Origin: a virus
DNA length: 64,000 nt
Direction: 5' to 3' (one strand)
IMG/VR virus record: IMGVR_UViG_3300027974_000021
Part shown: positions 1 to 64,000 of the stretch, piece after piece
How the letters are laid out: each line of letters opens with the position of its first letter
How positions within the stretch are numbered: position 1 is the stretch's first letter
Position numbers and translations under genes: made by a program
The notes under the pieces: generated by a model
Database searches by the model: none
Told to the model about the DNA's origin: nothing
Seen by the model: only the letters and a program-made list of their open reading frames with translations

Positions 1-1
1 T

Positions 2-931
2 GGTGATAAACAAGAAAGAATTACAACATTAAAAGACAGAGTGTCAGCTCTTTTAGCAAAATTAGGTAAAATTAATCCTGCTGATGAGGATGCTAAAACT
101 CAAATGGCAATTATTAAATCTGATATAGCAACAGCTAGATTAAGATTACAAGGATTACAAAGTAAAGAAGCTGTAGATGTACTGGGACCATTGGGTTCTA
201 TAGATATACAAAATGATCCAATTACACCAGCGATTATGCCATCTTTTATGAAGTTTGGCGAAGAAGTAGAAAATTTAAAAGAAATGAATAAGTACACTGT
301 CAAAACAGTTGTAAAAGATCCAGCAACAATGGCAGGTGGTGAGAAAAGTGAGAATAAAGAATTATCAAGAGTTGTTTTCGCTAAGACACCAGATGATGCA
401 AAAGAAAAAGTTAAAAAAGTATTAAAGACTACTGGATATTCAGTTTTATCTCAACAAATAATTAAAACTGAAACAGTAAAAGAAGAAGAGTTAAAAGAAG
501 CAGGTGCAGGTCTTTGGGCAAACATACAAGCGAGACGTGAAAAAGGATTAAGACCAAAACGTCCAGGAGAAGAAGGATATCCTAAAACTTTAGACATTGA
601 ATCAAAAGAAAATGAAAAAGATGAAGAAGAAAAAGAATTAAAAGAAAAAGATAAAAATGATCCATGTTGGGTAGGTTATAAACAAGTTGGAATGAAAAAG
701 AAAGATGGAAAAGAAGTTCCAAATTGTGTACCTGAGTCAACTAAATTAGAATCTGTTTTAACTTTAATACGAAGAATTAAAGAACAAAAAAAGACTATGT
801 TAGTTGCACGACCAAATAATTTAATGAAAGCAGGACAAGAGAGAGTAGTAAGAATTCCTGTAAGTAAGTGGCAAGACTATCGTAAAAAAGGATTTATACA
901 AGCAGAGGAAAAAGATAATGAAAACTCTTAA
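2..931 (+). CDS. Probable head-packaged (internal) protein, 5'-truncated by the window edge
   Basis: Frame is open from position 2. K/E-rich, with recurrent LKE/VKE/LE motifs like prohead-protease sites. Contains the short modules GLWANIQARREKG and DPCWVGYKQVGMKKKDGKEVPNCVP typical of aquatic T4-like late proteins. Confidence 0.55.
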   Translation, partial: GDKQERITTLKDRVSALLAKLGKINPADEDAKTQMAIIKSDIATARLRLQGLQSKEAVDVLGPLGSIDIQNDPITPAIMPSFMKFGEEVENLKEMNKYTVKTVVKDPATMAGGEKSENKELSRVVFAKTPDDAKEKVKKVLKTTGYSVLSQQIIKTETVKEEELKEAGAGLWANIQARREKGLRPKRPGEEGYPKTLDIESKENEKDEEEKELKEKDKNDPCWVGYKQVGMKKKDGKEVPNCVPESTKLESVLTLIRRIKEQKKTMLVARPNNLMKAGQERVVRIPVSKWQDYRKKGFIQAEEKDNENS

Positions 932-1217
932 AGACTTTTTAACAGAACAAAAGCAAGAACTACCAAAACCATTTATTGAACAAATAAAAAAGTACACGTA
1001 TCATAACGATCACTTTAAAGCAAGAGCATATATTGCTACATTAATGGGAAATAAAAGACTTGCTAAATTATATGATTCACTAGAAAAACTACATGATGAA
1101 TATTATAGTTATTTTGGAAATGATGTAATTGATCTTCGATCAAAAATTGAAGTAAATTTAAAAAATGATATAAAAAATTATTATTCCAATTGGGAAGAAG
1201 TAATTAAAGCATTATAA
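918..1217 (+). CDS. Hypothetical protein, probable internal head protein
   Basis: N-terminus MKTLKDFLTE resembles the T4 capsid-targeting sequence (MKTYQEFIAE-like). Confidence 0.5.
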   Translation: MKTLKDFLTEQKQELPKPFIEQIKKYTYHNDHFKARAYIATLMGNKRLAKLYDSLEKLHDEYYSYFGNDVIDLRSKIEVNLKNDIKNYYSNWEEVIKAL

Positions 1218-1231
1218 AAAAGGAAACAAAA

Positions 1232-1867
1232 ATGAAACACAATTTAGCTGTGTTTACATTATGTTTTGTTATCGGCTTATTTGCCTTGAATCGAGTGTCT
1301 TTGGCACAAACACAAACAAATACGAGTGGAAGTAATACTGCTATTACAGGTGGTTATTCTTCAACATCTAATTCAACTTTTCAATCAGGTTCATCAAGCA
1401 ACACTACATCGACAACGTCGAATACAACAAATGCATATAGTGGTGATACAAGAGTGACTGCTCCAGCAAATGCTCCGAGTATGTCAGCTTATTCACAAGA
1501 CTTATGTTTAGTGGGTTATTCTGCTGGTGTATCTACATTTGGTTTAGGTGTCACTGGTGGATCTTATTCATCAGATTTAAATTGCGAAAGAATTAAACTT
1601 TCTAAAGTATTAAATGATTTAGGAATGAAAGTGGCAGCAGTTTCTATACTATGTCAAGATCCTAGAGTATTTTTTGCGATGGAACAATCTGGAACTCCTT
1701 GTCCATTTGAAGGAAAGATTGGTGCTGAAGCGAATGCAGCATGGTTAAAATATGACAAGTTAAGACCAGACTATAATCAGTATGTTGATAAGCTTGTTGT
1801 AATTGAAAATGCACGTAAAGAAGAAGAACTTAAGAAGTTAAATGGAGGAACTACTGAAAAAAAGTAG
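1232..1867 (+). CDS. Secreted/membrane Cys-containing conserved phage protein
   Basis: Signal peptide, S/T-rich linker, then a Cys-rich core (QDLC...NCERIK...LCQDPRV...GTPCP); SD aagga upstream. Confidence 0.6.
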   Translation: MKHNLAVFTLCFVIGLFALNRVSLAQTQTNTSGSNTAITGGYSSTSNSTFQSGSSSNTTSTTSNTTNAYSGDTRVTAPANAPSMSAYSQDLCLVGYSAGVSTFGLGVTGGSYSSDLNCERIKLSKVLNDLGMKVAAVSILCQDPRVFFAMEQSGTPCPFEGKIGAEANAAWLKYDKLRPDYNQYVDKLVVIENARKEEELKKLNGGTTEKK

Positions 1868-1937
1868 TTTCCAACATTGCTGATAATAATGCAAGTACGA
1901 GCGATAACGATGATAATTCAACAAAAGGAGAATTCTC

Positions 1938-2006
1938 ATGGCGATACTTATTGTTATTATTATTATTTGTTGGGGTGCTTATTTAACATTTTTTAAGAAG
2001 AAGTAA
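1938..2006 (+). CDS. Single-pass membrane micropeptide (22 aa)
   Basis: Manual translation MAILIVIIIICWGAYLTFFKKK; AGGAG SD upstream. Confidence 0.5.
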   Translation: MAILIVIIIICWGAYLTFFKKK

Positions 2007-2009
2007 GCT

Positions 2010-2270
2010 ATGCCTAGAAAAAGAAAAAGGCAAAGACTTTCAGCTTTAGAAAAATTAAAAAAGAAAGCACCTAAGATACCAGACTTTACTTGTCCTGATA
2101 TAGACCATTTAATTAATTATGTGGAAGATCTTGATATACTTAAACGTGGACAATTAACTTATTTTAAACGACGTATGGAAGCTTTAAGAAGTGCCAACGA
2201 TGGTTTAAGAGATAGTGGTATATATTGGTATGATAGAATGAAAGAACATTTAAACGAAGATGAAAAATAA
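2010..2270 (+). CDS. Hypothetical basic protein
   Basis: ORF track; packed between neighbouring genes. Confidence 0.6.
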   Translation: MPRKRKRQRLSALEKLKKKAPKIPDFTCPDIDHLINYVEDLDILKRGQLTYFKRRMEALRSANDGLRDSGIYWYDRMKEHLNEDEK

Positions 2271-4071
2271 ATTATTAAAAACTGATTACAAAAAACTAAG
2301 GATATCTTTATTCTTAGTATCGTTATTGTCATGTCTTTTTATTAATACAGCATACTCACAAACATCTACAACTACTGTGACAGTAAATGGTAATACAACC
2401 ACAACTACAGTGACAACTAATACACCAGTTAGTTCCACTGTAGTTCCAAATACTCCAAATTTTGGTGACATAACAACTAATTCTACAGTGTCACAACAAA
2501 CTCAAACAACAGTTGCAGAAGCAAATAAAAATTCTGGAAACTTATTTTCAGGAACTAATTTCTGTAATGGTGGATGGACTGGTACACAAATTACAAATAG
2601 TCCATCAGGACAGACTAGCGATTTAGGTTGTAATTATTTAACAGGTAAGGGTCAGTCAACTTATGCTGAAAATAGTTTAATACTTACAGATAAAGGAATA
2701 TCTAAAATAGAACAAAATTTAGGATTTACTCAATCAGCATCAGCATATACTCATCATTTCTGGAATTGGGAAACTAATGTCAATATGTCCCATTCAGTAA
2801 TTAATAATGATACTGGTGGAACAATTACACAAAATAGAGTAATATCAGGAAATAGAAGTATTAATAATGGTAATCCAGGAATAAAAAGTTTAGATAATAT
2901 TAGTATTGGAGCAAATAGTGCGTCAGGATATACATCTAAGATAAGATTTGATTTATGGACACCGCAATATAACGGAACTTGGGTGGGTGTTGATATTTCT
3001 CAACCTAATTTAAACATTACATATACAGGTTTAACAATCACAGTATCAGTTCCTGTGATAACAAGCATAACTACAGTCGAAACTTGTCAATCATTAGGCA
3101 CTTGTTATGTACCAGCAGTTATTGAATTGCCTACATTTTTAGCTCCAACAACAGGTGGTACAACAACAGAATTAATTACTGAAGAAAAAATTAAAGAAAT
3201 ATTTAAAGAAGAATTTATTAAAGTAGGTCTAACTGCAACAGATATTGGTATGACTAATTTAGATTATAAAGAAATGGCTACTCAAATAAACACAACAGCT
3301 ATGGCTGATATGAAAGAAGCAAACCCATCTATTTTTGGACCAGCAACAGATGTTGGTGTAGGTGGAAAAAGTGTTGGAACTACAACAGAACCAGCACCAA
3401 TTATATCATCACCAATTACATCATCAACTTCGACAATGAATACAACAAGTGACGATAAACCTACAATAAAGGAATCATCAAATGTCAGTTCAAACTCAGA
3501 AACAACTACAAAAACGTCAAGCGAAACAACTACAAAAACGTCAAGCACGACAACTGAAAAAACAGAAACTTCTACAGCTAAGTCTACTCCAAGCGAAAAT
3601 ACGAAAACAGAAGGATCGTCGTCAAAGACGTCATCATCTGAAAATGTATCGAATGAAAAGGGAAGCACTACTGCGTCAGGGTCTATTAATACCAGCAATG
3701 CTACTCCAAAAGATGAAAAAATCAGCGTAAGTGTAAAAGCTGCAGTTGACAAAGTTGAAAGAGAATTAAAAAGTATAGGTGATAAAACAAAAGCAATACA
3801 AGAAATTAAAATTGATGGGATTAAAGCAGGTGCTCCAAATTTAGGAACTTATGAGAATCGTGCTTTTTACGAACCTAAATATTATAATGGAGTACCAAAT
3901 CCAGATTTTTATTTACAAGCTGATATAGCACAAAAGCCAGTTTATGCAAATGTGACGTTAGCAGCATATACAAATAATGATCCAATTGGAAAACAACAAG
4001 CAGCAATGCAAGAAATTCAAGATGAAATGAATGATATAATTATTCAACTTGAACAACTAAAAAGGAAATAA
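2260..4071 (+). CDS. Large secreted S/T-rich protein with C-terminal coiled coil
   Basis: Signal peptide (AYS-Q), beta-rich N-domain, mucin-like S/T/E/K stalk, heptad-like C-terminus. Confidence 0.65.
   Translation: MKNKLLKTDYKKLRISLFLVSLLSCLFINTAYSQTSTTTVTVNGNTTTTTVTTNTPVSSTVVPNTPNFGDITTNSTVSQQTQTTVAEANKNSGNLFSGTNFCNGGWTGTQITNSPSGQTSDLGCNYLTGKGQSTYAENSLILTDKGISKIEQNLGFTQSASAYTHHFWNWETNVNMSHSVINNDTGGTITQNRVISGNRSINNGNPGIKSLDNISIGANSASGYTSKIRFDLWTPQYNGTWVGVDISQPNLNITYTGLTITVSVPVITSITTVETCQSLGTCYVPAVIELPTFLAPTTGGTTTELITEEKIKEIFKEEFIKVGLTATDIGMTNLDYKEMATQINTTAMADMKEANPSIFGPATDVGVGGKSVGTTTEPAPIISSPITSSTSTMNTTSDDKPTIKESSNVSSNSETTTKTSSETTTKTSSTTTEKTETSTAKSTPSENTKTEGSSSKTSSSENVSNEKGSTTASGSINTSNATPKDEKISVSVKAAVDKVERELKSIGDKTKAIQEIKIDGIKAGAPNLGTYENRAFYEPKYYNGVPNPDFYLQADIAQKPVYANVTLAAYTNNDPIGKQQAAMQEIQDEMNDIIIQLEQLKRK
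3499..3546 (+). repeat. Perfect 24-bp tandem duplication (GAAACAACTACAAAAACGTCAAGC x2)
   Basis: Read directly; encodes ETTTKTSS twice. Confidence 0.9.
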
Positions 4072-4074
4072 ACA

Positions 4075-4311
4075 ATGATAGATAAAATAAAAGCAAATTT
4101 AAAAGAGATAATCGCTACAGTAGCAATTATTGGTACAATCGGTGGTGGTTTTATCAAGTATGGTGAAATCATGAGTAAGATTGATAGCATTGATCCAGCA
4201 AAAGCAAGCGAGATGAGAAAAGAATTTGCTGTTCTACAAAAAGAAGTAGATTTAATTAAAGTGCAAATTAAAGAATTACGACAATTAAATTCTAATCCAT
4301 TAGCAAGATAA
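4075..4311 (+). CDS. Small TM plus coiled-coil protein
   Basis: Hydrophobic IIATVAIIGTIGGGFI followed by heptads. Confidence 0.6.
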   Translation: MIDKIKANLKEIIATVAIIGTIGGGFIKYGEIMSKIDSIDPAKASEMRKEFAVLQKEVDLIKVQIKELRQLNSNPLAR

Positions 4312-4355
4312 TTAAAGACTTTATATTATATAACAATCTTTAACTAAGGAGAGTT

Positions 4356-4424
4356 ATGCTAATTACAATCGGAATGGTTATATTCATTCTCATTATAGCG
4401 TATATAATAATAAGTCAAGATTAA
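4356..4424 (+). CDS. Single-pass membrane micropeptide (22 aa)
   Basis: Manual translation MLITIGMVIFILIIAYIIISQD; AGGAG SD upstream. Confidence 0.5.
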   Translation: MLITIGMVIFILIIAYIIISQD

Positions 4425-4429
4425 AAAAT

Positions 4430-4675
4430 ATGAAAATAATATTAAACAAAATCGGAATACAACTAAAAATACTTTTCTTTATGTCAGCATTTATTAGTTT
4501 ATTTTATGTAGGATTACTCCTTGGAGAGTATCGTGCATTAAGAGATTATTGTTTAGTAGAAAATAAAAAATGTGATATTTCTTCTGTTGTAGAAAAAGGA
4601 TCTTTTATTACTTTTAGAAATTCTTCATCTACAACAGACAATATAAAAAAACATTTTAACAACTCGAAAAATTAA
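4430..4675 (+). CDS. Hypothetical membrane protein
   Basis: One TM segment; ORF track. Confidence 0.5.
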   Translation: MKIILNKIGIQLKILFFMSAFISLFYVGLLLGEYRALRDYCLVENKKCDISSVVEKGSFITFRNSSSTTDNIKKHFNNSKN

Positions 4676-6268
4676 ATGACACCAGTAGATAAAACTAAAA
4701 AAGATAATTTGGCTAGAGGAATTCTTACATACAAAGATTTTAAAAGATTATTAGATATACAGAATTTACAAGGCACTCAAGCATTCGCTCAAAATACTCA
4801 AGCAACAATTGATGAAATTGATGAAGGAATGTTTAAAAATATGGCAATTGACTTACAAGATTTGTCAGCTGATGATTTTTATAATAAGTATAAAATGACG
4901 AAAGCAGAAGCAATGCGTAAGTATGGTAAAAGCGAATCTGTTATCGATATTCCACAAAAAACTTATTCAAAGTTAGTTTTTGATAATGCTGATACAGAAG
5001 AACCAAAATTAAAAGAGTCAGTAAGAAAAATTATATTAGATCAAATAGAAGAATTTAAAAAGAAAGCACCAGTTATAAAATTTAGTTTAATTGGTTCAAT
5101 ACTTACTAAACAATATAGAGATGATGCTGATTTAGATGTTAATGTTCTTTTTGATGTTCCAGAAAATCAAAGAGATGAAAAGAGATTAGAAATTGCTAAA
5201 TCATTAAGAGATATAAATGGCAAAACAGTTCCAGGAACTAATCATCCTATTAATTACTTTGTATTAACAGATCCAAAATTAAAAGAAAGAAATGATAATT
5301 TAAGTGATGGTATTTTTGATATTGCGAAAAATGAATTTATTAAAAAACCAGTAGAATTTAAATTTAATCCTGAGAAATACGCAAAAGATTTTGAAGACAA
5401 AGTAAAAAGATTAGATGTTGTTAAAGGTGAATTAGAAAGAGACATAGTTGATTATCAAGATTTAAAACGTTTAGATCCAGACAATGTTGAAAACTTAAAA
5501 GGAATCGTTTCGAAGAAGATTGGTGAAATTATGTCAGGTATTAAAGCATTAGTAGATGCTGGCGATCAAACTATGAAAGATCGTAAAGAAGTTTTTGATG
5601 CTGACTTGACACCAGATGAAATACGTGAGTATGGCAAGAAGAATGCTTTACCTAAAAATGTTATTTACAAAATGCTTGAGAAATATCATTACTTAACATT
5701 CTATAAAAAATTAAAAGAAATAATAAAAGATGGAGAAGTTTCTGACTCAGAAATAGCTTCAATAAAAGAATCAAACGATCCTTATGATTCTAAATTTGAT
5801 TTTGGTTTAGATGATTATGAAATGGATTCAATTATTCGTAAGTATGATAATGAAGATCCACTTGAAGATGACGATTATTTGGATATATACGATGATGAAG
5901 AATTAGAAGTTGTTGACGATGAAAACACTACTTATGATGTTCCTACAATTAAAGAAGTTCTTACAAGACCAGAACGTATTAAATCACGTATTCGTTTTGC
6001 AAGAACAAAAGGAAGAAGAAATGCTAAATTACGTCTTGCTTTAAAAAGAGCATCAACAATGGACGTAGTAAATAAAAGAGCAAGAAGACTTGCAATTAAT
6101 AAAATTAAAAAATTATTATTTAAAAAGTCACCAGCAAATATGTCAGTTGCTGAAAGAGAACGAGCAGAAAAACGTATAGCAGCATTACCAAAATCTTATA
6201 TTAATAATTTTGCTATGAAACTTGTTCCTGTTGTTCGTAAAATTGAAAGAACAAGATTAACAAAATAA
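4676..6268 (+). CDS. Pol-beta-superfamily nucleotidyltransferase-domain protein, probably virion-packaged
   Basis: hhGS-x-DxD motif (LIGSILTKQYRDDADLDVNV), an acidic linker and a very basic C-terminal helical domain. Confidence 0.65.
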   Translation: MTPVDKTKKDNLARGILTYKDFKRLLDIQNLQGTQAFAQNTQATIDEIDEGMFKNMAIDLQDLSADDFYNKYKMTKAEAMRKYGKSESVIDIPQKTYSKLVFDNADTEEPKLKESVRKIILDQIEEFKKKAPVIKFSLIGSILTKQYRDDADLDVNVLFDVPENQRDEKRLEIAKSLRDINGKTVPGTNHPINYFVLTDPKLKERNDNLSDGIFDIAKNEFIKKPVEFKFNPEKYAKDFEDKVKRLDVVKGELERDIVDYQDLKRLDPDNVENLKGIVSKKIGEIMSGIKALVDAGDQTMKDRKEVFDADLTPDEIREYGKKNALPKNVIYKMLEKYHYLTFYKKLKEIIKDGEVSDSEIASIKESNDPYDSKFDFGLDDYEMDSIIRKYDNEDPLEDDDYLDIYDDEELEVVDDENTTYDVPTIKEVLTRPERIKSRIRFARTKGRRNAKLRLALKRASTMDVVNKRARRLAINKIKKLLFKKSPANMSVAERERAEKRIAALPKSYINNFAMKLVPVVRKIERTRLTK

Positions 6269-6270
6269 TT

Positions 6271-6624
6271 ATGGTTAAAAAATTTAAAGATTTAAAAGAA
6301 GATATTATAGATTTAGTTTGTGAAACTAGATCATATGATGATTTAATACAAGAAGAATCTGAATATCAAGGTAAGGCTGTGACTTTAAATAAGCCATTTA
6401 GAACTTCTGGTGGACCAAAGAAATTTGCTGTATATGTTAAAAACAGTTCTGGTAATGTGGTTATAGTTAGATTTGGTGATCCTAAAATGGAAATTAAAAG
6501 AGACGATCCAGCAAGACGTAAAAGTTTTAGAGCAAGACATAATTGTGATACAGCTAATGACAAAACTACACCCAGATATTGGTCATGTTATCAATGGCGT
6601 GCAGGGTCAAAAGTAGAGGGATAA
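6271..6624 (+). CDS. Conserved phage protein (FGDP...RRKSFRARHNC...YWSC family)
   Basis: Recognisable motif common in aquatic T4-like phages; function unknown. Confidence 0.6.
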   Translation: MVKKFKDLKEDIIDLVCETRSYDDLIQEESEYQGKAVTLNKPFRTSGGPKKFAVYVKNSSGNVVIVRFGDPKMEIKRDDPARRKSFRARHNCDTANDKTTPRYWSCYQWRAGSKVEG

Positions 6625-6629
6625 ACTGT

Positions 6630-6637
6630 ACTAAATA
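6630..6637 (+). promoter_or_regulatory. T4-type late promoter (ACTAAATA)
   Basis: Matches the gp55-type NTAAATA consensus upstream of structural genes; same motif at 29777, 39621 and 62308. Confidence 0.5.
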
Positions 6638-6683
6638 GAGTTTGAAGGCACATAATACAATATAATAACAATAAGGATATAAA

Positions 6684-6917
6684 ATGAGTGAAAATAAACA
6701 AGATAATACATCAGTGAAAGTACAAGAAGCTACAGTTGAGACTCCTAAAGTTGAAGCACAACCAGCAGCAGCACCAAAAGTAGAAGTACAAGCTGAAGTA
6801 AAAGCTGAAGTTAAGGTTGAAACACAACCAGCTGAAGTAAAAGTAGAAGCACCTAAAAATAGATTAATAGATGGTGCGGTAGACGCATTAAACAAAAAAT
6901 TAGATTTCAGAGTATAA
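6684..6917 (+). CDS. Hypothetical low-complexity (A/E/V/K/P) protein
   Basis: ORF track; SD AAGGA. Confidence 0.55.
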   Translation: MSENKQDNTSVKVQEATVETPKVEAQPAAAPKVEVQAEVKAEVKVETQPAEVKVEAPKNRLIDGAVDALNKKLDFRV

Positions 6918-7253
6918 ATGGAAGAGAATTTTAAGAAAAAAATATTGAAAAAACTATCAACTCCTGTATCGGATTATTTAAAAAAGAAACAACCTTTAAA
7001 TAATGAAAATGATCCAGGAGAATATGATAGTGAAGGATCTATGGCTAAAAGTCAATTAACTTCAATATTAAATAATGCTAAAGAGATTAAAGAAATGCTT
7101 AATGACAATGATAATCTTCCTGAATGGGTACAAAGTAAAATAACAAAAGCAGAAGATTATATATCTACATGCAAAGATTATTTAAAATCAGAAAAGACAC
7201 AAAAGACTGAAAACATAAAAGAAAGTTTTTCAGATTTTATTAAAAAGAATTGA
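6918..7253 (+). CDS. Conserved phage head-associated hypothetical protein
   Basis: EGSMAKSQL...LPEWVQSKITKAEDY motif typical of T4-like aquatic phages. Confidence 0.55.
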   Translation: MEENFKKKILKKLSTPVSDYLKKKQPLNNENDPGEYDSEGSMAKSQLTSILNNAKEIKEMLNDNDNLPEWVQSKITKAEDYISTCKDYLKSEKTQKTENIKESFSDFIKKN

Positions 7254-7326
7254 ATAACTATATTATAGCTATAATAACAAATAATCATTCTTAAGGTGAT
7301 TATTTTAACTTAAAAGGAAAATTACT

Positions 7327-8547
7327 ATGTCATTATGGGGAAATAAAGATAGTAAAACAGCTACAGGAACAGTTGCTATTGCCGCAGATGGCGCAGTGAC
7401 TGGAACTTCAACTGCTTTTACTACAGAATCAAGAGTCGGTGATTTTATTCGTGTATCAAATGAAGATTATCGAATTACTGTCATCACTTCAAACACAGCA
7501 GCAACTGTTGTTGCTGGTGTTGTTGGTGCAACACTTACTGCAGTTAATGCAGGTGCATCATATACATTATCAGAAAAACCAAAGTATGTATCTGATCCAA
7601 CTAAAGTTTTTGGAGTAGATGCTACAGAAGCAGTATCAGGTGGAGACAATGTAGTTTCTATCGCTGTTGCTTCTGGTGGTCTTCGTTATCTAGAAACACC
7701 TGCAGTCACATTGACTGCTCCAGTATCGTTGACTATTCCAACGACTGCTGTTTCTATCGCTGACGATACTATCACTTCTGCTAATCATAGATTATTAACT
7801 GGTACTAAACTAACATACTTAAAAGTAGGTGCAACTGCAATTACTGGTTTGGTAGATGGTACTGCTTACTTCATTATTGTGGTTGATGGTGATACATTTA
7901 AATTAGCAAGTTCTTTATCAAATGCTCAAGCTGGTACTGCCATTAACTTGACTGGTACTGGTACTAGTACACAAACTTTCACTGGTGATACTGCTACAGG
8001 TACTGCAACTATCTCTGGTGGTTTGGTCACAGCAGTTGCTGTCACTGACTCAGGTTCTGCGTACACATCAGCTCCAACTGTTGTTGTTGGCAAACCTCGT
8101 CGTACTATTCCTACTTCTGGAATTACAACAGCTACTGATACTATTGCTTACACTACACATGGCTTAAATGCTGCTGATGTACTTGTTTATAACAATGGTG
8201 GTGGATCTTCTGCAACTGGTTTAACTTCTGGTACAACATACTATGTTATATCTTCTGGTTTAACTGCAAATGCATTTAAAGTTTCTGCTACTGATGGTGG
8301 ATCAGCTGTTGATATTACTGGTACTGGTAATAATGCTCAGTACTTTGAAATCCAAGCATCTACTAACCAAGCAACTGCTACATCTTCACTAGGAGATTCT
8401 TCTACAAGTGGAACAGCTCATGCTGGTTGGGTACTAAGAACAGTAGGAACAGGTGGACGTGCTGGTAGAGTAAATTATGAAACACTTGTTGCTATGGGAA
8501 CAATCGCTGGCGATCAAGCTGACGATACTGAGTTCAAAGATAGTTAA
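7327..8547 (+). CDS. Virion structural fibre/decoration protein
   Basis: MSLWG N-terminus and HAGWV...ETLVAM C-terminus; T/A/G-rich; two internal repeats (IPTxxxxxxxDTIxxxxHxL...GLxxGTxYyhI...FKhxxxxxxxxhxhTGTG). Confidence 0.7.
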   Translation: MSLWGNKDSKTATGTVAIAADGAVTGTSTAFTTESRVGDFIRVSNEDYRITVITSNTAATVVAGVVGATLTAVNAGASYTLSEKPKYVSDPTKVFGVDATEAVSGGDNVVSIAVASGGLRYLETPAVTLTAPVSLTIPTTAVSIADDTITSANHRLLTGTKLTYLKVGATAITGLVDGTAYFIIVVDGDTFKLASSLSNAQAGTAINLTGTGTSTQTFTGDTATGTATISGGLVTAVAVTDSGSAYTSAPTVVVGKPRRTIPTSGITTATDTIAYTTHGLNAADVLVYNNGGGSSATGLTSGTTYYVISSGLTANAFKVSATDGGSAVDITGTGNNAQYFEIQASTNQATATSSLGDSSTSGTAHAGWVLRTVGTGGRAGRVNYETLVAMGTIAGDQADDTEFKDS

Positions 8548-8630
8548 TAAATAAAATAAAAACAATCCTAGAGTTGGGATGGTTAGATACAAATAATCAT
8601 CCCCTCTATAACATATAATAGGAGAAAATA

Positions 8631-9224
8631 ATGGCTGATCAAAAAATATCAGATTTAACTGCTGCAACCAGTGCTGCTGGTGCAGATCTATTCACACTCG
8701 TACAGGGTGGTTCGAATAAAAAAATAACAATTACAAACTTCTTAGCAAACTTGAATTCTGCTGTAATAGTAAATTCAAATGGTGCTGACCAAGATACTCG
8801 TATCTCTGGAGATAACGATAACAATCTACTTTTCACAGATGCTTCTGCTGATAAAGTAGGTATCGGTACTTCTACACCATCTGAGAAACTTGACGTTGCT
8901 GGTAATTTAGCAATATCAAATGGATTCTTAACTTTTTCACAAACACCTCAAGCTGCAACAGGTAATGCTGCTGCAAGTTTGTCAACAGCTATAACTAACT
9001 TTACTTTATCTTCTGGAAGTGATTCTTTATCTCTTGCAGCAGGTTCAACAGGTCAAGTTAAAATTATAAATGTAATAGCAGGTGCTGGTTCAGTATCAAT
9101 TAACGTTGCGACTCGAGTTGGATTCACAACAGTTAATAGTAGTACTGTTGGTGGGACAATAACGTTATTAGCATTAGCTAGTGGATGGATAATTCTATCA
9201 GCTAGAAATATGACAATAGCATAA
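8631..9224 (+). CDS. Short tail-fibre-like structural protein
   Basis: MADQKISDLTAAT start and VGIGTSTPSEKLDVAGN fibre repeat. Confidence 0.65.
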   Translation: MADQKISDLTAATSAAGADLFTLVQGGSNKKITITNFLANLNSAVIVNSNGADQDTRISGDNDNNLLFTDASADKVGIGTSTPSEKLDVAGNLAISNGFLTFSQTPQAATGNAAASLSTAITNFTLSSGSDSLSLAAGSTGQVKIINVIAGAGSVSINVATRVGFTTVNSSTVGGTITLLALASGWIILSARNMTIA

Positions 9225-9245
9225 TATATAATAAAGGTTTAAATT

Positions 9246-9467
9246 ATGACATATAATGTAAAAAGTAAAATTGAAGAGTATTCTAAAATTTTAGGAGAAA
9301 AACAAAGTTTCTTAATTCAACTTCGCAATACAACAGCTCAAACTATAAAAGAGATTGATATGTTGACTGGTGCTATACAAGCATTAAATGAAGTAGAAAT
9401 TTCAACTAAATTAAAAGAAGAAACTTCAACCAAAGATAATGACAGAGCAAAAACTAGCGGAAAATAA
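9246..9467 (+). CDS. Small coiled-coil protein (possible fibre chaperone)
   Basis: Heptad pattern ending LTGAIQAL; follows the fibre gene. Confidence 0.45.
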   Translation: MTYNVKSKIEEYSKILGEKQSFLIQLRNTTAQTIKEIDMLTGAIQALNEVEISTKLKEETSTKDNDRAKTSGK

Positions 9468-9828
9468 TTTCCTAAGTTATGCTATTAAATATTATGATAA
9501 TCCTACTATTGGGAATTTATCAGAATTTGAAGATGATTTAAAAAGATTTATTCATCTTTCTAAACTTTTAAAAAGATATAAACTTTCTTTAAATATAGAT
9601 GATTTAAAAGAAAGACTTATATTAAATCATATAATTATTATCTATAATCTTTGGGGACAATCTGCAACAAAAATGTTGTTTTTTAAGATAGGTGAAGATA
9701 ATTGGAATGTATTAATTCCTTTTCTTACCTATCTTGGAAGACTGCCTGAGTTTATTCCAGACACAGCAGTTCGCACAACAAGTTTGACGATTGATGAAAA
9801 CGTACAAAAGAAATTAAGAGAAATATAA
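9439..9828 (+). CDS. Conserved T4-like hypothetical protein
   Basis: YAIKYYDNP...EFEDDLKRF...ERLILNHII motif. Confidence 0.65.
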   Translation: MTEQKLAENNFLSYAIKYYDNPTIGNLSEFEDDLKRFIHLSKLLKRYKLSLNIDDLKERLILNHIIIIYNLWGQSATKMLFFKIGEDNWNVLIPFLTYLGRLPEFIPDTAVRTTSLTIDENVQKKLREI

Positions 9829-10598
9829 TGGCAAATCTAGTAGTAGATAATCTTATCGCTTTAAGAATTTTATATTTGCTTGTCACACCTTTCGTGAAGA
9901 CAAAAGCATATGAATATGGAATTATTGATGATAAAGGTAATTATCTTAAAAAATATTCAGAATTAAAAACTTCAGCAGAACGTGAATCATTTTCATATTT
10001 GCATCGACTAGTTTTTAAATTAAAAATGTTATTAGCGAAACTTCCTGGAGGAGATAATCGTCTTAAATCTCTAGTTGCAGCATTATACTTAATCAAAGAA
10101 TTTTATATTAAAAAAGAATCACTATATCTAGTTGAATCAAGATATAATGAATTATTATCATCTAATGAGTCAATGAGTTTAGATGAACAAGAAGTAAAAG
10201 ATTTTTTAAGAGATTTATATTTAACAGAAGAAGTACAAGAAGATATAGCAAATGTCACAGGTGCTGGTGTAAGTACAGATGCCCCAGTTGTTTCACAAAA
10301 AGCTGCAAGACGTTATGCTATGTTTAATGTTAAAGATTCTATATATGGTAAATTTAAAAATGGTAAAACTAAATGGACTCGTTGGTCTGAATATTTAAAT
10401 TTAGAAGATGAAGGAGAAAGTTTAATTTATAATTTTGCTCGTAAAAATCCTAAAGGAATTATAGTTTTAAAAAATGGTGATAAAATGAAAGCAATACGTT
10501 TTAATCGCTATGGTGGTGGATCTTGGTCTTCTATTAAAAGAAATAAAGAATCTAAAGAACAAGAAATAGCAAATATAGTAGCAACAGAATTAAATTAA
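9828..10598 (+). CDS. Conserved T4-like hypothetical protein
   Basis: RILYLLVTPF...AYEYGIIDDKGN...HRLVFKLK motif. Confidence 0.65.
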   Translation: MANLVVDNLIALRILYLLVTPFVKTKAYEYGIIDDKGNYLKKYSELKTSAERESFSYLHRLVFKLKMLLAKLPGGDNRLKSLVAALYLIKEFYIKKESLYLVESRYNELLSSNESMSLDEQEVKDFLRDLYLTEEVQEDIANVTGAGVSTDAPVVSQKAARRYAMFNVKDSIYGKFKNGKTKWTRWSEYLNLEDEGESLIYNFARKNPKGIIVLKNGDKMKAIRFNRYGGGSWSSIKRNKESKEQEIANIVATELN

Positions 10599-10601
10599 TT
10601 T

Positions 10602-11264
10602 ATGTTTGAATTTTTAAGTATAAAATCATTAAGTAGTTTTTTCACATTATCAACATTATTTACATTAATACCTGATTTTGTGTTTCATGCAATATTTCTT
10701 ACAGGTCTAGTAGGGTTTATAATTACATCTATTCCTTTTATACCAATCCCACTTAAATTTTTCTATCGTATAATGTTTTTAATTGTATTAATATTAGGAA
10801 CATGGTTAGAAGGATTAAATTATGCGAATAGTTCTTCTGCTACTAAAAAAGCATTAAATGAAAGTAAAAATAAAATAAAAACATACGAAAAACAAATAAA
10901 AGATTTGTCTGAAGCTTCAGATAAAAATTTAGAGAGAATAGTTAAAAAAATAAATGAAAGAGGTGAAAATGTCCATGCAAAAGTATCAAAGATTATCCCT
11001 GACAATCTTAATAGGCAGTGTGCTCTTCCTTATGATGTCAAATTGCTCCATAATGAAGCCATCACAGGTATCCCCGAAATACCCAATGCCACCAGAGGTG
11101 TTGATGGAAAGTCCAAAACAAATGAAAACAATAAAGTAGAATTAATAACGTTATTAGAAACAACTGTTGATAATTATACAGAATGTAATATAGTACGTGA
11201 AAAATTAATTGCTTTACAAAATTGGGTAAAAGAAGCAGAAAGACTACAAAAAAATGTCAGATAA
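10602..11264 (+). CDS. Inner-membrane spanin (Rz-like)
   Basis: N-terminal TMs, periplasmic coiled coil, CxLPxxxxxLHNxA and TVxNYxxC...LxALQxW motifs; carries an embedded lipoprotein ORF. Confidence 0.6.
   Translation: MFEFLSIKSLSSFFTLSTLFTLIPDFVFHAIFLTGLVGFIITSIPFIPIPLKFFYRIMFLIVLILGTWLEGLNYANSSSATKKALNESKNKIKTYEKQIKDLSEASDKNLERIVKKINERGENVHAKVSKIIPDNLNRQCALPYDVKLLHNEAITGIPEIPNATRGVDGKSKTNENNKVELITLLETTVDNYTECNIVREKLIALQNWVKEAERLQKNVR
10975..11139 (+). CDS. Outer-membrane spanin (Rz1-like lipoprotein) embedded in +1 frame
   Basis: GAGGTG SD 9 nt before the ATG at 10975; hydrophobic signal, lipobox-like MSN-C, Pro-rich mature part (PKYPMPPEVLMESP). Confidence 0.6.
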   Translation: MQKYQRLSLTILIGSVLFLMMSNCSIMKPSQVSPKYPMPPEVLMESPKQMKTIK

Positions 11265-11703
11265 CTATGAAAATGGTAATGGTAATGGTAATGGAAATGG
11301 AAACACTAAGTCACGTTTCGTTAAATTAACATCTGATATCGAATTACTTAAAACATTATTAGGCAAACTTGATAGAAATGTAGATAAATTAGCAGATGCT
11401 TCATTAGAAGTAAGTAAGTTAATTTCTCAACATGAAGTAAGAATTGAAAATAATGAACAAAAGAGTGAGCATTTAAATAGCGAAATACACGATTTAAATA
11501 TGCGTATAATGGATGTGCATAAAGAAATTAAAGAAGTAAGCTACCATTTATCAAATACAAGTTCAACCAATATTGAGAAATTATCAAATAAAGTACATAA
11601 TATTGAACGTTGGAAATGGTATGCTGGTGGTGCTATTTTAGCTATTGCTATGGGTATGGAATATAAGAGTTTAGCCCAAATATTGTTAAAATTGTTTAGT
11701 TAA
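11254..11703 (+). CDS. Coiled-coil protein with C-terminal TM; (NG)n repeat near N-terminus
   Basis: Heptads, then ERWKWYAGGAILAIA; (AATGGT)n microsatellite at about 11272-11300. Confidence 0.55.
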   Translation: MSDNYENGNGNGNGNGNTKSRFVKLTSDIELLKTLLGKLDRNVDKLADASLEVSKLISQHEVRIENNEQKSEHLNSEIHDLNMRIMDVHKEIKEVSYHLSNTSSTNIEKLSNKVHNIERWKWYAGGAILAIAMGMEYKSLAQILLKLFS

Positions 11704-11708
11704 AACAC

Positions 11709-11737
11709 TTTACATACAAGTTAAAATATAGTATAAT
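11709..11737 (+). promoter_or_regulatory. Sigma70-like early/middle promoter
   Basis: TTTACA-N17-TATAAT upstream of primase. Confidence 0.75.
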
Positions 11738-11747
11738 ATACGTTATT

Positions 11748-12776
11748 ATGTTGTTTATTGACATCAAATACATTGATTTAGTATCTCCAAAATTGAGAAA
11801 CTTTAAAAAGAAAAATACTTATCTTTGGAATTTCAGTTGTCCAATATGTAAAGATTCTAAACGTAGTATATTAAAGGCAAGAGGTTTTATTTACAAGATT
11901 AAAAATAATTTAAACTTCAAATGTCATAATTGTAGTGCTAGTATGGGGTTTAGTAATTTTTTAAAATTTATTGATCCTAAATTAGAAAGTGAATATAATG
12001 TTGAAAAATATAAAAGTAATTCTAAAGTTGGAGTCTCTAAAGAACCGATTAAAGACTTCTTTGACCAATTTAAACCAGAGAATAAGAAAGAAACTATTTC
12101 TGGTCTTCTTAATGCTGAGTGTGTCACCACTCTACAAAATGAACATCCTGTTCGTAAGTACTTATCAAAACGTAAAATACCAACTGAATACCTTGCATCT
12201 TTATATTGGGTTAATACATTTAAAAAATGGGTTAATGACAATGTTGCACCGAAGTTTGCTTCGATTGAAGAAGATCATCCAAGGTTAGTAATACCATTTT
12301 ACGATAAGAAAAAGAATTTACTTGCAATACAAGGACGTACTTTAGGAAAAGAATTACCAAAGTATTATACAATTAAGACAAACGAGAAGAACGAAAAGAT
12401 ATTTGGTTTAGAAAAGTTAGATGAGAATAAGACTATATATGCTGTTGAAGGACCGATTGATAGTATGTTCTTACCTAATGCTGTTGCTGTTGCAGGTACT
12501 TCTTTTGAAATAAAAAGACTTTTAAAAAATAAAGAACGTGTAATAGTAATAATAGATAATGAACCAAGAAATGTTGAAATTTGTAAATCGATATATAAGT
12601 GTATAAACTTAGGATATGGAGTGTGTTTGCTTCCTTCAAATATATCTGGTAAAGATATAAATGAAATAGTTTTAAAACAACCTAAGATAAATATAGTAAA
12701 TTTAATTAATGAAAATACGTATCGTGGACTAGAAGCAGAACTTGCTTTTAATAAATGGGTACGTTGTAAAATATAG
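11748..12776 (+). CDS. gp61: DNA primase (T4 gp61)
   Basis: Zn finger CPICKDS...CHNC; TOPRIM motifs VEGPIDSMF, DNEPRN, KDINE. Confidence 0.95.
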   Translation: MLFIDIKYIDLVSPKLRNFKKKNTYLWNFSCPICKDSKRSILKARGFIYKIKNNLNFKCHNCSASMGFSNFLKFIDPKLESEYNVEKYKSNSKVGVSKEPIKDFFDQFKPENKKETISGLLNAECVTTLQNEHPVRKYLSKRKIPTEYLASLYWVNTFKKWVNDNVAPKFASIEEDHPRLVIPFYDKKKNLLAIQGRTLGKELPKYYTIKTNEKNEKIFGLEKLDENKTIYAVEGPIDSMFLPNAVAVAGTSFEIKRLLKNKERVIVIIDNEPRNVEICKSIYKCINLGYGVCLLPSNISGKDINEIVLKQPKINIVNLINENTYRGLEAELAFNKWVRCKI

Positions 12777-12784
12777 AGGAAAAT

Positions 12785-13159
12785 ATGAGCGACGATAATA
12801 ATACGATTGACATAACTAAGATACAAGAACAACAAAGACGTATAGAGCATGAGCAAAATGTTCTTCTTCAACCTCTTTGGAGATCTGTTATGAATATTAA
12901 AACACCAAGACAAGCTATATCTTGTGCTTCAGCAATGATTGTTGCTGGTAAAGATTTATTAGTTTTAGAATTGGGTGCTGATGTCGCTAAAAACTTTATT
13001 GATAATTTAAATTATAATACTCTTGATCTAGTGACGAGTAAACAAGAAGAAATACAGAATGAATTAGATAAGATAGCAAAAGAAGCTATTTCACCAACAG
13101 TTGTGAAAGCTGATTTTACAAAGAAAAAAGAAAAGGAAAAAGAAAATGACAAACAATAA
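12785..13159 (+). CDS. Hypothetical protein
   Basis: ORF track; SD GAGG. Confidence 0.55.
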   Translation: MSDDNNTIDITKIQEQQRRIEHEQNVLLQPLWRSVMNIKTPRQAISCASAMIVAGKDLLVLELGADVAKNFIDNLNYNTLDLVTSKQEEIQNELDKIAKEAISPTVVKADFTKKKEKEKENDKQ

Positions 13160-13346
13160 ATTCGATAGAACGATGGCAATATATTCTGCTAATCAAGAAA
13201 TCGAAAAGAAAGAAAAAGCTTTATTAAGAGCAAGAAAAGAAGTTGCAATAAATGCAAATGGAACTTCTGGATATTCTATTAAAGAAGGAAAGAATGCTGG
13301 TAAAGTGGTAGGTCATCTTAAAAAAGATAAAAATATTATTGAATAG
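13146..13346 (+). CDS. Hypothetical protein
   Basis: ORF track; overlaps the upstream gene. Confidence 0.5.
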   Translation: MTNNKFDRTMAIYSANQEIEKKEKALLRARKEVAINANGTSGYSIKEGKNAGKVVGHLKKDKNIIE

Positions 13347-13350
13347 TTAA

Positions 13351-13560
13351 ATGTTGAATTGGTTATTCTATACCATTCCTGAAAAGAAAAGAATACATTA
13401 TGGTATTTGTCTATGGCTTGTTATGTGGATTATACCTGAATATTTACTTAAAGTGCATTTTACAATAGTAATGCAATTTATAAATTTTATAACATATGAT
13501 ATACTATATTTTAATATGTTAAAAGCTGAAGCAAAATTTAAAGATGACGAAGAAAAATAA
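13351..13560 (+). CDS. Small membrane protein
   Basis: Two hydrophobic segments. Confidence 0.5.
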   Translation: MLNWLFYTIPEKKRIHYGICLWLVMWIIPEYLLKVHFTIVMQFINFITYDILYFNMLKAEAKFKDDEEK

Positions 13561-13568
13561 ACAAGTAC

Positions 13569-14129
13569 ATGATTAATAAAACTCTCTTACAAATTGATAA
13601 TAGACAATTAACTATATTTGATGATGTTTATTCAGCAGCAGACAGAGAAAGACTTTATCATTTTTGTTCAACTAGGCATTTCACTACAGATGGAAGTGAT
13701 ACAGCAAGATTAGAATATAAAGGCGATTTTAATTTATACTGTAATCTACTCGCAGGCAATCAATTACAACAATCAAATTTTCTTAACTTAGAAGGAACTA
13801 AAGAAATACTTTCTATGTTAGATGGGTACGAGATTATTCAAGCAAGAGTTAATCTAAGTACACTTCACGATAAGAATCGTTTTCACTGCGATGCTGCAGG
13901 ATCAAACGATGTAAGAACTATATTATACTATCCTAATATGACATGGAATATTGAGTGGGGTGGTTATACTATGTTTACAAATCAGAACATGAGTAAATTA
14001 GAATATTGTTCTTTTTATATTCCAGGAAGAGTAATACTTTTCGATGGCACAATACCACATTGCATTTCATCACCAAGCCCATCGGCTCCCACTTACAGAT
14101 TCAGTTTCGTAATTCAATACTACAAATAA
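13569..14129 (+). CDS. 2OG-Fe(II) oxygenase (prolyl-4-hydroxylase-like)
   Basis: HxD (FHCD), TILYYPN..W...WGG.T, PGRVILFDG.IPH and RFS motifs. Confidence 0.85.
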   Translation: MINKTLLQIDNRQLTIFDDVYSAADRERLYHFCSTRHFTTDGSDTARLEYKGDFNLYCNLLAGNQLQQSNFLNLEGTKEILSMLDGYEIIQARVNLSTLHDKNRFHCDAAGSNDVRTILYYPNMTWNIEWGGYTMFTNQNMSKLEYCSFYIPGRVILFDGTIPHCISSPSPSAPTYRFSFVIQYYK

Positions 14130-14135
14130 TAAACT

Positions 14136-15935
14136 ATGACACAAGAACTATATAACGACATACGAGTTGACTACTCTCGAGATTCATTATTCGATGAAAT
14201 AGGCAAAATTCGTATGAAAGAGTCCTACATGAAGGACGATGAAACATCTCCACAACAAAGATTTGCTTTCGTAAGTAAAACATTTTCTTCAAATAAAGAA
14301 CATGCCCAGAGACTTTATGATTATGCTTCGAAACATTGGCTATCATATTCTACTCCTATTCTTTCATTTGGAAGAAGTAAAAAAGGATTACCGATTTCTT
14401 GTTTTCTAAATTATATAGAAGACACAGCTGAAGGATTAGTTAAAAATCTTTCAGAAACTAACTGGCTATCTATGGTTGGGGGTGGAGTTGGTATAGGATT
14501 TGGTATAAGATCAGCTGATGATAAATCAACAGGTGTATTGCCACATTTAAAAATATACGATGCAGCAACACTCGCATACAGACAAGGACGCACACGAAGA
14601 GGATCGTATGCTGCTTATCTTGATATATCTCATCCTGATATAATTGAATTCTTAGAAATAAGAAAGCCGACAGGAGATCCAAATGTTCGTTGTTTAAATA
14701 TGCATCATGGTATTAATATACCACATGAGTTCATGGAACTTATTGAAAAATGTATGTTAGATACTGAAGCAGATGATAAATGGGCTTTACGTGATCCACA
14801 TACACAAGAAGTTAAATCTTATATAAGTGCAAGAGATTTATGGCAACGTGTATTAGAAATGCGTATGATGACTGGAGAACCATATCTTCATTTTATCGAT
14901 ACATCAAACGAACATCTTCCAGCATTTCTTAAATCAAAAAATTTAAAAATTCATCAATCAAATCTTTGTTCTGAGATTATACTTCCAACCAGTGTCGAAA
15001 GAACTGCTGTGTGTTGTTTATCATCAGTCAACTTAGAATACTTTGATGAATGGAAGAAAGACGATCAGTTTTTAGCAGATATAGCAGAGATGTTAGATAA
15101 TGTTCTTACATATTTTATAACTCACGCTCCGAATGCTATATCTAGAGCAAAATACTCAGCTGAAAGAGAAAGAAGTATCGGAGTTGGTGCACTCGGTTTT
15201 CATGCTTACCTACAAAGCAAAAATATTCCATGGGAGTCTGCAATGGCAGTATCTGCCAATACTCGAATGTTCATGCATATTAGAAATCAATTAGATAAAG
15301 CGAACATTAAACTTGGAAAAGAAAGAGGTGAAGCACCAGATGCAGTTGGAACAGGGCAGAGATTTTCTCATGTAATGGCAATAGCACCTAATGCTTCATC
15401 TTCTATCTTAATGGGAAATACTTCACCATCAATTGAACCATTTAGAGCAAACGTTTATAGACAAGATACCCTTTCTGGTGCGTCTATAAATAAAAATAAA
15501 CACTTAGATAAATTAATTAAAAAAGCTTGTGAAAAAAATAGTAAGCTTGATTATAATGAAATTTGGTCGAGTATTATAATGAATGATGGTTCGGTTCAAC
15601 ACTTAGATATATTAAAAGAAAACGATAAAGATACTTTTAAAACAGCTATGGAAATAGATCAACGTTGGGTTGTAGAACACGCAGCAATACGTCAAGAGTT
15701 TATTGACCAAGCACAATCAGTTAATTTATTCTTTAGACCAGATACAGATATTAAATATTTACATGCTTGTCACTTTATGGCTTGGAAAAAAGGTTTAAAG
15801 ACTTTATACTATTGTCGTAGTGAGAAAATTGGTAAAGCTGATAAAGTTGCTAAGAAAATTGAACGAAGAATCATAGAAGAAATTAAAATAAAAGACTTAA
15901 CAAATGAGGATACATGTTTAGCTTGCGAGGGTTAA
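14136..15935 (+). CDS. nrdA: Ribonucleotide reductase class Ia alpha subunit (no ATP cone)
   Basis: PISCF, SNLCSEI, APNASSS, TLYY and C-terminal CLACEG motifs. Confidence 0.95.
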   Translation: MTQELYNDIRVDYSRDSLFDEIGKIRMKESYMKDDETSPQQRFAFVSKTFSSNKEHAQRLYDYASKHWLSYSTPILSFGRSKKGLPISCFLNYIEDTAEGLVKNLSETNWLSMVGGGVGIGFGIRSADDKSTGVLPHLKIYDAATLAYRQGRTRRGSYAAYLDISHPDIIEFLEIRKPTGDPNVRCLNMHHGINIPHEFMELIEKCMLDTEADDKWALRDPHTQEVKSYISARDLWQRVLEMRMMTGEPYLHFIDTSNEHLPAFLKSKNLKIHQSNLCSEIILPTSVERTAVCCLSSVNLEYFDEWKKDDQFLADIAEMLDNVLTYFITHAPNAISRAKYSAERERSIGVGALGFHAYLQSKNIPWESAMAVSANTRMFMHIRNQLDKANIKLGKERGEAPDAVGTGQRFSHVMAIAPNASSSILMGNTSPSIEPFRANVYRQDTLSGASINKNKHLDKLIKKACEKNSKLDYNEIWSSIIMNDGSVQHLDILKENDKDTFKTAMEIDQRWVVEHAAIRQEFIDQAQSVNLFFRPDTDIKYLHACHFMAWKKGLKTLYYCRSEKIGKADKVAKKIERRIIEEIKIKDLTNEDTCLACEG

Positions 15936-16336
15936 GAATATGGAGTGTTTTACTCCTTTTAACAGTATTAACATCTTGCATTCCTGCAGCAATACTTACA
16001 GTTAAGAAGTTATTACCATCAGCATATGATGATAATGAAATGTTAATGATTTCAAATCTAAGATATGATGTACGACAAGTACAATGCACTGGTGACAAAT
16101 CACACGAAACCATAGTAAAAATATGGGAAGGGAAAGAAAAACTGTATTACTATTCATCAGCAAAAGAAAATGAAGATGTTTTAAAAATGGTAAGACCATT
16201 TTCTGAAAGTATGAGAGGTCTTTATGACTCTTCAAAATCAGGTTCAATGAAAGAACTTTACTGTATTGAAAAAGTAATTAATTTAACAAAACAAGTGGAT
16301 ATTATAGCAAATGCACTTGCAGCGAGGAACAAATAA
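15914..16336 (+). CDS. Putative lipoprotein
   Basis: Signal peptide with lipobox LTSC. Confidence 0.55.
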   Translation: MFSLRGLRIWSVLLLLTVLTSCIPAAILTVKKLLPSAYDDNEMLMISNLRYDVRQVQCTGDKSHETIVKIWEGKEKLYYYSSAKENEDVLKMVRPFSESMRGLYDSSKSGSMKELYCIEKVINLTKQVDIIANALAARNK

Positions 16337-16587
16337 TGACTATAAATGAAGCAATACAAGAAATGCAAGCATTAACACAATCTGATAATGCATGGTTAAG
16401 AGAAAAAGCAACTAAAGTAATAAGATATAATCATCAACATGACTCAGGACAACTATCAACAGCTGAATATACAGATCTATTAAATGATTTGGCTCGTATT
16501 GAAGAAATACAAGAAGAAGCTGATACAATGAAATACAAAGCAGCAATTGAAAAAATAATTACGACTACATTTTCATTACTTAGTTAA
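16336..16587 (+). CDS. Hypothetical helical protein
   Basis: ORF track; TAATG coupling to the upstream gene. Confidence 0.55.
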   Translation: MTINEAIQEMQALTQSDNAWLREKATKVIRYNHQHDSGQLSTAEYTDLLNDLARIEEIQEEADTMKYKAAIEKIITTTFSLLS

Positions 16588-16591
16588 TATT

Positions 16592-17290
16592 ATGTTCATA
16601 TTTAAAAATATAGATAATTGGATTACTGACGAAGAACGTTTAAATATAAAAAATAAAGTTGAAGATTTAAAATCTGATTGGAAACATATAAAAGATTTTC
16701 CTTTAGCAAAGTCTGCTAAACTTTTAGCAGCACAAGATCCTGAACTTTATAAGTCAGCTGAAAATCAATATTTTTTAGGTGATGCTACATATGTATTAGA
16801 AAATCTAGATCAAAGAAATAAATTTTTATCAGAAAACTTAAATGTTTCATTCTTTGATTTGTATGGAAAAATAATTAGTACAATTAAAGATATAACAGGA
16901 TTGCCTACTTCTTACTTGTCTGAATATCCACGTCCTGGATTTCATATATTTCGAGGTAAGCAAACACCACATCCTTTTGAATATCATATAGATACTACAA
17001 TATGCAGATATGATACTAATTATAAACCAGAACAATGTTATTCTTTTTTATCTTTAATTGAATCACCAAGCAGTGATCCTGCTGGTTTAGAGTATAAAGA
17101 TACAAATGATTTTGATGCTTTAAGAGATTATCCTGAAAAAGTAAAGCTATATAACTTAAATACTTTTTATTATTGGAAAGGTGATCATTTTCATAGGATG
17201 AAAAAGTTTGGTATGAATGACGGAGAAAGTAGAATTACTTTACAAGGTCATTATGTACTTAAAGATAATAGAGCATATATTTACTGGTAA
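16592..17290 (+). CDS. 2OG-Fe(II) oxygenase-like protein
   Basis: PGFHIF, HxD (YHID), distal H (HFHRM) and RITLQGH. Confidence 0.7.
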   Translation: MFIFKNIDNWITDEERLNIKNKVEDLKSDWKHIKDFPLAKSAKLLAAQDPELYKSAENQYFLGDATYVLENLDQRNKFLSENLNVSFFDLYGKIISTIKDITGLPTSYLSEYPRPGFHIFRGKQTPHPFEYHIDTTICRYDTNYKPEQCYSFLSLIESPSSDPAGLEYKDTNDFDALRDYPEKVKLYNLNTFYYWKGDHFHRMKKFGMNDGESRITLQGHYVLKDNRAYIYW

Positions 17291-17294
17291 GATT

Positions 17295-17981
17295 ATGAAA
17301 CGTTTTTCTTTTGCTGAAATACAAAATTTCTTTTCAGAGGGCGAGCGAAACCAAATAGCAAGAAAGGTTTTAGAATTAAAATCACATTGGAAAAAATTAC
17401 ACGACTATAATGTGTATAAAAATAGTCTTGATATGAAATCTGATTATTCTAAAAACCAATATTTACTTGGTGATAGTATATATCCACTTACTCCCAAAGA
17501 TACAAGTGAGATAAATAAAGAAGTTCAAGGAATACTTTTAAAAGAATTTAAAGACCTAATATATAAAAAACTAATTGATAATGTTGGTAAGTGGTTTGAA
17601 GTATTTAATTATAAAGAAACTGAATTTTATCCAAATTTACCAATTCCTGGATTTCATATATTTGACGGAAAACAAACTGCTCAGCCATTTGGATGGCATA
17701 CTGATACGACACTTTGTTTATGGGAAGATAATATAGATCCTAAAAGACTGTTTTCTTTTTTATCTCCTATTATAATGCCAGAAAGAGGAGCACACTTAGA
17801 GTGGTTAATGCCATCAGGAAAAGAAACTATGATACCATATGAGTATGGTACACTTCATATATGGAATGGTTTAGAACAGCATAGAATAGGTCGCCACTCA
17901 TTAGCTAATTTTGAAAAACGAATTACATTACAAGGACATATTTACATTAATCCAAACGGAAAAGTACAACTATTTTTTTAA
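17295..17981 (+). CDS. 2OG-Fe(II) oxygenase-like protein (paralog of 16592..17290)
   Basis: PGFHIF, WHTD, QHRI and RITLQGH; start moved to ATG 17295. Confidence 0.7.
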   Translation: MKRFSFAEIQNFFSEGERNQIARKVLELKSHWKKLHDYNVYKNSLDMKSDYSKNQYLLGDSIYPLTPKDTSEINKEVQGILLKEFKDLIYKKLIDNVGKWFEVFNYKETEFYPNLPIPGFHIFDGKQTAQPFGWHTDTTLCLWEDNIDPKRLFSFLSPIIMPERGAHLEWLMPSGKETMIPYEYGTLHIWNGLEQHRIGRHSLANFEKRITLQGHIYINPNGKVQLFF

Positions 17982-17999
17982 CTTAACACACAGAGGAAC

Positions 18000-19001
18000 A
18001 TGAACGTGCCAAAAACGACAGAAACTCTATCTTTAACAAAAGAAAGAAATTATTTTAAACCATTCAATTATCCATGGGCATATGATGCATGGCTTAAACA
18101 CGAACAATCACATTGGTTGCATACAGAAGTACCAATGTTAGAAGACGTGAAAGATTGGAAAAGTAAATTAACACCATCTCAAAAGAGTTTTCTTACAAAT
18201 ATTTTTAGATTCTTTACACAAGGGGATATTGATGTAGCAGGTGGTTATGTGATGAATTATCTTCCATATTTTCCACAACCTGAAGTAAGAATGATGATGT
18301 GTGGATTCGCAGCACGTGAAGCATTACACATAGCAGCATATTCTCATTTAATTGAAACATTGGGTTTGCCAGAAGCAACTTATAATGAATTTAATAATTA
18401 TAAAGAAATGGCAGCAAAGCATAATTACTTTGTTGACTTAGCATCTAAAACTACAAGCAAAGCAAGTATTGCTACAAGTATAGCAGCATTCTCAGCATTT
18501 ACAGAGGGTATGCAATTGTTTTCATCTTTTATTATGTTGTTAAATTTTCCAAGACATGGTTTGATGAAAGGTATGGGACAAATTGTCACTTGGTCGATAG
18601 TAGATGAAACACAACATTGTGAGAGTATGATAAGATTATTCCGTACATATATAGAAGAAAATAATGAGATATGGAATGATTCTCTTAAAAAGAAAATATA
18701 TGATATCGCTGAAAAGATGGTAGAGTTAGAAGATAACTTTATTGATCTTGCTTTCTCAATGGGCGATATGCAAAATTTAAAAAAAGAAGAGGTGAAAGAA
18801 TATATTCGTTATATTTGTGATCGTAGACTCATATCAATGGGATTACGAGGTATTAATAAAAGAAAAACAAACCCACTTCCTTGGGTAGAGGACATGATAA
18901 ATGCTCCAATACATGGAAACTTTTTTGAAAATCGTATTACTGATTATGCAAAAGGATCTCTAAAAGGTAATTGGGGTGATGTTTGGGGTGCAAAAAAATA
19001 A
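18000..19001 (+). CDS. nrdB: Ribonucleotide reductase class Ia beta subunit
   Basis: FFTQGD, EALHIAAYS, EGMQLFSSF, DETQH and NFFE motifs. Confidence 0.95.
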   Translation: MNVPKTTETLSLTKERNYFKPFNYPWAYDAWLKHEQSHWLHTEVPMLEDVKDWKSKLTPSQKSFLTNIFRFFTQGDIDVAGGYVMNYLPYFPQPEVRMMMCGFAAREALHIAAYSHLIETLGLPEATYNEFNNYKEMAAKHNYFVDLASKTTSKASIATSIAAFSAFTEGMQLFSSFIMLLNFPRHGLMKGMGQIVTWSIVDETQHCESMIRLFRTYIEENNEIWNDSLKKKIYDIAEKMVELEDNFIDLAFSMGDMQNLKKEEVKEYIRYICDRRLISMGLRGINKRKTNPLPWVEDMINAPIHGNFFENRITDYAKGSLKGNWGDVWGAKK

Positions 19002-19177
19002 TGAAAATACAAACAGTTAAATTTCATTGTATGTCTTGTGAAACAGAGGGTAAAATTTCATTTACTACTCAAGATGATACATTGTCTAAAGCAGATGTTG
19101 CTTATTGTCCAATGTGCGCACATGATATAGCTGAAAATAACGATAATGAGTTTGAAGAACAAGAACAAGATGAATAA
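19001..19177 (+). CDS. Small zinc-ribbon protein
   Basis: CMSC...CPMC with acidic tail; ATG overlaps the nrdB stop. Confidence 0.65.
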   Translation: MKIQTVKFHCMSCETEGKISFTTQDDTLSKADVAYCPMCAHDIAENNDNEFEEQEQDE

Positions 19178-19185
19178 ATATAAGT

Positions 19186-19608
19186 ATGACACAATGGTTA
19201 TACGAAAACAAAGAGTTCAATGATCCTTCAAAATATTTCGGATTTATATATTCTATTACAAACCTTTTAAATAATAAAGTTTATATAGGACGAAAATATT
19301 TCACTTCTGCTAAAACGAAACAGCCACTCAAAGGAAGAGTTAATAAAAGACGTTCGAGAGTAGAAAATGATTGGAAAGACTATTGGGGATCTTCATCTAC
19401 GTTTTTAAAAGAAATAGAAGAAACAGGAAAACAAAATTTTAAAAGAGAAATACTTCGACTTTGTAAAACAAGAGGAGAAGTTAATTATTGGGAAGTGAAG
19501 TATATGTTTGAATTTGATGTATTAAATGCAAAACTTCCTAATGGTGAGAACAAATATTATAATGAAAATATAATGATGAAATTTACAAGAAAGAACATAG
19601 GTAAATGA
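19186..19608 (+). CDS. GIY-YIG endonuclease (endonuclease II-like)
   Basis: GFIYSITN...YIGRK, ENDWKDYWGS, FKREIL and YYNENI motifs. Confidence 0.8.
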   Translation: MTQWLYENKEFNDPSKYFGFIYSITNLLNNKVYIGRKYFTSAKTKQPLKGRVNKRRSRVENDWKDYWGSSSTFLKEIEETGKQNFKREILRLCKTRGEVNYWEVKYMFEFDVLNAKLPNGENKYYNENIMMKFTRKNIGK

Positions 19609-20714
19609 AAACCTTACTATTAATTAACGCATTATTTCTATCAACCATCGCAGCATTTTATGCGATTACTGGATTGATAGCTATATTTGCAACAGCTGTA
19701 ATACCAATAGCAATTATGGGTACAGCTTTAGAAACAGCAAAGCTTGTTATAGCATCTTGGTTATATAGAAGATGGAACGATATAACAAAAGTAATGAGAT
19801 ATTATTTTAGTGTATCATTAGTTGTACTTATGCTCTTAACGAGTATGGGTATTTTTGGCTTTTTAAGTAAAGCACATTTAGATCAAGCAGTACCAAGTGG
19901 TGAAGTATCTTCTAAAGTTTATATATTAGATGATAAAATTAAATATCAAAGAGAATTAATCTCAAGAAACCAAAAAACTATTAAACAATTAGATGATTTA
20001 GTTGAACAAAGTATCGGTCGTACAAATGATGAAAAAGGTATTAATGCAGCAACTGAACTAAGACGTAAGCAAGAGGGTCAAAGAAATAAATTAGTTGCTG
20101 AAATAGAAAAAGCACAGAATACAATCAATAGTTTAAATAATGAAAGAGCTCCAATCGCAGGACAACTAAGAAAGATCGAAGCAGAAGTTGGTCCGATTAA
20201 ATATATTGCTGCTTTAATATATGGCGATAAAATAGATGAAAATATACTTGAGAAAGCTGTAAGATTTGTAATTATTATTATTGTATTGGTATTTGACCCA
20301 TTAGCAGTTATGATGTTAATTGCTTGGAACAGAGAAATAGTATTTACAAGTGGAGTAAAACCACAAGATCCAACTCCAACAACACCATTAACAATATTAC
20401 CAACTATTAAACCATTAACAGAAGTAAAAGAAATAGTTAAAGATATAAAAACTGAGATAAAATCTAAATTAAAAGAAACTTTAAATAAAGTAAAAGAAAA
20501 AATAACTGATGGTAATTCATATTTGGAACGTAAGCGAAAAGAAAGAGCAAACGATTTATCAAATATAAATACAAATAAGACACCTACTGCGTTTTATGAA
20601 ATTGATAACGTAGACGTGTATGAAAGAAAGTCAGATATAAAAGAAACAATAACAAGACCATTACACGGAAGACCAGAAGAACCTAAAAATTCTGTGATTC
20701 CTAAGAAAGAATAA
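19605..20714 (+). CDS. Multi-pass membrane protein with periplasmic coiled coil
   Basis: Three N-terminal TMs (TSMGIFGFLSKAH), coiled coil, EVGPIKYIA, then TM VFDPLAV. Confidence 0.7.
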   Translation: MKTLLLINALFLSTIAAFYAITGLIAIFATAVIPIAIMGTALETAKLVIASWLYRRWNDITKVMRYYFSVSLVVLMLLTSMGIFGFLSKAHLDQAVPSGEVSSKVYILDDKIKYQRELISRNQKTIKQLDDLVEQSIGRTNDEKGINAATELRRKQEGQRNKLVAEIEKAQNTINSLNNERAPIAGQLRKIEAEVGPIKYIAALIYGDKIDENILEKAVRFVIIIIVLVFDPLAVMMLIAWNREIVFTSGVKPQDPTPTTPLTILPTIKPLTEVKEIVKDIKTEIKSKLKETLNKVKEKITDGNSYLERKRKERANDLSNINTNKTPTAFYEIDNVDVYERKSDIKETITRPLHGRPEEPKNSVIPKKE

Positions 20715-20716
20715 TT

Positions 20717-21037
20717 ATGAATAATGAAGAAATTAAATCTTTATGGCGACCAGCAATTGCTTGGTTGTATATTGCTATTTGTTTTGTTGACTTTATGGTA
20801 TTTCCAATTTTATGGAATATAGCACAAATATCATTTTTAAAAACAATAGTAATTACTGCATGGACACCATTAACATTACAAGGTGGTGGATTATTTCATA
20901 TTTCGATGGGAGCAATATTAGGTGTGACTGCTTATGGAAGAACACAAGAAAAACTTAATGGTTCTTCGATCACAACAACAGTAATGCAACCACCAGCAGC
21001 AAAACCACCTACACCAAATTTCCCAGTTCGTGATTAA
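20717..21037 (+). CDS. Holin (GTA-type 3TM holin family)
   Basis: WRPAIAW...LFHISMGAILGVTAYGRTQEK motif. Confidence 0.7.
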   Translation: MNNEEIKSLWRPAIAWLYIAICFVDFMVFPILWNIAQISFLKTIVITAWTPLTLQGGGLFHISMGAILGVTAYGRTQEKLNGSSITTTVMQPPAAKPPTPNFPVRD

Positions 21038-21078
21038 TATGACTGAAAAAAACTAAACAAACAACTTAAAGATAAATT

Positions 21079-21231
21079 ATGGCAAAACGTGCAGCAAATT
21101 ATGGAACAAATACTAAGAGAGAATCAAAACCAAAACGCACAAGTATTGGAAATGGCTTTTTTAGTAAATCAATGATGAATAAGCATAAACGAAGATCGCA
21201 TAAAGCTTATCGTGGTCAAGGAAGACCTTAA
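21079..21231 (+). CDS. Small basic protein (50 aa)
   Basis: Manual translation MAKRAANYG...KPKRTSIG...HKRRSHKAYRGQGRP; the YRGQG ending is common in T4-like phages. Confidence 0.6.
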   Translation: MAKRAANYGTNTKRESKPKRTSIGNGFFSKSMMNKHKRRSHKAYRGQGRP

Positions 21232-21247
21232 AAAAGTATTTTTTATT

Positions 21248-21808
21248 ATGAATAATGTTATGAAATATGTGATTACAGGTCATAGATCTGGTATAGGTAA
21301 ATCTATATTTGATTATTATGTAAAACAACCTAATGTATATTGTGTTGGTTATGATTTATCACATCATTTAGATTTAAACGATTCAAAAGTACATTCAGAT
21401 TTTATAGATAGTTGTAAAGATGCTTCAGTCATAGTATTGAATGCACATACTGGACAACAACATGTTTCTTTAGAAGTTCTTTATAATCTTTATAAACAAG
21501 AATTAAAACATATAATCATAATGGGTTCAATGGTGAGTAAAATATGGAAGACTCTACAAGAAGTTCCTCAAGGATTTGAAAGCTATTGGTCGCAAAAGAA
21601 ATTACTTGATAAAACAATAGAAGAATTATATAATCCAAACATACCTCTTAAAATTAGTATCATTCGTCCAGCTTGGGTTGATACTCAACTCGCAAAAGAA
21701 TATTCAGGAAAAAAATTAACAATAGATTCAGTTTTAAATGTAATAAGATTTATAATTGAGAATAAAGACACACACATAACAAATATGGAATTACAATGTA
21801 CGAATTAA
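21248..21808 (+). CDS. Short-chain dehydrogenase/reductase
   Basis: ITGHRSGIG Rossmann motif, LNAH, YxxxK (YWSQK), IRPAWVDT. Confidence 0.8.
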   Translation: MNNVMKYVITGHRSGIGKSIFDYYVKQPNVYCVGYDLSHHLDLNDSKVHSDFIDSCKDASVIVLNAHTGQQHVSLEVLYNLYKQELKHIIIMGSMVSKIWKTLQEVPQGFESYWSQKKLLDKTIEELYNPNIPLKISIIRPAWVDTQLAKEYSGKKLTIDSVLNVIRFIIENKDTHITNMELQCTN

Positions 21809-23019
21809 GAAACAGTGCTGATGGTGAACTTCCTAAAATAGTCACAAACACTCATCGTTATTGGGTTGAAATGAATGATGGTAAAAAATACTTAGATATT
21901 CAATCTGGTAATAGTGCTTTCACACTTGGTTATGGTAATACTGAAATAGTAAAAGCAATGGCTGATAAAATTACTTCAGTTGGTTTTATAAGAGGAAATA
22001 CTGGTGAGAGTGATACAGATACTCAAGAGATGGTTCATTTTGTTTTATCTGAATCAAGAATGTCAGTTATGTCTTGGGCTATTTCTGGAACCTCAGCAGT
22101 AGAGTGTGCTATTATGATGAATGATAGTTATTGGAAACAAGTAAATCCTAAAAAACATTTAATTGTATCTTGCACTCCAGGATATCATGGCACAAGTTAT
22201 CTTACAAGAGCAATGGCTAGTCCATATACAGCTGATTTTCCATCTGATAGATTAAGATGTATTAGAGCACCTAAGTGGAACACAATAGAAGAACGTGCAT
22301 TGGAAGAAGAAAGAGCATTAGCAGAATTAGAAAAAAGATTTACTAAATTTGATGACTCTTCAAACGTTGGTGCTTTTATAATGGAAACATGTCCTTGGAT
22401 GGATGGAATACTTCCTTACAGTAAAAGATGGTGGGATGGTGTTAGACATCTTTGCACACAATATAATATAAATTTTATCACAGATGATGTGGCAGTTTGT
22501 TGGGGTAAATCATTATCTTATTTTGGTTATTCAACAGCAGGGTACAATGTTCAACCAGATATTATCGCTTGTGGTAAATCATTATCAGCAGGATATGCAC
22601 CAATTGGATTTGCAGCAGGTAATTCTCGTATTGGTGAAATTCTTTCAACACAAGAATGGGGATGGGGTCATACTTGGCAACCTTACATGGCTGGTATTGG
22701 TGCAATGAAAAAAGTAAAACAAATTATTCAAGATAATGGTCTATTTCATACAGCAAAAAGAACAGTTATACGTTTAGATGAAATTGCAAAAGATTTATTT
22801 AATCAAGGATATATAAAAAGTTATAGGCAACAAGGATTGTTTTTAGAATTAGATTGTAAGAATCCAACTGTTGGAGTAATGGGTAAGCTTGTTCGTTCAG
22901 GAATGCTTTCAACTACTCAACAAAACAATTCAGTAAGAATTATAGCAAATTTAATTGCTGATGATGAGTATTTTAATGAATTAAAGACTAGATTAAAGGA
23001 TTTTTTTAGTAAAAGCTAA
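21796..23019 (+). CDS. Class-III PLP-dependent aminotransferase
   Basis: SGTSAVE, GYHG, DDVAVCWGK, PDIIACGKSLSAGY (PLP lysine), GHTW. Confidence 0.88.
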   Translation: MYELRNSADGELPKIVTNTHRYWVEMNDGKKYLDIQSGNSAFTLGYGNTEIVKAMADKITSVGFIRGNTGESDTDTQEMVHFVLSESRMSVMSWAISGTSAVECAIMMNDSYWKQVNPKKHLIVSCTPGYHGTSYLTRAMASPYTADFPSDRLRCIRAPKWNTIEERALEEERALAELEKRFTKFDDSSNVGAFIMETCPWMDGILPYSKRWWDGVRHLCTQYNINFITDDVAVCWGKSLSYFGYSTAGYNVQPDIIACGKSLSAGYAPIGFAAGNSRIGEILSTQEWGWGHTWQPYMAGIGAMKKVKQIIQDNGLFHTAKRTVIRLDEIAKDLFNQGYIKSYRQQGLFLELDCKNPTVGVMGKLVRSGMLSTTQQNNSVRIIANLIADDEYFNELKTRLKDFFSKS

Positions 23020-23022
23020 CCA

Positions 23023-23051
23023 TTTACATACAAGTATTTTTAGAGTATAAT
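23023..23051 (+). promoter_or_regulatory. Sigma70-like early/middle promoter
   Basis: TTTACA-N17-TATAAT. Confidence 0.75.
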
Positions 23052-23531
23052 ATGTCTATGATTATAGTATCAAATCATATTAATATGTCACATACTGATC
23101 CATTTAAAATTGATATGATTGAAAACGATTTAGAAGCTAACAGAACATCAAAGAACATTGTTCCTTTGTTTGGAAGCATATTTGATATTGAGAAAAAAGG
23201 TACCAAATATTCGCTTGTGAATAAAAACTGGAACAATCGTATCCATGGTAAAGTAATTAGTTATGATCGATCCTCTCCTAATTCTATCTTTTTTGAAATT
23301 CAAACAAAATACGTTCCACCAATTTCTTTTTTTGATTATCTAGTTGAATCAAAAAGATATTCAATTGAAGCAACTTATGGTACTGAAAAAACAAACTATG
23401 AAGATTTTAATGAGTTTGGTTTTGTTGGTGCTTATGATAATGGCGATGATGAGTGTTGGGAAACTACACCACATAATTTAAAAGATGATTTAATACCACC
23501 ACATTTATTGGCTTTATATAATATAGTATGA
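23052..23531 (+). CDS. Hypothetical protein (true start may be 23058)
   Basis: ORF track; FQTKYVPP...GFVG resembles a ferredoxin-like phage domain. Confidence 0.5.
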   Translation: MSMIIVSNHINMSHTDPFKIDMIENDLEANRTSKNIVPLFGSIFDIEKKGTKYSLVNKNWNNRIHGKVISYDRSSPNSIFFEIQTKYVPPISFFDYLVESKRYSIEATYGTEKTNYEDFNEFGFVGAYDNGDDECWETTPHNLKDDLIPPHLLALYNIV

Positions 23532-24385
23532 GAAAATCTGTAATAGTTAAATCTGCAATCGGTCGAGTATATCATGTCGAAGAAAATGATACTTTCTATG
23601 GTTCAAGATTAAAGAGCAGTGGATATCAAATAAACAATTTAAGATATTTTAGATCATTAACACCAAACGCAAGAACAATTATTGATGTAGGTGGTCATTT
23701 AGGAACTAATACTATTGAATATGCCACGTGGGCTAAGAATGTAAAAACGTTTGAACCAACATCATATTTAAGAAAATGGTTATTAGAAAATATTGAGTTG
23801 AATAAAAATGCTAAAACTAATGGCAAAGGTTGGTTTAAATTAGCTGATAAATCTTATGCTCCTATTTTAATGACTGGTGATATAGAAGTATTTCCATATG
23901 CTTTAAGTGATAGTGAGGGAGAACAAATTTTAAATACACTTACTTGTGCTTCTGGACATAATCATATAGAATTAGATTTTAATGGAAAAAAATTAACAAA
24001 AAAAGGTTGGGTTAAAAAATCTGAAAGCAAATCTACAAGAACTATTAAAGAAAAGATATTAACAAGAACATTAGATAGTTTTAAATTTACAAAAGTAGAT
24101 GGAATTAAAATAGACGTAGAAGGATTAGAATTTCAAGTTATAAAGGGTGCTATTAATACAATTAAAAAGTATCGTCCAGTGATTCAAACTGAAATTCAAA
24201 TAGGAATGTGTAGACGTGCTGGTTATGAAGCTAATGAATTATGCGAATACTTAGCAAATATGGATTATGTACAGACACTTTCTGATGGAACAGTTATAAA
24301 CCCATCAAATGTTTTTAGTGAAGTCAAAGCTAAAATAGATAGATTTTGGATACCAAAAGAAAAATTAAAAAATGATATTAATTGA
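23528..24385 (+). CDS. FkbM-family SAM-dependent methyltransferase
   Basis: IDVGGHLG, FEP, ALSD, IKIDVEGLEFQVIKGA...PVIQTE. Confidence 0.85.
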   Translation: MRKSVIVKSAIGRVYHVEENDTFYGSRLKSSGYQINNLRYFRSLTPNARTIIDVGGHLGTNTIEYATWAKNVKTFEPTSYLRKWLLENIELNKNAKTNGKGWFKLADKSYAPILMTGDIEVFPYALSDSEGEQILNTLTCASGHNHIELDFNGKKLTKKGWVKKSESKSTRTIKEKILTRTLDSFKFTKVDGIKIDVEGLEFQVIKGAINTIKKYRPVIQTEIQIGMCRRAGYEANELCEYLANMDYVQTLSDGTVINPSNVFSEVKAKIDRFWIPKEKLKNDIN

Positions 24386-25238
24386 TTATTCACAAGTAGC
24401 AATCGCAAATATACTTTCTTTTAAACAAGATGTTCAAAAAGGAAGACCAATGCAAGAAGTATCTAATATTATTCGTCATGCGATACTCTCTACTATTAAA
24501 TATTATAAGAAGAAATTCTCAGCAGATTATGGTGATTTAGTTATATGTGCTGATGGTAAAGACGTTTGGAGAAAAGTAGAATTTCCTTTATATAAAGCAC
24601 ATCGTAAGAAAGATAGAGAAGCAGATCCAGTTGATTGGAAACTTATTTTTGAAACTATGTCTGATGTAAGAGAAGATTTAGTTAAATATTTTCCTTATAA
24701 AGTATTACATATTAATCATGCTGAAGCAGATGATGTAATTGCTACACTAGTGAAAGAAAGACCTTTAGAAAAACATATGATTGTTTCTTCTGATAAAGAT
24801 TTTAAACAATTACAAAAATTTGGAAACGTTGAACAATATTCACCATTACTTAAAAAACAAGTAAATAAATCATCAGTAAGAGAAGCTGAGCAATATATAA
24901 TAGAACATATAGTAAGAGGTGACTCTGGAGATGGTGTTCCAAATGTACTTTCACCTGATGATATCTTTAACAAAGATGAAAGACAAAAACCAATTACTAA
25001 AAAGATATTAAATAATTTCTTAGAAAAAGGTTTCAATGCTTGTGAAAACGATGAGCAGAAAAAAAACTATTTAAGAAACCAAAAATTAGTATGTCTTGAC
25101 TCTATACCTAAAAATATAGCAGATGATATACTAAATGCTTATAATAACATAAAACCAACAGGAGATAAAATGACAGTATACAACTATTTAATTGAAAAAC
25201 GTTGTAGTCTATTACTCCAAGAAATAGAGGAGTTTTAA
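24372..25238 (+). CDS. rnh: RNase H / 5'-3' exonuclease (T4 rnh)
   Basis: ILIDYSQ, YKAHR, EADDVIA, SSDKDFKQL, GDSGDGVPN. Confidence 0.93.
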   Translation: MILIDYSQVAIANILSFKQDVQKGRPMQEVSNIIRHAILSTIKYYKKKFSADYGDLVICADGKDVWRKVEFPLYKAHRKKDREADPVDWKLIFETMSDVREDLVKYFPYKVLHINHAEADDVIATLVKERPLEKHMIVSSDKDFKQLQKFGNVEQYSPLLKKQVNKSSVREAEQYIIEHIVRGDSGDGVPNVLSPDDIFNKDERQKPITKKILNNFLEKGFNACENDEQKKNYLRNQKLVCLDSIPKNIADDILNAYNNIKPTGDKMTVYNYLIEKRCSLLLQEIEEF

Positions 25239-25241
25239 AAC

Positions 25242-25634
25242 ATGGGAAGACGTGTTTATGAAATATTAGAAGAACTAAATAATGATATAACTGCCATTGT
25301 TAAATACAAGAATAATGCTCAGTTAAAATTAGTTTTACAAAACAACTTTGATAGCAATTTAAAATGGGATTTACCAGAAACAAATCCACCATTTAAAGCT
25401 GCAATTGAGCCACAAGATATGGCTCCATCAAATCTTACTTTAGAAGTAAGAAAGTTTTATATCTTTAGAAGAAAAGATTTAAAACCTGCTCAAAGAGAAT
25501 TATTATATATTCAAATGTTAGAAAGATTAGACGCAAAAGAACAAAAGATTCTTCTTGCATTAAAAAATCAAGAATTAACATCTTTATATCCAAATATTAC
25601 GAAAGAATCTGTTTCAACATACATCAATGCTTAA
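25242..25634 (+). CDS. Conserved T4-like hypothetical protein
   Basis: W.LP...PPF...RE..YIQMLE motif, typically found next to rnh. Confidence 0.65.
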   Translation: MGRRVYEILEELNNDITAIVKYKNNAQLKLVLQNNFDSNLKWDLPETNPPFKAAIEPQDMAPSNLTLEVRKFYIFRRKDLKPAQRELLYIQMLERLDAKEQKILLALKNQELTSLYPNITKESVSTYINA

Positions 25635-25869
25635 AATAGGCAATATAATAGAAAAAATATCTAATCGTTCATTCCCAGCTGAAATAAGAGTTTGGGATGA
25701 TGAAACATTAGTCACAGTGCATCGTTCAACTGAAACTGCACAATTAATAACAACAGAATTTACTTCTTTTAATAATGGTACTTGGGAAAATGAAGAATTT
25801 AAAATATCATATCCTAAAGTAGATAGAACTAAAAAGATAGAGACATTAGTTAGAGTTAAAAAGAAGTAG
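25627..25869 (+). CDS. Hypothetical protein
   Basis: ORF track. Confidence 0.5.
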   Translation: MLKIGNIIEKISNRSFPAEIRVWDDETLVTVHRSTETAQLITTEFTSFNNGTWENEEFKISYPKVDRTKKIETLVRVKKK

Positions 25870-25879
25870 AAATTATATT

Positions 25880-26356
25880 ATGTCAAGTGAAAAAAACATC
25901 GTAGGAATACGTCATAAGTTCGCTACACTGCGAAATCAAACTATCCACATAGATATCAATGGTTTTCAATTAAAAACTACAATTGACAAAGTTGATGAAC
26001 TTTTCGAATATAACGTAATACGTTATTGTGTTAATTCTGTATTGTATCAACTTGATAGAGCAAGACAAGACGCAATTGATTATAATATGGTAGAGCAAAT
26101 GGGGTTTCCGTGTAAATTTAATAACACAGCAACTGTACCAGCAGATATGTCTGGTCATGCTGAACCTCAAAGAGTTTCTATTATTATATTAGTTGATGAT
26201 GTTAATTCTAAATTACCAGATTATTGCGTAAAAGGAATGACTGGAACATCATGGGATATACATTCAAACCCAGAAGCACCAGAATTTTTAGATTATATTA
26301 ATTATTTGACTGGAACTATTGATAAACCAGAAGCTGAAATAGTATCAATACACTAA
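25880..26356 (+). CDS. Hypothetical protein
   Basis: ORF track. Confidence 0.55.
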   Translation: MSSEKNIVGIRHKFATLRNQTIHIDINGFQLKTTIDKVDELFEYNVIRYCVNSVLYQLDRARQDAIDYNMVEQMGFPCKFNNTATVPADMSGHAEPQRVSIIILVDDVNSKLPDYCVKGMTGTSWDIHSNPEAPEFLDYINYLTGTIDKPEAEIVSIH

Positions 26357-26423
26357 GTCATTGAAATATAATGCTTTTTTATTTTTTATAAGTATTTACT
26401 TAATTACTCAAATATAGTAAAAT
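26354..26423 (+). promoter_or_regulatory. Early promoter with upstream IHF-like box
   Basis: TAAGTCATTGAAA (26354-66), then TTTACT-N17-TAAAAT (26395-26423). Confidence 0.6.
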
Positions 26424-26457
26424 ATACCTATAAACAAATAATAAAAAGGAGTATATT

Positions 26458-26664
26458 ATGGGAAATGTGAAAAATTGGTTAATGCAAATGGAAGATGATA
26501 CATTTGTATTATCTAGAGAAGAGTTTGTTAAAAAACATGGTGAAAGACAAGCTAAGAGTATCTTTGATAAATTACAAGACCCAGAGTTTGATTTAACTGA
26601 CGCACAACAAGCAATGGCTGAAGTTGCTTTAGATTTAGAAATAGCAGCAGAGGAGGGTAGATAA
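26458..26664 (+). CDS. Hypothetical early protein
   Basis: Strong AAGGAG SD directly after the promoter. Confidence 0.65.
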   Translation: MGNVKNWLMQMEDDTFVLSREEFVKKHGERQAKSIFDKLQDPEFDLTDAQQAMAEVALDLEIAAEEGR

Positions 26665-26665
26665 T

Positions 26666-26986
26666 ATGTTTCCTCTTAGAGAACCACTTCCTTATGCAAC
26701 ATTTGGTATAGCTGACTACAAATATTCACCACATAGAATTACTTTATTAAAAGTTGTTAATTCAGTATGGCAAGATTATTTGGGTGGAGTTATTTGTGAT
26801 GTAGTGAGCACAGAAGATGGTGTTTTTGAAGCAATGGCAAGACCTGAAACTGTAAGTGCTGAATTTACAAATAGAATTAAAGCATTCGAAGATGCTGATG
26901 ATATCTTTAATGATATAAATTATTTAGAAATTAAAGATGATTTAGAAACATTTGTAGATGAAAACAATATAAGCCATAGTCACTAA
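26666..26986 (+). CDS. Hypothetical protein
   Basis: ORF track; GGAGG SD. Confidence 0.55.
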   Translation: MFPLREPLPYATFGIADYKYSPHRITLLKVVNSVWQDYLGGVICDVVSTEDGVFEAMARPETVSAEFTNRIKAFEDADDIFNDINYLEIKDDLETFVDENNISHSH

Positions 26987-26987
26987 T

Positions 26988-27113
26988 ATGCTTAATACAT
27001 TTTTATTAATTGTTTTAATTTGGGGGATTTACTCTCACGTACAAGTACAAAGACGTATAGAACTTCACTTAGAAGAAATAAAATATAATCTAAGAGAAAG
27101 AATGAGAAAATGA
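26988..27113 (+). CDS. Small TM protein (41 aa)
   Basis: Manual translation MLNTFLLIVLIWGIYSH...; ATGA overlap with the next gene. Confidence 0.5.
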   Translation: MLNTFLLIVLIWGIYSHVQVQRRIELHLEEIKYNLRERMRK

Positions 27114-27319
27114 AAGAAGTCACTATCATTAGAAATAGAAAATCTAAAACTTTTACATTTAACAAAAATACTTTCTTAAAATTCTTAGATGAAAAAGAAT
27201 ATTTTAGATCTGAAGAGTTAGCAAAACAAGTAGTAAATGAAGTTTGGGCATTAGAAAAAGGTGAAAGTTTTAAAGTAATGGGATATATGTTCACAACAGA
27301 AAATTATATAAATGATTAA
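27110..27319 (+). CDS. Hypothetical protein
   Basis: ORF track. Confidence 0.5.
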   Translation: MKEVTIIRNRKSKTFTFNKNTFLKFLDEKEYFRSEELAKQVVNEVWALEKGESFKVMGYMFTTENYIND

Positions 27320-27575
27320 ACAATTAGTAATACCAAAACAAACACATTATTGTGCTGATGCCTATGCATCATCAATTGATAAAACCACAATAAATTTTAT
27401 CAAAGAATATATGTTTTTAAAACTTAAATTTAAAGCAGAAGTGAAATATAATGAGCAAAAAGATATTACTTTTGTTGAAATAGATCAAATTGATGGCGAT
27501 TATACAAATGTCGTTATGTTAAAAGGTAATCCACAAGTAAATAATATTAAAGATTGGTTAATAAACAAATGGTAA
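27312..27575 (+). CDS. Hypothetical protein
   Basis: ORF track. Confidence 0.5.
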   Translation: MIKQLVIPKQTHYCADAYASSIDKTTINFIKEYMFLKLKFKAEVKYNEQKDITFVEIDQIDGDYTNVVMLKGNPQVNNIKDWLINKW

Positions 27576-27784
27576 ATAATAACATAATTTTAATAGAAGA
27601 ATATAAAAAGAAACTAGACCAGCAAGAAAAACTTATTGCAGAACAATCTTTTAAAATAAATGATTTAAAAGATGTGATTGATCGTATGCACGAAGATATG
27701 GAAAATTTAACAAGAACCATAAAAAAAATGACATACTTAGATCCTGTTGATAGTATGTCTTTTAAAGATGATGAGAAAGATTAA
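27569..27784 (+). CDS. Small coiled-coil protein
   Basis: ORF track; heptads. Confidence 0.5.
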   Translation: MVNNNIILIEEYKKKLDQQEKLIAEQSFKINDLKDVIDRMHEDMENLTRTIKKMTYLDPVDSMSFKDDEKD

Positions 27785-27790
27785 TATTAA

Positions 27791-28033
27791 ATGAACGATC
27801 CAATAAGACAACAGGACTTATATCATCTTTATGCCAGTATTCGTGAACGTTTGCATAGGATAGCAAATGAAAATCATCCAGATCCTCTGCAGAATCAGAT
27901 CCGTCGCGAGATGGCAGAAGAATTGCTAGAATATTTACGCAATAATGAAGCAGGATTAAATAGTCAAGTTAGTTATAAAGAACAATGGATAACTGGTGAA
28001 ATAGAAAATAGAAAGAATAATCAATATGAATAA
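27791..28033 (+). CDS. Hypothetical protein
   Basis: ORF track. Confidence 0.5.
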   Translation: MNDPIRQQDLYHLYASIRERLHRIANENHPDPLQNQIRREMAEELLEYLRNNEAGLNSQVSYKEQWITGEIENRKNNQYE

Positions 28034-28166
28034 AAAGAAAAAATTAAGTAAAAAATGGGTATTGGATGGTTTTTATTTTGATGGTAAAGATCACTTTGAT
28101 TTATATAAAGATCATAGTGGTAATGTAAAACGTGTTAAACAAAAGAAAAAATTAAAAGTTTGTTAA
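28026..28166 (+). CDS. Small basic hypothetical protein (46 aa)
   Basis: Manual translation MNKKKKLSKKWVLDGFYFDGK...; fills the gap and is coupled to the next ATG. Confidence 0.5.
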   Translation: MNKKKKLSKKWVLDGFYFDGKDHFDLYKDHSGNVKRVKQKKKLKVC

Positions 28167-28708
28167 TGCAAAAAGAACCAGTTAAATGGTATGATCGCTC
28201 GGCTGATTTTAGAAGACTTTCAGATATTGAAATGAGTGAATGCTTACGCAAATTAAAAATTTCTAAATTACATGTTAATATTCAAGACGATATGTATATG
28301 TGTCTTGCTAATTTAAGAGATTTAGGTTCTATTTCATCATTTAATAATGAATTAAAAGAAAACTTCTTTGTTTATTGTAAAGAAGTTGGCATAGATATTG
28401 AAAACTATAAAAGATCAGATGAAAAAAGAGTTATGACTGCTTCTTTTGCTAGTATAATATGGGATAAAATAGTTAAATTAATAAATGCTAATGAAGCAGA
28501 TTCTTCTAAAAGAGTTAAGGGTATAAAAAAACTAGTTCTCTTTCGTTTATTACAAAAAGAATTACCAGATCTTGATAAGAAACATATTCATAAGAATGTA
28601 AAGAATAATATTAAATTAGGTGCTTTAGAATATCATCAACAATCAAAATCAAGTAAGTTAATTCGTAAAGGACAATACTGGAGCACGTATGTTAAAGTCA
28701 ATAAGTAA
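28166..28708 (+). CDS. Hypothetical protein
   Basis: ORF track; TAATG coupling. Confidence 0.55.
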   Translation: MQKEPVKWYDRSADFRRLSDIEMSECLRKLKISKLHVNIQDDMYMCLANLRDLGSISSFNNELKENFFVYCKEVGIDIENYKRSDEKRVMTASFASIIWDKIVKLINANEADSSKRVKGIKKLVLFRLLQKELPDLDKKHIHKNVKNNIKLGALEYHQQSKSSKLIRKGQYWSTYVKVNK

Positions 28709-29534
28709 TTTTAGTTGGGAAGAATTTTCAACACGTAATAATTTATATTTTCGTGTTGCTTATTATATTTTTGTACATGTATTAGCATTACTCGCATTTA
28801 AATATGCTACACTAACTACATTCTTTACATTTATATTATTCTGGTGGTTTGGTGCTTGGGCTGTATCAGGTTATACTCATAGAACACTATCACATAAATC
28901 TATTGTAGTTAAGAATAAATATTTAGAGCATTTAAGTAATATATTTGCTATATACGCAGGGATTGGCACACCTTTAGGATGGGCAGCATTGCATCGTATG
29001 CATCACACTCATCTTGATACTGAGTTAGATCCACATAGCCCACATAGAATAGGGTTTTGGAGATCTTATTTACATTTATGGGATTGGCGTAAAGAAGATG
29101 TACCATTAAAATATACAGCAGGATTATTTCGTAATCGTATTGCTGTTTATTATCACAATCGTGCTTTACCTACTTTATTATTATTCTGGTTTGGTTTATT
29201 CTTTATATCAGAATTTTTAAAAGTAAATCTAGGACTATTAGGTGGATTAGAAGTTTGTATTGGTGCAGCATTAGCTGTAGTTGCAGGATTGCATGGTATG
29301 GGTGTGACAAATGCAGTAAGTCATAGTCACGAAATACCAAAACAAGTTGTGTCTCTTGATCCAATCGCAGGAGCATTCGTTAATTGGGGCGAAGGAAATC
29401 ATGAATATCATCACGCAAAACCAATGAATTATAGTTTTGGTGATGGCATATCAGATCCTGTCGCAAGAACTGCCGAATTATTCGAAAAATTAGAATTAGT
29501 TCAAATCAACAGAACGAGTGAATTAAATGGATAA
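28689..29534 (+). CDS. Membrane fatty-acid (delta-9-type) desaturase
   Basis: Three His boxes HRTLSH, HRMHH and HEYHH; DPHSP; TM segments. Confidence 0.9.
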   Translation: MLKSISNFSWEEFSTRNNLYFRVAYYIFVHVLALLAFKYATLTTFFTFILFWWFGAWAVSGYTHRTLSHKSIVVKNKYLEHLSNIFAIYAGIGTPLGWAALHRMHHTHLDTELDPHSPHRIGFWRSYLHLWDWRKEDVPLKYTAGLFRNRIAVYYHNRALPTLLLFWFGLFFISEFLKVNLGLLGGLEVCIGAALAVVAGLHGMGVTNAVSHSHEIPKQVVSLDPIAGAFVNWGEGNHEYHHAKPMNYSFGDGISDPVARTAELFEKLELVQINRTSELNG

Positions 29535-29682
29535 AACATTATATAAAACTGGTATATTTTTTGCTGTAATAACAATTATAGCATTTTTTTTAATTTCGTG
29601 TACAACTACTCCAACGGAAACTACAAAACCGATGGAAAAAGTTATAGATGGATTTAAAAGTATAATCATACCAACACCATAA
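29527..29682 (+). CDS. Small lipoprotein (51 aa)
   Basis: Manual translation with lipobox LISC. Confidence 0.5.
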   Translation: MDKTLYKTGIFFAVITIIAFFLISCTTTPTETTKPMEKVIDGFKSIIIPTP

Positions 29683-29692
29683 TCCGTTTTAT

Positions 29693-29769
29693 TCACTCGT
29701 AGTTCAATTGGATAGAATACCAGTCTACGAAACTGGGGGTTGCAAGTTCGAGTCTTGCCGAGTGAGCCA
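29693..29769 (+). tRNA. tRNA-Arg(ACG)
   Basis: Acceptor TCACTCG/CGAGTGA, anticodon arm CCAGT-CTACGAA-ACTGG, T-loop TTCGAGT, encoded CCA. Confidence 0.92.
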
Positions 29770-29776
29770 AATGATA

Positions 29777-29784
29777 ACTAAATA
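29777..29784 (+). promoter_or_regulatory. T4-type late promoter (ACTAAATA)
   Basis: Motif lies 6 nt before the ATG at 29791. Confidence 0.5.
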
Positions 29785-29790
29785 GATTAT

Positions 29791-30462
29791 ATGAATTTTG
29801 TTGTAAATTTACCACATATACAATGCTGGATTAAAAAAGAGTTTCTCTATGACTTTAAAAAAGGTTTCGGAGAATATGTTCCATGTACTTGGGTGACTCT
29901 TAAATCTATTCCACGTAGAGCATTCTACATTGAGAGTTATTTACCAGAGTATGGAGCACTCTATGATAAACTTCCTATAAGTGCTTATGTGTGGAAAACT
30001 GATATTGATTTAGATAAACAACTTCCTTTAGATTTTTTACAACTATGGGATGGTTTTAGTTATCATATTACAGTAATTGAAAAACAATACCTACAACATT
30101 CTCGTGTTGAGATTATATTAAGAGATGGTTCACGTATGGGTGGTGAATATCTATTTACAGTAGATAGTGCTCATGCTGATCCAAATATTCCAAACGTCAC
30201 CGAGTCAGAAGTTCCTACAGAACACAAATCACACAATATTGGTAAATTAGATAATGGGCAATGGTTCGCTCAGCCAAATAATCGTATGCTTTTCTTCGAA
30301 TCAAGTGCAAATAAAGCTAAAGGTTTAAATGTGCCTGATTTTAAAGTAAGTTCAAAATATTATCATTGTGAACAGAATCCAAAATGGGTATTCGGAGATT
30401 CCGATGAATACTTTTATCCATCATATGAAATCAACAAGAAACCTACTAAAAATGATAATTAA
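29791..30462 (+). CDS. Conserved aquatic-phage hypothetical protein
   Basis: LPEYGALYDKLPISA, QLWD, YLFTVD, EHKSHN and QPNNR motifs. Confidence 0.7.
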   Translation: MNFVVNLPHIQCWIKKEFLYDFKKGFGEYVPCTWVTLKSIPRRAFYIESYLPEYGALYDKLPISAYVWKTDIDLDKQLPLDFLQLWDGFSYHITVIEKQYLQHSRVEIILRDGSRMGGEYLFTVDSAHADPNIPNVTESEVPTEHKSHNIGKLDNGQWFAQPNNRMLFFESSANKAKGLNVPDFKVSSKYYHCEQNPKWVFGDSDEYFYPSYEINKKPTKNDN

Positions 30463-31135
30463 TCATAAAGCATTAGATTCTAAACTTTGTCCTTTACCAT
30501 TAACTGCAGAGGGTATGCAGTGGATGGAAAATGATAATACATATGAAAAACAAACTAAATTATGGGTGCCAATTAAATACCATAATTCTGATTTTTTAAA
30601 ATGGACTATGAATATAGGATTAAGTATTACAGACATAGAATTATTTTGTAATCCAGCAAATCATTCAATGCCTGTACATCTAGATGGAAATGAATTACAT
30701 GATGAATTTAAATTGAATTATGCATTTAATCCAAGAGGAAATAGTTTAATGAATTGGTTTAAACCAAAACCTAACACAATTGGCAAACGTGAGGGTGTTA
30801 GATATAAAAATAAAGATGAGAGAAATATTGATACAGCAGATTTATATTGGTATCCTGAAGAAGTTGATTTAATTGAAAGTCATGATGTTGAAGTTTCAAT
30901 TGTTCAAGTAGGACAACCACATAACGTGACAACTACTCAACATTCTAGAAAATGTTTGTCTTGTGTATTTGATAAGAGACTTGTAAATGGTTATACTACA
31001 AACGAAGATATTATATTAAAAGAAGATCTACACATAATTGCGAAAAGAAGAGATGAAGCTGTTGGTAAAAAAATACTTCAAGATATTGTTCCTATGTGGG
31101 AAGCAATAGATTTATTTAAAAAATATATTATATGA
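30452..31135 (+). CDS. Cupin/2OG-Fe(II) dioxygenase-like protein
   Basis: HxD (VHLDG), PHNV, RKCLS. Confidence 0.65.
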   Translation: MIINHKALDSKLCPLPLTAEGMQWMENDNTYEKQTKLWVPIKYHNSDFLKWTMNIGLSITDIELFCNPANHSMPVHLDGNELHDEFKLNYAFNPRGNSLMNWFKPKPNTIGKREGVRYKNKDERNIDTADLYWYPEEVDLIESHDVEVSIVQVGQPHNVTTTQHSRKCLSCVFDKRLVNGYTTNEDIILKEDLHIIAKRRDEAVGKKILQDIVPMWEAIDLFKKYII

Positions 31136-31305
31136 GTCAAGGAACAATTATAGAAACTGCAGCGAATACAGTTTATTGTGATGGCTACGATTCTAGTGTA
31201 GATGACGATACTCATCCAAGAGTATTTTATACATTAAAAGAATATAAAGATGGTGAAACAAAAGCTGTTTGTTTTTATTGTGGTACAATTTTTAAAAAAA
31301 TATGA
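31132..31305 (+). CDS. zf-CHCC zinc-finger protein (57 aa)
   Basis: Manual translation VYCDG...HPRVFY...VCFYCGTIF; ATGA overlaps at both ends. Confidence 0.8.
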   Translation: MSQGTIIETAANTVYCDGYDSSVDDDTHPRVFYTLKEYKDGETKAVCFYCGTIFKKI

Positions 31306-31895
31306 AAAACATTTATTGCGCAAATTTAAAACTTCCAGTTAATGATGTGATGATAGATAAAAATTGGTTAAGTAAAATGCCAAACAAAGGACACTTTCCT
31401 ATACCAGAAAAAGAAGTAAATCCTGAATTATTAGATTTTTTTGAAGGAAAGGGGATGTACTTAAAAAATGCTGATGTGTTTTGTTCTCCTCCAGGATTTT
31501 ATTTACAAATACATATCGATGGAACTGATTTAGGAACAAATTCGTGTGCGATTAACTGGCAATATTGTTCTGAAAAAGGATCTTATATGCAATGGTGGAA
31601 TCCAAAACCTGAATTCGCAAATAAAAATATTATAGAGCCAGAAAGTTTTAGTGAAAATAGTTATAAAATAGAAACAACACCATATGCTTATGCTTGGACT
31701 CCTGAAGAATGTGATTTGGTTAATACTTCTGAAGTAGGTTTTCCATCATTAGTAAATATAGGTGTGCCACACTCAATGAAAAATGATACAAAAGTTAATC
31801 GATATGCGATTAGTTTGACATGGAAACGTTATAATGGTTCAACAGTAGAATGGGATTATGTATATGAGAAATTACAGTCATACGTTGTGGCGTGA
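31302..31895 (+). CDS. Cupin/2OG-Fe(II) dioxygenase-like protein
   Basis: IHIDG, LVNIGVPHSM, RYAIS; paralog of its neighbours. Confidence 0.68.
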   Translation: MKNIYCANLKLPVNDVMIDKNWLSKMPNKGHFPIPEKEVNPELLDFFEGKGMYLKNADVFCSPPGFYLQIHIDGTDLGTNSCAINWQYCSEKGSYMQWWNPKPEFANKNIIEPESFSENSYKIETTPYAYAWTPEECDLVNTSEVGFPSLVNIGVPHSMKNDTKVNRYAISLTWKRYNGSTVEWDYVYEKLQSYVVA

Positions 31896-32484
31896 ATTAA
31901 ATCTGCCAATATCACCGATTAAAAAGGATTATGTATTTCCTAAAGAATCAGATCAAGATATAGTAGCAAAATACACAGACCATTATCATGAAAGACATTT
32001 AATTAATCAAGATTTAATTGATTGGGCTAAGTCTATAGATCTTGGTGTACTTCGTATTGAAAGGTTTTCATCTAAGCCAGACTATCGAATGTATGTTCAC
32101 ACTGATAATGATGATTGGATAGATGATTTAGTTAAAATTATTTGGTGTTATTGCCCCACTGACGATCATACAATGAATTGGTATGATATAAAAGATACCA
32201 ATTATTACGATGTTGAAACAAATAACGATTCTGGTCCCACGATGCACTTTCCAGATTTTAATATTGATAAGTTAATTACGAGTACTACTATTAAGAATAA
32301 TCCTATATTGGCTAATACTGGGCGACCACACAATATTCAGAATGGAAAAAGTTATAGACATGTAGTTTGTGCTTGGTTTCACGACTTAAAATCAAATGAA
32401 AAAATTACAGTTGATGGAAATATTTACCCAAAACCTCTTCAATGGGACGTTGCAGTGTCAAGAATGAGAAACATTATTTTATAA
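31858..32484 (+). CDS. Cupin/2OG-Fe(II) dioxygenase-like protein
   Basis: VHTD, LANTGRPHNI, RHVV. Confidence 0.65.
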   Translation: MYMRNYSHTLWRELNLPISPIKKDYVFPKESDQDIVAKYTDHYHERHLINQDLIDWAKSIDLGVLRIERFSSKPDYRMYVHTDNDDWIDDLVKIIWCYCPTDDHTMNWYDIKDTNYYDVETNNDSGPTMHFPDFNIDKLITSTTIKNNPILANTGRPHNIQNGKSYRHVVCAWFHDLKSNEKITVDGNIYPKPLQWDVAVSRMRNIIL

Positions 32485-32487
32485 ATA
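32480..32487 (+). promoter_or_regulatory. T4 late promoter TATAAATA
   Basis: Perfect gp55 consensus 17 nt upstream of the fabF-like ATG. Confidence 0.6.
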
Positions 32488-32504
32488 GAATTAAGATTTT
32501 AATT

Positions 32505-33683
32505 ATGAAACCAGTATATGTAGTTGGATATGGAATGATCGACAGTCTTGGGAATAACCCAAAAGATTGTTTTGATAAGATGTTAGATAATAAAGATTAT
32601 TCTTCTGATATACCTGAATTGAAAGCAGAGAACGCAAAAGTTTTTCGTGGTGCTATATTCAATCCTGACGATTGCATTATACCAAAAGATTTTGACATTA
32701 AGATGCTTCGTTCAATGACGAATGCACAAAAGATGATGCTTCATGCAGTTGATGCAGCATTAAAAATGTCAAACCTACCCCATCATTATGATGTTGCAAC
32801 TCTTCTTTCAACAGTTTCAAACGATACTGAATTTTTAGATGAGTTGTACTTACCTACAAAGAATCATAAAAGAGTAAATCCTAGAAAATCAGCAAATCGT
32901 ATTCCAGATATGGGATGTTCGCATATTTCATCTCATTATAAATTTATGGGATTAAGTGCAGCAACATTCGCAAGTTGTTCTACTGGTCTTGTGACTATTG
33001 ATTATGGAATGCGATTAGTTGATGAATATGAATATGTAATTGTCGGAGGATCTGACGCAGGTTGTTTTCCGATGGCAATTAAATATTTTAATACATTAGG
33101 TGCTGTAGGAAATTACAGTATGCCTTTTGATAATGATCGTACAGGATTTTTAATGGGTGATGGTTGTGGTGTTTTAATATTACAATCAGAAGCAATGGTT
33201 AAAAAGTACGGAAGTAAGGTATTCGCTAAGTTATATCCTTGTGGTATGGCGAGCGATGCTTTAGATATGACAAGCCCAGCCAATGATGGCAGAGGTGCTC
33301 GTATAAGCATGTCTAAAGCAACAAAAGATATTGGAGAAATAGATTTTGTGTGTGCGCATGCAACATCTACACCAGTTGGTGATCCAATAGAATACGAGAC
33401 TGTAGTTAGTTTCTTGGGAGAAAAACCTATTTGGGCACCGAAGTCAAAAATAGGACATACCCTTGCAGCTGCTGGAGTGTTAGAGTGTATATATGCGATT
33501 CTTTCAATGCAAAGAGGAATCATACCACATATACAAAATTTAAAAAGTGCTTTTTGTGACACTAAAAATATTTTAGTTCGCGAGAATTTAAATACTAACA
33601 AAAAAGTTTTGCGAACATTAAATAACTCATTCGGATTTGGGGGAAAATGTATGTCGCAAGTAATAGAGGTAAATAAAGAATGA
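32505..33683 (+). CDS. fabF: Beta-ketoacyl-ACP synthase II (FabF/FabB-like)
   Basis: Catalytic Cys (ASCSTG), His (AHATST), KSKIGHT and NSFGFGG. Confidence 0.9.
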   Translation: MKPVYVVGYGMIDSLGNNPKDCFDKMLDNKDYSSDIPELKAENAKVFRGAIFNPDDCIIPKDFDIKMLRSMTNAQKMMLHAVDAALKMSNLPHHYDVATLLSTVSNDTEFLDELYLPTKNHKRVNPRKSANRIPDMGCSHISSHYKFMGLSAATFASCSTGLVTIDYGMRLVDEYEYVIVGGSDAGCFPMAIKYFNTLGAVGNYSMPFDNDRTGFLMGDGCGVLILQSEAMVKKYGSKVFAKLYPCGMASDALDMTSPANDGRGARISMSKATKDIGEIDFVCAHATSTPVGDPIEYETVVSFLGEKPIWAPKSKIGHTLAAAGVLECIYAILSMQRGIIPHIQNLKSAFCDTKNILVRENLNTNKKVLRTLNNSFGFGGKCMSQVIEVNKE

Positions 33684-33832
33684 CAACAATAATACTTTTA
33701 TCAATCGGTGTTATAATCGGTTGGACTTATAAGCCAGCATTTGCTGATAATTTTATAAACAAATCTAAAGAAATTTTAAGTGGTGTTTTAACTTACTTAA
33801 AAGCTCTTGTTAAAAAAGGAGACAATAAGTAA
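33680..33832 (+). CDS. Small membrane protein (50 aa)
   Basis: Manual translation MTTIILLSIGVIIGW...; ATGA overlap with fabF. Confidence 0.5.
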   Translation: MTTIILLSIGVIIGWTYKPAFADNFINKSKEILSGVLTYLKALVKKGDNK

Positions 33833-33833
33833 A

Positions 33834-34250
33834 ATGGCACAAGTAGAAACAAACACAAAAACGGAATTGACAAATTCCAAGGAGATTCCCCAACGTCAAA
33901 CATCTTGGGGTTATCATTTAATTATTGATGCAGCAGGTTGCACTAAAAACTTTCAAGACCCAGTGGTTTTGAAAACTTTTTTAAATGACCTTTTAGTTCG
34001 CATCGACATGAACGCATGGGGTGAGCCATGGATAACTCACTTTGCTGAAAAACCAGAGATCGCTGGATGGACAGTAATACAAGCATTGACTACAAGTTCA
34101 TTAACAATACACTTTTTAGATAATAATGGTGATTGTTATTTTGACTTGTTCTCATGCAAAACTTTTGATATTGAAATGGTGAAAACTATGATAAAAGAAT
34201 ATTTTGATCCTATTTCAATGAAGGATCAATATTTTGTTAGACAAGCATAA
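33834..34250 (+). CDS. speD: Pyruvoyl-dependent decarboxylase, SpeD (AdoMetDC) family
   Basis: WGYHLIIDAAGC, GWTVIQALTTSSLTIHF and DLFSCKTFD motifs. Confidence 0.8.
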   Translation: MAQVETNTKTELTNSKEIPQRQTSWGYHLIIDAAGCTKNFQDPVVLKTFLNDLLVRIDMNAWGEPWITHFAEKPEIAGWTVIQALTTSSLTIHFLDNNGDCYFDLFSCKTFDIEMVKTMIKEYFDPISMKDQYFVRQA

Positions 34251-34719
34251 TATAACACCAAAAGAAGCATTACAAGAGTGGTTGGCGAGACTTAAAATAC
34301 CTCGCCAAGCACTTGATGGTCATTCTATATGTCCATTTAGTAAAGGAGTCAGTGTACCTACACCTGAAGACTTAAACATCGATAACTCTTTTCGTCCTCC
34401 TGCATTATGGGAGATTAAAAAAATTAAAATTTACAACATAATCAATCCGAATATTACACCAACAGAATTAGATGAATGGTGTGATTATTACATAAACAAA
34501 TATGAAAATTATATGTTTATAGCAGACCATAAAGACAGAGATACACACATTAATGGAATTAAAACAAATAATGGTTATTTTAACTTTATGTTAGTTCAAA
34601 GTTTGCCTGAATTGAATGAAGCACGTAGAAATTTATTAAAAACAACCAACTATTATAGTTTCTGGGATCCTGAATATTTAAAAGATACTTGGAATAATAG
34701 TTTTGATAAAGAAGAATAA
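34234..34719 (+). CDS. Hypothetical protein (CPF motif)
   Basis: ICPFSK...LVQSLPELNEARRNL...YY pattern common in accessory regions of these phages. Confidence 0.55.
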   Translation: MLDKHNITPKEALQEWLARLKIPRQALDGHSICPFSKGVSVPTPEDLNIDNSFRPPALWEIKKIKIYNIINPNITPTELDEWCDYYINKYENYMFIADHKDRDTHINGIKTNNGYFNFMLVQSLPELNEARRNLLKTTNYYSFWDPEYLKDTWNNSFDKEE

Positions 34720-34721
34720 TT

Positions 34722-35804
34722 ATGAGTGTTTGGACAGATTATGATCCGTTGAAAGAAATTATTATAGGAAGTATTCCTACACCTGAATACTTTTCAAACT
34801 TTCTAAAACCAGATATCCTAGAAGTCCTTACACCCATTATAAAAGAAACACATGAAGACTTAAACAAGTTTGCTAATATATGTATTTCTTTAGGAGTAAA
34901 AGTATATAGACCAAAAGTGTTAGACTTTCGTGAACCACTTAGACTTCCAGGATTTAAAATTAAGAATCCAATATCACCTTTAGTGCCAAGAGATAGTTAT
35001 CTTGTTTATGGTAATACAATTTATTCTTCATATACTAGTATGGCTGATAGATGGTTAGAGTCATTATCATTCTACGATATCTTTATGGAAAAGTTTGTAG
35101 AAGGATATAATTGGTTATCAACACCAGTACCACAATTAAAAGACTTTAGACCTGACACTCAATGGTACACGCATGGTGGCGATCGTTATGGAGTAGAATT
35201 AAAAGATAAAATATTATGGCATTGTGCTACTATGTACAAATGTGGTGATAGTTTAATTATTAATTCTTCGGGTCCAGGAACTAAATTAGGATATGACTGG
35301 ATGCAACGTAATATACCTGATACTAAATTTATAAAGAATTCAAATAAGCCACACAAAGGATGGGGACATATAGATCAATTTTTCTTTCAAACGGATGATA
35401 ATACAGTATTTTGTACTAATAAAAATTATGTCCCAGATGTATTCCTAAATAATAGTAAGTTCAAAGTACATGAATTTGGTCACTTAATTAAAGATGTAGA
35501 TATGAAACAATATGAACATCGTCTAGCACAAACAGATGGTAAATATAGTATTGAATGGATTGATGAGTGGATAGATGAATGGAGAGGTTTCGCACAAGAA
35601 GTAGCATTTGATAGTAATGTAGTTGTAGTTGATAGTAAAAATGTAATTGTCACTAATGAACAACCAGCATTATCAAATTGGTTTAAAGAATTTGGTATAA
35701 CACTACATCCTGTTAATTTAAGACAGGGTGGTTTTTGGGATGGTGGTGTTCACTGTTTATCGCTTGATATTAAAAGAGATGGAGAGAAAAGAAATATCGT
35801 ATGA
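34722..35804 (+). CDS. Amidinotransferase (Gly/inosamine-phosphate amidinotransferase, pentein fold)
   Basis: DPLKEIIIG, PRD, GHID and GGVHCLSLD with the catalytic Cys. Confidence 0.85.
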   Translation: MSVWTDYDPLKEIIIGSIPTPEYFSNFLKPDILEVLTPIIKETHEDLNKFANICISLGVKVYRPKVLDFREPLRLPGFKIKNPISPLVPRDSYLVYGNTIYSSYTSMADRWLESLSFYDIFMEKFVEGYNWLSTPVPQLKDFRPDTQWYTHGGDRYGVELKDKILWHCATMYKCGDSLIINSSGPGTKLGYDWMQRNIPDTKFIKNSNKPHKGWGHIDQFFFQTDDNTVFCTNKNYVPDVFLNNSKFKVHEFGHLIKDVDMKQYEHRLAQTDGKYSIEWIDEWIDEWRGFAQEVAFDSNVVVVDSKNVIVTNEQPALSNWFKEFGITLHPVNLRQGGFWDGGVHCLSLDIKRDGEKRNIV

Positions 35805-36799
35805 GAAAAATTTATAACTGGATTAATCCAACCTATTATGTAGATTATGATAAATTAAAGGATGTAATAGTTCCTTTGATGCAAGAAGATTTACGTGAAT
35901 GGATGATTAACAATCCGATCGAAACAAGCACTGAGTGTGCTTATGCTCCACCAGAAGAAGTAGAAGAAAAGATATTATCCAAAAAAGAAGAGTTGAAGGC
36001 ACATAAAAATCGAGCAATTGCTTATAAAGAAATTCTTACAGATGAAGCTGAAAGAAAACATTACAATGATTGGCGTTCTATTGATTTTCTTTATGAGTGT
36101 AAATGGAATAAAGAAGTTTTTAAAAGATCTTGGCAATTAATGTCTGAATGTAAAGGTATTAAACAAATCTTTATTAATTTTATAAAACCAAATGGAATTA
36201 TAACACCACATTTAGATACTTCTACTTGGGAAAAGATAGAAGAAGATTGGGGTTTGCCACTTTATTCATTAGAGGGTGGAAGTATTATTGCTACATTATT
36301 TACAGGTATGAAAAACAGAGAAGAAAAGACTGTTGGAATGAAAGTAAATGGTGTTTATAAGTTTCCATTAGCAGGAGAATTAGTTTGTTTTGATGGAAGA
36401 TGGAATGAACATCAAATGTGGAACAACACAAACGAGTGGAGAATTACAGCAGTAATAGATATTGATAGAAAATACTTTACTCAAGTGTTAGAGGATGTTG
36501 ATGAAGAAAAGAAAGAAATAAACAGACCAAAAGATAGTCTTACGATAACAGAAAATGCAACAATTAAATTTCAAAAATCTTTTAGTAAAGAAGAAGTAGA
36601 ATATTATTTAAATCATGGTTTAACTGAAAAAATAGAATTTTTAAAAGAAAAAATACTTTGGTTGAATGAATATTCTGGGCGTAAAATATACGCAGACCAT
36701 TTAGATGAAATTTCAACAACAACTTTTTTAAATGCTAATATAACAAAAATAGATATATATTTTAAAAATTATAAGGAATATTATGTACATAGCACCTAA
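35801..36799 (+). CDS. AspH/LpxO-like beta-hydroxylase with C-terminal extension
   Basis: FIKPNGIITPHLD...FDG..EHQMWN...WRITAVIDI. Confidence 0.75.
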   Translation: MRKIYNWINPTYYVDYDKLKDVIVPLMQEDLREWMINNPIETSTECAYAPPEEVEEKILSKKEELKAHKNRAIAYKEILTDEAERKHYNDWRSIDFLYECKWNKEVFKRSWQLMSECKGIKQIFINFIKPNGIITPHLDTSTWEKIEEDWGLPLYSLEGGSIIATLFTGMKNREEKTVGMKVNGVYKFPLAGELVCFDGRWNEHQMWNNTNEWRITAVIDIDRKYFTQVLEDVDEEKKEINRPKDSLTITENATIKFQKSFSKEEVEYYLNHGLTEKIEFLKEKILWLNEYSGRKIYADHLDEISTTTFLNANITKIDIYFKNYKEYYVHST

Positions 36800-37469
36800 T
36801 TCATATATTAATTATGTTCAATTATTAGATCATTATCCTAAATTAGTTGAGGATATGAATAAATGGCTTAATACACATACACCAGAAAGAGATTCAATTG
36901 CTGTATATTCTGATGATCCTGCAAATAAGTTTTTGTCCACTACAACAAACTTTGTAGAAAGCTGGACAACTGAAGAAGAAAAGCAACATCGTTATGATTG
37001 GAAATCTATTCCTGTGTTTTTTGAAAAAGCGTGGAACACAAAAGACTTTCCTAGATTTTCAGAATTTGGTAAAGATTTAAAAGGATTGAGACAATGTCTT
37101 ATTAATTTTATTGCTCCACGTGGTAAAATTACAATACATAAAGATCACGACAATTGGGGTAAGATGACAGAAGATTGGGGATTTAAGTGTGAAGGATATT
37201 CATTAGTTGCTACTTTAAAAACAGGAATGAAAAAAGCTACAGATAAAACAGTAGGAACATGTATTAGAGATATTAAAACTGGAACTGACACTTGGAGTTA
37301 TGCATTAGTAAATGAATTTGTTTGTTTTGATGGATTAAATTATAACCATGCAATTACTAACAATACAGATGAATGGAGAATTTCAGCAGTATTTGATATT
37401 GATAAAGAAAAATTTGATCCTAGTTTTGTTAAAACTGATAAACAAGTTTGTGATTATTATGTGGATTGA
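36783..37469 (+). CDS. AspH/LpxO-like beta-hydroxylase
   Basis: IAPRGKITIHKD...FDG..NHAITN...WRISAVFDI. Confidence 0.75.
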   Translation: MYIAPNSYINYVQLLDHYPKLVEDMNKWLNTHTPERDSIAVYSDDPANKFLSTTTNFVESWTTEEEKQHRYDWKSIPVFFEKAWNTKDFPRFSEFGKDLKGLRQCLINFIAPRGKITIHKDHDNWGKMTEDWGFKCEGYSLVATLKTGMKKATDKTVGTCIRDIKTGTDTWSYALVNEFVCFDGLNYNHAITNNTDEWRISAVFDIDKEKFDPSFVKTDKQVCDYYVD

Positions 37470-38142
37470 TGTAAAAAGATATAAAGATTATAAAAAATTA
37501 TTTGATTATCAAAATATTTTAAATCTAGACATAAAAAACTGGTTAAAAAACAATGATCCTATAAAGAATACAGAACCAGTTTATGAAGAAAGAGCAAGTA
37601 GTCAAGAGTCATATGGGAAACTTAATCCTGATGGTACTATAACTTCTATCAGTTCGAAGTTTAGTGAACCACCAGCAGATCCTACAAAGAATCCAGAAGA
37701 ATACGCACACAGAAAAGATTGGAGATGCGTAGGTGGGTTTTATGAACGTACATGGAACACAAAAATAATAAAAGAATCATTAAAAGCTTTAACTATGTTA
37801 AGTGGTTTAAAACAATTAAATATAAATTTTCTTTGTCCCTTTGGTAAAATAACTTCTCATTTAGACGATGGTGGGTGGAAAAAAATATCAGAAGATTGGG
37901 GTAAAGAAACTTACGGATATAGTATAGTACAAACAATTCAATCAGGTATGACTGAATCATCATCAGAGTTAGTTGGCATGCGTGTAAATGATGTTGATAA
38001 ATATCCATTAGTTGGAGAATTAGTTTGCTTTGATGGTATAAAAGGATTACATAGCATGTGGAATAATACAAATATATGGCGTATTACTGCTGTGTATGAT
38101 ATAGATATAAACGCATTTAATAAATATAGTATATGTGGATAG
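37459..38142 (+). CDS. AspH/LpxO-like beta-hydroxylase
   Basis: LCPFGKITSHLD...FDG..LHSMWN...WRITAVYDI; start moved to ATG 37459. Confidence 0.75.
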   Translation: MWIDVKRYKDYKKLFDYQNILNLDIKNWLKNNDPIKNTEPVYEERASSQESYGKLNPDGTITSISSKFSEPPADPTKNPEEYAHRKDWRCVGGFYERTWNTKIIKESLKALTMLSGLKQLNINFLCPFGKITSHLDDGGWKKISEDWGKETYGYSIVQTIQSGMTESSSELVGMRVNDVDKYPLVGELVCFDGIKGLHSMWNNTNIWRITAVYDIDINAFNKYSICG

Positions 38143-38720
38143 ACGCAACAAAATATAAACATTACGAAGTTCTTAAAACAAGTTTAATTCCTGCATTGGA
38201 GTTAGACTACAATAGATTCATTCGTAAATTTGATATTACAGAAACAGGTGTAAATGTATTTCGATTTGAATATCCTAATCGAGAAGACGATCATGCTGAT
38301 GATTGGTGGGCTATACCACTTATTCAAGGAGGTGAAGCAGTACCACCTTTAAGAAATCCATGGCAACATGCAACAGCAAGTTTAAAAGAAATTCCTGGAG
38401 TATTTCAATCAATCGTAAATTTTATAAAACCAAATGGTGGATTGCCAATGCATCATGACTTTGGTAGTTGGCAAAGAATAGAAGAAGCATTAGGTTATCC
38501 AGTAAAAGGATATACAATAGCTATTGGTATTGACATGCCATCAAACGATCCGAATATTTGTGGTATGGAATTTGAAAATGATACTTTTCCAAGAACTTAT
38601 GGAAATAAGGAAATAGTAGCATTTAATGGACGTGACTTTATGCATAAAGTATGGAATAAAACAGGAAATTGGCGTGTTTCTTGTGTAATTGATACTGATA
38701 TAAAGGATTGGAACAATTAA
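38133..38720 (+). CDS. AspH/LpxO-like beta-hydroxylase
   Basis: IKPNGGLPMHHD...FNG..MHKVWN...WRVSCVIDT. Confidence 0.75.
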   Translation: MWIDATKYKHYEVLKTSLIPALELDYNRFIRKFDITETGVNVFRFEYPNREDDHADDWWAIPLIQGGEAVPPLRNPWQHATASLKEIPGVFQSIVNFIKPNGGLPMHHDFGSWQRIEEALGYPVKGYTIAIGIDMPSNDPNICGMEFENDTFPRTYGNKEIVAFNGRDFMHKVWNKTGNWRVSCVIDTDIKDWNN

Positions 38721-38725
38721 AACCC

Positions 38726-38754
38726 TTTACATACAATAAAAAATATAGTATAAT
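38726..38754 (+). promoter_or_regulatory. Sigma70-like early/middle promoter
   Basis: TTTACA-N17-TATAAT. Confidence 0.75.
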
Positions 38755-38761
38755 ATAATCT

Positions 38762-39361
38762 ATGTGGCTTGGAAATCCTACATCTTATTCAAATTATAGT
38801 GCTTTAAGTGCTATGATGATTGCTTTAATGAGCGACTATGCTGAATGGCGAAGTCAAAGATCATTCGAAGATACAGTAAATGCTGACGATCGTTATTCTA
38901 TGCCTATTAATAATAGAGGTGGGTTTAAAGCATTACCATTGATTGATGCTCGTAAAATAAACGAACAATTAGAAGATAGATATCTTTGGAAACGTACTAC
39001 TACTCAATTCTATAATATTCCTGGAGCAATAGACTTATGTGTCAATATGATACGTCCAGGAAAAATGTTGCCAGTACATCACGATGGTTATGTTTGGGAT
39101 TGGATACGTCAAAGTATGGGAGATCCTACAATTGAAGGATATACTGTAAGTTTTGGTATTGATATACCTGAACCTGAAAAGCAAGCATTATTATTTGATG
39201 GTGAAAAGAAAATCTGGAAGACAGGTGAGTTTGTAGCATTTAACGGACACGATATTCAACACAGTTTAAAAAATGAAGCAACAAACCCAGAGCATTGGCG
39301 AGTGACGGCTGTAATGGAAATTGATAAAAAATATTTTAACAACTATTCTGTTGGTTTATGA
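38762..39361 (+). CDS. AspH/LpxO-like beta-hydroxylase
   Basis: IRPGKMLPVHHD...WKTGEFVAFNG..QHSLKN...WRVTAVMEI. Confidence 0.78.
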   Translation: MWLGNPTSYSNYSALSAMMIALMSDYAEWRSQRSFEDTVNADDRYSMPINNRGGFKALPLIDARKINEQLEDRYLWKRTTTQFYNIPGAIDLCVNMIRPGKMLPVHHDGYVWDWIRQSMGDPTIEGYTVSFGIDIPEPEKQALLFDGEKKIWKTGEFVAFNGHDIQHSLKNEATNPEHWRVTAVMEIDKKYFNNYSVGL

Positions 39362-39621
39362 GTTTAGATAACGATCAATTACAACAAGAAATTTACGATG
39401 ATATATTTAAGAATGCTATGGATCTTATAGTTAAACATTCAAGTAATTTAGAAGTTAATCAATTAGTTTCAAGTACGATGCTCGCAATAGCTATTCGTTT
39501 TTATAAATCAGCTTTAACTGATTTAGATTATCAAAAATTTTTAAATTCAATTATAGAAGTTGGACAAGAAGCAAGACCATTTGGTGTTGCTGAAATATTA
39601 CCAAAAAGAAAATTGAATTAA
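39358..39621 (+). CDS. Hypothetical protein
   Basis: ORF track; ATGA overlap. Confidence 0.55.
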   Translation: MSLDNDQLQQEIYDDIFKNAMDLIVKHSSNLEVNQLVSSTMLAIAIRFYKSALTDLDYQKFLNSIIEVGQEARPFGVAEILPKRKLN

Positions 39622-39655
39622 CTAAATAGGTTTGCTTTTAACAGAGGAGGGTATT

Positions 39656-39760
39656 ATGACTCTTTTTGTTTATGAAGTAATAGTTCTTATTTTATCTGTT
39701 ATTATGTTAGGAATATCTGTTTTTTATATGTTTAAAATTGACAAAGCAAAGAAAAAATAA
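39656..39760 (+). CDS. Single-pass membrane micropeptide (34 aa)
   Basis: Manual translation MTLFVYEVIVLILSVIMLGISVFYMFKIDKAKKK; GAGGAGG SD; ACTAAATA at 39621. Confidence 0.6.
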   Translation: MTLFVYEVIVLILSVIMLGISVFYMFKIDKAKKK

Positions 39761-39775
39761 TTATTATTTTATACT

Positions 39776-40351
39776 ATGAATATCTTTTACTTAGATAAAA
39801 ATCCTAAAATTTGTGCGACAATGCACTGCGATAAACATGTAGTCAAAATGATTATAGAGTATGCGCAGTTATTGTCAACTGCGCACCGAGTCCTAGACGG
39901 AACTTCAAACAACATCCTTACCAAATCAAAACGCAAATATACCACTTGGATTCATCCAACTCCATTAATGGAATCTACATTGTATAAATCTACTATGAAG
40001 AATCATCCATCAGCTATATGGGTTCGTGAGAGTGTGTCACATTATGAGTATTTGAAAGAATTATGGAAACATTTATCAGACGAATATACTCATCGTTATG
40101 GTAAGACACATAGCACTTATATCAAATTAAAAGATGTATTAAAATTAAATCCAATCAACATACCTAATATTCCATTCAAAGATCCACCACCAGCAATGAG
40201 TAATTTTCCATTATGTATTGTACCAAATAATAGTCTTTACTCTTATTATAATTATTACATAGTGGCAAAGAATTATTTTGCTAAATGGACTAATCGACCG
40301 ATACCTGAATGGTACTCAACAGGGTTATCAACAAAGAAATTATATGCCTAA
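39776..40351 (+). CDS. Pyrimidine-dimer DNA glycosylase (DenV)-like conserved protein
   Basis: MNIFYLD...HCDKHVVKMIIEYAQLLSTAHR...NHPSAIWVR...YTHRYGKTH. Confidence 0.75.
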   Translation: MNIFYLDKNPKICATMHCDKHVVKMIIEYAQLLSTAHRVLDGTSNNILTKSKRKYTTWIHPTPLMESTLYKSTMKNHPSAIWVRESVSHYEYLKELWKHLSDEYTHRYGKTHSTYIKLKDVLKLNPINIPNIPFKDPPPAMSNFPLCIVPNNSLYSYYNYYIVAKNYFAKWTNRPIPEWYSTGLSTKKLYA

Positions 40352-40604
40352 TTATACATTTGAAAATAAAAAAACTAAAAAAGAATTTTCATTAACAATG
40401 AAAATGGATGAACTTGAATTATATTTAAAAGCAAATCCAGATGTTCAACAAATATTTAATACATTTCCTGGAATTGCTGCACCATGGAACGTTGGAGGTG
40501 TGACTGGAAAAGCTACAAATGCAAAAAAAGGTTTTAAAGAGGTATTAAATAGAATACACAAACGTACTCCTGGAAGTCGTTTAAATAAAACAACGGACAT
40601 GTAA
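40344..40604 (+). CDS. FmdB-like small regulatory protein
   Basis: MPNYTFEN start; GFKEVLNRIH...PGS C-terminus. Confidence 0.6.
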   Translation: MPNYTFENKKTKKEFSLTMKMDELELYLKANPDVQQIFNTFPGIAAPWNVGGVTGKATNAKKGFKEVLNRIHKRTPGSRLNKTTDM

Positions 40605-40613
40605 GGATAAAAA

Positions 40614-41234
40614 ATGAGTATATTTACAGAAGAAAGATTAGGAAAAGCATTATATTTAACAGATGCAAATACATTAACCAATTGGTATAATGCCTTACTC
40701 GATTCATTACCAGAAGATATGATTGAGAGTCCGAGTCGTATTGCTGGTTTCTTAGCACAAACATCACACGAGTCTGGTAAATATAAATTTTTAGCAGAAA
40801 ATTTAAACTATTCTGATAAAGGTTTATTAAAAACATTCCCAAAATACTTTAATGAGAGTAATGTAATGGATTATGCTCGTAAGCCAGAAGCAATCGCAAA
40901 TAGAGTTTATGCGAATCGTATGGGAAATGGTGATGAAGCATCAGGTGATGGTTGGAGATATTGTGGAAGAGGACTTATACAATTGACAGGTAAGAATAAC
41001 TATCAAGCATTTGCTAATAGTGAACAAATGAATATAGAAGAAGTTCCTGATTATTTAATTACATATGTTGGTGCTGTAAGATCTGCTCTTTGGTTTTGGA
41101 ATAAAAATAATTTAAATGACACAGCTGATCTCGGAGATTTACTAATGATGACAAAGAAAATAAATGGAGGAACACATGGACTTGCTGAAAGAACAGCTGA
41201 ATACAAAAGAATCCTTGAAATATATTCAGCCTAG
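40614..41234 (+). CDS. Endolysin, glycoside hydrolase family 19
   Basis: FLAQTSHESG, ENLNYS, GRGLIQLTGKNNY, TKKINGG. Confidence 0.9.
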   Translation: MSIFTEERLGKALYLTDANTLTNWYNALLDSLPEDMIESPSRIAGFLAQTSHESGKYKFLAENLNYSDKGLLKTFPKYFNESNVMDYARKPEAIANRVYANRMGNGDEASGDGWRYCGRGLIQLTGKNNYQAFANSEQMNIEEVPDYLITYVGAVRSALWFWNKNNLNDTADLGDLLMMTKKINGGTHGLAERTAEYKRILEIYSA

Positions 41235-41916
41235 CAAAAGGTTCACTCATCTTTCAATTGAGTTTCCTAAGTTAGAAAGAATAGATTCTGCTGGGAGTAG
41301 AGTTTATAAAACACCAACAGGAAATCTATATCCTTCAGTGACAAGCATCACATCATTACAAAATAGATCAAGTATTATTGAATGGAGGACTAGAGTAGGA
41401 AATACTGAAGCAAATCGTATATCAAAACAAGCATCATCACGTGGTACTTTAATTCATAAATGGTCTGAAAAGTATTTACTTAATGATGGATTTGAATATG
41501 ATACAGAAGATTTAGTAGAAACAACTTTGTCTCAAGATTTTACTAATTTTATGCCAGTGTTAAATGAAATTGATAATATAATGGCACTTGAAACACCTTT
41601 ATATTCTCATGAATTACAATGTGCTGGTACAGTTGATTGTATAGCTACATTTAAGAATAAAGTTTCTTTAATTGATTTTAAAACAGCATCAAGACCAAAA
41701 GAAAAGAAATGGATTCAAAACTACTTTATGCAAGCATCAGCATACGCACATATGTTTAAAGAATTAAAAGGACAACCTATACAACAAACTGTATTATTGT
41801 TTTTAGTAGATGGTGGTGAAACACAAATATTCACTGAGAATCCAAATAGTCATCTTGAGATGTTTAGATTTTATAGAGAACAATATAGAAAAGAAAATGA
41901 ATTGGCAGTCGAATAA
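41164..41916 (+). CDS. PD-(D/E)XK exonuclease (Cas4/RecB-like); start uncertain
   Basis: YPSVTSI, RGTLIH, AGTVDC, IDFKT, QASAY. Confidence 0.85.
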   Translation: MEEHMDLLKEQLNTKESLKYIQPSKRFTHLSIEFPKLERIDSAGSRVYKTPTGNLYPSVTSITSLQNRSSIIEWRTRVGNTEANRISKQASSRGTLIHKWSEKYLLNDGFEYDTEDLVETTLSQDFTNFMPVLNEIDNIMALETPLYSHELQCAGTVDCIATFKNKVSLIDFKTASRPKEKKWIQNYFMQASAYAHMFKELKGQPIQQTVLLFLVDGGETQIFTENPNSHLEMFRFYREQYRKENELAVE

Positions 41917-42079
41917 AGGATTCGTCGCAAAAGAGTATAAAGCATTTGGTGAAAATGCATGGGGTCAAAAAGTATTTGTAATTAAGTATAAGGGATTTTC
42001 TAATGTCACAGTAGAGAATGATTTTAACCAATGGATAAAAGAAGTAGATGACCTCGCAATTGAAAAGAAAACAAAATAA
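41897..42079 (+). CDS. Hypothetical protein
   Basis: ORF track; internal ATG chosen. Confidence 0.45.
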   Translation: MNWQSNKGFVAKEYKAFGENAWGQKVFVIKYKGFSNVTVENDFNQWIKEVDDLAIEKKTK

Positions 42080-42120
42080 AACATTTAAATCTCCTTTTTT
42101 AAGTGGAAGTGATATGAAAC

Positions 42121-43341
42121 ATGTACGAACTAAAAGAAATAAGTCCAGCAGAAAATCTTAAGAGAGTTATTAAGACTGATGGATATTGGGTACATTACGA
42201 GAATCGTACTAACTTAGAAGTACAGTCTGGTAATTGTTCGTTCACATTAGGTTATAATCATAAAGAATTAAAGAGTCTATTACCAACGAATGAGATTGAT
42301 TTTCTTCGTGGTAATAGTGGTGAGTCCGCAGAGCCTGTTGATCGTTTAAGTGAAACACTAACAAAAGAAGCTGGTATGGATGGCATCGCCTATGCTGTAT
42401 CTGGTTCAGATGGTAATGAGTGTGCTTTTTATATTAATGATTTATATTGGACTAATAAAGGTGAACCGAATCGAAGATATATAATTTCAATACCACCTTG
42501 TTATCATGGAACTACAGTTGTTTGTCGAAGTGCAAATAATGATATCGTAGAGAAAAGACAGAGTCGTTTTGTACCGATACGTGGAAGAACTTGGTACACA
42601 ACAGAAGATAGTATTGCGAACGAAACAAATGTACTCGAACAAATAATCGAAACATTTAAGAGTCGTAATGATATTGGTGCTATTTTAATTGAGAGTTATC
42701 CATGGAATAAAACAATTGCTCCATGGAGTCATAACTTCTATCAACTACTACGTGCAACTGCTACGTTATATGGTGCAAATTTAATCGTAGATGATATTGC
42801 AGGTTATGGTGGTAAGATAGGAACACTCTTTACTCATACAGCTTATAATATAAAACCTGATATGGTGACAATTGGTAAAGCACTTACAAATGGACTAATA
42901 CCATTATCAGCTTGTTTAATTAATGATAAAGTATTGAAACAAGTAAAGACTACATTTAATTGGGGGCATACTTGGCAACCGAATATGTATGGTGTGCGAG
43001 TAGCGAATCGTTGTATAGAGTTAATCAAAGAACGAATGGCATACTCGAAAGTAATCGAAAAGAATTTAAACGATATAGGTGATCGTTTAAAGAGTAAAGG
43101 ACTCGTGAGAAACGTAATTGGGAATGGAGTATGGAAGTCTTTTGTACCAGAACCAAATCCAATACCAATCTCGTTAGCTGAGATTGATAAAGCAGGAATG
43201 TCAGCAACAACGAACGAGAATACAATTAAGACAATTATACCACTAATTGCTGATGATATATACTTTGAAGAATTAGAAAAGCGATTAGAGGTTTGCTTTA
43301 CAAATATAAAAGAACAAAGAACACAAGGACTATTGATATGA
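42121..43341 (+). CDS. Class-III PLP-dependent aminotransferase (paralog of 21796..23019)
   Basis: MYELK/R start, QSGNxxFTLGY, SGSDGNE, YHGT, DDIAGYGGK, PDMVTIGKAL, WGHTWQP. Confidence 0.88.
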   Translation: MYELKEISPAENLKRVIKTDGYWVHYENRTNLEVQSGNCSFTLGYNHKELKSLLPTNEIDFLRGNSGESAEPVDRLSETLTKEAGMDGIAYAVSGSDGNECAFYINDLYWTNKGEPNRRYIISIPPCYHGTTVVCRSANNDIVEKRQSRFVPIRGRTWYTTEDSIANETNVLEQIIETFKSRNDIGAILIESYPWNKTIAPWSHNFYQLLRATATLYGANLIVDDIAGYGGKIGTLFTHTAYNIKPDMVTIGKALTNGLIPLSACLINDKVLKQVKTTFNWGHTWQPNMYGVRVANRCIELIKERMAYSKVIEKNLNDIGDRLKSKGLVRNVIGNGVWKSFVPEPNPIPISLAEIDKAGMSATTNENTIKTIIPLIADDIYFEELEKRLEVCFTNIKEQRTQGLLI

Positions 43342-43823
43342 ACGATAAACAATCTGCAGAAAAAACTACATATTTTCAATCAGAAAATGAAATACCTGAT
43401 TGGTATATAAACTATGCTGAAGGAACACCTGCATTTGCAGAGTACTTTAAACTTCAACTTCTTAAATTTGAACAGTTTGAAGATCAATCACTTTTAAACA
43501 CTGTTGCTCTTACAGTTGCAACTGTAAACAATTCAAAAGATCTAATGCATGATATAAGTCAAACGATGTTTGATAGAAATTTCGTGTATAGTCGAGATAT
43601 GGTAATGGGAGCAATCGCTGAGTGCTTAAATGACTATGCATTAATCGATAAGAATTATATACTAGGAGAAGATACCGATGAAGCGAGAGTTCGAATGACT
43701 GTTGCAATATTAAGAGGTATGCCTAAATCGTTATTCCTTGATTGGAACGAAACAAGAACAGAAGAAGAGCATAAAATACGTGCGATTATTGGTATAGTTG
43801 ACGTTATAAGCAAAATCATCTAA
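43338..43823 (+). CDS. Hypothetical protein, possibly a degenerate AhpD-like fold
   Basis: Weak resemblance to AhpD helices; no CxxC. Confidence 0.4.
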   Translation: MNDKQSAEKTTYFQSENEIPDWYINYAEGTPAFAEYFKLQLLKFEQFEDQSLLNTVALTVATVNNSKDLMHDISQTMFDRNFVYSRDMVMGAIAECLNDYALIDKNYILGEDTDEARVRMTVAILRGMPKSLFLDWNETRTEEEHKIRAIIGIVDVISKII

Positions 43824-43885
43824 ACCACTCTCAAAACACGTTAAAATAGGTTTAAACCCTATTCTATAATGAGAGTGAACTATTC

Positions 43886-43965
43886 TAAACCATTGATTTA
43901 TATAGCTTATTTTTTACTACCTTTGGTTTAAAAAGCTTTACTTTTAAGAATTTTTAAGGTATAAT
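43886..43965 (+). promoter_or_regulatory. Early promoter with upstream IHF-like box
   Basis: TAAACCATTGATT (reverse complement of WATCAA-N4-TTR), then TTTACT-N17-TATAAT (43937-43965). Confidence 0.7.
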
Positions 43966-44046
43966 ATACCTAAATAACATATAAGATTTGTTCTTATTCT
44001 TCTTCCCAAGAAGTTTAAGATTGTGAACTATATTGATGAAAAAACT

Positions 44047-44370
44047 ATGAAGCCATATAATCGAAACTTTCGAAGCACAAAAGACTTCAAGTCAAACGAC
44101 AAAAGAAATAGATTTGACTCGCCAAAGAAAACTTATTCAACACCTCATTACGAGCGTCCAAAAGAAACTGGTCTTGAAGTATTGGTTGAGAATGATAATA
44201 TTGAAAAGGCAATCCGAAGACTTAAAAAGAAAGTTGATCGCGAGGGTTTGATCCGTGAGATAAGAGATCGAGCCACTTATAGCAAACCATCAGAGAAACG
44301 TAAGATTGCAGCACAGAACGCAAGAGATCGTTGGCTGAAATATAAACGTGACCGAGATCGTTTGATTTAA
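44047..44370 (+). CDS. rpsU: Ribosomal protein bS21 with N-terminal extension
   Basis: VLVENDNIEKAIRRLKKKVDREGLIREIRDRATYSKPSEKRK core. Confidence 0.88.
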   Translation: MKPYNRNFRSTKDFKSNDKRNRFDSPKKTYSTPHYERPKETGLEVLVENDNIEKAIRRLKKKVDREGLIREIRDRATYSKPSEKRKIAAQNARDRWLKYKRDRDRLI

Positions 44371-44411
44371 AATAAAACCTAATATAATCTAATTCGAAAG
44401 GAAAAGAGTAT

Positions 44412-45005
44412 ATGAAAAGTTTGAATTTACAGGATGTGGGTAGGCGAGTGCGTCTCGCTATATTCCTCCTAATCCTATTACCATTCCTAATTATTCCAAG
44501 CATTACTACTTCAGCAGACGAAGAGTCACCTGAGTTTATTTGCTTAGTTGAGAACATTTACTTTGAGAGTAAAGGTGAATCAATGCGAGGAAAGATCGCT
44601 GTTGGAGTTGTCACTCTGAATCGTCTCAAAGATTCTCGATACCCTAAAACAATCTGCGAGGTTGTAAAGCAGGGTCCAGTAAGAGAATCTTGGAAAACAA
44701 GACAAGATCCCAATCTTACAGCCGACCAACGTTTATACAATCCAGTCCGTCATCGTTGCCAATTCTCTTGGTGGTGTGATGGATATAAAGAACGGATTAA
44801 GTATGATGAAAACTGGATCGATTCAGTGCGAGCAGCAAAGTCTGCTCTGACTGGTAAGTACGATGATCTAGTGGATGGAGCAACACATTACCATGCTGTC
44901 TATGTGACACCTGAATGGGCGAATCGTTTAAGATTCATCGTTCAGATTGATAATCATAAATTCTATGAATACCCAAAAACTTCCAAAGTCGCAAGTCTAT
45001 TCTAA
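44412..45005 (+). CDS. Cell-wall hydrolase (SleB/Hydrolase_2)
   Basis: N-terminal TM; CLVENIYFESKGE, VTLNR, CQFSWWCDG, GATHYHA, IDNHKFY. Confidence 0.88.
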   Translation: MKSLNLQDVGRRVRLAIFLLILLPFLIIPSITTSADEESPEFICLVENIYFESKGESMRGKIAVGVVTLNRLKDSRYPKTICEVVKQGPVRESWKTRQDPNLTADQRLYNPVRHRCQFSWWCDGYKERIKYDENWIDSVRAAKSALTGKYDDLVDGATHYHAVYVTPEWANRLRFIVQIDNHKFYEYPKTSKVASLF

Positions 45006-45008
45006 ATC

Positions 45009-45043
45009 CAAAGGCACTCATCCTTCTCAACCGAGTGCCTTTG
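45009..45043 (+). terminator. Stem-loop after the hydrolase gene (possible terminator)
   Basis: 11-bp inverted repeat CAAAGGCACTC/GAGTGCCTTTG; weak U tail. Confidence 0.45.
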
Positions 45044-45101
45044 CAACCCTCGCATCCCTCTCTCCTATATACTTAAATCTAACCAGAGCGTCGTCGTTTT
45101 T

Positions 45102-45275
45102 ATGAAAAGAACTGCAATCTGCTCAATCTGCGGAATTACTGCATACGTTCCAATCTCAAGATCATTACTCGCACTCTTACAATTTAACTGTAATTCGAAG
45201 CATGCTGAAAGATTCGGAGTCTGTGAATTTAAGCTTACAAAGAAGACTCAGAAGAGAAAGGTTTCGGGCACCTAG
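45102..45275 (+). CDS. Small Cys-rich protein (57 aa) overlapping the 5' end of tRNA-Val
   Basis: Manual translation MKRTAICSICG...NCNSKH...VCEFK; no clear SD. Confidence 0.35.
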   Translation: MKRTAICSICGITAYVPISRSLLALLQFNCNSKHAERFGVCEFKLTKKTQKRKVSGT

Positions 45276-45340
45276 TTCATTGGTAGAACACGTGGTCGAC
45301 ATCCACGGGGTGGCAGGTTCGATTCCTGCGGTGCCCACCA
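45266..45340 (+). tRNA. tRNA-Val(GAC)
   Basis: Acceptor GGGCACC/GGTGCCC, anticodon arm CGTGG-TCGACAT-CCACG, TTCGATT loop, ACCA end. Confidence 0.88.
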
Positions 45341-45341
45341 T

Positions 45342-45417
45342 GCCCTAATAGCTCAATTGGTAGAGCAACTGATTTGTAATCAGTAGGTTGGGAGTTCAAG
45401 TCTTCCTTAGGGCACCA
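45342..45417 (+). tRNA. tRNA-Thr(TGT)
   Basis: Acceptor GCCCTAA/TTAGGGC, anticodon arm ACTGA-TTTGTAA-TCAGT, ACCA end. Confidence 0.92.
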
Positions 45418-45549
45418 AATTCTTGGAAACGGATGATTTGGTGTTAAAAAGCAAGGAAATACGATGCTGAACCTCACGAACGACACACAGCGACATTCTC
45501 CTCGCATTCCTTCGCGCAGACCCAGACACTCCCACACTCCCCTTCGAAA

Positions 45550-45563
45550 CACTAGATCTAGTG
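45550..45563. repeat. Perfect 14-bp palindrome CACTAGATCTAGTG
   Basis: Read directly in a non-coding region. Confidence 0.9.
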
Positions 45564-45607
45564 GGTACTCTTTTCGTTCTCTCTAAAACCATGTAAATAA
45601 ATTCAGT

Positions 45608-45643
45608 TTTCGCCTTAATTTCGCCTTAATTGTAGGGTATAAT
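45608..45643 (+). promoter_or_regulatory. Promoter with tandem TTTCGCCTTAATT repeat (TTAA-N7-TTAA) over the -35 position
   Basis: TATAAT at 45638-43; TTAA-TTTCGCC-TTAA at 45615-45629. Confidence 0.55.
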
Positions 45644-45649
45644 ATTCGT

Positions 45650-45865
45650 ATGAAAACAAATAAAAAGGAAATAAGTATGACTGATACGTTTTGGAAACTA
45701 ACTTACTCGGATGGTGAAATTGAATATACTGAATTCGCTCCCTATTCGAATAAGTCTTATTATGAGTATGAGCGTCTTGAAAGTGTTGGAAATCCTGTGA
45801 TTCGATTTGAACTAGTTCGTGCTGATAAATCGAATAATGATTTAAGATTTGTGAGTGTTGCTTAA
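45650..45865 (+). CDS. Hypothetical early protein (start 45650 or 45677)
   Basis: ORF track; AAGGA SD before 45677. Confidence 0.55.
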   Translation: MKTNKKEISMTDTFWKLTYSDGEIEYTEFAPYSNKSYYEYERLESVGNPVIRFELVRADKSNNDLRFVSVA

Positions 45866-45972
45866 TGAAAAACTTTATAAATGAATCTTGGGTTGCTGTG
45901 CTAGTATTGGTGGCATTGATTGCTGCTGGTTATGGTGCAATGCATTTAATTCTATACTTCGGAGGATACTAA
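45865..45972 (+). CDS. Small TM protein (35 aa)
   Basis: Manual translation MKNFINESWVAVLVLVALIAAGYG...; TAATG coupling on both sides. Confidence 0.55.
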   Translation: MKNFINESWVAVLVLVALIAAGYGAMHLILYFGGY

Positions 45973-46148
45973 TGAAAACGAGAGAACTTTGGCTTGACTT
46001 CGAAACATGGTTGGAAAGAAATTATAATAGGAATGTGTCGGATCTATCCTGGAATGCATATGTTTTATTAAGTAAAGAATATAATTCTGAAAGATTGTCT
46101 ACTCGAAAGTACGAGACAAGGACAGAGAAAGGAATAGCGAATGATTAA
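45972..46148 (+). CDS. Hypothetical early protein
   Basis: GGAGG SD; MKTRELWLDF start. Confidence 0.55.
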   Translation: MKTRELWLDFETWLERNYNRNVSDLSWNAYVLLSKEYNSERLSTRKYETRTEKGIAND

Positions 46149-46464
46149 AACTGCATTATATTTAAATAAAGAGAATATGCATCAATCAGTGTATAAATTC
46201 ACTGGTAAATACGAACTCGTAGTGGAACAGGAAATACTCGCTTCTTCGAGAGATGAAGCATTTGAACTGTATTTAAAAGAGGGTGGATTAAACTACTCGA
46301 GAATAACATCGGATTTGACCGAAAACTCTCCGAGAATCGAAACTACTTATATTGATGCGATGACACCAGAGATGGAGATTAAGTATGTCGGAACTGTGGT
46401 GGCTTCGAGAGATGACGAGAACGAAGTGGAACTCGAGAATGCGTTAGGAGGATATAGTGGCTAA
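46141..46464 (+). CDS. Hypothetical early protein
   Basis: ORF track; AAGGA SD. Confidence 0.6.
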   Translation: MIKTALYLNKENMHQSVYKFTGKYELVVEQEILASSRDEAFELYLKEGGLNYSRITSDLTENSPRIETTYIDAMTPEMEIKYVGTVVASRDDENEVELENALGGYSG

Positions 46465-46675
46465 GTTGTTTAAATTGAACTCTGGGAGAAGAAAAACACT
46501 CCGTGCACATATACCAAATTTGAGTGGAAAGAGAGAGATTGCAATTACTCAGATCTCGGCATTATTAAGAGAAGATACGAATATGAGTCACGAGCAGAGT
46601 ATTGAGTTTGCGACTCGAGTATTGAATAGCTATTTGGCAGCGAATATGCAGTCACCAAGTGGAAGAGTACACTAA
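46457..46675 (+). CDS. Hypothetical early protein
   Basis: AGGAGG SD with GTG start. Confidence 0.55.
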   Translation: MAKLFKLNSGRRKTLRAHIPNLSGKREIAITQISALLREDTNMSHEQSIEFATRVLNSYLAANMQSPSGRVH

Positions 46676-46839
46676 TGAATAAAAAGGTGGTAATCTCATT
46701 CGTTGACGAGTCTGGCGAGAATCGAGTGTTTAATGATTGGGCTTCTGCCGAGGAGTATTTAAAGACAGTAATCGCATTAAATCGTGAATTTACAGGAATA
46801 CAAGCTTCGTTAATTGTGAATACACGAAAAAAGGTATAA
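46675..46839 (+). CDS. Hypothetical early protein (54 aa)
   Basis: Manual translation MNKKVVISFVDESGENRVF...; TAATG coupling. Confidence 0.5.
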   Translation: MNKKVVISFVDESGENRVFNDWASAEEYLKTVIALNREFTGIQASLIVNTRKKV

Positions 46840-46840
46840 A

Positions 46841-46898
46841 AAACAATGACTTATTTTGCACGATTTTGCTTTACTTATTCACTAAAATAGACTATAAT
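46841..46898 (+). promoter_or_regulatory. Early promoter with upstream IHF-like box
   Basis: AAACAA-TGAC-TTA, then TTTACT-N17-TATAAT (46870-46898). Confidence 0.68.
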
Positions 46899-46927
46899 AG
46901 AGGATATAAACAACTAAAATATATAAA

Positions 46928-47155
46928 ATGAACTATCTTGAAGAAATAAAAGAACTAAAAAAAAGAAAACTAAATAATGGTGAAATCGCAGAACACTTAG
47001 GTATTACAAAGAGCCAAGTGCGTAAGTTATTGAATGATGAATACGAAGAATTAAGTGATTCATCTTATACTGATGCTGATTGCTCATATAGCTATTCGAA
47101 TGACGATTCGGATATAGGTGATATAATCAGTACAATGCGAGGACAATCATACTAA
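46928..47155 (+). CDS. Small helix-turn-helix DNA-binding protein
   Basis: LNNGEIAEHLGITKSQVRKLL HTH pattern with acidic tail. Confidence 0.65.
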   Translation: MNYLEEIKELKKRKLNNGEIAEHLGITKSQVRKLLNDEYEELSDSSYTDADCSYSYSNDDSDIGDIISTMRGQSY

Positions 47156-47176
47156 CCTTATAAGGAAAACATAAAC

Positions 47177-47455
47177 ATGAAAAGATTCGAATTTATATGT
47201 AAAGGAAAGCGAAGTCACTTTCTTGAAGCATTAACAGAAGAAGCAGCAAGATCATTCTTTGCTGAAAATCGTACGACAGCTACATTAGAGATTATCGATG
47301 TAATTGAAGTAGCAATACCAACTCCAATTGACAAGTCTGGAGCATCAATGAAACTTGAAGGATTCGAGAGAATTAATTCTGAAGTTAAAGTATCAAAAGC
47401 AGATCTTGATGCATTAGCAGCTTCGACTCCAAACGATAATAAGATTGGATATTAG
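47177..47455 (+). CDS. Hypothetical protein
   Basis: ORF track; AAGGA SD. Confidence 0.55.
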   Translation: MKRFEFICKGKRSHFLEALTEEAARSFFAENRTTATLEIIDVIEVAIPTPIDKSGASMKLEGFERINSEVKVSKADLDALAASTPNDNKIGY

Positions 47456-47470
47456 TTTATTTTTATTATT

Positions 47471-47818
47471 ATGCCATTGATGCCGATATATTATAATTCA
47501 ACGAATCTAAACCCTCGTATGCGCAAATCAAAGAATAAAAAACTTCGGAACGCAAACCTTGAGCATGAAGAATGGCTCAAATCACGAGGGTTGCATTCGT
47601 CACAGTTAAGTAATCACTCAGAAGAATACAAGCTTGAAGTGAATCGAAAAGAACCTTACAATACAAATCACAATATTACTGGGAATACAAATCGAGTTTC
47701 TGAGAACGTTTATACAGGGACGTTGATTAAAGGAATCGCAACGATGCATAAGAGCAATGCAGTTCCAATCATTAACGAAGAACAAGCAGTCGAAATATCA
47801 AAAATGAGAAGAGGATAA
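47471..47818 (+). CDS. Conserved T4-like hypothetical protein
   Basis: YTGTLIKGIATMHKSNAVPI...MRR C-terminal motif. Confidence 0.7.
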   Translation: MPLMPIYYNSTNLNPRMRKSKNKKLRNANLEHEEWLKSRGLHSSQLSNHSEEYKLEVNRKEPYNTNHNITGNTNRVSENVYTGTLIKGIATMHKSNAVPIINEEQAVEISKMRRG

Positions 47819-47819
47819 C

Positions 47820-48095
47820 ATGATCGAAACATACATATTATTCGGAGCAGCAATATTCGGTATTGGTTGGCTTCTAGGCAATTTTACGAAAGACAAAGAG
47901 AAAGCAGACTATACAATGTTTATTATTGATTCATTGATACAGAATCGCTTTCTCAGAACACATCCAATCGAGATACTCCCAAGAGTATTCGTGAAACATA
48001 TTATTCGTTGGGATACACCAAAGGAACACTTGAAAAACCCAGTGAAATTGGAAGAATTTCATTTTCCAAAGAACTTTACAAACAATCCAAAATAG
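47820..48095 (+). CDS. Membrane-anchored hypothetical protein
   Basis: N-terminal TM. Confidence 0.5.
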   Translation: MIETYILFGAAIFGIGWLLGNFTKDKEKADYTMFIIDSLIQNRFLRTHPIEILPRVFVKHIIRWDTPKEHLKNPVKLEEFHFPKNFTNNPK

Positions 48096-48103
48096 TATAT
48101 AAT
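48075..48103 (+). promoter_or_regulatory. Sigma70-like early/middle promoter
   Basis: TTTACA-N17-TATAAT. Confidence 0.7.
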
Positions 48104-48111
48104 ATATCATT

Positions 48112-48675
48112 ATGAAATCATTGACACCTGAATTTTTAAGAAATATTCAAGACAATATAACGAGAATGAGTAATGAAGACAAGAAACGATTATCGAGTAA
48201 GAGAAGAATTGAGATAATCGGTTATTGTAATCTAAAGAAAAGACAGATTGATTCCTGGATCTCTTCATTACTTCATCTCGATAGTCGTATTGCAACGAGT
48301 GAGTCGACGAGTCTACAATCTTCAATTACTTCTCCAAATACTCCATTATGGAAACTCTATAATACATTGACTTCAATTTCGAATGATTTAGCAACTGAGA
48401 TTGATTCCTATACTTATTGGAATTCAACGAGTAATGAGCGAATACTTATTGGATCGAATAATTTAAGTAATCGAATTGAGAATCGTGTATTCACCAAAGG
48501 AAAAAACAATCCCTATTATTCATATATTGAAGCGATAATCGAGATCGCCGAAGAAGAAGGAATCGAACTAAGTAATATAAAGAATTCATTGAGTAAGTCT
48601 ATACTTCAGAAGATTGAAGCAATCGGCTATTCGAGAAAAGAATTAAAAGGCAGTACTGCTACATTGCCATTTTAA
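48112..48675 (+). CDS. gp33: Late-transcription coactivator gp33-like protein with long N-terminal extension
   Basis: C-terminal SYIEAII..AEE.GIE....K..LSKSI.QKIEA......LK.....LPF; located upstream of gp32. Confidence 0.65.
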   Translation: MKSLTPEFLRNIQDNITRMSNEDKKRLSSKRRIEIIGYCNLKKRQIDSWISSLLHLDSRIATSESTSLQSSITSPNTPLWKLYNTLTSISNDLATEIDSYTYWNSTSNERILIGSNNLSNRIENRVFTKGKNNPYYSYIEAIIEIAEEEGIELSNIKNSLSKSILQKIEAIGYSRKELKGSTATLPF

Positions 48676-48780
48676 ACGATATTTCAGTGGAAGAAATTTC
48701 ATTGAAATCAAATCCGACTTTTGAACGTTTTGGTCGGGAACCCTAAAACGTATCATTACATTATAACAAAGGAGACAATT

Positions 48781-48981
48781 ATGTTTAAACATTTAATTAC
48801 GTTTCTAACTGCATTACTCTTCACAGTATCAGTTTCTGCACAAACACCAGCACCTAAAAAGGAAGAGCCAAAAGCTCCGACTGTAGTATGTGTAGAAAAA
48901 GATAAGAATGGTAAAGCAATCATTGATGCAAAGACAAATAAACCTGTCGTGTGTCCAAAGAAAGACGAAAAGAAGAAGTAA
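48781..48981 (+). CDS. Small secreted protein
   Basis: AAGGAG SD, signal peptide (VSA-Q), K/P-rich, two Cys. Confidence 0.6.
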   Translation: MFKHLITFLTALLFTVSVSAQTPAPKKEEPKAPTVVCVEKDKNGKAIIDAKTNKPVVCPKKDEKKK

Positions 48982-49003
48982 TTCTTCTCTCTGTCGCTGT
49001 ATT

Positions 49004-49052
49004 GGGCGAAGTAAATCTCGCCCTTTACTTACACGAAAAAATAGAGTATAAT
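49004..49052 (+). promoter_or_regulatory. Terminator-like hairpin abutting the gp32 promoter
   Basis: GGGCGA/TCGCCC stem, then TTTACT-N17-TATAAT (49024-49052). Confidence 0.65.
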
Positions 49053-49144
49053 AACTCTAGTAGTGTGAAATCTATATTATATTGAAGTAAAGACCTATAT
49101 TATTATACAACGCATATAACGCATATAAAAAAGGAGATAACCAC

Positions 49145-50032
49145 ATGGTGGATCTAAATGCTCTTCGTAAAGAGAGCCAAAATGACTTTACGAAAATTAA
49201 TCAAGAGTTCGATCGAATTAATAAAGGATCGAGCGCAAAATCAGACTCTTCTGAAGACACTCGTTTTTGGAAACTAGAACCAGATAAACTGGGCAATGCA
49301 ACAGCAGTCATTCGTTTTCTTCCACGTAGCAATGGTGATGAACTTCCATGGGTGAGATTATTTTCACATGGTTTTCAGGGACCATCTGGTAAATGGTATA
49401 TAGAGAACAGCCGAACAACATTGAATGAAAAAGATCCTGTCGGAGAATTGAATTCTAAGTTGTGGGCGAGTAATCTTGAGAGTAATCGAGAGATTGCGAG
49501 AAAGCAAAAGAGACGTATGCATTACATCGCGAATGTTTATATTATCAGTGATCCGAAGAATCCTGCAAACGAAGGAACAGTGAAACTGTTTAAGTTTGGA
49601 AAGAAGATCTTTGATAAGATTATGGAAAAGGCGAAACCTACATTTGCTGATGAGAAACCAATGAATGTATTCGATATATTCGCTGGTGCTGACTTTAGAT
49701 TGAGAATGCGTAAAGTAGATGGTTATGCAAACTACGATCAGAGTAGTTTTCTTGAACCAAATGCATTCTTGAGTAGTGATGAGAAGAGATTAACAGAAAC
49801 GTTAGCAAAAGCTCATCCATTGGCTCCTTTCATTGCACCGACACAGTTTAAGTCATATGAAGATTTAAATCGTCGACTGAATGAGGTACTTGAAACTCTT
49901 CCAGAATCTAAATCATCTGGAACAATTGCAAAACCAAAAACAGCTGAGAATACAACTTTGACTTCGGCGAAAAAAGAAGAAGAGGATGTATTAAGCTATT
50001 TTCAAGGAATAGCAAATGACCTTGAATCATAA
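49145..50032 (+). CDS. gp32: Single-stranded DNA-binding protein (T4 gp32)
   Basis: DTRFWK, AVIRFLP, WYIENS, FGKKIFDKI, NYDQSSF, acidic tail. Confidence 0.95.
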   Translation: MVDLNALRKESQNDFTKINQEFDRINKGSSAKSDSSEDTRFWKLEPDKLGNATAVIRFLPRSNGDELPWVRLFSHGFQGPSGKWYIENSRTTLNEKDPVGELNSKLWASNLESNREIARKQKRRMHYIANVYIISDPKNPANEGTVKLFKFGKKIFDKIMEKAKPTFADEKPMNVFDIFAGADFRLRMRKVDGYANYDQSSFLEPNAFLSSDEKRLTETLAKAHPLAPFIAPTQFKSYEDLNRRLNEVLETLPESKSSGTIAKPKTAENTTLTSAKKEEEDVLSYFQGIANDLES

Positions 50033-50036
50033 GAAT

Positions 50037-50297
50037 ATGAATAAATCGAATCTGACGTTTTATTTGCTTCTGATTAGTTGGACAACTACAATACTTGTGG
50101 GAGTTTGGGCTTGGAATGTAAATAGTAAGTATGATCGAGCGAAGTTTATATTACGTGAGTATTTTGATCGAGAGGTTGCGAAGAGTAAAGTATTGCAATT
50201 ATTCGAGCCGAATATTCATAATCGATTGCTGGATAAGCTATTCGAAGAGTGGTTAAGGAATAAGAATAGTAATGTTTTAACCTCGAATATTAAATAA
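50037..50297 (+). CDS. Membrane-anchored hypothetical protein
   Basis: N-terminal TM. Confidence 0.5.
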   Translation: MNKSNLTFYLLLISWTTTILVGVWAWNVNSKYDRAKFILREYFDREVAKSKVLQLFEPNIHNRLLDKLFEEWLRNKNSNVLTSNIK

Positions 50298-50312
50298 ACG
50301 TAGTAGTTTAAT

Positions 50313-50350
50313 TTCTAATCCCTTTACTTCCAAGAAGAGAGGGGTTAGAA
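50313..50350. terminator. Long hairpin near the convergence of + and - transcription
   Basis: TTCTAATCCCT...AGGGGTTAGAA stem with inner CTTC/GAAG. Confidence 0.45.
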
Positions 50351-50529
50351 TAAACACCTGTAGAGGTTTCAAGGAATATAGAATTAGAAATTTATGATAG
50401 AATTAATTATAGGAATTAGTTTGGCACTTGCGATTGCTGTAATTGTGATGTATAACTTTCCGATTTAAAACCGAATATAAATTTCAACGATCAATATAAT
50501 CATTCCAGCAATAAGTATTATCGGATCCA

Positions 50530-51162
50530 TTAGATTGAACGAAATACTCGAATCTCACCATCCTCAATTACACGATAAGCTTCAAAGGTAATTGAAGAAT
50601 ATTCACGACTTAATCTTAAAAAAGCTTTTAAATTCTCTCGGTCATCATCAAAGAATCTTACTTTCGAGAAAGACTTTGTATTCAAATACTTACGAATAAT
50701 CATTGCTTTTCTCGCAGCACCTGATCCACTCTCTATATTCCCTGCACGTTCAACTCGAACACTATCAATGTCAAAGCCATATTTACGGAAAGTTTTAAGG
50801 AATACATTCTTACTATCAAAATCAGTTCTTGCGGTTAATATAATTACACGTGAGTTTTCGTATTTCTTTGCTGATGCTAATATCAATTTGGCACGTCGCA
50901 TCATTCGTCCGATCGGTTGAGATTCTTTATAGAACTTCGCTGCATCTTTAAATTCAGTATAATCAAACATTTCATTTGCTCCTAAAGTATAGGAAGCATA
51001 TTCTGCAGTTGTTAATGTACGGATTGTTTCTTTTGTGATTGAATTGCGAACTCGAATAGTTGCTGTTGTACGGAAGAGTGTATCATCAATATCGAATATT
51101 GTTAGCCAACCATTCGCATACTCGTCATGAGTCTTTACGTAATTACTAAACGTTTGAACCAT
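50530..51162 (-). CDS. HAD-superfamily phosphatase (polynucleotide 3'-phosphatase/RNA-repair-like)
   Basis: FDIDDTLF motif I, LTAR motif II, K, FFDDD motif IV. Confidence 0.8.
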   Translation of the reverse strand: MVQTFSNYVKTHDEYANGWLTIFDIDDTLFRTTATIRVRNSITKETIRTLTTAEYASYTLGANEMFDYTEFKDAAKFYKESQPIGRMMRRAKLILASAKKYENSRVIILTARTDFDSKNVFLKTFRKYGFDIDSVRVERAGNIESGSGAARKAMIIRKYLNTKSFSKVRFFDDDRENLKAFLRLSREYSSITFEAYRVIEDGEIRVFRSI

Positions 51163-52720
51163 AGAGAGAACCTACATATTTCGAAAGAGTATTCTCATCG
51201 TTTCGAACAGTTTTTGACGTCATTAAATTACTCTCTTTTGGAGCATTTACAGTTGAACTTGGTGCATTAATAATTACATTTGAACTCGCAGCACTCTTTG
51301 CACTCTCAGCATCAGCAGAAGAAGACATTATTTGATTGCCAACATCGCTCGGTGTTCCAGAACTAATTACATTATTGAATCCTGTCGGCGAAACACCAGA
51401 GAGTGTATTCGTAGAACTAAGTTCACTAGATTTTGAAAGATTGTTTTCAGAAGCTACCTTTTTATTAATATGTTTTTGGTTTGAAGTAATCACATCTTCG
51501 TTTATTTTACGATATGCTTGTACTTCTTGTTTTGTACCAATTTCAGAGAGAGCAGTATTAATATTCGAATCTGTTAATTCTTTACCTGAAGTTGAAGCAC
51601 TCATCATTAATGAATTCATTCGAATATTCATTGCATCTTGTAAACCCTCATTTTTATCAAGTATTGATTTTGCAGATTCTTTTGTCATTGGAGTCTTCGG
51701 AAGAGAAACTGATTCACCAGTCAATGATTTATTAATCACTGGTGAAACTGGAGTCACTGGAGCTCTACTTGGGTTTCCATCAGATCCTATTGTTCTATCT
51801 GAATTTAATCCTTCTACATTGTTTACCTTTGGTAAAACATTTTTTGAAGGAATAGGTTTCTCAGCACCAACTGTATCTTGTTGCGGTGTTGAAATTTCAG
51901 ATTTACGGAAAGGATAGAAAGGACCGATTGAAACACCAAATACTTTAAACTCTGGTATTCCTAGATTATTTAAAAAGCCTGATAACATTTGTCCTAAACG
52001 TTCTGGTAATTTCGATATGTAATCTCCGATGCTTGTAAAGAATTTCTTAATTGAATTTACAATTATATCCCCAAGATTGTCAGGTAAATCTAAACCGAAT
52101 AAATTAGCAACCCAATCAACAATACCAAATACGAAATTAAGTGCACCTTTGAAAAATCCTTCTACGAATGAACCTACGATATCAAAGAAAGAACCACCTG
52201 ATTTATACATTGCGAATGCATCTTTAATTCCACGAACGAATCCTGCAATTGCAACTGTAATTCCTCCAATAATCGCAGCAGCAAGTCCTGCAGGAAGTCC
52301 TGCTAAGAATCCAAAGAATCCTACAATTATTCTTAAAAAACCTTTTGTAAGGAATGGAAGTACTCCTTTAAAAATAAATCTAGAAGCAGCAGCAATACCT
52401 GAGAAAAGAGCACCAAATAATTTAGAAATTAACATTGCACCATAAAAGCCAAGCATATTACCAAAATTCATTTTAGAATCTGTATTCTCTTCTAATGCAT
52501 TACTGTCTCTTCCAGATACACCTTTTGCTATTACTTCAAGTAAATCTACCATTCTTTGAATGTTTAATGAAGTTTCTCTTGCTGTTTCTTCATTAGCAGG
52601 TTTATTTGAACTGTTTTCTACGTTTGAAACAAGAGGTTGACCTTTAGCATCAACTAAGAGTGCTTTCGGTTGTCCATCGTTTACAATAGATTGTTGTACA
52701 AGTACGTTTGTAAGTGCCAT
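51146..52720 (-). CDS. Baseplate hub / tail length determinant (gp29-like)
   Basis: Hydrophobic G/A-rich helical region; C-terminal VIINAPSSTVN; position after gp51. Confidence 0.6.
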   Translation of the reverse strand: MALTNVLVQQSIVNDGQPKALLVDAKGQPLVSNVENSSNKPANEETARETSLNIQRMVDLLEVIAKGVSGRDSNALEENTDSKMNFGNMLGFYGAMLISKLFGALFSGIAAASRFIFKGVLPFLTKGFLRIIVGFFGFLAGLPAGLAAAIIGGITVAIAGFVRGIKDAFAMYKSGGSFFDIVGSFVEGFFKGALNFVFGIVDWVANLFGLDLPDNLGDIIVNSIKKFFTSIGDYISKLPERLGQMLSGFLNNLGIPEFKVFGVSIGPFYPFRKSEISTPQQDTVGAEKPIPSKNVLPKVNNVEGLNSDRTIGSDGNPSRAPVTPVSPVINKSLTGESVSLPKTPMTKESAKSILDKNEGLQDAMNIRMNSLMMSASTSGKELTDSNINTALSEIGTKQEVQAYRKINEDVITSNQKHINKKVASENNLSKSSELSSTNTLSGVSPTGFNNVISSGTPSDVGNQIMSSSADAESAKSAASSNVIINAPSSTVNAPKESNLMTSKTVRNDENTLSKYVGSLYGSNV

Positions 52721-52906
52721 TTATTTTTGTATTCTTCTTTGTTCTGCTTTTTGTTTTTCTTCTTGTAAATGTTTAATCAACATTTCAACATATATTTCAC
52801 GTTCAAAAGGTATCTGATTTTCAAGCTCAGTCAAAGAGTATTTATGATATTGCATTAATGCGAAGTTAGTCTTATAATGGTTGACTAACGACTCATGGCT
52901 GAGCAT
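52721..52906 (-). CDS. gp51: Baseplate hub assembly catalyst
   Basis: YKTNFALMQYHKYSLTELEN..PFEREIY. Confidence 0.85.
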   Translation of the reverse strand: MLSHESLVNHYKTNFALMQYHKYSLTELENQIPFEREIYVEMLIKHLQEEKQKAEQRRIQK

Positions 52907-53643
52907 TATGAAAAAAAATTGGCTAAACCCTCTATCTTTCTTGTATGTGATTTATTACACCCTTTACAAGTCCAGATTATTTCTTTACTTAATCTTGGCA
53001 TAGTTTCGAAAAACTTTTGTATTTTACTAAATTGACCTGTTGTTAAGTTATTAACAAATTCACTTAGTTCTTTTTTAGTTTGTTCTTTACTATGATATAT
53101 TTGTTGTCCATCATATATGTAATCTATACTATCAGTTATAATATCAAAGAAAACTTCTGTATCTAGTTTATTTTGATCTGCTAATTTCAATGTCTTTAAT
53201 TTTAAAAGTAAATCTAATGATGGGTATTTCATTACAACACCTACATCATTAAATAGAGATATTTTATTCTCATGTCCTTCTGGTGTAATTACAGGAACAT
53301 TCATTATATTAATTTTTAATATACTCTTAGCTTCCTTATTATCTTTACACTCTGGTGTATCGCATTTAGCGATTAATTCTACTTCTTCACCAACTGACTT
53401 ACCACGTAATTGACAAAAAATATATTCTAAGTCAAATAATGCTAAATCATTTGTATCGAGTCCGACTACACACTCACCAACAATTGTTTTAAGTGTGTTC
53501 ATCATTGTCTTTTCATCTTCAGATTGGAACGCAAGCAATAAAGCTTTTTCTTGTTTCACTAGAAATGGCTTATACTTATATTCTTTCTTAGAAGATGGAA
53601 CAGTTAATGTATAGGTTGGTGTACTACTTATTGGCAATGCCAT
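52906..53643 (-). CDS. gp26: Baseplate hub subunit
   Basis: MALP..PTY.L..PS, PFLVKQEKALL, FDLEYIF..LRGKSVGE, KYP, GLANFF. Confidence 0.88.
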   Translation of the reverse strand: MALPISSTPTYTLTVPSSKKEYKYKPFLVKQEKALLLAFQSEDEKTMMNTLKTIVGECVVGLDTNDLALFDLEYIFCQLRGKSVGEEVELIAKCDTPECKDNKEAKSILKINIMNVPVITPEGHENKISLFNDVGVVMKYPSLDLLLKLKTLKLADQNKLDTEVFFDIITDSIDYIYDGQQIYHSKEQTKKELSEFVNNLTTGQFSKIQKFFETMPRLSKEIIWTCKGCNKSHTRKIEGLANFFS

Positions 53644-53647
53644 ATTA

Positions 53648-54088
53648 TTATTCTCCTTCAGTTTCTTTATAATTTTTAATTATCTTATTCAATTCATTCG
53701 TAGAACCTATAAACACATTATTGTTTACAGTTTTTGTTTCTGTTTTCTGTATTCGTCCTACATCTGCTTGTTGTTTGTGTAAATCTAATAATTGCTGGTT
53801 TACATCAGCAAGTTGTTTTATCATATTACCTACAACTTCAAAGGCTCTTGGATGCTCTGATTGTTTTGCTATCTCGAGTGAATGCTTTAATGCTTCTTCT
53901 CCTTTTAAAAGGAGATTGTGAAGATTAGAACGAGAAGTGTTAAAATCAGTAGCAATCGTATTCTCTTTTTCATTTGCTATCTCTTTTGGACTTATTACTT
54001 CCAAATTTGTATATGGCTCAGTTGGCTCACTGACCTTTAATTTCTCACTGTTAAACACTTCACTTAATTTATCATCTATAATAGACAT
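53648..54088 (-). CDS. gp16: Terminase small subunit
   Basis: SRSNL, SEHPRAFEV, NNNVFIGST.EL. Confidence 0.85.
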   Translation of the reverse strand: MSIIDDKLSEVFNSEKLKVSEPTEPYTNLEVISPKEIANEKENTIATDFNTSRSNLHNLLLKGEEALKHSLEIAKQSEHPRAFEVVGNMIKQLADVNQQLLDLHKQQADVGRIQKTETKTVNNNVFIGSTNELNKIIKNYKETEGE

Positions 54089-54103
54089 TTTATAATCCTA
54101 TAA

Positions 54104-55003
54104 TTAAACTACTCTAAATGTGCTTCCTAACATACCATCTAAAGTTTTTTGACTGAAACGAACATTCGCATCTAGTATTTCAGGAGTTGCTTGTTCGTAT
54201 TGTGGTGCGAATTGATTTGTTCGATTATTACTAATTGAATTACTCAATCCAGTAAATGTATCTTGAAATCCTGCAAAATCACTAAAGTAATTTGCTGCAA
54301 CTGGTAAAGAATTTACAATTACACCAGCAGGGTCAGTTAATACTTGATTACCAACACCTTGTATTCCCTCTAATATAGATTGAATCCATCCTTTATTTTG
54401 TTTTGGAGGAGGAGCATATAAACTTGTAGTAAAATACTTATAAGCAAAAGTCACATTAAGTTTTGCAACTTCATTTGATCCTTGTGCTAAATTAATACTC
54501 TGCACTGTCTTAGGATATGCTTCATGTAATTTAACTAAGTATCTTGTATTATTTGCTACATCATTTACAAATAGATAAACTGTACTTACATAATTTTCAT
54601 AAAACTGTATTGTTCTATCTGTTGTATTTTGAATTGAATCTTGCCAAGCTTCAAAGAAAGCTTTCACTTTAAATCCTGTATCTATGTAATAATTAGCAGT
54701 CACTGGATCGAATACTTTCTCATAAGGCATTTCTCTTGTTTCGCCGAAAGTACGAGCAGGAGTTGTAGATATATTTACTCCAGGAATATTAATTGATTCA
54801 CAATATAAAAATAACTTTCTGTAAAAATCAGCTGCAGCAAATGCTGGGTTTGTTCTTAAGGTCTTTGGTGCATCAACAGTACAACCAAAACGATTCGTTC
54901 TGCTTAACCCATCTTTTTTAACCTCAGCGATAAATCTTTTTATATCTTGTGGTGATGTTGGTGCTTCTGCTCGTGTTAATCCGAATATATCTAAAATTGA
55001 CAT
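54104..55003 (-). CDS. gp54: Baseplate tail-tube initiator
   Basis: GLSRTNRF, CESINIPG, EAYPKTV, VTFAYKY. Confidence 0.8.
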   Translation of the reverse strand: MSILDIFGLTRAEAPTSPQDIKRFIAEVKKDGLSRTNRFGCTVDAPKTLRTNPAFAAADFYRKLFLYCESINIPGVNISTTPARTFGETREMPYEKVFDPVTANYYIDTGFKVKAFFEAWQDSIQNTTDRTIQFYENYVSTVYLFVNDVANNTRYLVKLHEAYPKTVQSINLAQGSNEVAKLNVTFAYKYFTTSLYAPPPKQNKGWIQSILEGIQGVGNQVLTDPAGVIVNSLPVAANYFSDFAGFQDTFTGLSNSISNNRTNQFAPQYEQATPEILDANVRFSQKTLDGMLGSTFRVV

Positions 55004-55596
55004 TAAATTTTTCCTATACTGTCTGCCCAAACGTTTGATTTGTTTACTGTAAATCTTTCAACAGGCAACATCATAACTGTAAACCAATTCTCAGGAGAGA
55101 CTCTTAACATTGTTGATTGTATGTGATCATATAAGTATGAGTGTACACATGGCTTTGCTAAAACGAATTTACTTGCTGATCTTATAGTTGCCCAACTATA
55201 ACGTATTCGAGTTGTTTCATCATATTTTTTATTATTCGCATATTCTAATAATCTATCTAATAATCTTACTCTTAATTGATATGGTAGATAATGCATATTC
55301 AATCCAGTAAATCCTTTATCAGTAGTTGAAAATGGAAACACTAAAGGAAACATATCATAATATGGTAATTGTTCTTTTAACTTTGCATCGTAAAAGTACA
55401 TATACAAGTTTCCTGGAACCATCACAGTTGATGTACGATTCTTACTGTCTGGTCTTAACAAAGATTGTGGCTGAATACGAGCAGTTCTTAATTTTGCAGT
55501 TTCCCTTTGAAACCAATTTAATGATTTCGTTAATATAGTCTTATCTTGACCATATTTGGTGAAAATGTCCTGTGCTGTTTGTCTTACTTGAGCCAT
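55003..55596 (-). CDS. gp2: DNA end protector protein
   Basis: YDAKLK..LPYYD.FPL, GLNMHYLP, PCVHSYL. Confidence 0.9.
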   Translation of the reverse strand: MAQVRQTAQDIFTKYGQDKTILTKSLNWFQRETAKLRTARIQPQSLLRPDSKNRTSTVMVPGNLYMYFYDAKLKEQLPYYDMFPLVFPFSTTDKGFTGLNMHYLPYQLRVRLLDRLLEYANNKKYDETTRIRYSWATIRSASKFVLAKPCVHSYLYDHIQSTMLRVSPENWFTVMMLPVERFTVNKSNVWADSIGKI

Positions 55597-55604
55597 ATTA
55601 CTAT

Positions 55605-56054
55605 TTATTTACTATTGTCTAATCCTAAGTCTTTTTCTGTTAAAATAATGAACTTTTGATTACGATCTAAAGCATACTCTTTTGCAGCTTTCCATTTAGC
55701 TGAATTAACTATAAAATTATGACATTCTTTCAAATACCTACGTGTTTGGCTTCCAGGATATTCAGGCTGAATAGTTTGAGAATATGGTTTGATTTCAACT
55801 AAATAAGTCTTAAGAGTATTAGTTTCTTTATCTTTAATAGTGACTGAAAAGTCAACGAAATATCTATGTATTCTTTTATCAATAGGAGAGCGATAGGGTA
55901 CAATAACTTCCTCACTCTTCCAAGAAACTACTGCTGGATTTTTATCGCACCAAAGAGCGAATCTTGTTTCCCAAGATGAACGTAAATAGATTGATGTAGG
56001 GTCGCCTACATACTTCTCAGGGAATATTGGTTTATATCGTCTAGTGTGAAACAT
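55605..56054 (-). CDS. gp4: Head completion nuclease
   Basis: PEKYVGD, RSSWE, WKSEE, HRYFVDF, EIKP, NSAKWKAA. Confidence 0.92.
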   Translation of the reverse strand: MFHTRRYKPIFPEKYVGDPTSIYLRSSWETRFALWCDKNPAVVSWKSEEVIVPYRSPIDKRIHRYFVDFSVTIKDKETNTLKTYLVEIKPYSQTIQPEYPGSQTRRYLKECHNFIVNSAKWKAAKEYALDRNQKFIILTEKDLGLDNSK

Positions 56055-56072
56055 AATTAATAAGGACTCAAC

Positions 56073-56080
56073 TATTTATA
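56073..56080 (-). promoter_or_regulatory. T4 late promoter TATAAATA driving the gp4 operon
   Basis: TATTTATA on the + strand, 18 nt upstream of the gp4 ATG. Confidence 0.65.
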
Positions 56081-57252
56081 TGTCTATTTTAAACTCAACC
56101 ACTCCAACAGCTAACTTTGGTGATTATGGCGATTCAGTATATCGCACAAAACAGTTCATGTATCCAACTGATTTACTATCAGTAGATCCAAATAAAAATG
56201 AATATGGTGGTCAATACATGATGATTTATATTAACGTCACATCAGATTCTACATTCACAAGAGCAGATGAACAACAATCAGCAATACCAAATATAAGTAA
56301 AAGAGTAGGAAAAGAATTATCAGGAGTAAAAGCATCAGGATTGTTAAAAAAAGAAAGTATTATTTCAGCAATAGCTTTGGCTGGTGGAGTAGCAGGTGGT
56401 GCTGGTGGAGCAATCGCAGCAGGAGCTCCAGGAGGAATAGTTGGTGGAGGAGTAGGTGCTGTTTTAGCAGGAGCATTAGGTGTATCATTAGGAGGTGATT
56501 TTTCTAAACCAAGAAAAAGATTATTAACAGCTATCGCTTTACATATACCAAATAATATTGCTATAAATTATGGTGTTAATTATGGTGAAGCTGATGGAGC
56601 TCTTACTGATTTAGTAATGAGAGGAATTGATACAGGGGCAGCAGGTTTAGAAGCATTAATCACAAGTCCAGGAGGAGCAGGAAAAGAAGTTTTTAACAAC
56701 ATAGGAAAAAGTGGAATCGGTGGAGGATTACAAGGTCAAGCACTTAATGTTTTAGGAGACACAGGAAAGATTATAGGAAAACTAGCAGGTGTTGCTTCTA
56801 ATCCAAAAAAAGAACAAATATTTGAAGGTGTGCCTTTTAGATCATTCAGTTATACATATGATTTTTATCCTCGTAGTGAAGAAGAATCAGAGAATGTTAA
56901 AAGAATACTTGATGAATTAAAATATCACATGCATCCTAATTTTAAAGATGATGCTGGTTTTTTATTTGAATATCCAGCAGAGTTTGATATATTCTTTATG
57001 CATAAAGGACAAGAGAATAAATTTATACACAAACATAGATCAGCTGTACTAGAATCAATGTCTGTTAATTATGCACCGAATGGTCAATTCTCATCATTTC
57101 CTAATGGTTCACCAACATCATATCAAGCCACATTAAATTTCAAAGAAGTTTCAATTATTACAAAAGAAGCTTTAGAAAATATGGGTGAAGTTCAACAAAG
57201 AAACACAAACAGTCCTGTAAGAAACTTTGGTGGACAAGCTGATACATTTTAA
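56080..57252 (+). CDS. gp48: Baseplate tail-tube cap
   Basis: YPTDL, IALHIP, NPKKEQIFEGVPFRSFSY...PRSEEE, LNFKE. Confidence 0.85.
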   Translation: MSILNSTTPTANFGDYGDSVYRTKQFMYPTDLLSVDPNKNEYGGQYMMIYINVTSDSTFTRADEQQSAIPNISKRVGKELSGVKASGLLKKESIISAIALAGGVAGGAGGAIAAGAPGGIVGGGVGAVLAGALGVSLGGDFSKPRKRLLTAIALHIPNNIAINYGVNYGEADGALTDLVMRGIDTGAAGLEALITSPGGAGKEVFNNIGKSGIGGGLQGQALNVLGDTGKIIGKLAGVASNPKKEQIFEGVPFRSFSYTYDFYPRSEEESENVKRILDELKYHMHPNFKDDAGFLFEYPAEFDIFFMHKGQENKFIHKHRSAVLESMSVNYAPNGQFSSFPNGSPTSYQATLNFKEVSIITKEALENMGEVQQRNTNSPVRNFGGQADTF

Positions 57253-57263
57253 AGGAGATAACA

Positions 57264-57779
57264 ATGTACTTTAGAAAATTTCCAAAAATATATTATACTC
57301 TACGAGAAAAAAACGTAGATGTATTTAAAATAGTCACAGACATAACAGCAAATGTTAGAATAAGAAAAGCAGCACTTTCTAATATAACTATATGGGAAAG
57401 TTATGATATACGTGAAGGAGAAACACCTGAAATTATTGCTGAGAAGTTCTATAAAGATGCTACATTACATTGGGTGATTATGCTAGTAAATAATCGTTAT
57501 AATATGTATAATGATTTCCCTTTATCATATAATGAGTTAATGTCATATGTAGATAAAAAATATCCTGGAGTACAAAACCAAATTAAAGAATATAGAGTAG
57601 ATGGATATGTGGTTGATAGTAATGTGATTGGAGCTGTCGGAATTACAAATAAAGAATATGAAGTTGAAAAGAACGAAGCTAAAAGAAGAATTAAAATTAT
57701 AGCACCAGCACTTATTAACACTGTAGTTCAAGAATTAAATGATTTAATGAGTGATGCTAATGGTCAAACTTTAGTATAA
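57264..57779 (+). CDS. gp53: Baseplate wedge subunit
   Basis: YFRKFP, GETPEIIAEKFY, HWVIMLVN, NEAKRRIKI. Confidence 0.9.
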   Translation: MYFRKFPKIYYTLREKNVDVFKIVTDITANVRIRKAALSNITIWESYDIREGETPEIIAEKFYKDATLHWVIMLVNNRYNMYNDFPLSYNELMSYVDKKYPGVQNQIKEYRVDGYVVDSNVIGAVGITNKEYEVEKNEAKRRIKIIAPALINTVVQELNDLMSDANGQTLV

Positions 57780-57783
57780 AATT

Positions 57784-59046
57784 ATGAATAAAATATCATA
57801 CGCAGGTGATGTAGAAACTAAACAGATTGATCTAGTTGGTAAATATTCAACAGTTAGTTTAATTGCACTTTTTAATCAAGTAGAAATTTACGAAGACTTA
57901 TTCTCTCCTTTTATTACAGGAACTATTACAATTTCAGAATCATTTGATTTAATTAATAATCTCCCATTAATTGGAGAAGAGTTTTTAATTTTAGATATAA
58001 CAACTCCTGGATTTGAGAAAAGAATTAAAGGAAGATTTTATGTATTTAAATGTTCTGAAAAAGTAGCAATAAGAGATAAGTTATCAGGATATACTTTACA
58101 TTTCATTTCAATAGATGCTATAAACGATTTAAATATTCGTTTGAATAATGCTTGGTCTGGTTTTTGTTCAGATATAGCTTTTCGTTTAATCGCTAAAGAT
58201 AAATCTGGTGTTCAAACAGAAAAACCAATTAATATAGAAGATACAATTAATGGTATAAAATTTGTTTGTAATAATTGGTCTCCTGTTAAAGCGATTAATT
58301 ATGTAGCTGAGAAGAGTGTAAACAAAGATGGAATATCATCTTATTTATTTTTTGAAAATAGAGAAGGATTTAATTTCGTTTCACTTCATACACTATATCA
58401 AGGAAACCCTATTCAAGATTTTATATTTGATAATTACGAAAGAACAGAGACTAATGTAGGTGATACTATACGTGATGCTGAACAAGATTACAGACGTATC
58501 ATTACAATGTCTATGCCAAGTGGATTTGATTTTATAGATAGACTTTCTAAAGGTATGTTCACTTCTAATCTTACAAGTTATGACATGGTGACAAAAAGAT
58601 TTAAAAGACAATATTTTTCGTATCAAGAAGAATTTAATAAAATACCACACTTAAATAAATTTCCATTAAATAGCACAGAAGTTATTTCTGCTCCAGATAG
58701 TTTAGTATATAATAAAATAAAACACACAGCTATGCATAATGGGTTTGATGACATATCAAATAGTGATAAATTTCTTTTTAGATTATCAGCACTCGCAAAC
58801 ACACAAGGGTTTAAATTAAGAGTTGAAACTCTCGGAAGAACAGATTATACAGTTGGTAAAGTTATTTCATTAAAAACATTTAGAATAGAAACTGTTAATG
58901 ATAAGTCAAATGATTTAGTAGATCCAACATACACTGGTAAATATTTAATATCAGCAGTTAAACACACTGTAGCTGGAAATAAACATACTTGTACTTTAGA
59001 ATTAATTAAAGATAGTTTATCACAAGGTATTGGAGAATTAGCATAA
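57784..59046 (+). CDS. Baseplate hub/tail protein (gp27-like)
   Basis: IYEDLFSPFITG, LPLIGEE, YLFFEN..GFNF, GKYLISAVKH; between gp53 and gp5. Confidence 0.7.
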   Translation: MNKISYAGDVETKQIDLVGKYSTVSLIALFNQVEIYEDLFSPFITGTITISESFDLINNLPLIGEEFLILDITTPGFEKRIKGRFYVFKCSEKVAIRDKLSGYTLHFISIDAINDLNIRLNNAWSGFCSDIAFRLIAKDKSGVQTEKPINIEDTINGIKFVCNNWSPVKAINYVAEKSVNKDGISSYLFFENREGFNFVSLHTLYQGNPIQDFIFDNYERTETNVGDTIRDAEQDYRRIITMSMPSGFDFIDRLSKGMFTSNLTSYDMVTKRFKRQYFSYQEEFNKIPHLNKFPLNSTEVISAPDSLVYNKIKHTAMHNGFDDISNSDKFLFRLSALANTQGFKLRVETLGRTDYTVGKVISLKTFRIETVNDKSNDLVDPTYTGKYLISAVKHTVAGNKHTCTLELIKDSLSQGIGELA

Positions 59047-62003
59047 TGAAAATATTTATTGGTAAAGTTGAAAACAGAAATGATCCTTTAAAACTTGGTA
59101 GATGTCAAGTGAGAGTAATGGGTGTTCATGATGAAAACCCTGCAATACTTCCCACAATAGATTTACCATGGGCTATGCCTATATCACCAGTCAATTCAGC
59201 ATCAAGTGCTGGTATTGGTGTATCACCAACAGGAATAGTTTTAGGAAGTATAGTTCTTGTCACATTCACTGATAAAGATGATCAAACTCCAGTCATACTT
59301 GGTACACTTGCAGGTGTTCCGCAAAATCAAAATAATTCTTTAGTTCTTAAACCATCTGATAGAAAAGGAAATATAAACACAGCAGTAAAGATTGGTTCTG
59401 ATGGTGTTTCAAAACTTGTATCAGGTCAAATAGATTCAAATGTAAACACAATTAATGCTGTTGCCACAAGAAGTGGTGGCGATGTAGAAACAGCAGCACA
59501 AGTATCTGAAGATTCTAAAGCTTTATTGAGAGGAGATTTAGAGATAGAAAAAGCAAGACCTCTTTCTACTTTCACTGTATCAGATGATAGTGTAAAAGAT
59601 ATTATAAAAAATACTTCATTCACTGATGTTGCTGTTCCGATTACAGACTCATCTGGTAAAGTAATTAAAACTGTAATTGGATATGGACAAGACACATATC
59701 AAGGAAAACCTGTCACAACTTCTTATCCAGGAAGTATAGACAAAGCAACTGCTGAAACAGAATTCAAAAACTATTTACAAACAGATGTGGCTGATAAACT
59801 TACAAGTGTTGTAAGAGCACCAGTCAATCAAGAAATGTTTGATTCATTATTAAGTGTAGCATCAGATATCGGTGTAGAAAATTTCTCTAATTCGTCAATC
59901 CCTAAATTAATCAATTCATTAGACTATCAAGGAGCAGCAGGTGCTATTCAAGGAATAGGAAATGAAAAGAGTTTTGATAACGTATTAGGTGGTGTCACAT
60001 CAGCATCTTTAGATTCTTCTATCACAACAGGAAAAGAATTATTCGCAAATTTAACAGACGGAACAGATTTAACTGGAACTATTACAGGTTCAGTTCAAAA
60101 TATATCAGGAAACCTTTTAAATAGTTTGGGAGGTAATGCTGAATCTATAACTTCAAATTTAACTAACATAGCAGATGGTTCTTTATCAGGTATATCGACT
60201 GTCTTATCTGATTCAGGTATTGGAAATATTTTAAATAGTTCAACTGGTATTTCAAATATATCAAACGTTTTGAATACAACAGACATTGGTGCTACAGTGA
60301 CAAATGTATTAGGTGGTGTAAGTGGAAATATTTCTTCTGCTATATCAAATATAACTTCAGGTAATGTAGCAAATTTACTCGGAGGATTTGGTGGTTTTAG
60401 TTTAGGTGGAGCAGGTGGTTCATTATTCGGTGGTAAATCATCAACTAAAAAAGCAAGACGATCAGCAGCAGCAAGTAAATTTACTTCTGTTGGTTATCCA
60501 AATTTGGGTGGAACATTATTTGATGAAAATACTGCATATGTAAAACCAATTTCTGATAATGGTGAATTAGGTAATGCTGGTTTAGTTTCAAATCCAGCAT
60601 CAGGATCTTTTGGTGTTGCTTCAGGATACTTAGAATATGTAAATGAGCCAGATACATCTAGATTAGCACGCCATGAGAACATAGATAAAACTTCAGTCTA
60701 TGTAAAAGAATCAGCAAGAGCATTAGGTATTGAAAGATTTAATTATGATACTTGGGATCAATCTGAAATACCTTATAATGCAGAATATCCATTTAATAAA
60801 GTTGTTGAAACTGAAAGAGGACATGTATTTGAATTAGATGACACACCAAATGCTGAAAGAATTAACATATTCCATAAACGTGGAAGTTGGATGGAATGGG
60901 ATCATAATGGTACATTAACTGATCGTGTAGTGGGAGATCGTTATCAATTAAGCGAAAGAAATACTTATGAATTAGTTGGTGGTACAAAAAATTTAACAGT
61001 TTATGGTGAATTGAATGCAGTACTTAAAGCTGGAGCAAAAATAAGAATAGATGGTCCAGGAGAAGTTGTAATTAATAATGATTGTAAAGTCACAGTTGCT
61101 GGTGATATGAATTTAAATGTTGGTGGTGAATTTAGATTAGTTGCTGGACAAATACGTATGGAGTCAAAAGGAATGGCTACATTAGGTGCAGCACAAGTTT
61201 TAGAATTAGATGGTAGTAAAGTAGAAATAGCTAATGGATTTACTCCATCAGGATTAGCACATACAACAAACGAAATTATTGATACACAAATGCCAGTTAT
61301 ACCTGAATTACAAATCAATTCACGTTCAGCAAGAGAGTATTTTGTTTATGAAGTTCCTGATGAAGGAGACGCTCAAACTCATCGTGAACGCCAAATACAA
61401 CGTGGTTTATATATTCGTAAGAATTTAGATTTAGGTAATGTTTCTGTTAAAACTGTACCAACAGTTAAATCAGAAATTGAAACAGCAGAGCAAAAATGTG
61501 AATACATTTATGGGTTATCTAGCTATGAACCAAGCTTACAATTATCTGCTCGTATTCAATTAGGAGCATTAAATCGAAATGGTGGTATTCCTATTATATC
61601 ACAAATGGGAGTAGATCCAAAACAAATAGTTTGTAATTTAAAAGGAATGGCAACATATCTTATTGAACCAATGAAAGATTTATTCAAAAACGTTTTAATT
61701 GTAAATGGATATAGAAACAATCAAATTCAAGCAGGATCTCCTGAAACATCTCAACATTATACAGGTGAAGCTGTTGATATTATATTCTCAAGCTGGAATC
61801 GTGCTCAACATTATCAAGCAGCAATAGACTTAGCTTTATCTTTACCTTATGGATTTGATCGTATAGTATTATCGTATGCAGGTAAAAAATCAGTTTGGTT
61901 GCATTGTTCATGGAAATATACAGGAAATAGATTCGAAACATTTACTATGAGAGACCATCTAAAAGTATCAGATGGTTTATCTTTAATACCAGAGGTTAAA
62001 TAA
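59046..62003 (+). CDS. gp5: Baseplate central spike gp5: OB domain, degenerate GH24 lysozyme, beta-helix and C-terminal M15 peptidase
   Basis: DPLKLGRCQVRV.G.H, LPWA; YPFNKVVETERGH..ELDDTP..ERI; NGYR...SQHYTGEAVDI...WLHCS. Confidence 0.88.
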   Translation: MKIFIGKVENRNDPLKLGRCQVRVMGVHDENPAILPTIDLPWAMPISPVNSASSAGIGVSPTGIVLGSIVLVTFTDKDDQTPVILGTLAGVPQNQNNSLVLKPSDRKGNINTAVKIGSDGVSKLVSGQIDSNVNTINAVATRSGGDVETAAQVSEDSKALLRGDLEIEKARPLSTFTVSDDSVKDIIKNTSFTDVAVPITDSSGKVIKTVIGYGQDTYQGKPVTTSYPGSIDKATAETEFKNYLQTDVADKLTSVVRAPVNQEMFDSLLSVASDIGVENFSNSSIPKLINSLDYQGAAGAIQGIGNEKSFDNVLGGVTSASLDSSITTGKELFANLTDGTDLTGTITGSVQNISGNLLNSLGGNAESITSNLTNIADGSLSGISTVLSDSGIGNILNSSTGISNISNVLNTTDIGATVTNVLGGVSGNISSAISNITSGNVANLLGGFGGFSLGGAGGSLFGGKSSTKKARRSAAASKFTSVGYPNLGGTLFDENTAYVKPISDNGELGNAGLVSNPASGSFGVASGYLEYVNEPDTSRLARHENIDKTSVYVKESARALGIERFNYDTWDQSEIPYNAEYPFNKVVETERGHVFELDDTPNAERINIFHKRGSWMEWDHNGTLTDRVVGDRYQLSERNTYELVGGTKNLTVYGELNAVLKAGAKIRIDGPGEVVINNDCKVTVAGDMNLNVGGEFRLVAGQIRMESKGMATLGAAQVLELDGSKVEIANGFTPSGLAHTTNEIIDTQMPVIPELQINSRSAREYFVYEVPDEGDAQTHRERQIQRGLYIRKNLDLGNVSVKTVPTVKSEIETAEQKCEYIYGLSSYEPSLQLSARIQLGALNRNGGIPIISQMGVDPKQIVCNLKGMATYLIEPMKDLFKNVLIVNGYRNNQIQAGSPETSQHYTGEAVDIIFSSWNRAQHYQAAIDLALSLPYGFDRIVLSYAGKKSVWLHCSWKYTGNRFETFTMRDHLKVSDGLSLIPEVK

Positions 62004-62005
62004 AT

Positions 62006-62308
62006 ATGCCATTAGCTGCAACAATTTTAACTCTTTCTTCTGGTCATGGTTGTTTTCCAGCAAGATTACCTGCGGGACCATTTGCTTTAAAAACAACTAT
62101 ACAAGGATTAGCTATTCCTTTAACACTTAATACAATTTATATATCACATACATGTGGTTTAATAACACATGCTGGGTCAAGTAGAATAGTGGTATTAGGA
62201 TCAAAAAAAGTCTTTATAGAAGGAAAAATGGCAGTTAGATTAGGAGACCCAATAGCCTGTGGTGATTCTGTCGGACCACTTTGTTCACCAAAAGTTAATA
62301 TAGGATAA
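62006..62308 (+). CDS. PAAR-like spike tip protein (gp5.4)
   Basis: GHGCFP, HTC, GS.KVFIEG..AVRLGD.IACG. Confidence 0.85.
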   Translation: MPLAATILTLSSGHGCFPARLPAGPFALKTTIQGLAIPLTLNTIYISHTCGLITHAGSSRIVVLGSKKVFIEGKMAVRLGDPIACGDSVGPLCSPKVNIG

Positions 62309-62319
62309 CTAAATACAAT

Positions 62320-62712
62320 ATGCCTACAAATACAAGAACATTTACAGATTTAGATCTTAATTTTACAGCACATCCAGTTAATAAAGATGTAGCTATAAAA
62401 TATGATGAACAAGCGATTAAACAAAGTGTTCGAAATTTAATACTTACTAAAAATTTTGAAAGACCATTCCATAGCGAAATTGGTAGTCAAGTTCGTGGTT
62501 TATTATTTGAACCAGTCACTGAAATGTCTGTTTCAATTATTAAAAGAAGTATAGTAGATGTAATAAGAAATTACGAACCAAGAGTACAACTAGTTGATGT
62601 TTTTGTTAATGTTCGACCTGATGAGAATTACGTAGATATTCGTATTATATTTAAAATCATTAATACAGCTACACCAATAGAATTAACTTTAACACTTGAA
62701 AGAACACGATAA
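62320..62712 (+). CDS. gp25: Baseplate wedge subunit
   Basis: DLDLNF..HP, AIKQSVRNLILT...ERPF, YEPRV, LERTR. Confidence 0.92.
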   Translation: MPTNTRTFTDLDLNFTAHPVNKDVAIKYDEQAIKQSVRNLILTKNFERPFHSEIGSQVRGLLFEPVTEMSVSIIKRSIVDVIRNYEPRVQLVDVFVNVRPDENYVDIRIIFKIINTATPIELTLTLERTR

Positions 62713-64000
62713 TGGCAGAAACAAGTAGAAACATTAAAGTCACTGAATTAGATTTCGATGAAATAAAAAAGAATATAAAGACATATTTAAAATCACAAAA
62801 TGCATTTAGCGATTACAATTTTGAAGGATCTGGTCTTTCGATTTTATTAGATGTACTTGCTTACAACACACATTATAATGCTTTGTATTATAATTTAAGT
62901 GTTAATGAAATGTTTTTAGATAGTGCTGTTAAACGTTCATCAGTTGTAAGTCTTGCTAAATCGTTAGGATATACTCCATCATCAAGTATTGCTTCAAGAG
63001 CACTTATTGATGTGATAGTATCTAACGTGTCAGGAAATCCAACCACACTTACTATACCAGCAGGAACTTCATTTAGTTCAAATTTTAGTGGAAGTAATTT
63101 TAATTTCTCAACTGATAGTGCATTCACTGTTTCTCGTTCAGTCACAAATACATATTCATTTTTAAATATTCCTATAATTGAAGGAAGACTATTACAAAAA
63201 ACATATTCAATGGTGACGAATGGAACTTATACAATTCCAAACCTTAAATTAGATTCTTCAACAATTAAAGTGAATGTTCAAGAGGTAGCAGGCTCAGCAG
63301 CAAACACAGTATATACTCTTGCTGATAATTTCGCTACATTAACTCCAACATCACGTGTTTATTTCTTAAAAGAAAATGATGATGGTAATTATGTTATTTC
63401 TTTTGGTGATGGTTTATTAGGATTTGCTCCAGCAAATGGTGCAAATATTCTTATAGATTATTTTGTTTGCAGTGAATCAGAACCAAATGGTACATCTACT
63501 TTCACATACACAGGAAACGCATTCACAAATACAGCTAACTTATCAATAGTGACTAAATCGATTGCAGCAGGTGGTTCTATACCTGAATCAATAGACAGTA
63601 TAAAATATAATGCTCCTAAATCTTTTACATCTCAAAATCGTGCTGTGACTGCAGAAGATTATAAAACAATTATTCCTAAATTTTATAATAACGTAGATGC
63701 TATTTCTGTTTGGGGTGGTGAAGAAAATGATCCACCAATTTATGGAAAAGCATACATTTGTATTAAACCAAAAACAGGAGATACTCTTACATTAAGTACA
63801 AAACAAATTATAATTAAAGATATTATAAAAGGAAAGAGTTTGGTGAGTATTATTCCTGAAATAGTAGATCCTGACATATTATACATATCAGTAAATACAA
63901 ATGTATATTACAATCCTAAATTAACAACTCGTAGTGCTGACACTATAAAGAGCATTGTGTTTGATATAATTAAAAATTATAACACAGGTAATTTAAATAA
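62712..64000 (+). CDS. gp6: Baseplate wedge subunit, 3'-truncated by the window edge
   Basis: Manual translation MAETSRNIKVTELDFDEIK...DYNFEGSGL..LLDVLAYNTHY...QNRAVTAEDY...VWGGEENDPP. Confidence 0.93.
   Translation, partial: MAETSRNIKVTELDFDEIKKNIKTYLKSQNAFSDYNFEGSGLSILLDVLAYNTHYNALYYNLSVNEMFLDSAVKRSSVVSLAKSLGYTPSSSIASRALIDVIVSNVSGNPTTLTIPAGTSFSSNFSGSNFNFSTDSAFTVSRSVTNTYSFLNIPIIEGRLLQKTYSMVTNGTYTIPNLKLDSSTIKVNVQEVAGSAANTVYTLADNFATLTPTSRVYFLKENDDGNYVISFGDGLLGFAPANGANILIDYFVCSESEPNGTSTFTYTGNAFTNTANLSIVTKSIAAGGSIPESIDSIKYNAPKSFTSQNRAVTAEDYKTIIPKFYNNVDAISVWGGEENDPPIYGKAYICIKPKTGDTLTLSTKQIIIKDIIKGKSLVSIIPEIVDPDILYISVNTNVYYNPKLTTRSADTIKSIVFDIIKNYNTGNLN

Follow-up and report, generated by a model that had tools for sequence, protein, structure and literature searches.

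The analysed window, a 64,000-nucleotide stretch of viral DNA (IMG/VR record IMGVR_UViG_3300027974_000021), carries a conserved island of auxiliary-metabolism enzymes from an uncultured T4-like myophage of fresh water that is probably a 'fonsimyophage' of the PMP-D kind. On balance, the island is probably composed of two separable modules that abut by chance of lineage, rather than of the one lipid-amine pathway put forward in the original prediction. Module A would alter the chain length and unsaturation of host fatty acids during infection, and module B would most likely yield an oxidised guanidino-amine from arginine.

Gene content and layout

Two core genes, rnh (encoding RNase H) on one side and denV on the other, enclose the island. 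All of its genes lie on the + strand and most neighbours overlap by 4-20 nt, in agreement with the coupling that had been predicted. Profile and structure matches together with catalytic motifs bear out the predicted desaturase, three cupins, zf-CHCC protein, FabF, SpeD-like decarboxylase, amidinotransferase and five AspH-like proteins, as well as two class-III aminotransferases and an FkbM methyltransferase elsewhere in the window. That list had overlooked a tRNA-Arg, g04, g12 and the two small membrane-type ORFs g03 and g10. The features are as follows:

28160-33683, + strand: module A
28160-28708, + strand: g01, encoding a 182-aa protein; its last 20 nt overlap the desaturase start
28689-29534, + strand: g02, Δ9-type membrane fatty-acid desaturase, loosely linked to module A
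29693-29769, + strand: tRNA-Arg, anticodon ACG (ARAGORN)
29791-30462, + strand: g04, widespread marine T4-like phage gene (phrog_3704 at 4e-86)
30452-31135, + strand: g05, cupin-like paralogue of putative Fe(II)/2OG-oxygenase type (H-x-D...H)
31132-31305, + strand: g06, small zf-CHCC zinc-finger protein (PF10276 at 7.4e-8)
31302-31895, + strand: g07, cupin-like putative oxygenase paralogue (H-x-D...H, family alignment)
31858-32484, + strand: g08, cupin-like putative oxygenase paralogue (H-x-D...H, family alignment)
32480-32487, + strand: perfect T4-late-type TATAAATA; it overlaps the stop codon of g08 and precedes the ketosynthase ATG by 17 nt
32505-33683, + strand: g09, FabF-like beta-ketoacyl synthase II, anchor of module A (PF00109 and PF02801)
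33834-39361, + strand: module B
33834-34250, + strand: g11, SpeD-like pyruvoyl decarboxylase, module B (PF02675, AdoMet_dc, at 1.3e-13)
34234-34719, + strand: g12, small alpha/beta Cys-Pro protein, module B (N-terminal motif, AF2 model)
34722-35804, + strand: g13, L-arginine:X amidinotransferase, anchor of module B (PDB matches, catalytic residues)
35801-36799, + strand: g14, AspH-fold hydroxylase with a C-terminal extension of ~110 aa (PF05118 at 24.4 bits, above cut-off; family alignment)
36783-37469, + strand: g15, AspH-fold hydroxylase paralogue (family alignment)
37459-38142, + strand: g16, AspH-fold hydroxylase paralogue (family alignment)
38133-38720, + strand: g17, AspH-fold hydroxylase paralogue (PF05118 at 29 bits, above cut-off)
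38762-39361, + strand: g18, AspH-fold hydroxylase paralogue (family alignment)
39358-39621, + strand: g19, encoding an 87-aa protein, last gene of the block in the window clade and L012
42121-43341, + strand: class-III (omega) aminotransferase, 6.3 kb downstream (PF00202)
21796-23019: second class-III aminotransferase copy (PF00202)

Synteny and separability of the two modules

Across about 125 related viral loci, gene order survives as far as relatives sharing 46-75% protein identity, which upholds the prediction of a conserved, co-inherited, operon-like island rather than scattered genes. The same comparison shows that the ketosynthase part and the amidinotransferase part are separable. Adjacency of modules A and B is limited to the window clade and lineages L012 and L025; in L052 the two are 6.5 kb apart, with the desaturase another 4.9 kb off, and marine relatives (53-58% ketosynthase identity) carry module A without module B, followed downstream by MazG-like, NT5C, HD and cytochrome c genes. 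As the modules abut with overlapping genes in the three lineages, an arrangement in keeping with a single pathway, there is still room for co-transcription and some functional link between them.

Module B has its own, wider distribution. The order SpeD, g12, amidinotransferase, AspH is maintained at 39-55% identity in L051 to L053. Among the 25 amidinotransferase lineages left after dereplication at 70% identity, 19 have g12 immediately upstream of the amidinotransferase gene, 14 carry SpeD at the locus, 12 carry a class-III aminotransferase there (immediately adjacent in 9), 8 have AspH in the vicinity and 3 have the ketosynthase. These counts understate linkage because the loci were limited to ±10 kb. 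None of 65 further viral loci carrying the amidinotransferase has the ketosynthase. The amidinotransferase subfamily (at least 39% identity) occurs in at least 256 viral stretches or contigs, and the best match among 185,579 cellular species genomes is only about 26% identical; the subfamily is virus-specific. Hundreds of aquatic phage contigs share the core of SpeD-like protein, g12 and amidinotransferase as a virus-specific unit, often joined by a class-III aminotransferase.

Module A

The g09 ketosynthase, whose true start is 32505, matches structures of FabF at 1e-40 and FabB at about 1e-29, and scores 211 bits with TIGR03150 against a cut-off of 494. Its Cys-His-His triad and gate Phe are invariant in 19 distinct sequences from relatives, and the triad suggests that the enzyme is catalytically intact. 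An acyl carrier protein was not found encoded, and the ketosynthase would have to use that of the host. The g02 desaturase shows the hallmarks of the Δ9 type, three His boxes and four hydrophobic segments, matches stearoyl-CoA desaturase (SCD1) in PDB at 4e-5 and gives a weak match to NCBIfam DesA. Wherever a lineage offers enough sequence, the cupins follow the desaturase at a distance of 0-5 kb. Its neighbour in L012 and the window clade is g01, which has no match in Pfam, NCBIfam or PHROG.

The three cupin-like proteins g05, g07 and g08 are paralogues in which H-x-D...H and a downstream Arg are invariant (18-sequence family alignment), motifs that point to an oxygenase function. The family has no Pfam or PDB match, and in the protein-atlas search g07 fell among virus-only families, the nearest named one, Asp_Arg_Hydrox at 0.87, being a lead only. 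The g05 ORF opens at 30368, and the L012 orthologue places its start probably at 30452. The g06 protein is restricted to the window clade.

The tRNA-Arg(ACG), whose 60-nt core has no exact match in the 185,579 species genomes, separates the desaturase from the rest of the island. The adjacent g04 is not specific to the island: homologues occur in 114 cultured phage records, that of HTVC008M sits between nrdA and nrdB, and among island relatives only the close ones carry it. A 'PurM' or 'ferredoxin' label for g04 is a mislabel.

Module B

The SpeD-like g11 carries a T-T-S-S processing motif, and the SpeD-like Ser is retained by 28 of the 29 amidinotransferase-linked relatives. In alignments of g13 with its PDB matches StrB1 (the best, 5e-24), SxtG, HsvA and AGAT, the catalytic His and Cys line up, and across 25 sequences the amidinotransferase Asp, His and Cys do not vary. 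Between them, g12 belongs to a family of 361 representatives with a near-invariant N-terminal G-x-x-[IV]-C-P-F. Its AF2 model (pLDDT 93) resembles AglA at a Z of only 5.5, and hhalign against a genuine DUF6875/P422 member gives a local match over 31 columns (E 5e-4, probability 31%); the window's own g12 protein has no match to DUF6875 or YqcI/YcgG. These likenesses make g12 a tentative candidate for a thiolate-heme oxygenase. A natural fusion, P0184, joins an AdoMet_dc (SpeD) domain to a g12 domain, and some cultured phages carry a g12 homologue alone or a SpeD homologue alone.

Downstream, g14 to g18 are five paralogues by family alignment, and the only intergenic gap of the array precedes g18. 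The true start of g16 is 37459 (MWI...), where family N-termini align at MWI, and an apparent membrane segment falls upstream of it. The proteins had been described as LpxO/OlsC-like, a description that is not supported: they are predicted to be soluble, no LpxO model is matched, and the OlsC model is reached at 16.6 bits against a cut-off of 450. A faint OlsC hit comes from g14 (E 0.0035). The AF2 model of g17 (pLDDT 95) finds its best PDB fold in human AspH (TM 0.70; next family at most 0.55). Although the AspH family includes lipid hydroxylases, AspH itself hydroxylates proteins, as do ribosomal oxygenases and prolyl hydroxylases, and the arrays may act on no small molecule at all.

The class-III aminotransferases are omega-transaminases related to ArgD/BioA/ornithine enzymes rather than to the DegT sugar type. 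The two window copies (PF00202 at 1e-40 and 7e-47) are only 21-36% identical to those adjacent to the amidinotransferase in other lineages, so they may or may not belong to module B.

Promoter motifs

Both motifs previously read as late promoters are present, at 29777 and 32480. TATAAATA is scarce, at four copies in the window where 15.8 would be expected; the 145-kb genome has seven. The copy in front of the ketosynthase is not conserved in relatives below 92% ketosynthase identity; from that level upward it is kept, and it is duplicated in two loci. ACTAAATA at 29777 occurs at chance frequency (seven seen against 8.1 expected in the window). Near-consensus sigma-70-type sites precede g18 (TTTACA-17-TATAAT at 38726-38754) and denV. 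Late expression of the island is at most suggested by these motifs.

Proposed reactions and alternative explanations

Ornithine release by amidinotransferases is established for AGAT and StrB1. In module B, the amidinotransferase would transfer the amidino group of L-arginine to an amine and release L-ornithine. The decarboxylase would convert ornithine (or arginine) to putrescine (or agmatine), removing the by-product and perhaps supplying the acceptor amine, and the guanidino-amine product may then be oxidised by the AspH-type hydroxylases and g12, possibly a thiolate-heme oxygenase. In support of the decarboxylase step, SpeD homologues from freshwater myophages and pelagiphages have been demonstrated to be pyruvoyl enzymes that decarboxylate ornithine or arginine (PMC9992855, PMC10407285).

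It is conceivable, if unlikely, that module B serves only to raise host putrescine or agmatine, its decarboxylase and amidinotransferase acting on arginine and ornithine, while the neighbouring g12 and oxygenase arrays have no part in this and hydroxylate host or virion proteins. The activities of the phage SpeD homologues would suit such a role, as would the route to putrescine via agmatine in the likely host group (PMC9992855). AspH and cupin copy numbers differ among near-identical relatives, some with a cupin copy within the AspH array, as is typical of fast-evolving paralogue arrays; the low share of lineages with AspH-like genes and the AspH-like fold of g17 also fit this explanation. 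Simple putrescine provision, however, needs no amidinotransferase, g12 is tightly bound to that gene and fused to SpeD in P0184, and this AspH subfamily was found next to the amidinotransferase only (25 clusters, all close relatives; none in cultured phages), recurring beside it in several distant lineages.

A streptidine-like logic, in which a class-III aminotransferase and the amidinotransferase take a carbonyl through an amine to a guanidine on a sugar or macromolecule precursor for virion, DNA or cell-surface decoration, is quite improbable. It would accommodate the StrB1 match, the recurrent aminotransferase and the FkbM methyltransferase, but no glycosyltransferase, sugar-nucleotide enzyme or kinase was found in the block, the aminotransferases are not of the sugar type and the window copies lie 6-12 kb away, and the SpeD link favours amino-acid or polyamine substrates.

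The pathway of the original prediction, building or remodelling an amino- or guanidino-acyl lipid or a virion-attached acyl-amine from a chain made by ketosynthase and desaturase, a head group made by decarboxylase and amidinotransferase, and LpxO/OlsC-like chain hydroxylation, is very unlikely given that the modules occur independently, that no acyl carrier protein was found and no acyltransferase or ligase recognised among the annotated genes, and that the g17 fold is closest to a protein hydroxylase.

Comparison with known systems

StrB1, the closest PDB match to g13, is the inosamine-phosphate amidinotransferase of streptomycin synthesis. A published list of genes unique to freshwater pelagimyophages includes fabF, a stearoyl-CoA desaturase and speH (PMC7029224), and the presence of this fabF, desaturase and speH set in the window is taken as support for the identity of the phage.

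Genome context and gene content

The window spans bases 54052-118051 of an IMG/VR viral genome that is complete at 144,834 bp and carries direct terminal repeats. The GC content is near 30%, and the plus strand carries nearly all of the genes. The gene complement is that of a T4-like myophage, including NrdA, NrdB, baseplate wedge and hub proteins, RNase H and denV, and a cyanophage assignment was dropped because psbA is not present in the genome. Many metagenome contigs of about 145 kb bear exact copies of the island proteins, and the phage is therefore common; a megablast search with the whole block against 50,697 phage records gave no match.

The original prediction described an island of largely translationally coupled genes encoding a desaturase, cupin-like proteins, a ketosynthase, a SpeD-like decarboxylase, an amidinotransferase and five AspH-type hydroxylases. 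All of these were identified, with overlaps of 4-20 nt at nearly every junction. Absent from that list are a tRNA-Arg(ACG), g04, g12 and two small hydrophobic ORFs.

Main elements of the island
28160-39361, plus strand: whole island
29693-29769: tRNA-Arg (anticodon ACG), inside the island between the desaturase (g02) and g04
29791-30462: g04
32505-33683: ketosynthase (g09)
33834-34250: SpeD-like decarboxylase (g11)
34234-34719: g12, small Cys-Pro protein
34722-35804: amidinotransferase (g13)
35801-39361: AspH-fold array (g14-g18), beginning with g14 at 35801-36799
39358-39621: g19

Looked up in 185,579 species genomes as a clue to the host, a 60-nt core of the tRNA-Arg matched none exactly. 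The g04 protein belongs to phrog_3704 and is present in 114 cultured cyanophage and pelagiphage records, where its family is labelled 'PurM' or 'ferredoxin' while containing neither domain. In phage HTVC008M the homologue lies between nrdA and nrdB, and the gene has moved into the island in the window phage and its closest relatives only.

A proposed acyl-chain module

The first group of genes, module A, comprises the desaturase g02, the cupin-like genes g05, g07 and g08, and the ketosynthase. Lipid desaturases are carried by cyanophages, and the g02 protein contains the three histidine boxes (HRTLSH, HRMHH and HEYHH) and hydrophobic segments of a Δ9 desaturase, the boxes being common to g02 and the SCD1/DesC enzymes. 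It aligns to the stearoyl-CoA desaturase structures of SCD1 at 4e-5 and has no match to Pfam FA_desaturase. The cupin-like proteins are paralogues with an invariant H-x-D...H motif and downstream Arg. Their family has no match in Pfam or, by sequence, in the PDB, and no relation to the AspH-like family was found by BLAST or hhalign; in the protein atlas they fall into virus-only families, with the nearest named family, Asp_Arg_Hydrox, serving as a lead only.

The ketosynthase begins at 32505 and contains both PF00109 and PF02801. FabF structures are matched more closely (1e-40) than FabB (about 1e-29), and the Cys-His-His triad and gate Phe of the enzyme are invariant among 19 distinct relatives. 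These motifs and the triad are common to bacterial FabF, but the phage enzyme is only about 28% identical to it and, at 211.2 bits, lies far under the 493.75-bit cut-off of the TIGR03150 FabF equivalog. Judged by sequence, it is a divergent KAS-II-like enzyme rather than an assured FabF orthologue. Among cultured phages the only matches are at or below 32% identity, most of which, in our reading, look like bacterial contamination, and no close relative was found in a genuine cultured phage. A search of the complete 144.8-kb genome for an acyl carrier protein (PF00550, E up to 1) gave no match, and the ketosynthase would therefore need the host ACP. In the simplest view, an intact elongating ketosynthase lacking its own ACP and an O2-dependent Δ9 desaturase would together alter the length and unsaturation of host acyl chains.

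Two separable modules

A search anchored on the ketosynthase yielded 27 viral loci with 53-99% identity, in which gene order was mapped with family profile HMMs. As the loci are limited to ±10 kb, linkage is undercounted. Module B denotes the SpeD-like gene g11, g12, the amidinotransferase g13 and the AspH-fold genes g14-g18.

Gene order from RNase H to denV, with the ketosynthase as KAS, in the window clade and related viral loci
Window clade: g01, desaturase, tRNA, g04, cupin, zf, cupin, cupin, KAS, SpeD, g12, amidinotransferase, five to six AspH, g19
L012 (KAS 87%): desaturase, six cupin, KAS, SpeD, g12, amidinotransferase, four AspH
L025 (KAS 75%): desaturase, 1.8-kb gap, five cupin, KAS, SpeD, g12, amidinotransferase, four AspH
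L052 (KAS 56%, amidinotransferase 46%): desaturase, 4.9-kb gap, five cupin, KAS, 6.5 kb of unrelated ORFs, SpeD, g12, amidinotransferase, three AspH
Marine relatives (KAS 53-58%): desaturase, two cupin, KAS, then MazG-like, NT5C, HD and cytochrome c genes

The full gene order is retained in the related loci L012 and L025, and with the exception of L019 and L024 the ketosynthase follows two to six cupin-like genes in these phages. The loci of the marine relatives lack SpeD, g12, amidinotransferase and AspH genes. Since module A occurs there without module B, and the two lie 6.5 kb apart in L052, modules A and B are inherited separately. The original prediction had treated the island as one coherent pathway; co-occurrence holds within each module, but the occurrence of A without B, the separation in L052 and the presence of a ketosynthase in only 3 of 25 amidinotransferase lineages speak against joint gain and loss of the whole.

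Several further features of these loci were recorded. Within 6-10 kb of the ketosynthase genes of L019 (7841-9013) and L024 (53-57% identity) there is neither a desaturase nor a cupin-like gene, nor any gene of module B. On the 3' side of the ketosynthase, the marine locus L026 carries MazG-like, NT5C, HD, cytochrome c and AurF-like di-iron oxygenase genes (11389-16977). In near-identical relatives (L007, L009, L010, L011 and L013, compared with window 35801-39361) the number of AspH-like copies varies from five to six. Some near-identical relatives have a cupin-like copy inside the AspH array, and the cupin array itself ranges from two to six copies.

Expression signals

Late-promoter motifs had been proposed in front of two sub-operons, TATAAATA at 32480 and ACTAAATA at 29777. 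TATAAATA is far rarer than expected: the 64-kb window has 4 copies against 15.8 expected, and the 145-kb genome has 7. One copy ends 17 nt 5' of the ketosynthase ATG. Only relatives whose ketosynthase is at least 92% identical retain this copy, which is duplicated in two of them; it is absent from L012, L025 and the marine relatives, in which the ketosynthase simply comes after the cupin genes. ACTAAATA, which starts 8 nt after the tRNA-Arg and lies 6 nt from the g04 ATG, occurs at chance frequency, and about one quarter of motifs of its kind precede a start codon genome-wide, against a background of 8.5%. CTAAATA and NATAAATA are about three times commoner than background before start codons, often only 5-12 nt from the ATG, a spacing that is odd for a promoter; AT-rich translation-start regions may be the reason. 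Near-consensus sigma-70-type sites (11 of 12 positions) lie at 38726-38754, in the gap before g18 that is the only gap in the AspH array, and at 39738-39767, in the gap before denV; sigma-70-like and terminator-like sites occur in the block at chance frequency. Late expression from the ketosynthase onward is therefore possible, but unproven, in the window clade.

The amidinotransferase and its partners

The amidinotransferases AGAT and StrB1 consume arginine and release ornithine. The identity of g13 as an amidinotransferase is unambiguous: over its full length it matches StrB1 (1bwd) at 5e-24, and also SxtG (6u1r), HsvA (5wpi) and AGAT (1jdw), at values to 1e-17; its match to Pfam PF02274 reaches E 0.19 only. 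The catalytic His and C-terminal Cys align with those of solved amidinotransferases, and D176, H216 and C345 are invariant in 25 family sequences, as expected of an L-arginine amidinotransferase. A profile of the family recovers 233 protein clusters, and 256 viral stretches share at least 39% identity, including contigs of 225-270 kb. The best cellular matches among 185,579 species genomes, at about 26% identity, are ordinary amidinotransferases of Streptomyces, Pseudomonas and others, and in the collections searched the g13 subfamily (at least 39% identity) is confined to viral contigs. The only cultured-phage homologue is that of Campylobacter phage CP220 (L029, 69923-82966), at 26% identity, the operon of which holds five radical-SAM genes, two glycosyltransferase-like genes and one PAP2 phosphatase gene and represents a different tailoring island.

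Partner genes were counted in 65 new viral loci and in 25 lineages dereplicated at 70% identity, the latter including the window clade and the relatives fetched earlier.

Genes found with the amidinotransferase
g12: beside it in 46 of 65 new loci, nearly always directly upstream; adjacent in 19 of 25 lineages
Class-III aminotransferase: 38 of 65 new loci; in the locus in 12 of 25 lineages and adjacent in 9 of 25
SpeD-like gene: 25 of 65 new loci; 14 of 25 lineages
AspH-like genes: 8 of 65 new loci; nearby in 8 of 25 lineages
Desaturase: 2 of 65 new loci; 4 of 25 lineages
Ketosynthase: 0 of 65 new loci; 3 of 25 lineages

In the metagenome representative P0184, a g12-family domain and an AdoMet_dc domain, whose E-T-S-H site is near-canonical, occur as one naturally fused protein. 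The window has two class-III aminotransferases of its own, 31% identical to each other:

21796-23019: generic omega-transaminase, 11.7 kb upstream of g13
42121-43341: generic omega-transaminase, 6.3 kb downstream of g13

Orthology of these two with the amidinotransferase-adjacent enzymes found elsewhere is not supported, identity being 21-36%. Upstream of the island, 21796-25238 holds the first of these aminotransferases, a gene of 159 aa, an FkbM-family methyltransferase and T4 RNase H.

The putative decarboxylase g11 matches PF02675 (AdoMet_dc) at 51.7 bits. It has T-T-S-S in place of the canonical E-S-H; the self-processing Ser is kept in 28 of 29 relatives, and the motif shared within the unit is T-T-S-[S/N/H]. 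Characterized SpeD homologues of freshwater myophages decarboxylate ornithine, and a pelagiphage homologue decarboxylates arginine (PMC9992855).

A candidate thiolate-heme protein

A total of 361 representatives (E up to 0.001) make up the g12 family, which has a near-invariant Trp and Cys-Pro in an N-terminal G-x-x-[IV]-C-P-F motif. Its predicted model (pLDDT 93) has no match in the PDB by Foldseek, and a PDB sequence search likewise gave none; a word-seeded protein search with the g12 and AspH-like families returned close relatives only, and the AspH alignment proved too variable for scanning loci. With VIA-align, AglA (9ub3) is the sole outlier and top hit of 48,161 chains (Z 5.5, rmsd 4.1, 140 residues); the two may share a sandwich fold. 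AglA, of the YqcI/YcgG family, is a thiolate-heme enzyme that N-hydroxylates guanidines and has its axial Cys near the N-terminus (PMC12866846). Sequence homology of g12 to this family was not supported in two tests: g12 does not match PF08892 at E up to 10, and hhalign of the g12 family with two genuine YqcI/YcgG members gives 0.5% probability.

A second family of this kind, cytochrome P422 (formerly DUF6875), comprises thiolate-heme oxygenases with an N-terminal RxGxVCP motif (bioRxiv 10.64898/2025.12.11.692455). PF21780 (DUF6875) has no match in the g12 of the window or in five phage genomes, and 3 of 92 g12-family members match DUF6875 weakly. Alignment of the g12 family with a genuine Streptomyces P422 member by hhalign covers 31 N-terminal columns (E 5e-4, 31% probability), among them the Trp and Cys-Pro-Phe. 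In P422 and AglA, both of them small thiolate-heme oxygenases, the axial Cys is N-terminal, and the g12 family has its Cys-Pro at the same place. A small thiolate-heme oxygenase is a reasonable but unproven lead for g12.

The AspH-fold hydroxylases

The proteins g14-g18 are five clear paralogues. Against the PF05118 cut-off of 22.6 bits, g14 (24.4) and g17 (29.0) score above, g15 and g18 score below and g16 has no match, and PDB sequence searches with the cupin-like or AspH-like profile gave nothing useful. H107, D109, H171 and R181 are invariant in 36 AspH-like sequences. The g17 model (pLDDT 95) aligns over the whole protein with the human AspH catalytic domain (TM 0.70, E 2e-8), compared with TM of at most 0.55 for the next 2OG-oxygenase families, and its predicted fold is the double-stranded beta-helix of the AspH type, including the ligands for Fe(II) and 2OG. 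A weak Tet-like match (E 0.12) was dropped after the fold search gave AspH. AspH itself uses two His ligands; the phage proteins have the classical H-x-D...H triad, no TPR domain and no membrane segment. The subfamily was found solely beside this amidinotransferase, and no relative was found in cultured phages. In g14, a C-terminal extension of about 110 aa follows the oxygenase domain; the L012 orthologue has it and that of L025 does not.

The original prediction likened these hydroxylases to LpxO and OlsC, members of a membrane-associated family. This likeness is not borne out by the curated models, where the highest score is the 16.6 bits of g14 on OlsC (cut-off 450) and no LpxO model is matched, nor by the absence of any hydrophobic segment in g14-g18 (with the g16 start corrected), all of which are predicted to be soluble. 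As for the proposed product, an acyl chain joined to an amine, no acyltransferase or ligase able to make the joint, and so to link the two modules, was seen.

Proposed function and significance

From the gene identities, catalytic residues and co-inheritance observed here, we infer the remainder of the mechanism. In module B, the amidinotransferase would consume arginine and release ornithine, and the decarboxylase could both clear this by-product and provide a diamine as acceptor. The resulting compounds would resemble agmatine or arcaine, and g12 and the AspH-type enzymes may then oxidize them. As amidinotransferases release ornithine and phage SpeD homologues decarboxylate ornithine or arginine, the pair is chemically compatible. 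We tentatively propose, as a possibility that may well prove wrong, that module B is a virus-specific pathway in which a decarboxylase derived from SpeD, g12 as a small thiolate-heme oxygenase of a new kind, and an arginine amidinotransferase are joined in many lineages by an omega-aminotransferase or AspH-type hydroxylases; that it is spread among aquatic phages in their hundreds, with pelagimyophage-like genomes of 145 kb at one end and contigs of 225-270 kb at the other; and that its product in infected cells is a hitherto unknown guanidino-polyamine, N- or C-hydroxylated. If true, this would be a phage-made metabolite without a cellular counterpart.

The island is a variant of phage arginine and polyamine auxiliary metabolism, the genes of which have so far been studied enzyme by enzyme. 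Here the phage 'SpeD' decarboxylase is part of a conserved multi-gene unit with an arginine amidinotransferase and a Cys-Pro protein, a unit that the collections searched show only in viruses and that is common in lake and ocean waters alike. Should a distinct guanidino compound be made, abundant phages of streamlined bacterioplankton would convert host arginine nitrogen into a virus-specific metabolite, with a bearing on infection physiology and on dissolved organic nitrogen. For biochemists, the unit offers a defined, expressible gene set of about 5.5 kb. The separation of the modules is also a caution that adjacent phage auxiliary genes do not by default form one pathway.

Comparison with known systems

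Already known are the single genes (PMC7029224) and the phage SpeD-derived decarboxylases (PMC9992855); a literature search found no paper on the SpeD/g12/amidinotransferase unit, its virus restriction or its split from the ketosynthase module, and the amidinotransferase is not mentioned in PMC9992855 or PMC10407285. With its cellular relatives of the StrB1, SxtG, HsvA and AGAT type, the viral g13 subfamily shares at most about 26% identity.

Zaragoza-Solas et al. 2020 (PMC7029224) devote one sentence to group PMP-D of the freshwater pelagimyophages, whose presumed host is Ca. Fonsibacter, and give speH, fabF, stearoyl-CoA desaturase and a 2OGFeDO protein as found in no other phages; core genes named are a divergent AspH-type hydroxylase, bS21 and peptide deformylase, and no spermidine synthase is noted for the group. 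The window genome shares fabF, stearoyl-CoA desaturase, speH, the divergent AspH-type hydroxylase and bS21 with PMP-D. That paper is silent on the amidinotransferase, g12, the paralogue arrays, clustering and modular structure, and whereas it regards fabF and the desaturase as unique to freshwater phages, both are found here in marine relatives as well.

The closest likeness for g11 is to the SpeDC and SpeDA enzymes (Li et al. 2023, PMC9992855, PMC10407285), g11 being likewise a class-1b AdoMet_dc homologue of a freshwater myophage. As in the characterized LBP, UCP01-04 and HTVC201P enzymes, the putative decarboxylase g11 keeps the processing Ser and has no spermidine synthase partner. It differs from them in its T-T-S-[S/N/H] motif in place of E-S-H and in the position of its gene within a conserved unit with g12 and the amidinotransferase.

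Follow-up and report, generated by a model that had tools for sequence, protein, structure and literature searches.

Hyperplastic regions, the plastic periphery of T4-like genomes, hold small lineage-specific ORFs, tRNAs and auxiliary genes that turn over rapidly between conserved modules. Genes of T4 itself show discrete codon-usage patterns tied to the time of expression (Cowe and Sharp, 1991, J Mol Evol 33:13, as cited in PMC3152331). Here we compare with these systems, as well as with horizontally acquired islands, isochores and tracts of GC-biased gene conversion, a compositional domain of approximately 10 kb that surrounds the gp32 and gp33 genes in the 144.8-kb genome of a freshwater T4-like phage.

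As in T4, discrete classes of genes with distinct synonymous codon usage are present within this single phage genome, the late structural genes being the most biased (G3 0.03–0.06), but the deviant class forms one contiguous, sharp-edged 10-kb block, best defined by CpG and TCG, and the same early-type promoter is found both inside and outside this block. Similarly to hyperplastic regions, the domain brings together tRNAs, auxiliary genes and small ORFs specific to a lineage, but its compositional state extends to gp32 and gp33, which are core genes, is vertical with congruent phylogeny, and is stable over deep divergence, so that the domain is not merely recent foreign DNA. With horizontally acquired islands it shares atypical GC3, codon usage and oligonucleotide signature and abrupt borders, while phylogenetic discordance, patchy distribution and mobility genes are lacking, and GGCC, CCGG and GTWAC are avoided as in the remaining genome. 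Finally, as in isochores and GC-biased gene-conversion tracts, a long-persisting regional GC3 shift extends across gene boundaries, but we observe no excess of recombination signal or AT-to-GC substitution, and, unlike isochores of cellular genomes, the shift concerns 10 kb of a viral genome of 145 kb.

Likelihood change-points for CpG in the window (the whole analyzed stretch of 64,000 nucleotides) are located at 42190 and 52280. Between them, irrespective of strand, there are approximately 35 CpG per kb, compared to 11–13 per kb in the flanks, and the observed to expected CpG ratio (o/e) is about 1.12–1.15 (42.2–52.3 kb) vs. 0.62 ± 0.09 elsewhere in the genome. All other 10-kb windows of the genome have CpG o/e of at most 0.88 (mean 0.62, sd 0.09), the domain being the sole long stretch with a ratio above 1; in 2-kb windows, the ratio is 1.0–1.28 at 42–52 kb and 0.33–0.85 in the remainder of the 64-kb window. 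The TCG/CGA-rich domain of about 10 kb, initially noticed by eye in the first-pass annotation, is thus real, and the counts made by hand at that stage all proved exact: 8 and 39 CpG in two paralogous aminotransferase genes (21796–23019 and 42121–43341), 16 CpG in the ORF at 46141–46464, 15 of them in TCG or CGA, 22 of 22 in these contexts in the ORF at 48112–48675, and eight GANTC sites at 44412–45005. The raised GANTC and reduced A-tract densities, also suspected there, are seen as well (6.0 vs. 2.9 GANTC per kb, that is 2.1-fold, and 18.8 vs. 31.9 A4/T4 tracts per kb, for the domain and the rest, respectively), and TCGA is 5.2-fold denser (7.2 vs. 1.4 per kb).

The left edge is abrupt, CpG o/e rising from 0.23 in the exonuclease gene to 1.12 in the next large gene, with no promoter consensus found between the two. 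The right edge was initially placed at about 52 kb; here the CpG-rich state is irregular, dips at approximately 51.4–52.0 kb and does reach about 52.28 kb, inside a gene encoding a 524-aa protein, whereas in relatives the edge lies between the gene of a 210-aa protein (50530–51162) and the variable 524-aa gene. Over 20 independent contigs from different metagenomic samples show the same CpG step, either at the aminotransferase start or beside the gene of the 210-aa protein, which rejects an assembly artefact or chimera.

The first gene of the domain (42121–43341, plus strand) encodes a class-III aminotransferase (PF00202, E 1e-40), 31% identical to its CpG-poor paralogue. It is followed on the plus strand by an ORF retained in the relatives L002 and L003 (43293–43823, with the start probably near 43338), a homologue of ribosomal protein bS21 (44023–44370; PF01165; 48.9 CpG/kb), whose CpGs are mostly in CGN arginine codons and whose L003 orthologue is CpG-rich too, and an endolysin-like cell-wall hydrolase of the Hydrolase_2 family (44412–45005; PF07486; phrog_938). 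Genes for tRNA-Val(GAC) and tRNA-Thr(TGT) (45266–45417, plus strand; ARAGORN; Rfam RF00005), located within the block and not at its edge, precede a C-rich non-coding stretch on their 3′ side (45418–45649, plus strand; 13 CpG per 232 nt, counted by hand) and about ten small plus-strand ORFs of 54–115 aa (45650–48095; G3 0.10–0.29; 27–55 CpG/kb), one of which (46928–47155) has a weak helix-turn-helix match under the Pfam cut-offs, and another (47471–47818) is a member of phrog_27048. Further on the plus strand are the genes for the gp33-type late-transcription co-activator (48112–48675; PF16805) and the single-stranded-DNA-binding protein gp32 (49145–50032; PF08804; phrog_224), with gp32 GC3 of 0.28 vs. 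0.16 in the outgroup lineage L003, and a 93-aa ORF (50016–50297; G3 0.33), with which the plus-strand part of the block ends. The 210-aa protein, encoded on the minus strand, has a weak polynucleotide-kinase-like PHROG match; its gene owes its CpG richness to 17 CGN arginine codons, and the L003 and L206 orthologues are CpG-rich as well. The hypervariable 524-aa protein (51146–52720, minus strand), at whose 3′ end the domain stops in relatives, is only 30–79% identical among relatives whose neighboring genes exceed 90%. No integrase or homing-endonuclease domain was found in the block. Four copies of an early-type promoter (TTTAC[TA], 17-nt spacer, TATAAT) lie on the plus strand at 43937, 46870, 48075, and 49024 (43937–49052 overall), and the same promoter occurs genome-wide.

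With proteins fixed and the codon usage of the rest of the genome, 166 ± 11 CpG are expected in the domain and 325 are observed (z about 14), the z-score being positive in all 21 ORFs; hence the enrichment survives the codon control. GC3 is 0.28 in the domain vs. 0.15 in the rest of the genome. Codons ending in G are 2–4 times more common (NCG 2.2–3.7-fold, non-CpG G-ending codons 2.0–3.7-fold), CGA and CGT replace AGA among the arginine codons (CGA 3.8-fold), and in the coding sense G3 increases by 0.10 and C3 by 0.04. Once the domain's own codon usage is kept, total CpG is 1.04 times the expectation, and the excess of CpG comes mainly from a block-wide synonymous shift to codons ending in G or C and, for arginine, to CGN. 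By standard wobble, tRNA-Arg(ACG) would allow reading of the enriched CGA and CGT; the overall increase of codons ending in G is not matched by tRNA-Val(GAC) or tRNA-Thr(TGT).

Beyond codon usage, we observe a strand-symmetric neighbor bias, with T preferred before CG and A after CG, and fewer A/T tracts, TpA and CTA/TAG. In agreement with the initial impression that gene boundaries and strand are ignored, TCG and CGA are raised almost equally in the sense strand (1.39- and 1.41-fold), while AAAA (0.71-fold) and TTTT (0.58-fold) are both reduced. At given codon usage, TCG/CGA is 1.34-fold over expectation (z 7.7) vs. 1.11–1.19-fold in control regions, AAAA 0.67-fold vs. 0.87–0.91-fold, and CTA/TAG 0.66-fold vs. 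0.89–0.96-fold. The rest of the genome shows context biases of the same direction, only weaker. The suggestion of a second code superimposed on the coding DNA finds no support, the excess being mostly an ordinary synonymous shift. Information around CpG is confined to position –1 (T 52% vs. 41%), which means that there is no extended motif, and no longer motif or spacing was found around the CpGs of the domain; moreover, synonymous G/C sites within CpG are conserved among relatives no better than non-CpG G/C sites. Of the initial interpretation, a regional bias at the DNA level that is not a transferred island is supported, and the superimposed code is not.

The domain is old and vertically inherited across the whole phage clade. 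All relatives carry it, from those of 99% identity down to L206 (backbone proteins 62–83% and gp32 71% identical). The gp32 tree and a tree of seven backbone proteins have the same topology, (L006,(L003,(L206,window clade))), with support of 0.95–1.0, and in-domain identity tracks backbone identity, in line with the first-pass view that this is not one transferred island. GGCC, CCGG and GTWAC, for which composition predicts about 40 sites, are absent from the domain as from the whole genome. Tree agreement, the many contigs and this shared absence together identify a native domain, neither island nor chimera; its composition is atypical, but the phylogeny is concordant and the presence not patchy, and a horizontally transferred island is therefore rejected. 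A correlation of synonymous states persists between the window genome and L206 (r = 0.22 ± 0.04). Protein evolution is faster in the block: dN/dS against L002 is 0.26 vs. 0.10 (2.6-fold) at similar dS (0.22 vs. 0.18), and the rate of gp32 relative to the backbone is about 1.4 on each of the three branches of the clade that carries the domain and about 0.55 elsewhere, an approximately 2.5-fold acceleration. Parsimony polarization with four taxa and small counts yields a terminal-branch synonymous ratio of AT-to-GC to GC-to-AT changes of 99:71 in the domain and 127:57 in the flank, and a per-site loss of G/C-ending sites of 0.108–0.138 vs. 0.196 at an equal A↔T clock (0.033), although the pairwise A↔T clock at four-fold sites did not agree with this (3.9% vs. 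7.6%).

Our preferred reading, which we hold tentatively, is that pressure against codons that end in G/C or contain CpG has persistently been weaker in this block. About 20 consecutive genes would form an early/accessory module around gp33 and gp32, long subject to weaker pressure against such codons than the remaining genome, and its synonymous sites would thereby lie nearer to the mutational and neighbor-context equilibrium (GC3 of 0.28 and not 0.15, arginine CGA/CGT and not AGA). The genome-wide context bias, with T before CG, A after CG, and avoidance of A/T tracts, TpA and CTA/TAG, might then show more freely in the module, multiplying CpG and chiefly TCG and CGA. The faster protein evolution suggests relaxed constraint in the same block and supports this reading. 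So do the codon-level origin of most of the CpG excess, the age and vertical inheritance of the domain, the lower per-site loss of G/C-ending sites, and context biases that differ from those of the remaining genome in strength alone. The G3 values form a genome-wide gradient, from the structural genes through other genes (0.08–0.15) to the domain (0.16–0.33), and gp32 GC3 exceeds that of structural genes by 0.08–0.15 in most relatives; both would be expected if A/T-ending codons are selected by expression class. Several observations disagree with weaker pressure, namely the abrupt left edge, where no promoter consensus was found, the early-type promoter shared by domain and non-domain genes, and the CpG-poor state of small accessory ORFs elsewhere (e.g., at 25.2–27.8 kb), which shows that gene class alone does not predict the CpG state. 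Moreover, gp32, if it behaves as in T4, should be highly expressed, yet bears the domain signature, and the stronger strand-symmetric context biases are not predicted by relaxed translational selection unless they are assumed to be mutational. That weaker selection is the cause, and not some mutational or selective force exerted regionally on the DNA as such, is our inference.

Selection on the DNA underlies an alternative that we consider unlikely, a selected field with few A/T tracts and TpA and many TpC/GpA and TCG/CGA, maintained because a protein or enzyme reads the helix. Host silencers that bind AT tracts could in this way be less able to occupy essential early genes, or the field could provide denser targets for the phage's own predicted Tet/JBP-type dioxygenase and glycosyltransferase. 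The beyond-codon biases described above, strand-symmetric and far stronger than in control regions, would fit a field of this kind, as would the retention of the state across deep divergence and the presence of TC or GA in nearly all 3–4-mers over-represented in the domain. The genome encodes a Tet_JBP protein (genome positions 45368–45847) and has no match to C5-methyltransferases or ParB; ParB-independent thymine dioxygenases of phages are often associated with glycosyltransferases, and one characterized enzyme favors the NTC context (PMC13229309). However, TpC density is up only 1.28-fold, the restriction of information to position –1 and the unexceptional conservation of CpG sites speak against such a field, and two promoter-bearing spacers within the domain (43824–44022 and 46840–46927) are CpG-poor, with 2 CpG per 287 nt counted by hand; the spacer upstream of gp32 has 6 CpG per 163 nt. 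Besides, there is no known reason for this block alone to need such treatment.

Also doubtful is an ancient replacement, in which the common ancestor of L206 and the window clade would have exchanged the whole module, by homologous recombination, for that of an unsampled sister lineage richer in GC3, with slow amelioration ever since. It would account for sharp edges near gene boundaries, for the little contrast in the outgroup L003 with its low gp32 GC3, and for the long gp32 stem leading to the domain-bearing clade (0.37 vs. 0.15 for L003); the correlation of synonymous states between the window genome and L206 implies that a relic could still persist. GC-richer relatives (GC 0.41) with CpG o/e of about 1 occur in the same habitats, and patch-wise allele replacement is seen in the population (the hub and the 524-aa gene of L081, L201, and L202). 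On the other hand, the gp32 tree agrees with that of the backbone, the aminotransferase, S21, hydrolase and 210-aa genes are shared specifically with L003, and no donor-like lineage was found in the collection scanned with gp32. The acceleration of gp32 continues in later branches, beyond the stem, terminal branches show no net loss of GC3 or CpG, with G/C-ending sites decaying slower than in the flank, and GGCC, CCGG and GTWAC are fully purged from the block.

A recombination hot spot, where GC-biased heteroduplex repair raises GC3, seems highly improbable. GC3 is indeed up whatever the gene, and hyperplasticity of the block is seen in its ORF indels and in diverged sub-blocks at 45.5–46.0, 47.0–47.5, and 51.0–52.5 kb, but incongruent informative sites constitute 10–17% in the domain vs. 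11% in the left flank, only the 524-aa gene being high (71%), and AT-to-GC changes per site are not raised (0.077–0.086 vs. 0.101, from small counts). The increase in G3, far above that in C3, is not predicted by a strand-blind repair bias, and in a limited literature search we found no report of GC-biased gene conversion in phages.

A field of dense targets for a methyltransferase specific to TCGA or GANTC, of the kind proposed initially and suggested by the densities of both sites and by the 1.37-fold excess of TCGA over the synonymous-permutation expectation (z 3.3, vs. 0.64–0.93-fold in control regions), is very improbable, as PF00145, PF01555 and PF02086 have no match in the complete phage genome, GANTC exceeds its expectation at fixed codon usage only weakly (z 1.4–2.9), and the enrichment spans every NCG context and G-ending codons generally; a host enzyme might, however, supply the activity. 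A loading or spreading zone of the ParB/parS type, one form of the DNA-binding-protein zone suggested initially, is rejected, with neither protein (no PF02195 match in the phage genome) nor site found.

Weaker codon pressure on a native module is close to the local regime listed among the first-pass candidates. No origin-like skew change is observed at the domain edges. Overall, the domain looks like a long-lived regional codon-usage regime, neither a hidden code nor a transferred island, and would represent the extreme, contiguous end of the T4-type heterogeneity of codon usage among gene classes.

Across 42–52 kb, CpG observed/expected (o/e) ratios in 2-kb windows are 1.0–1.28 vs. 0.33–0.85 in the remainder of the window, and likelihood change-points place the borders of the CpG-rich block at 42190 and 52280. 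In 10-kb windows covering the whole genome with the block excluded, CpG o/e reaches at most 0.88 (mean 0.62, sd 0.09). Recounting reproduced the hand counts of the first-pass annotation exactly throughout. All CpG trimers are enriched in the block per unit length (CCG 3.4-fold, TCG 3.0-fold, GCG 2.2-fold, ACG 1.65-fold), and the block-to-remaining-genome density ratio is 5.2 for TCGA, 2.1 for GANTC, and 0.59 for A4/T4 tracts. The enrichment survives the proposed control with fixed protein sequences and codons drawn from the usage of the rest of the genome: 325 CpG are observed vs. 166 ± 11 expected, with an upward deviation in all 21 block ORFs. This resampling, together with CpG o/e calculated from position-specific base frequencies in the three codon phases (1.51/0.91/1.35 in the block vs. 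0.85/0.61/0.93), rules out local GC or amino-acid content as the cause. An assembly chimera or a strain junction is ruled out by the identical step in more than 20 independent contigs. The block is a real compositional domain, native to the genome and of long standing.

The window corresponds to positions 54052–118051 of a viral record that is complete (144,834 bp, with terminal repeats of 123 bp) and represents the genome of a T4-like myovirus with 31% G+C. ORFs (n = 185) were called by a simple longest-ORF heuristic, which produced one false ORF over tRNAs and missed some real genes overlapping their neighbors, the totals being unaffected. No close relative was found among cultured-phage records, the best matches of gp32 and the baseplate hub protein being below 50% identity; the close relatives are metagenomic contigs, apparently mostly freshwater, judging by their names.

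Its composition arises chiefly from a distinct regime of synonymous codons together with an intensified DNA neighbor bias in the block. G-ending codons (GAG, AAG, CAG, TTG, CTG, GTG, and all NCG) are two to four times more frequent in the block, some C-ending codons (TTC, ATC, TGC, CTC) are increased as well, and among arginine codons AGA falls from 61% outside to 34% in the block, while CGA rises from 7 to 26%. Third positions of plus-strand block genes contain G and C with frequencies 0.185 and 0.107, respectively, compared to 0.081 and 0.070 elsewhere. The increase of NCG codons is approximately equal to that of other G-ending codons, and if the block's own codon usage is retained, the total CpG is merely 1.04 times the expectation.

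Beyond codon usage, we observe raised TCG/CGA (1.34-fold, z 7.7), TCGA (1.37-fold), GAA/TTC, and CTC/GAG, and lowered CTA/TAG (0.66-fold), AAAA (0.67-fold), and TpA (0.91-fold); given position-specific frequencies, the CpA deficit in the block matches the favoring of CpG. The neighbor biases of the remaining genome have the same direction and are weaker. As each word and its reverse complement show equal effects in the sense strand, the neighbor effects belong to the double helix rather than to mRNA, and an mRNA- or translation-level context effect is ruled out. The “second code” superimposed on coding DNA, suggested initially, did not hold as a motif code: the codon-usage shift explains most of the CpG excess, and the surroundings of CpG differ from those in the remaining genome only at position –1 (T in 52 vs. 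41%). An apparent extended motif, TAYTCG, with 43 of its 87 sites in the window falling in the block irrespective of strand and frame, reduces to this –1 T preference.

At its right end, the block has two minus-strand genes that deviate from the general pattern. The CpG richness of the 210-aa gene (50530–51162) comes from 17 CGN arginine codons, and its orthologs in L206, the deepest domain-bearing contig, and in L003, a contig outside the domain-bearing clade, are CpG-rich as well; the variable 524-aa gene (51146–52720) is affected in part. The convergent gap that separates the 210-aa gene from the final plus-strand block gene contains a candidate 24-codon hydrophobic mini-ORF (50394–50468). 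Non-coding DNA of the block contains 37 CpG per 1174 nt, of which 23 are in two segments adjoining tRNAs (hand count), the intended outside control “gaps” having proved coding. Directly 3′ of tRNA-Thr lies a C-rich non-coding stretch of 232 nt (45418–45649), in which 13 CpG were counted by hand and which matches no Rfam family; it could be an unrecognized RNA or a decayed tRNA; the Rfam search yielded nothing beyond two tRNAs.

The proposed check of related phages reveals the same peak: in every relative with 82–99% nucleotide identity the step coincides with the beginning of the aminotransferase gene (42121–43341, plus strand), and relatives also have the opposite step, adjoining the 210-aa gene. 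The domain is also present in the contigs L198, L201/L202, and L206, the latter having 62–83% identity to the window in backbone proteins (encoded outside the block) and 71% in gp32; identity within the domain declines in parallel with that of the backbone. L003 is syntenic and shares the accessory genes of the block, with little contrast (CpG o/e about 0.9 throughout, GC3 of gp32 0.16). The trees of gp32 (49145–50032, plus strand) and of seven baseplate/structural proteins have one topology, (L006,(L003,(L206,window clade))), with support 0.95–1.0, and import from a distant lineage is thus ruled out.

GGCC, CCGG, and GTWAC do not occur in the 144.8-kb genome, dozens of each being expected from its composition, and are likewise absent from the block, where about 40 sites are estimated from block composition. 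This is strong restriction-site avoidance, extending to the CpG-rich block. Both the congruent trees and the avoidance common to block and genome agree with the initial impression that the block is not a transferred island. Many freshwater relatives have zero to two GGCC/CCGG sites, and several more distant loci, some of them in marine metagenome records, carry tens.

Measured against the seven backbone proteins, the rate of gp32 on every branch of the domain-bearing clade (the stem, the L206 branch, and the branch to the window clade; loci L002, L198, L206) is about 2.5 times that in other lineages of the family, and this acceleration is a lasting property rather than a single event. In most relatives (L013, L057, L105, L113, L140, and others) GC3 of gp32 exceeds that of structural genes by 0.08–0.15; hence, the right-edge contrast is a family trait, a codon-usage contrast between gene classes. 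The peculiarity of the window clade is the block size and the sharp left edge. In 1-kb CpG profiles across the phage family, a bump at gp32 is followed by a dip.

The reading we tentatively favor is that pressure against CpG codons and codons ending in G/C would be persistently weaker on the block genes. Compared to L002, dS is similar (0.22 inside vs. 0.18 outside the block), and dN/dS is 0.26 vs. 0.10. The CpG count is steady in three genomes (301, 312, and 307), with balanced turnover. In four-taxon alignments, synonymous A↔T changes on terminal branches have a rate of 0.033 both inside and outside, G/C-ending sites are lost there at 0.108–0.138 per site inside vs. 0.196 outside, and AT-to-GC changes exceed GC-to-AT changes in block and outside alike, these values coming from four-taxon parsimony with small counts and conflicting with the pairwise clock at four-fold sites. 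This hints at selection that maintains A/T-ending codons across the genome, with less strength in the block. The terminal-branch analysis supersedes a pairwise comparison of GC3 flux, rejected as proof of a separate equilibrium, as pairwise counting is inherently symmetric and the four-fold A↔T clock differed.

An ancient replacement of the block is less likely. The window and L206 retain a correlation in their synonymous states (r = 0.22 ± 0.04), the sites being unsaturated, which leaves room for a slowly decaying old relic; the terminal-branch data speak weakly against a foreign signature that simply decays. Phylogenetically incongruent site patterns (10–17% in the block, 11% in the left flank) are no commoner in the block, which speaks against a recombination hot spot. 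Replacement of a patch is seen at the right edge: the 524-aa protein (51146–53643 region, minus strand) is 30–79% identical where neighboring genes exceed 90%, and in L081, L201, and L202 its gene and the adjacent baseplate hub gene are replaced (44 and 80%) between flanks of 97–100%. Its appearance is that of a cassette for host range or diversity that undergoes recombination; the apparent domain exchange in L202/L081 comes down to this small patch and is no evidence of domain movement. The 390-aa protein (56080–57252) is mosaic among near relatives, with 80% identity in L082 (otherwise 96–100%) and 94% in the more distant L002.

Selection for a field at the DNA level is likewise less likely than the favored reading. 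Slightly less likely again is a deliberately maintained field, where the TpC/TCGA excess and scarce A-tracts would set a distinct chemical or protein-binding state over the early module of gp32 and gp33 (48112–48675, plus strand). In one version, host AT-binding silencers would be excluded from the block; in another, 5-hydroxymethyluracil/glycosyl modification by a putative ParB-independent Tet/JBP dioxygenase and glycosyltransferase of the phage would be denser there. A Tet_JBP dioxygenase is encoded upstream of the window (genome 45368–45847), and methyltransferase domains of the C5, N6/N4, or Dam type are missing from the complete genome, as is a ParB domain. ParB-independent phage thymine dioxygenases are reported to go frequently with glycosyltransferases, and one of them to prefer the NTC context (PMC13229309, a 2026 paper); judging by domain content, the phage would fit this ParB-independent, glycosyltransferase-associated class. 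TpC is 1.28 times denser in the block, and the majority of the over-represented words include TC/GA. The link of Tet_JBP to the block is a lead.

A methylase target field, among the initial suggestions, is very unlikely and lacks a cognate methyltransferase domain in the phage genome. A replication origin, also suggested, and a strand-skew regime are rejected, as base-composition skew tracks gene orientation alone and does not change at either domain edge. A well-conserved early-type promoter (TTTACTTACAAG, spacer, TAGAGTATAAT-like) has about 17 intergenic copies in the non-structural half (genome 18321–103103), in the window at 11709, 23023, 26395, 38726, 43937, 46870, 48075, and 49024, four of these being in the block. 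As it occurs both inside and outside, promoter type does not distinguish the block, and a distinct transcription class defined by promoter type is rejected, the consensus spanning 18–103 kb of the genome and TATAAATA late-type boxes being uninformative.

Phage genomes are usually considered compositionally uniform, save for recently imported genes. The block is isochore-like: it has sharp edges, is inherited vertically, and stays stable between lineages with only 60–80% protein identity. T4 genes, whose codon usage falls into discrete classes (Cowe and Sharp, 1991, as cited in PMC3152331), provide the closest precedent, from which the present case differs in being a single contiguous, sharp-edged, clade-conserved block. 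Composition-based predictors of islands, hosts, and chimeras will misread such blocks. The block is a clean natural system in which a virus allows codon-usage selection, DNA-level selection, and regional mutation bias to be told apart, a possible link to thymine hypermodification included, with more than 20 related metagenomic contigs already at hand for population-genetic tests. A DNA-level field, if true, would mean that a phage chromosome has an epigenetic pattern that differs by region and is conserved in a clade. Within one small viral chromosome, synonymous-site equilibria can differ between parts for a long time.
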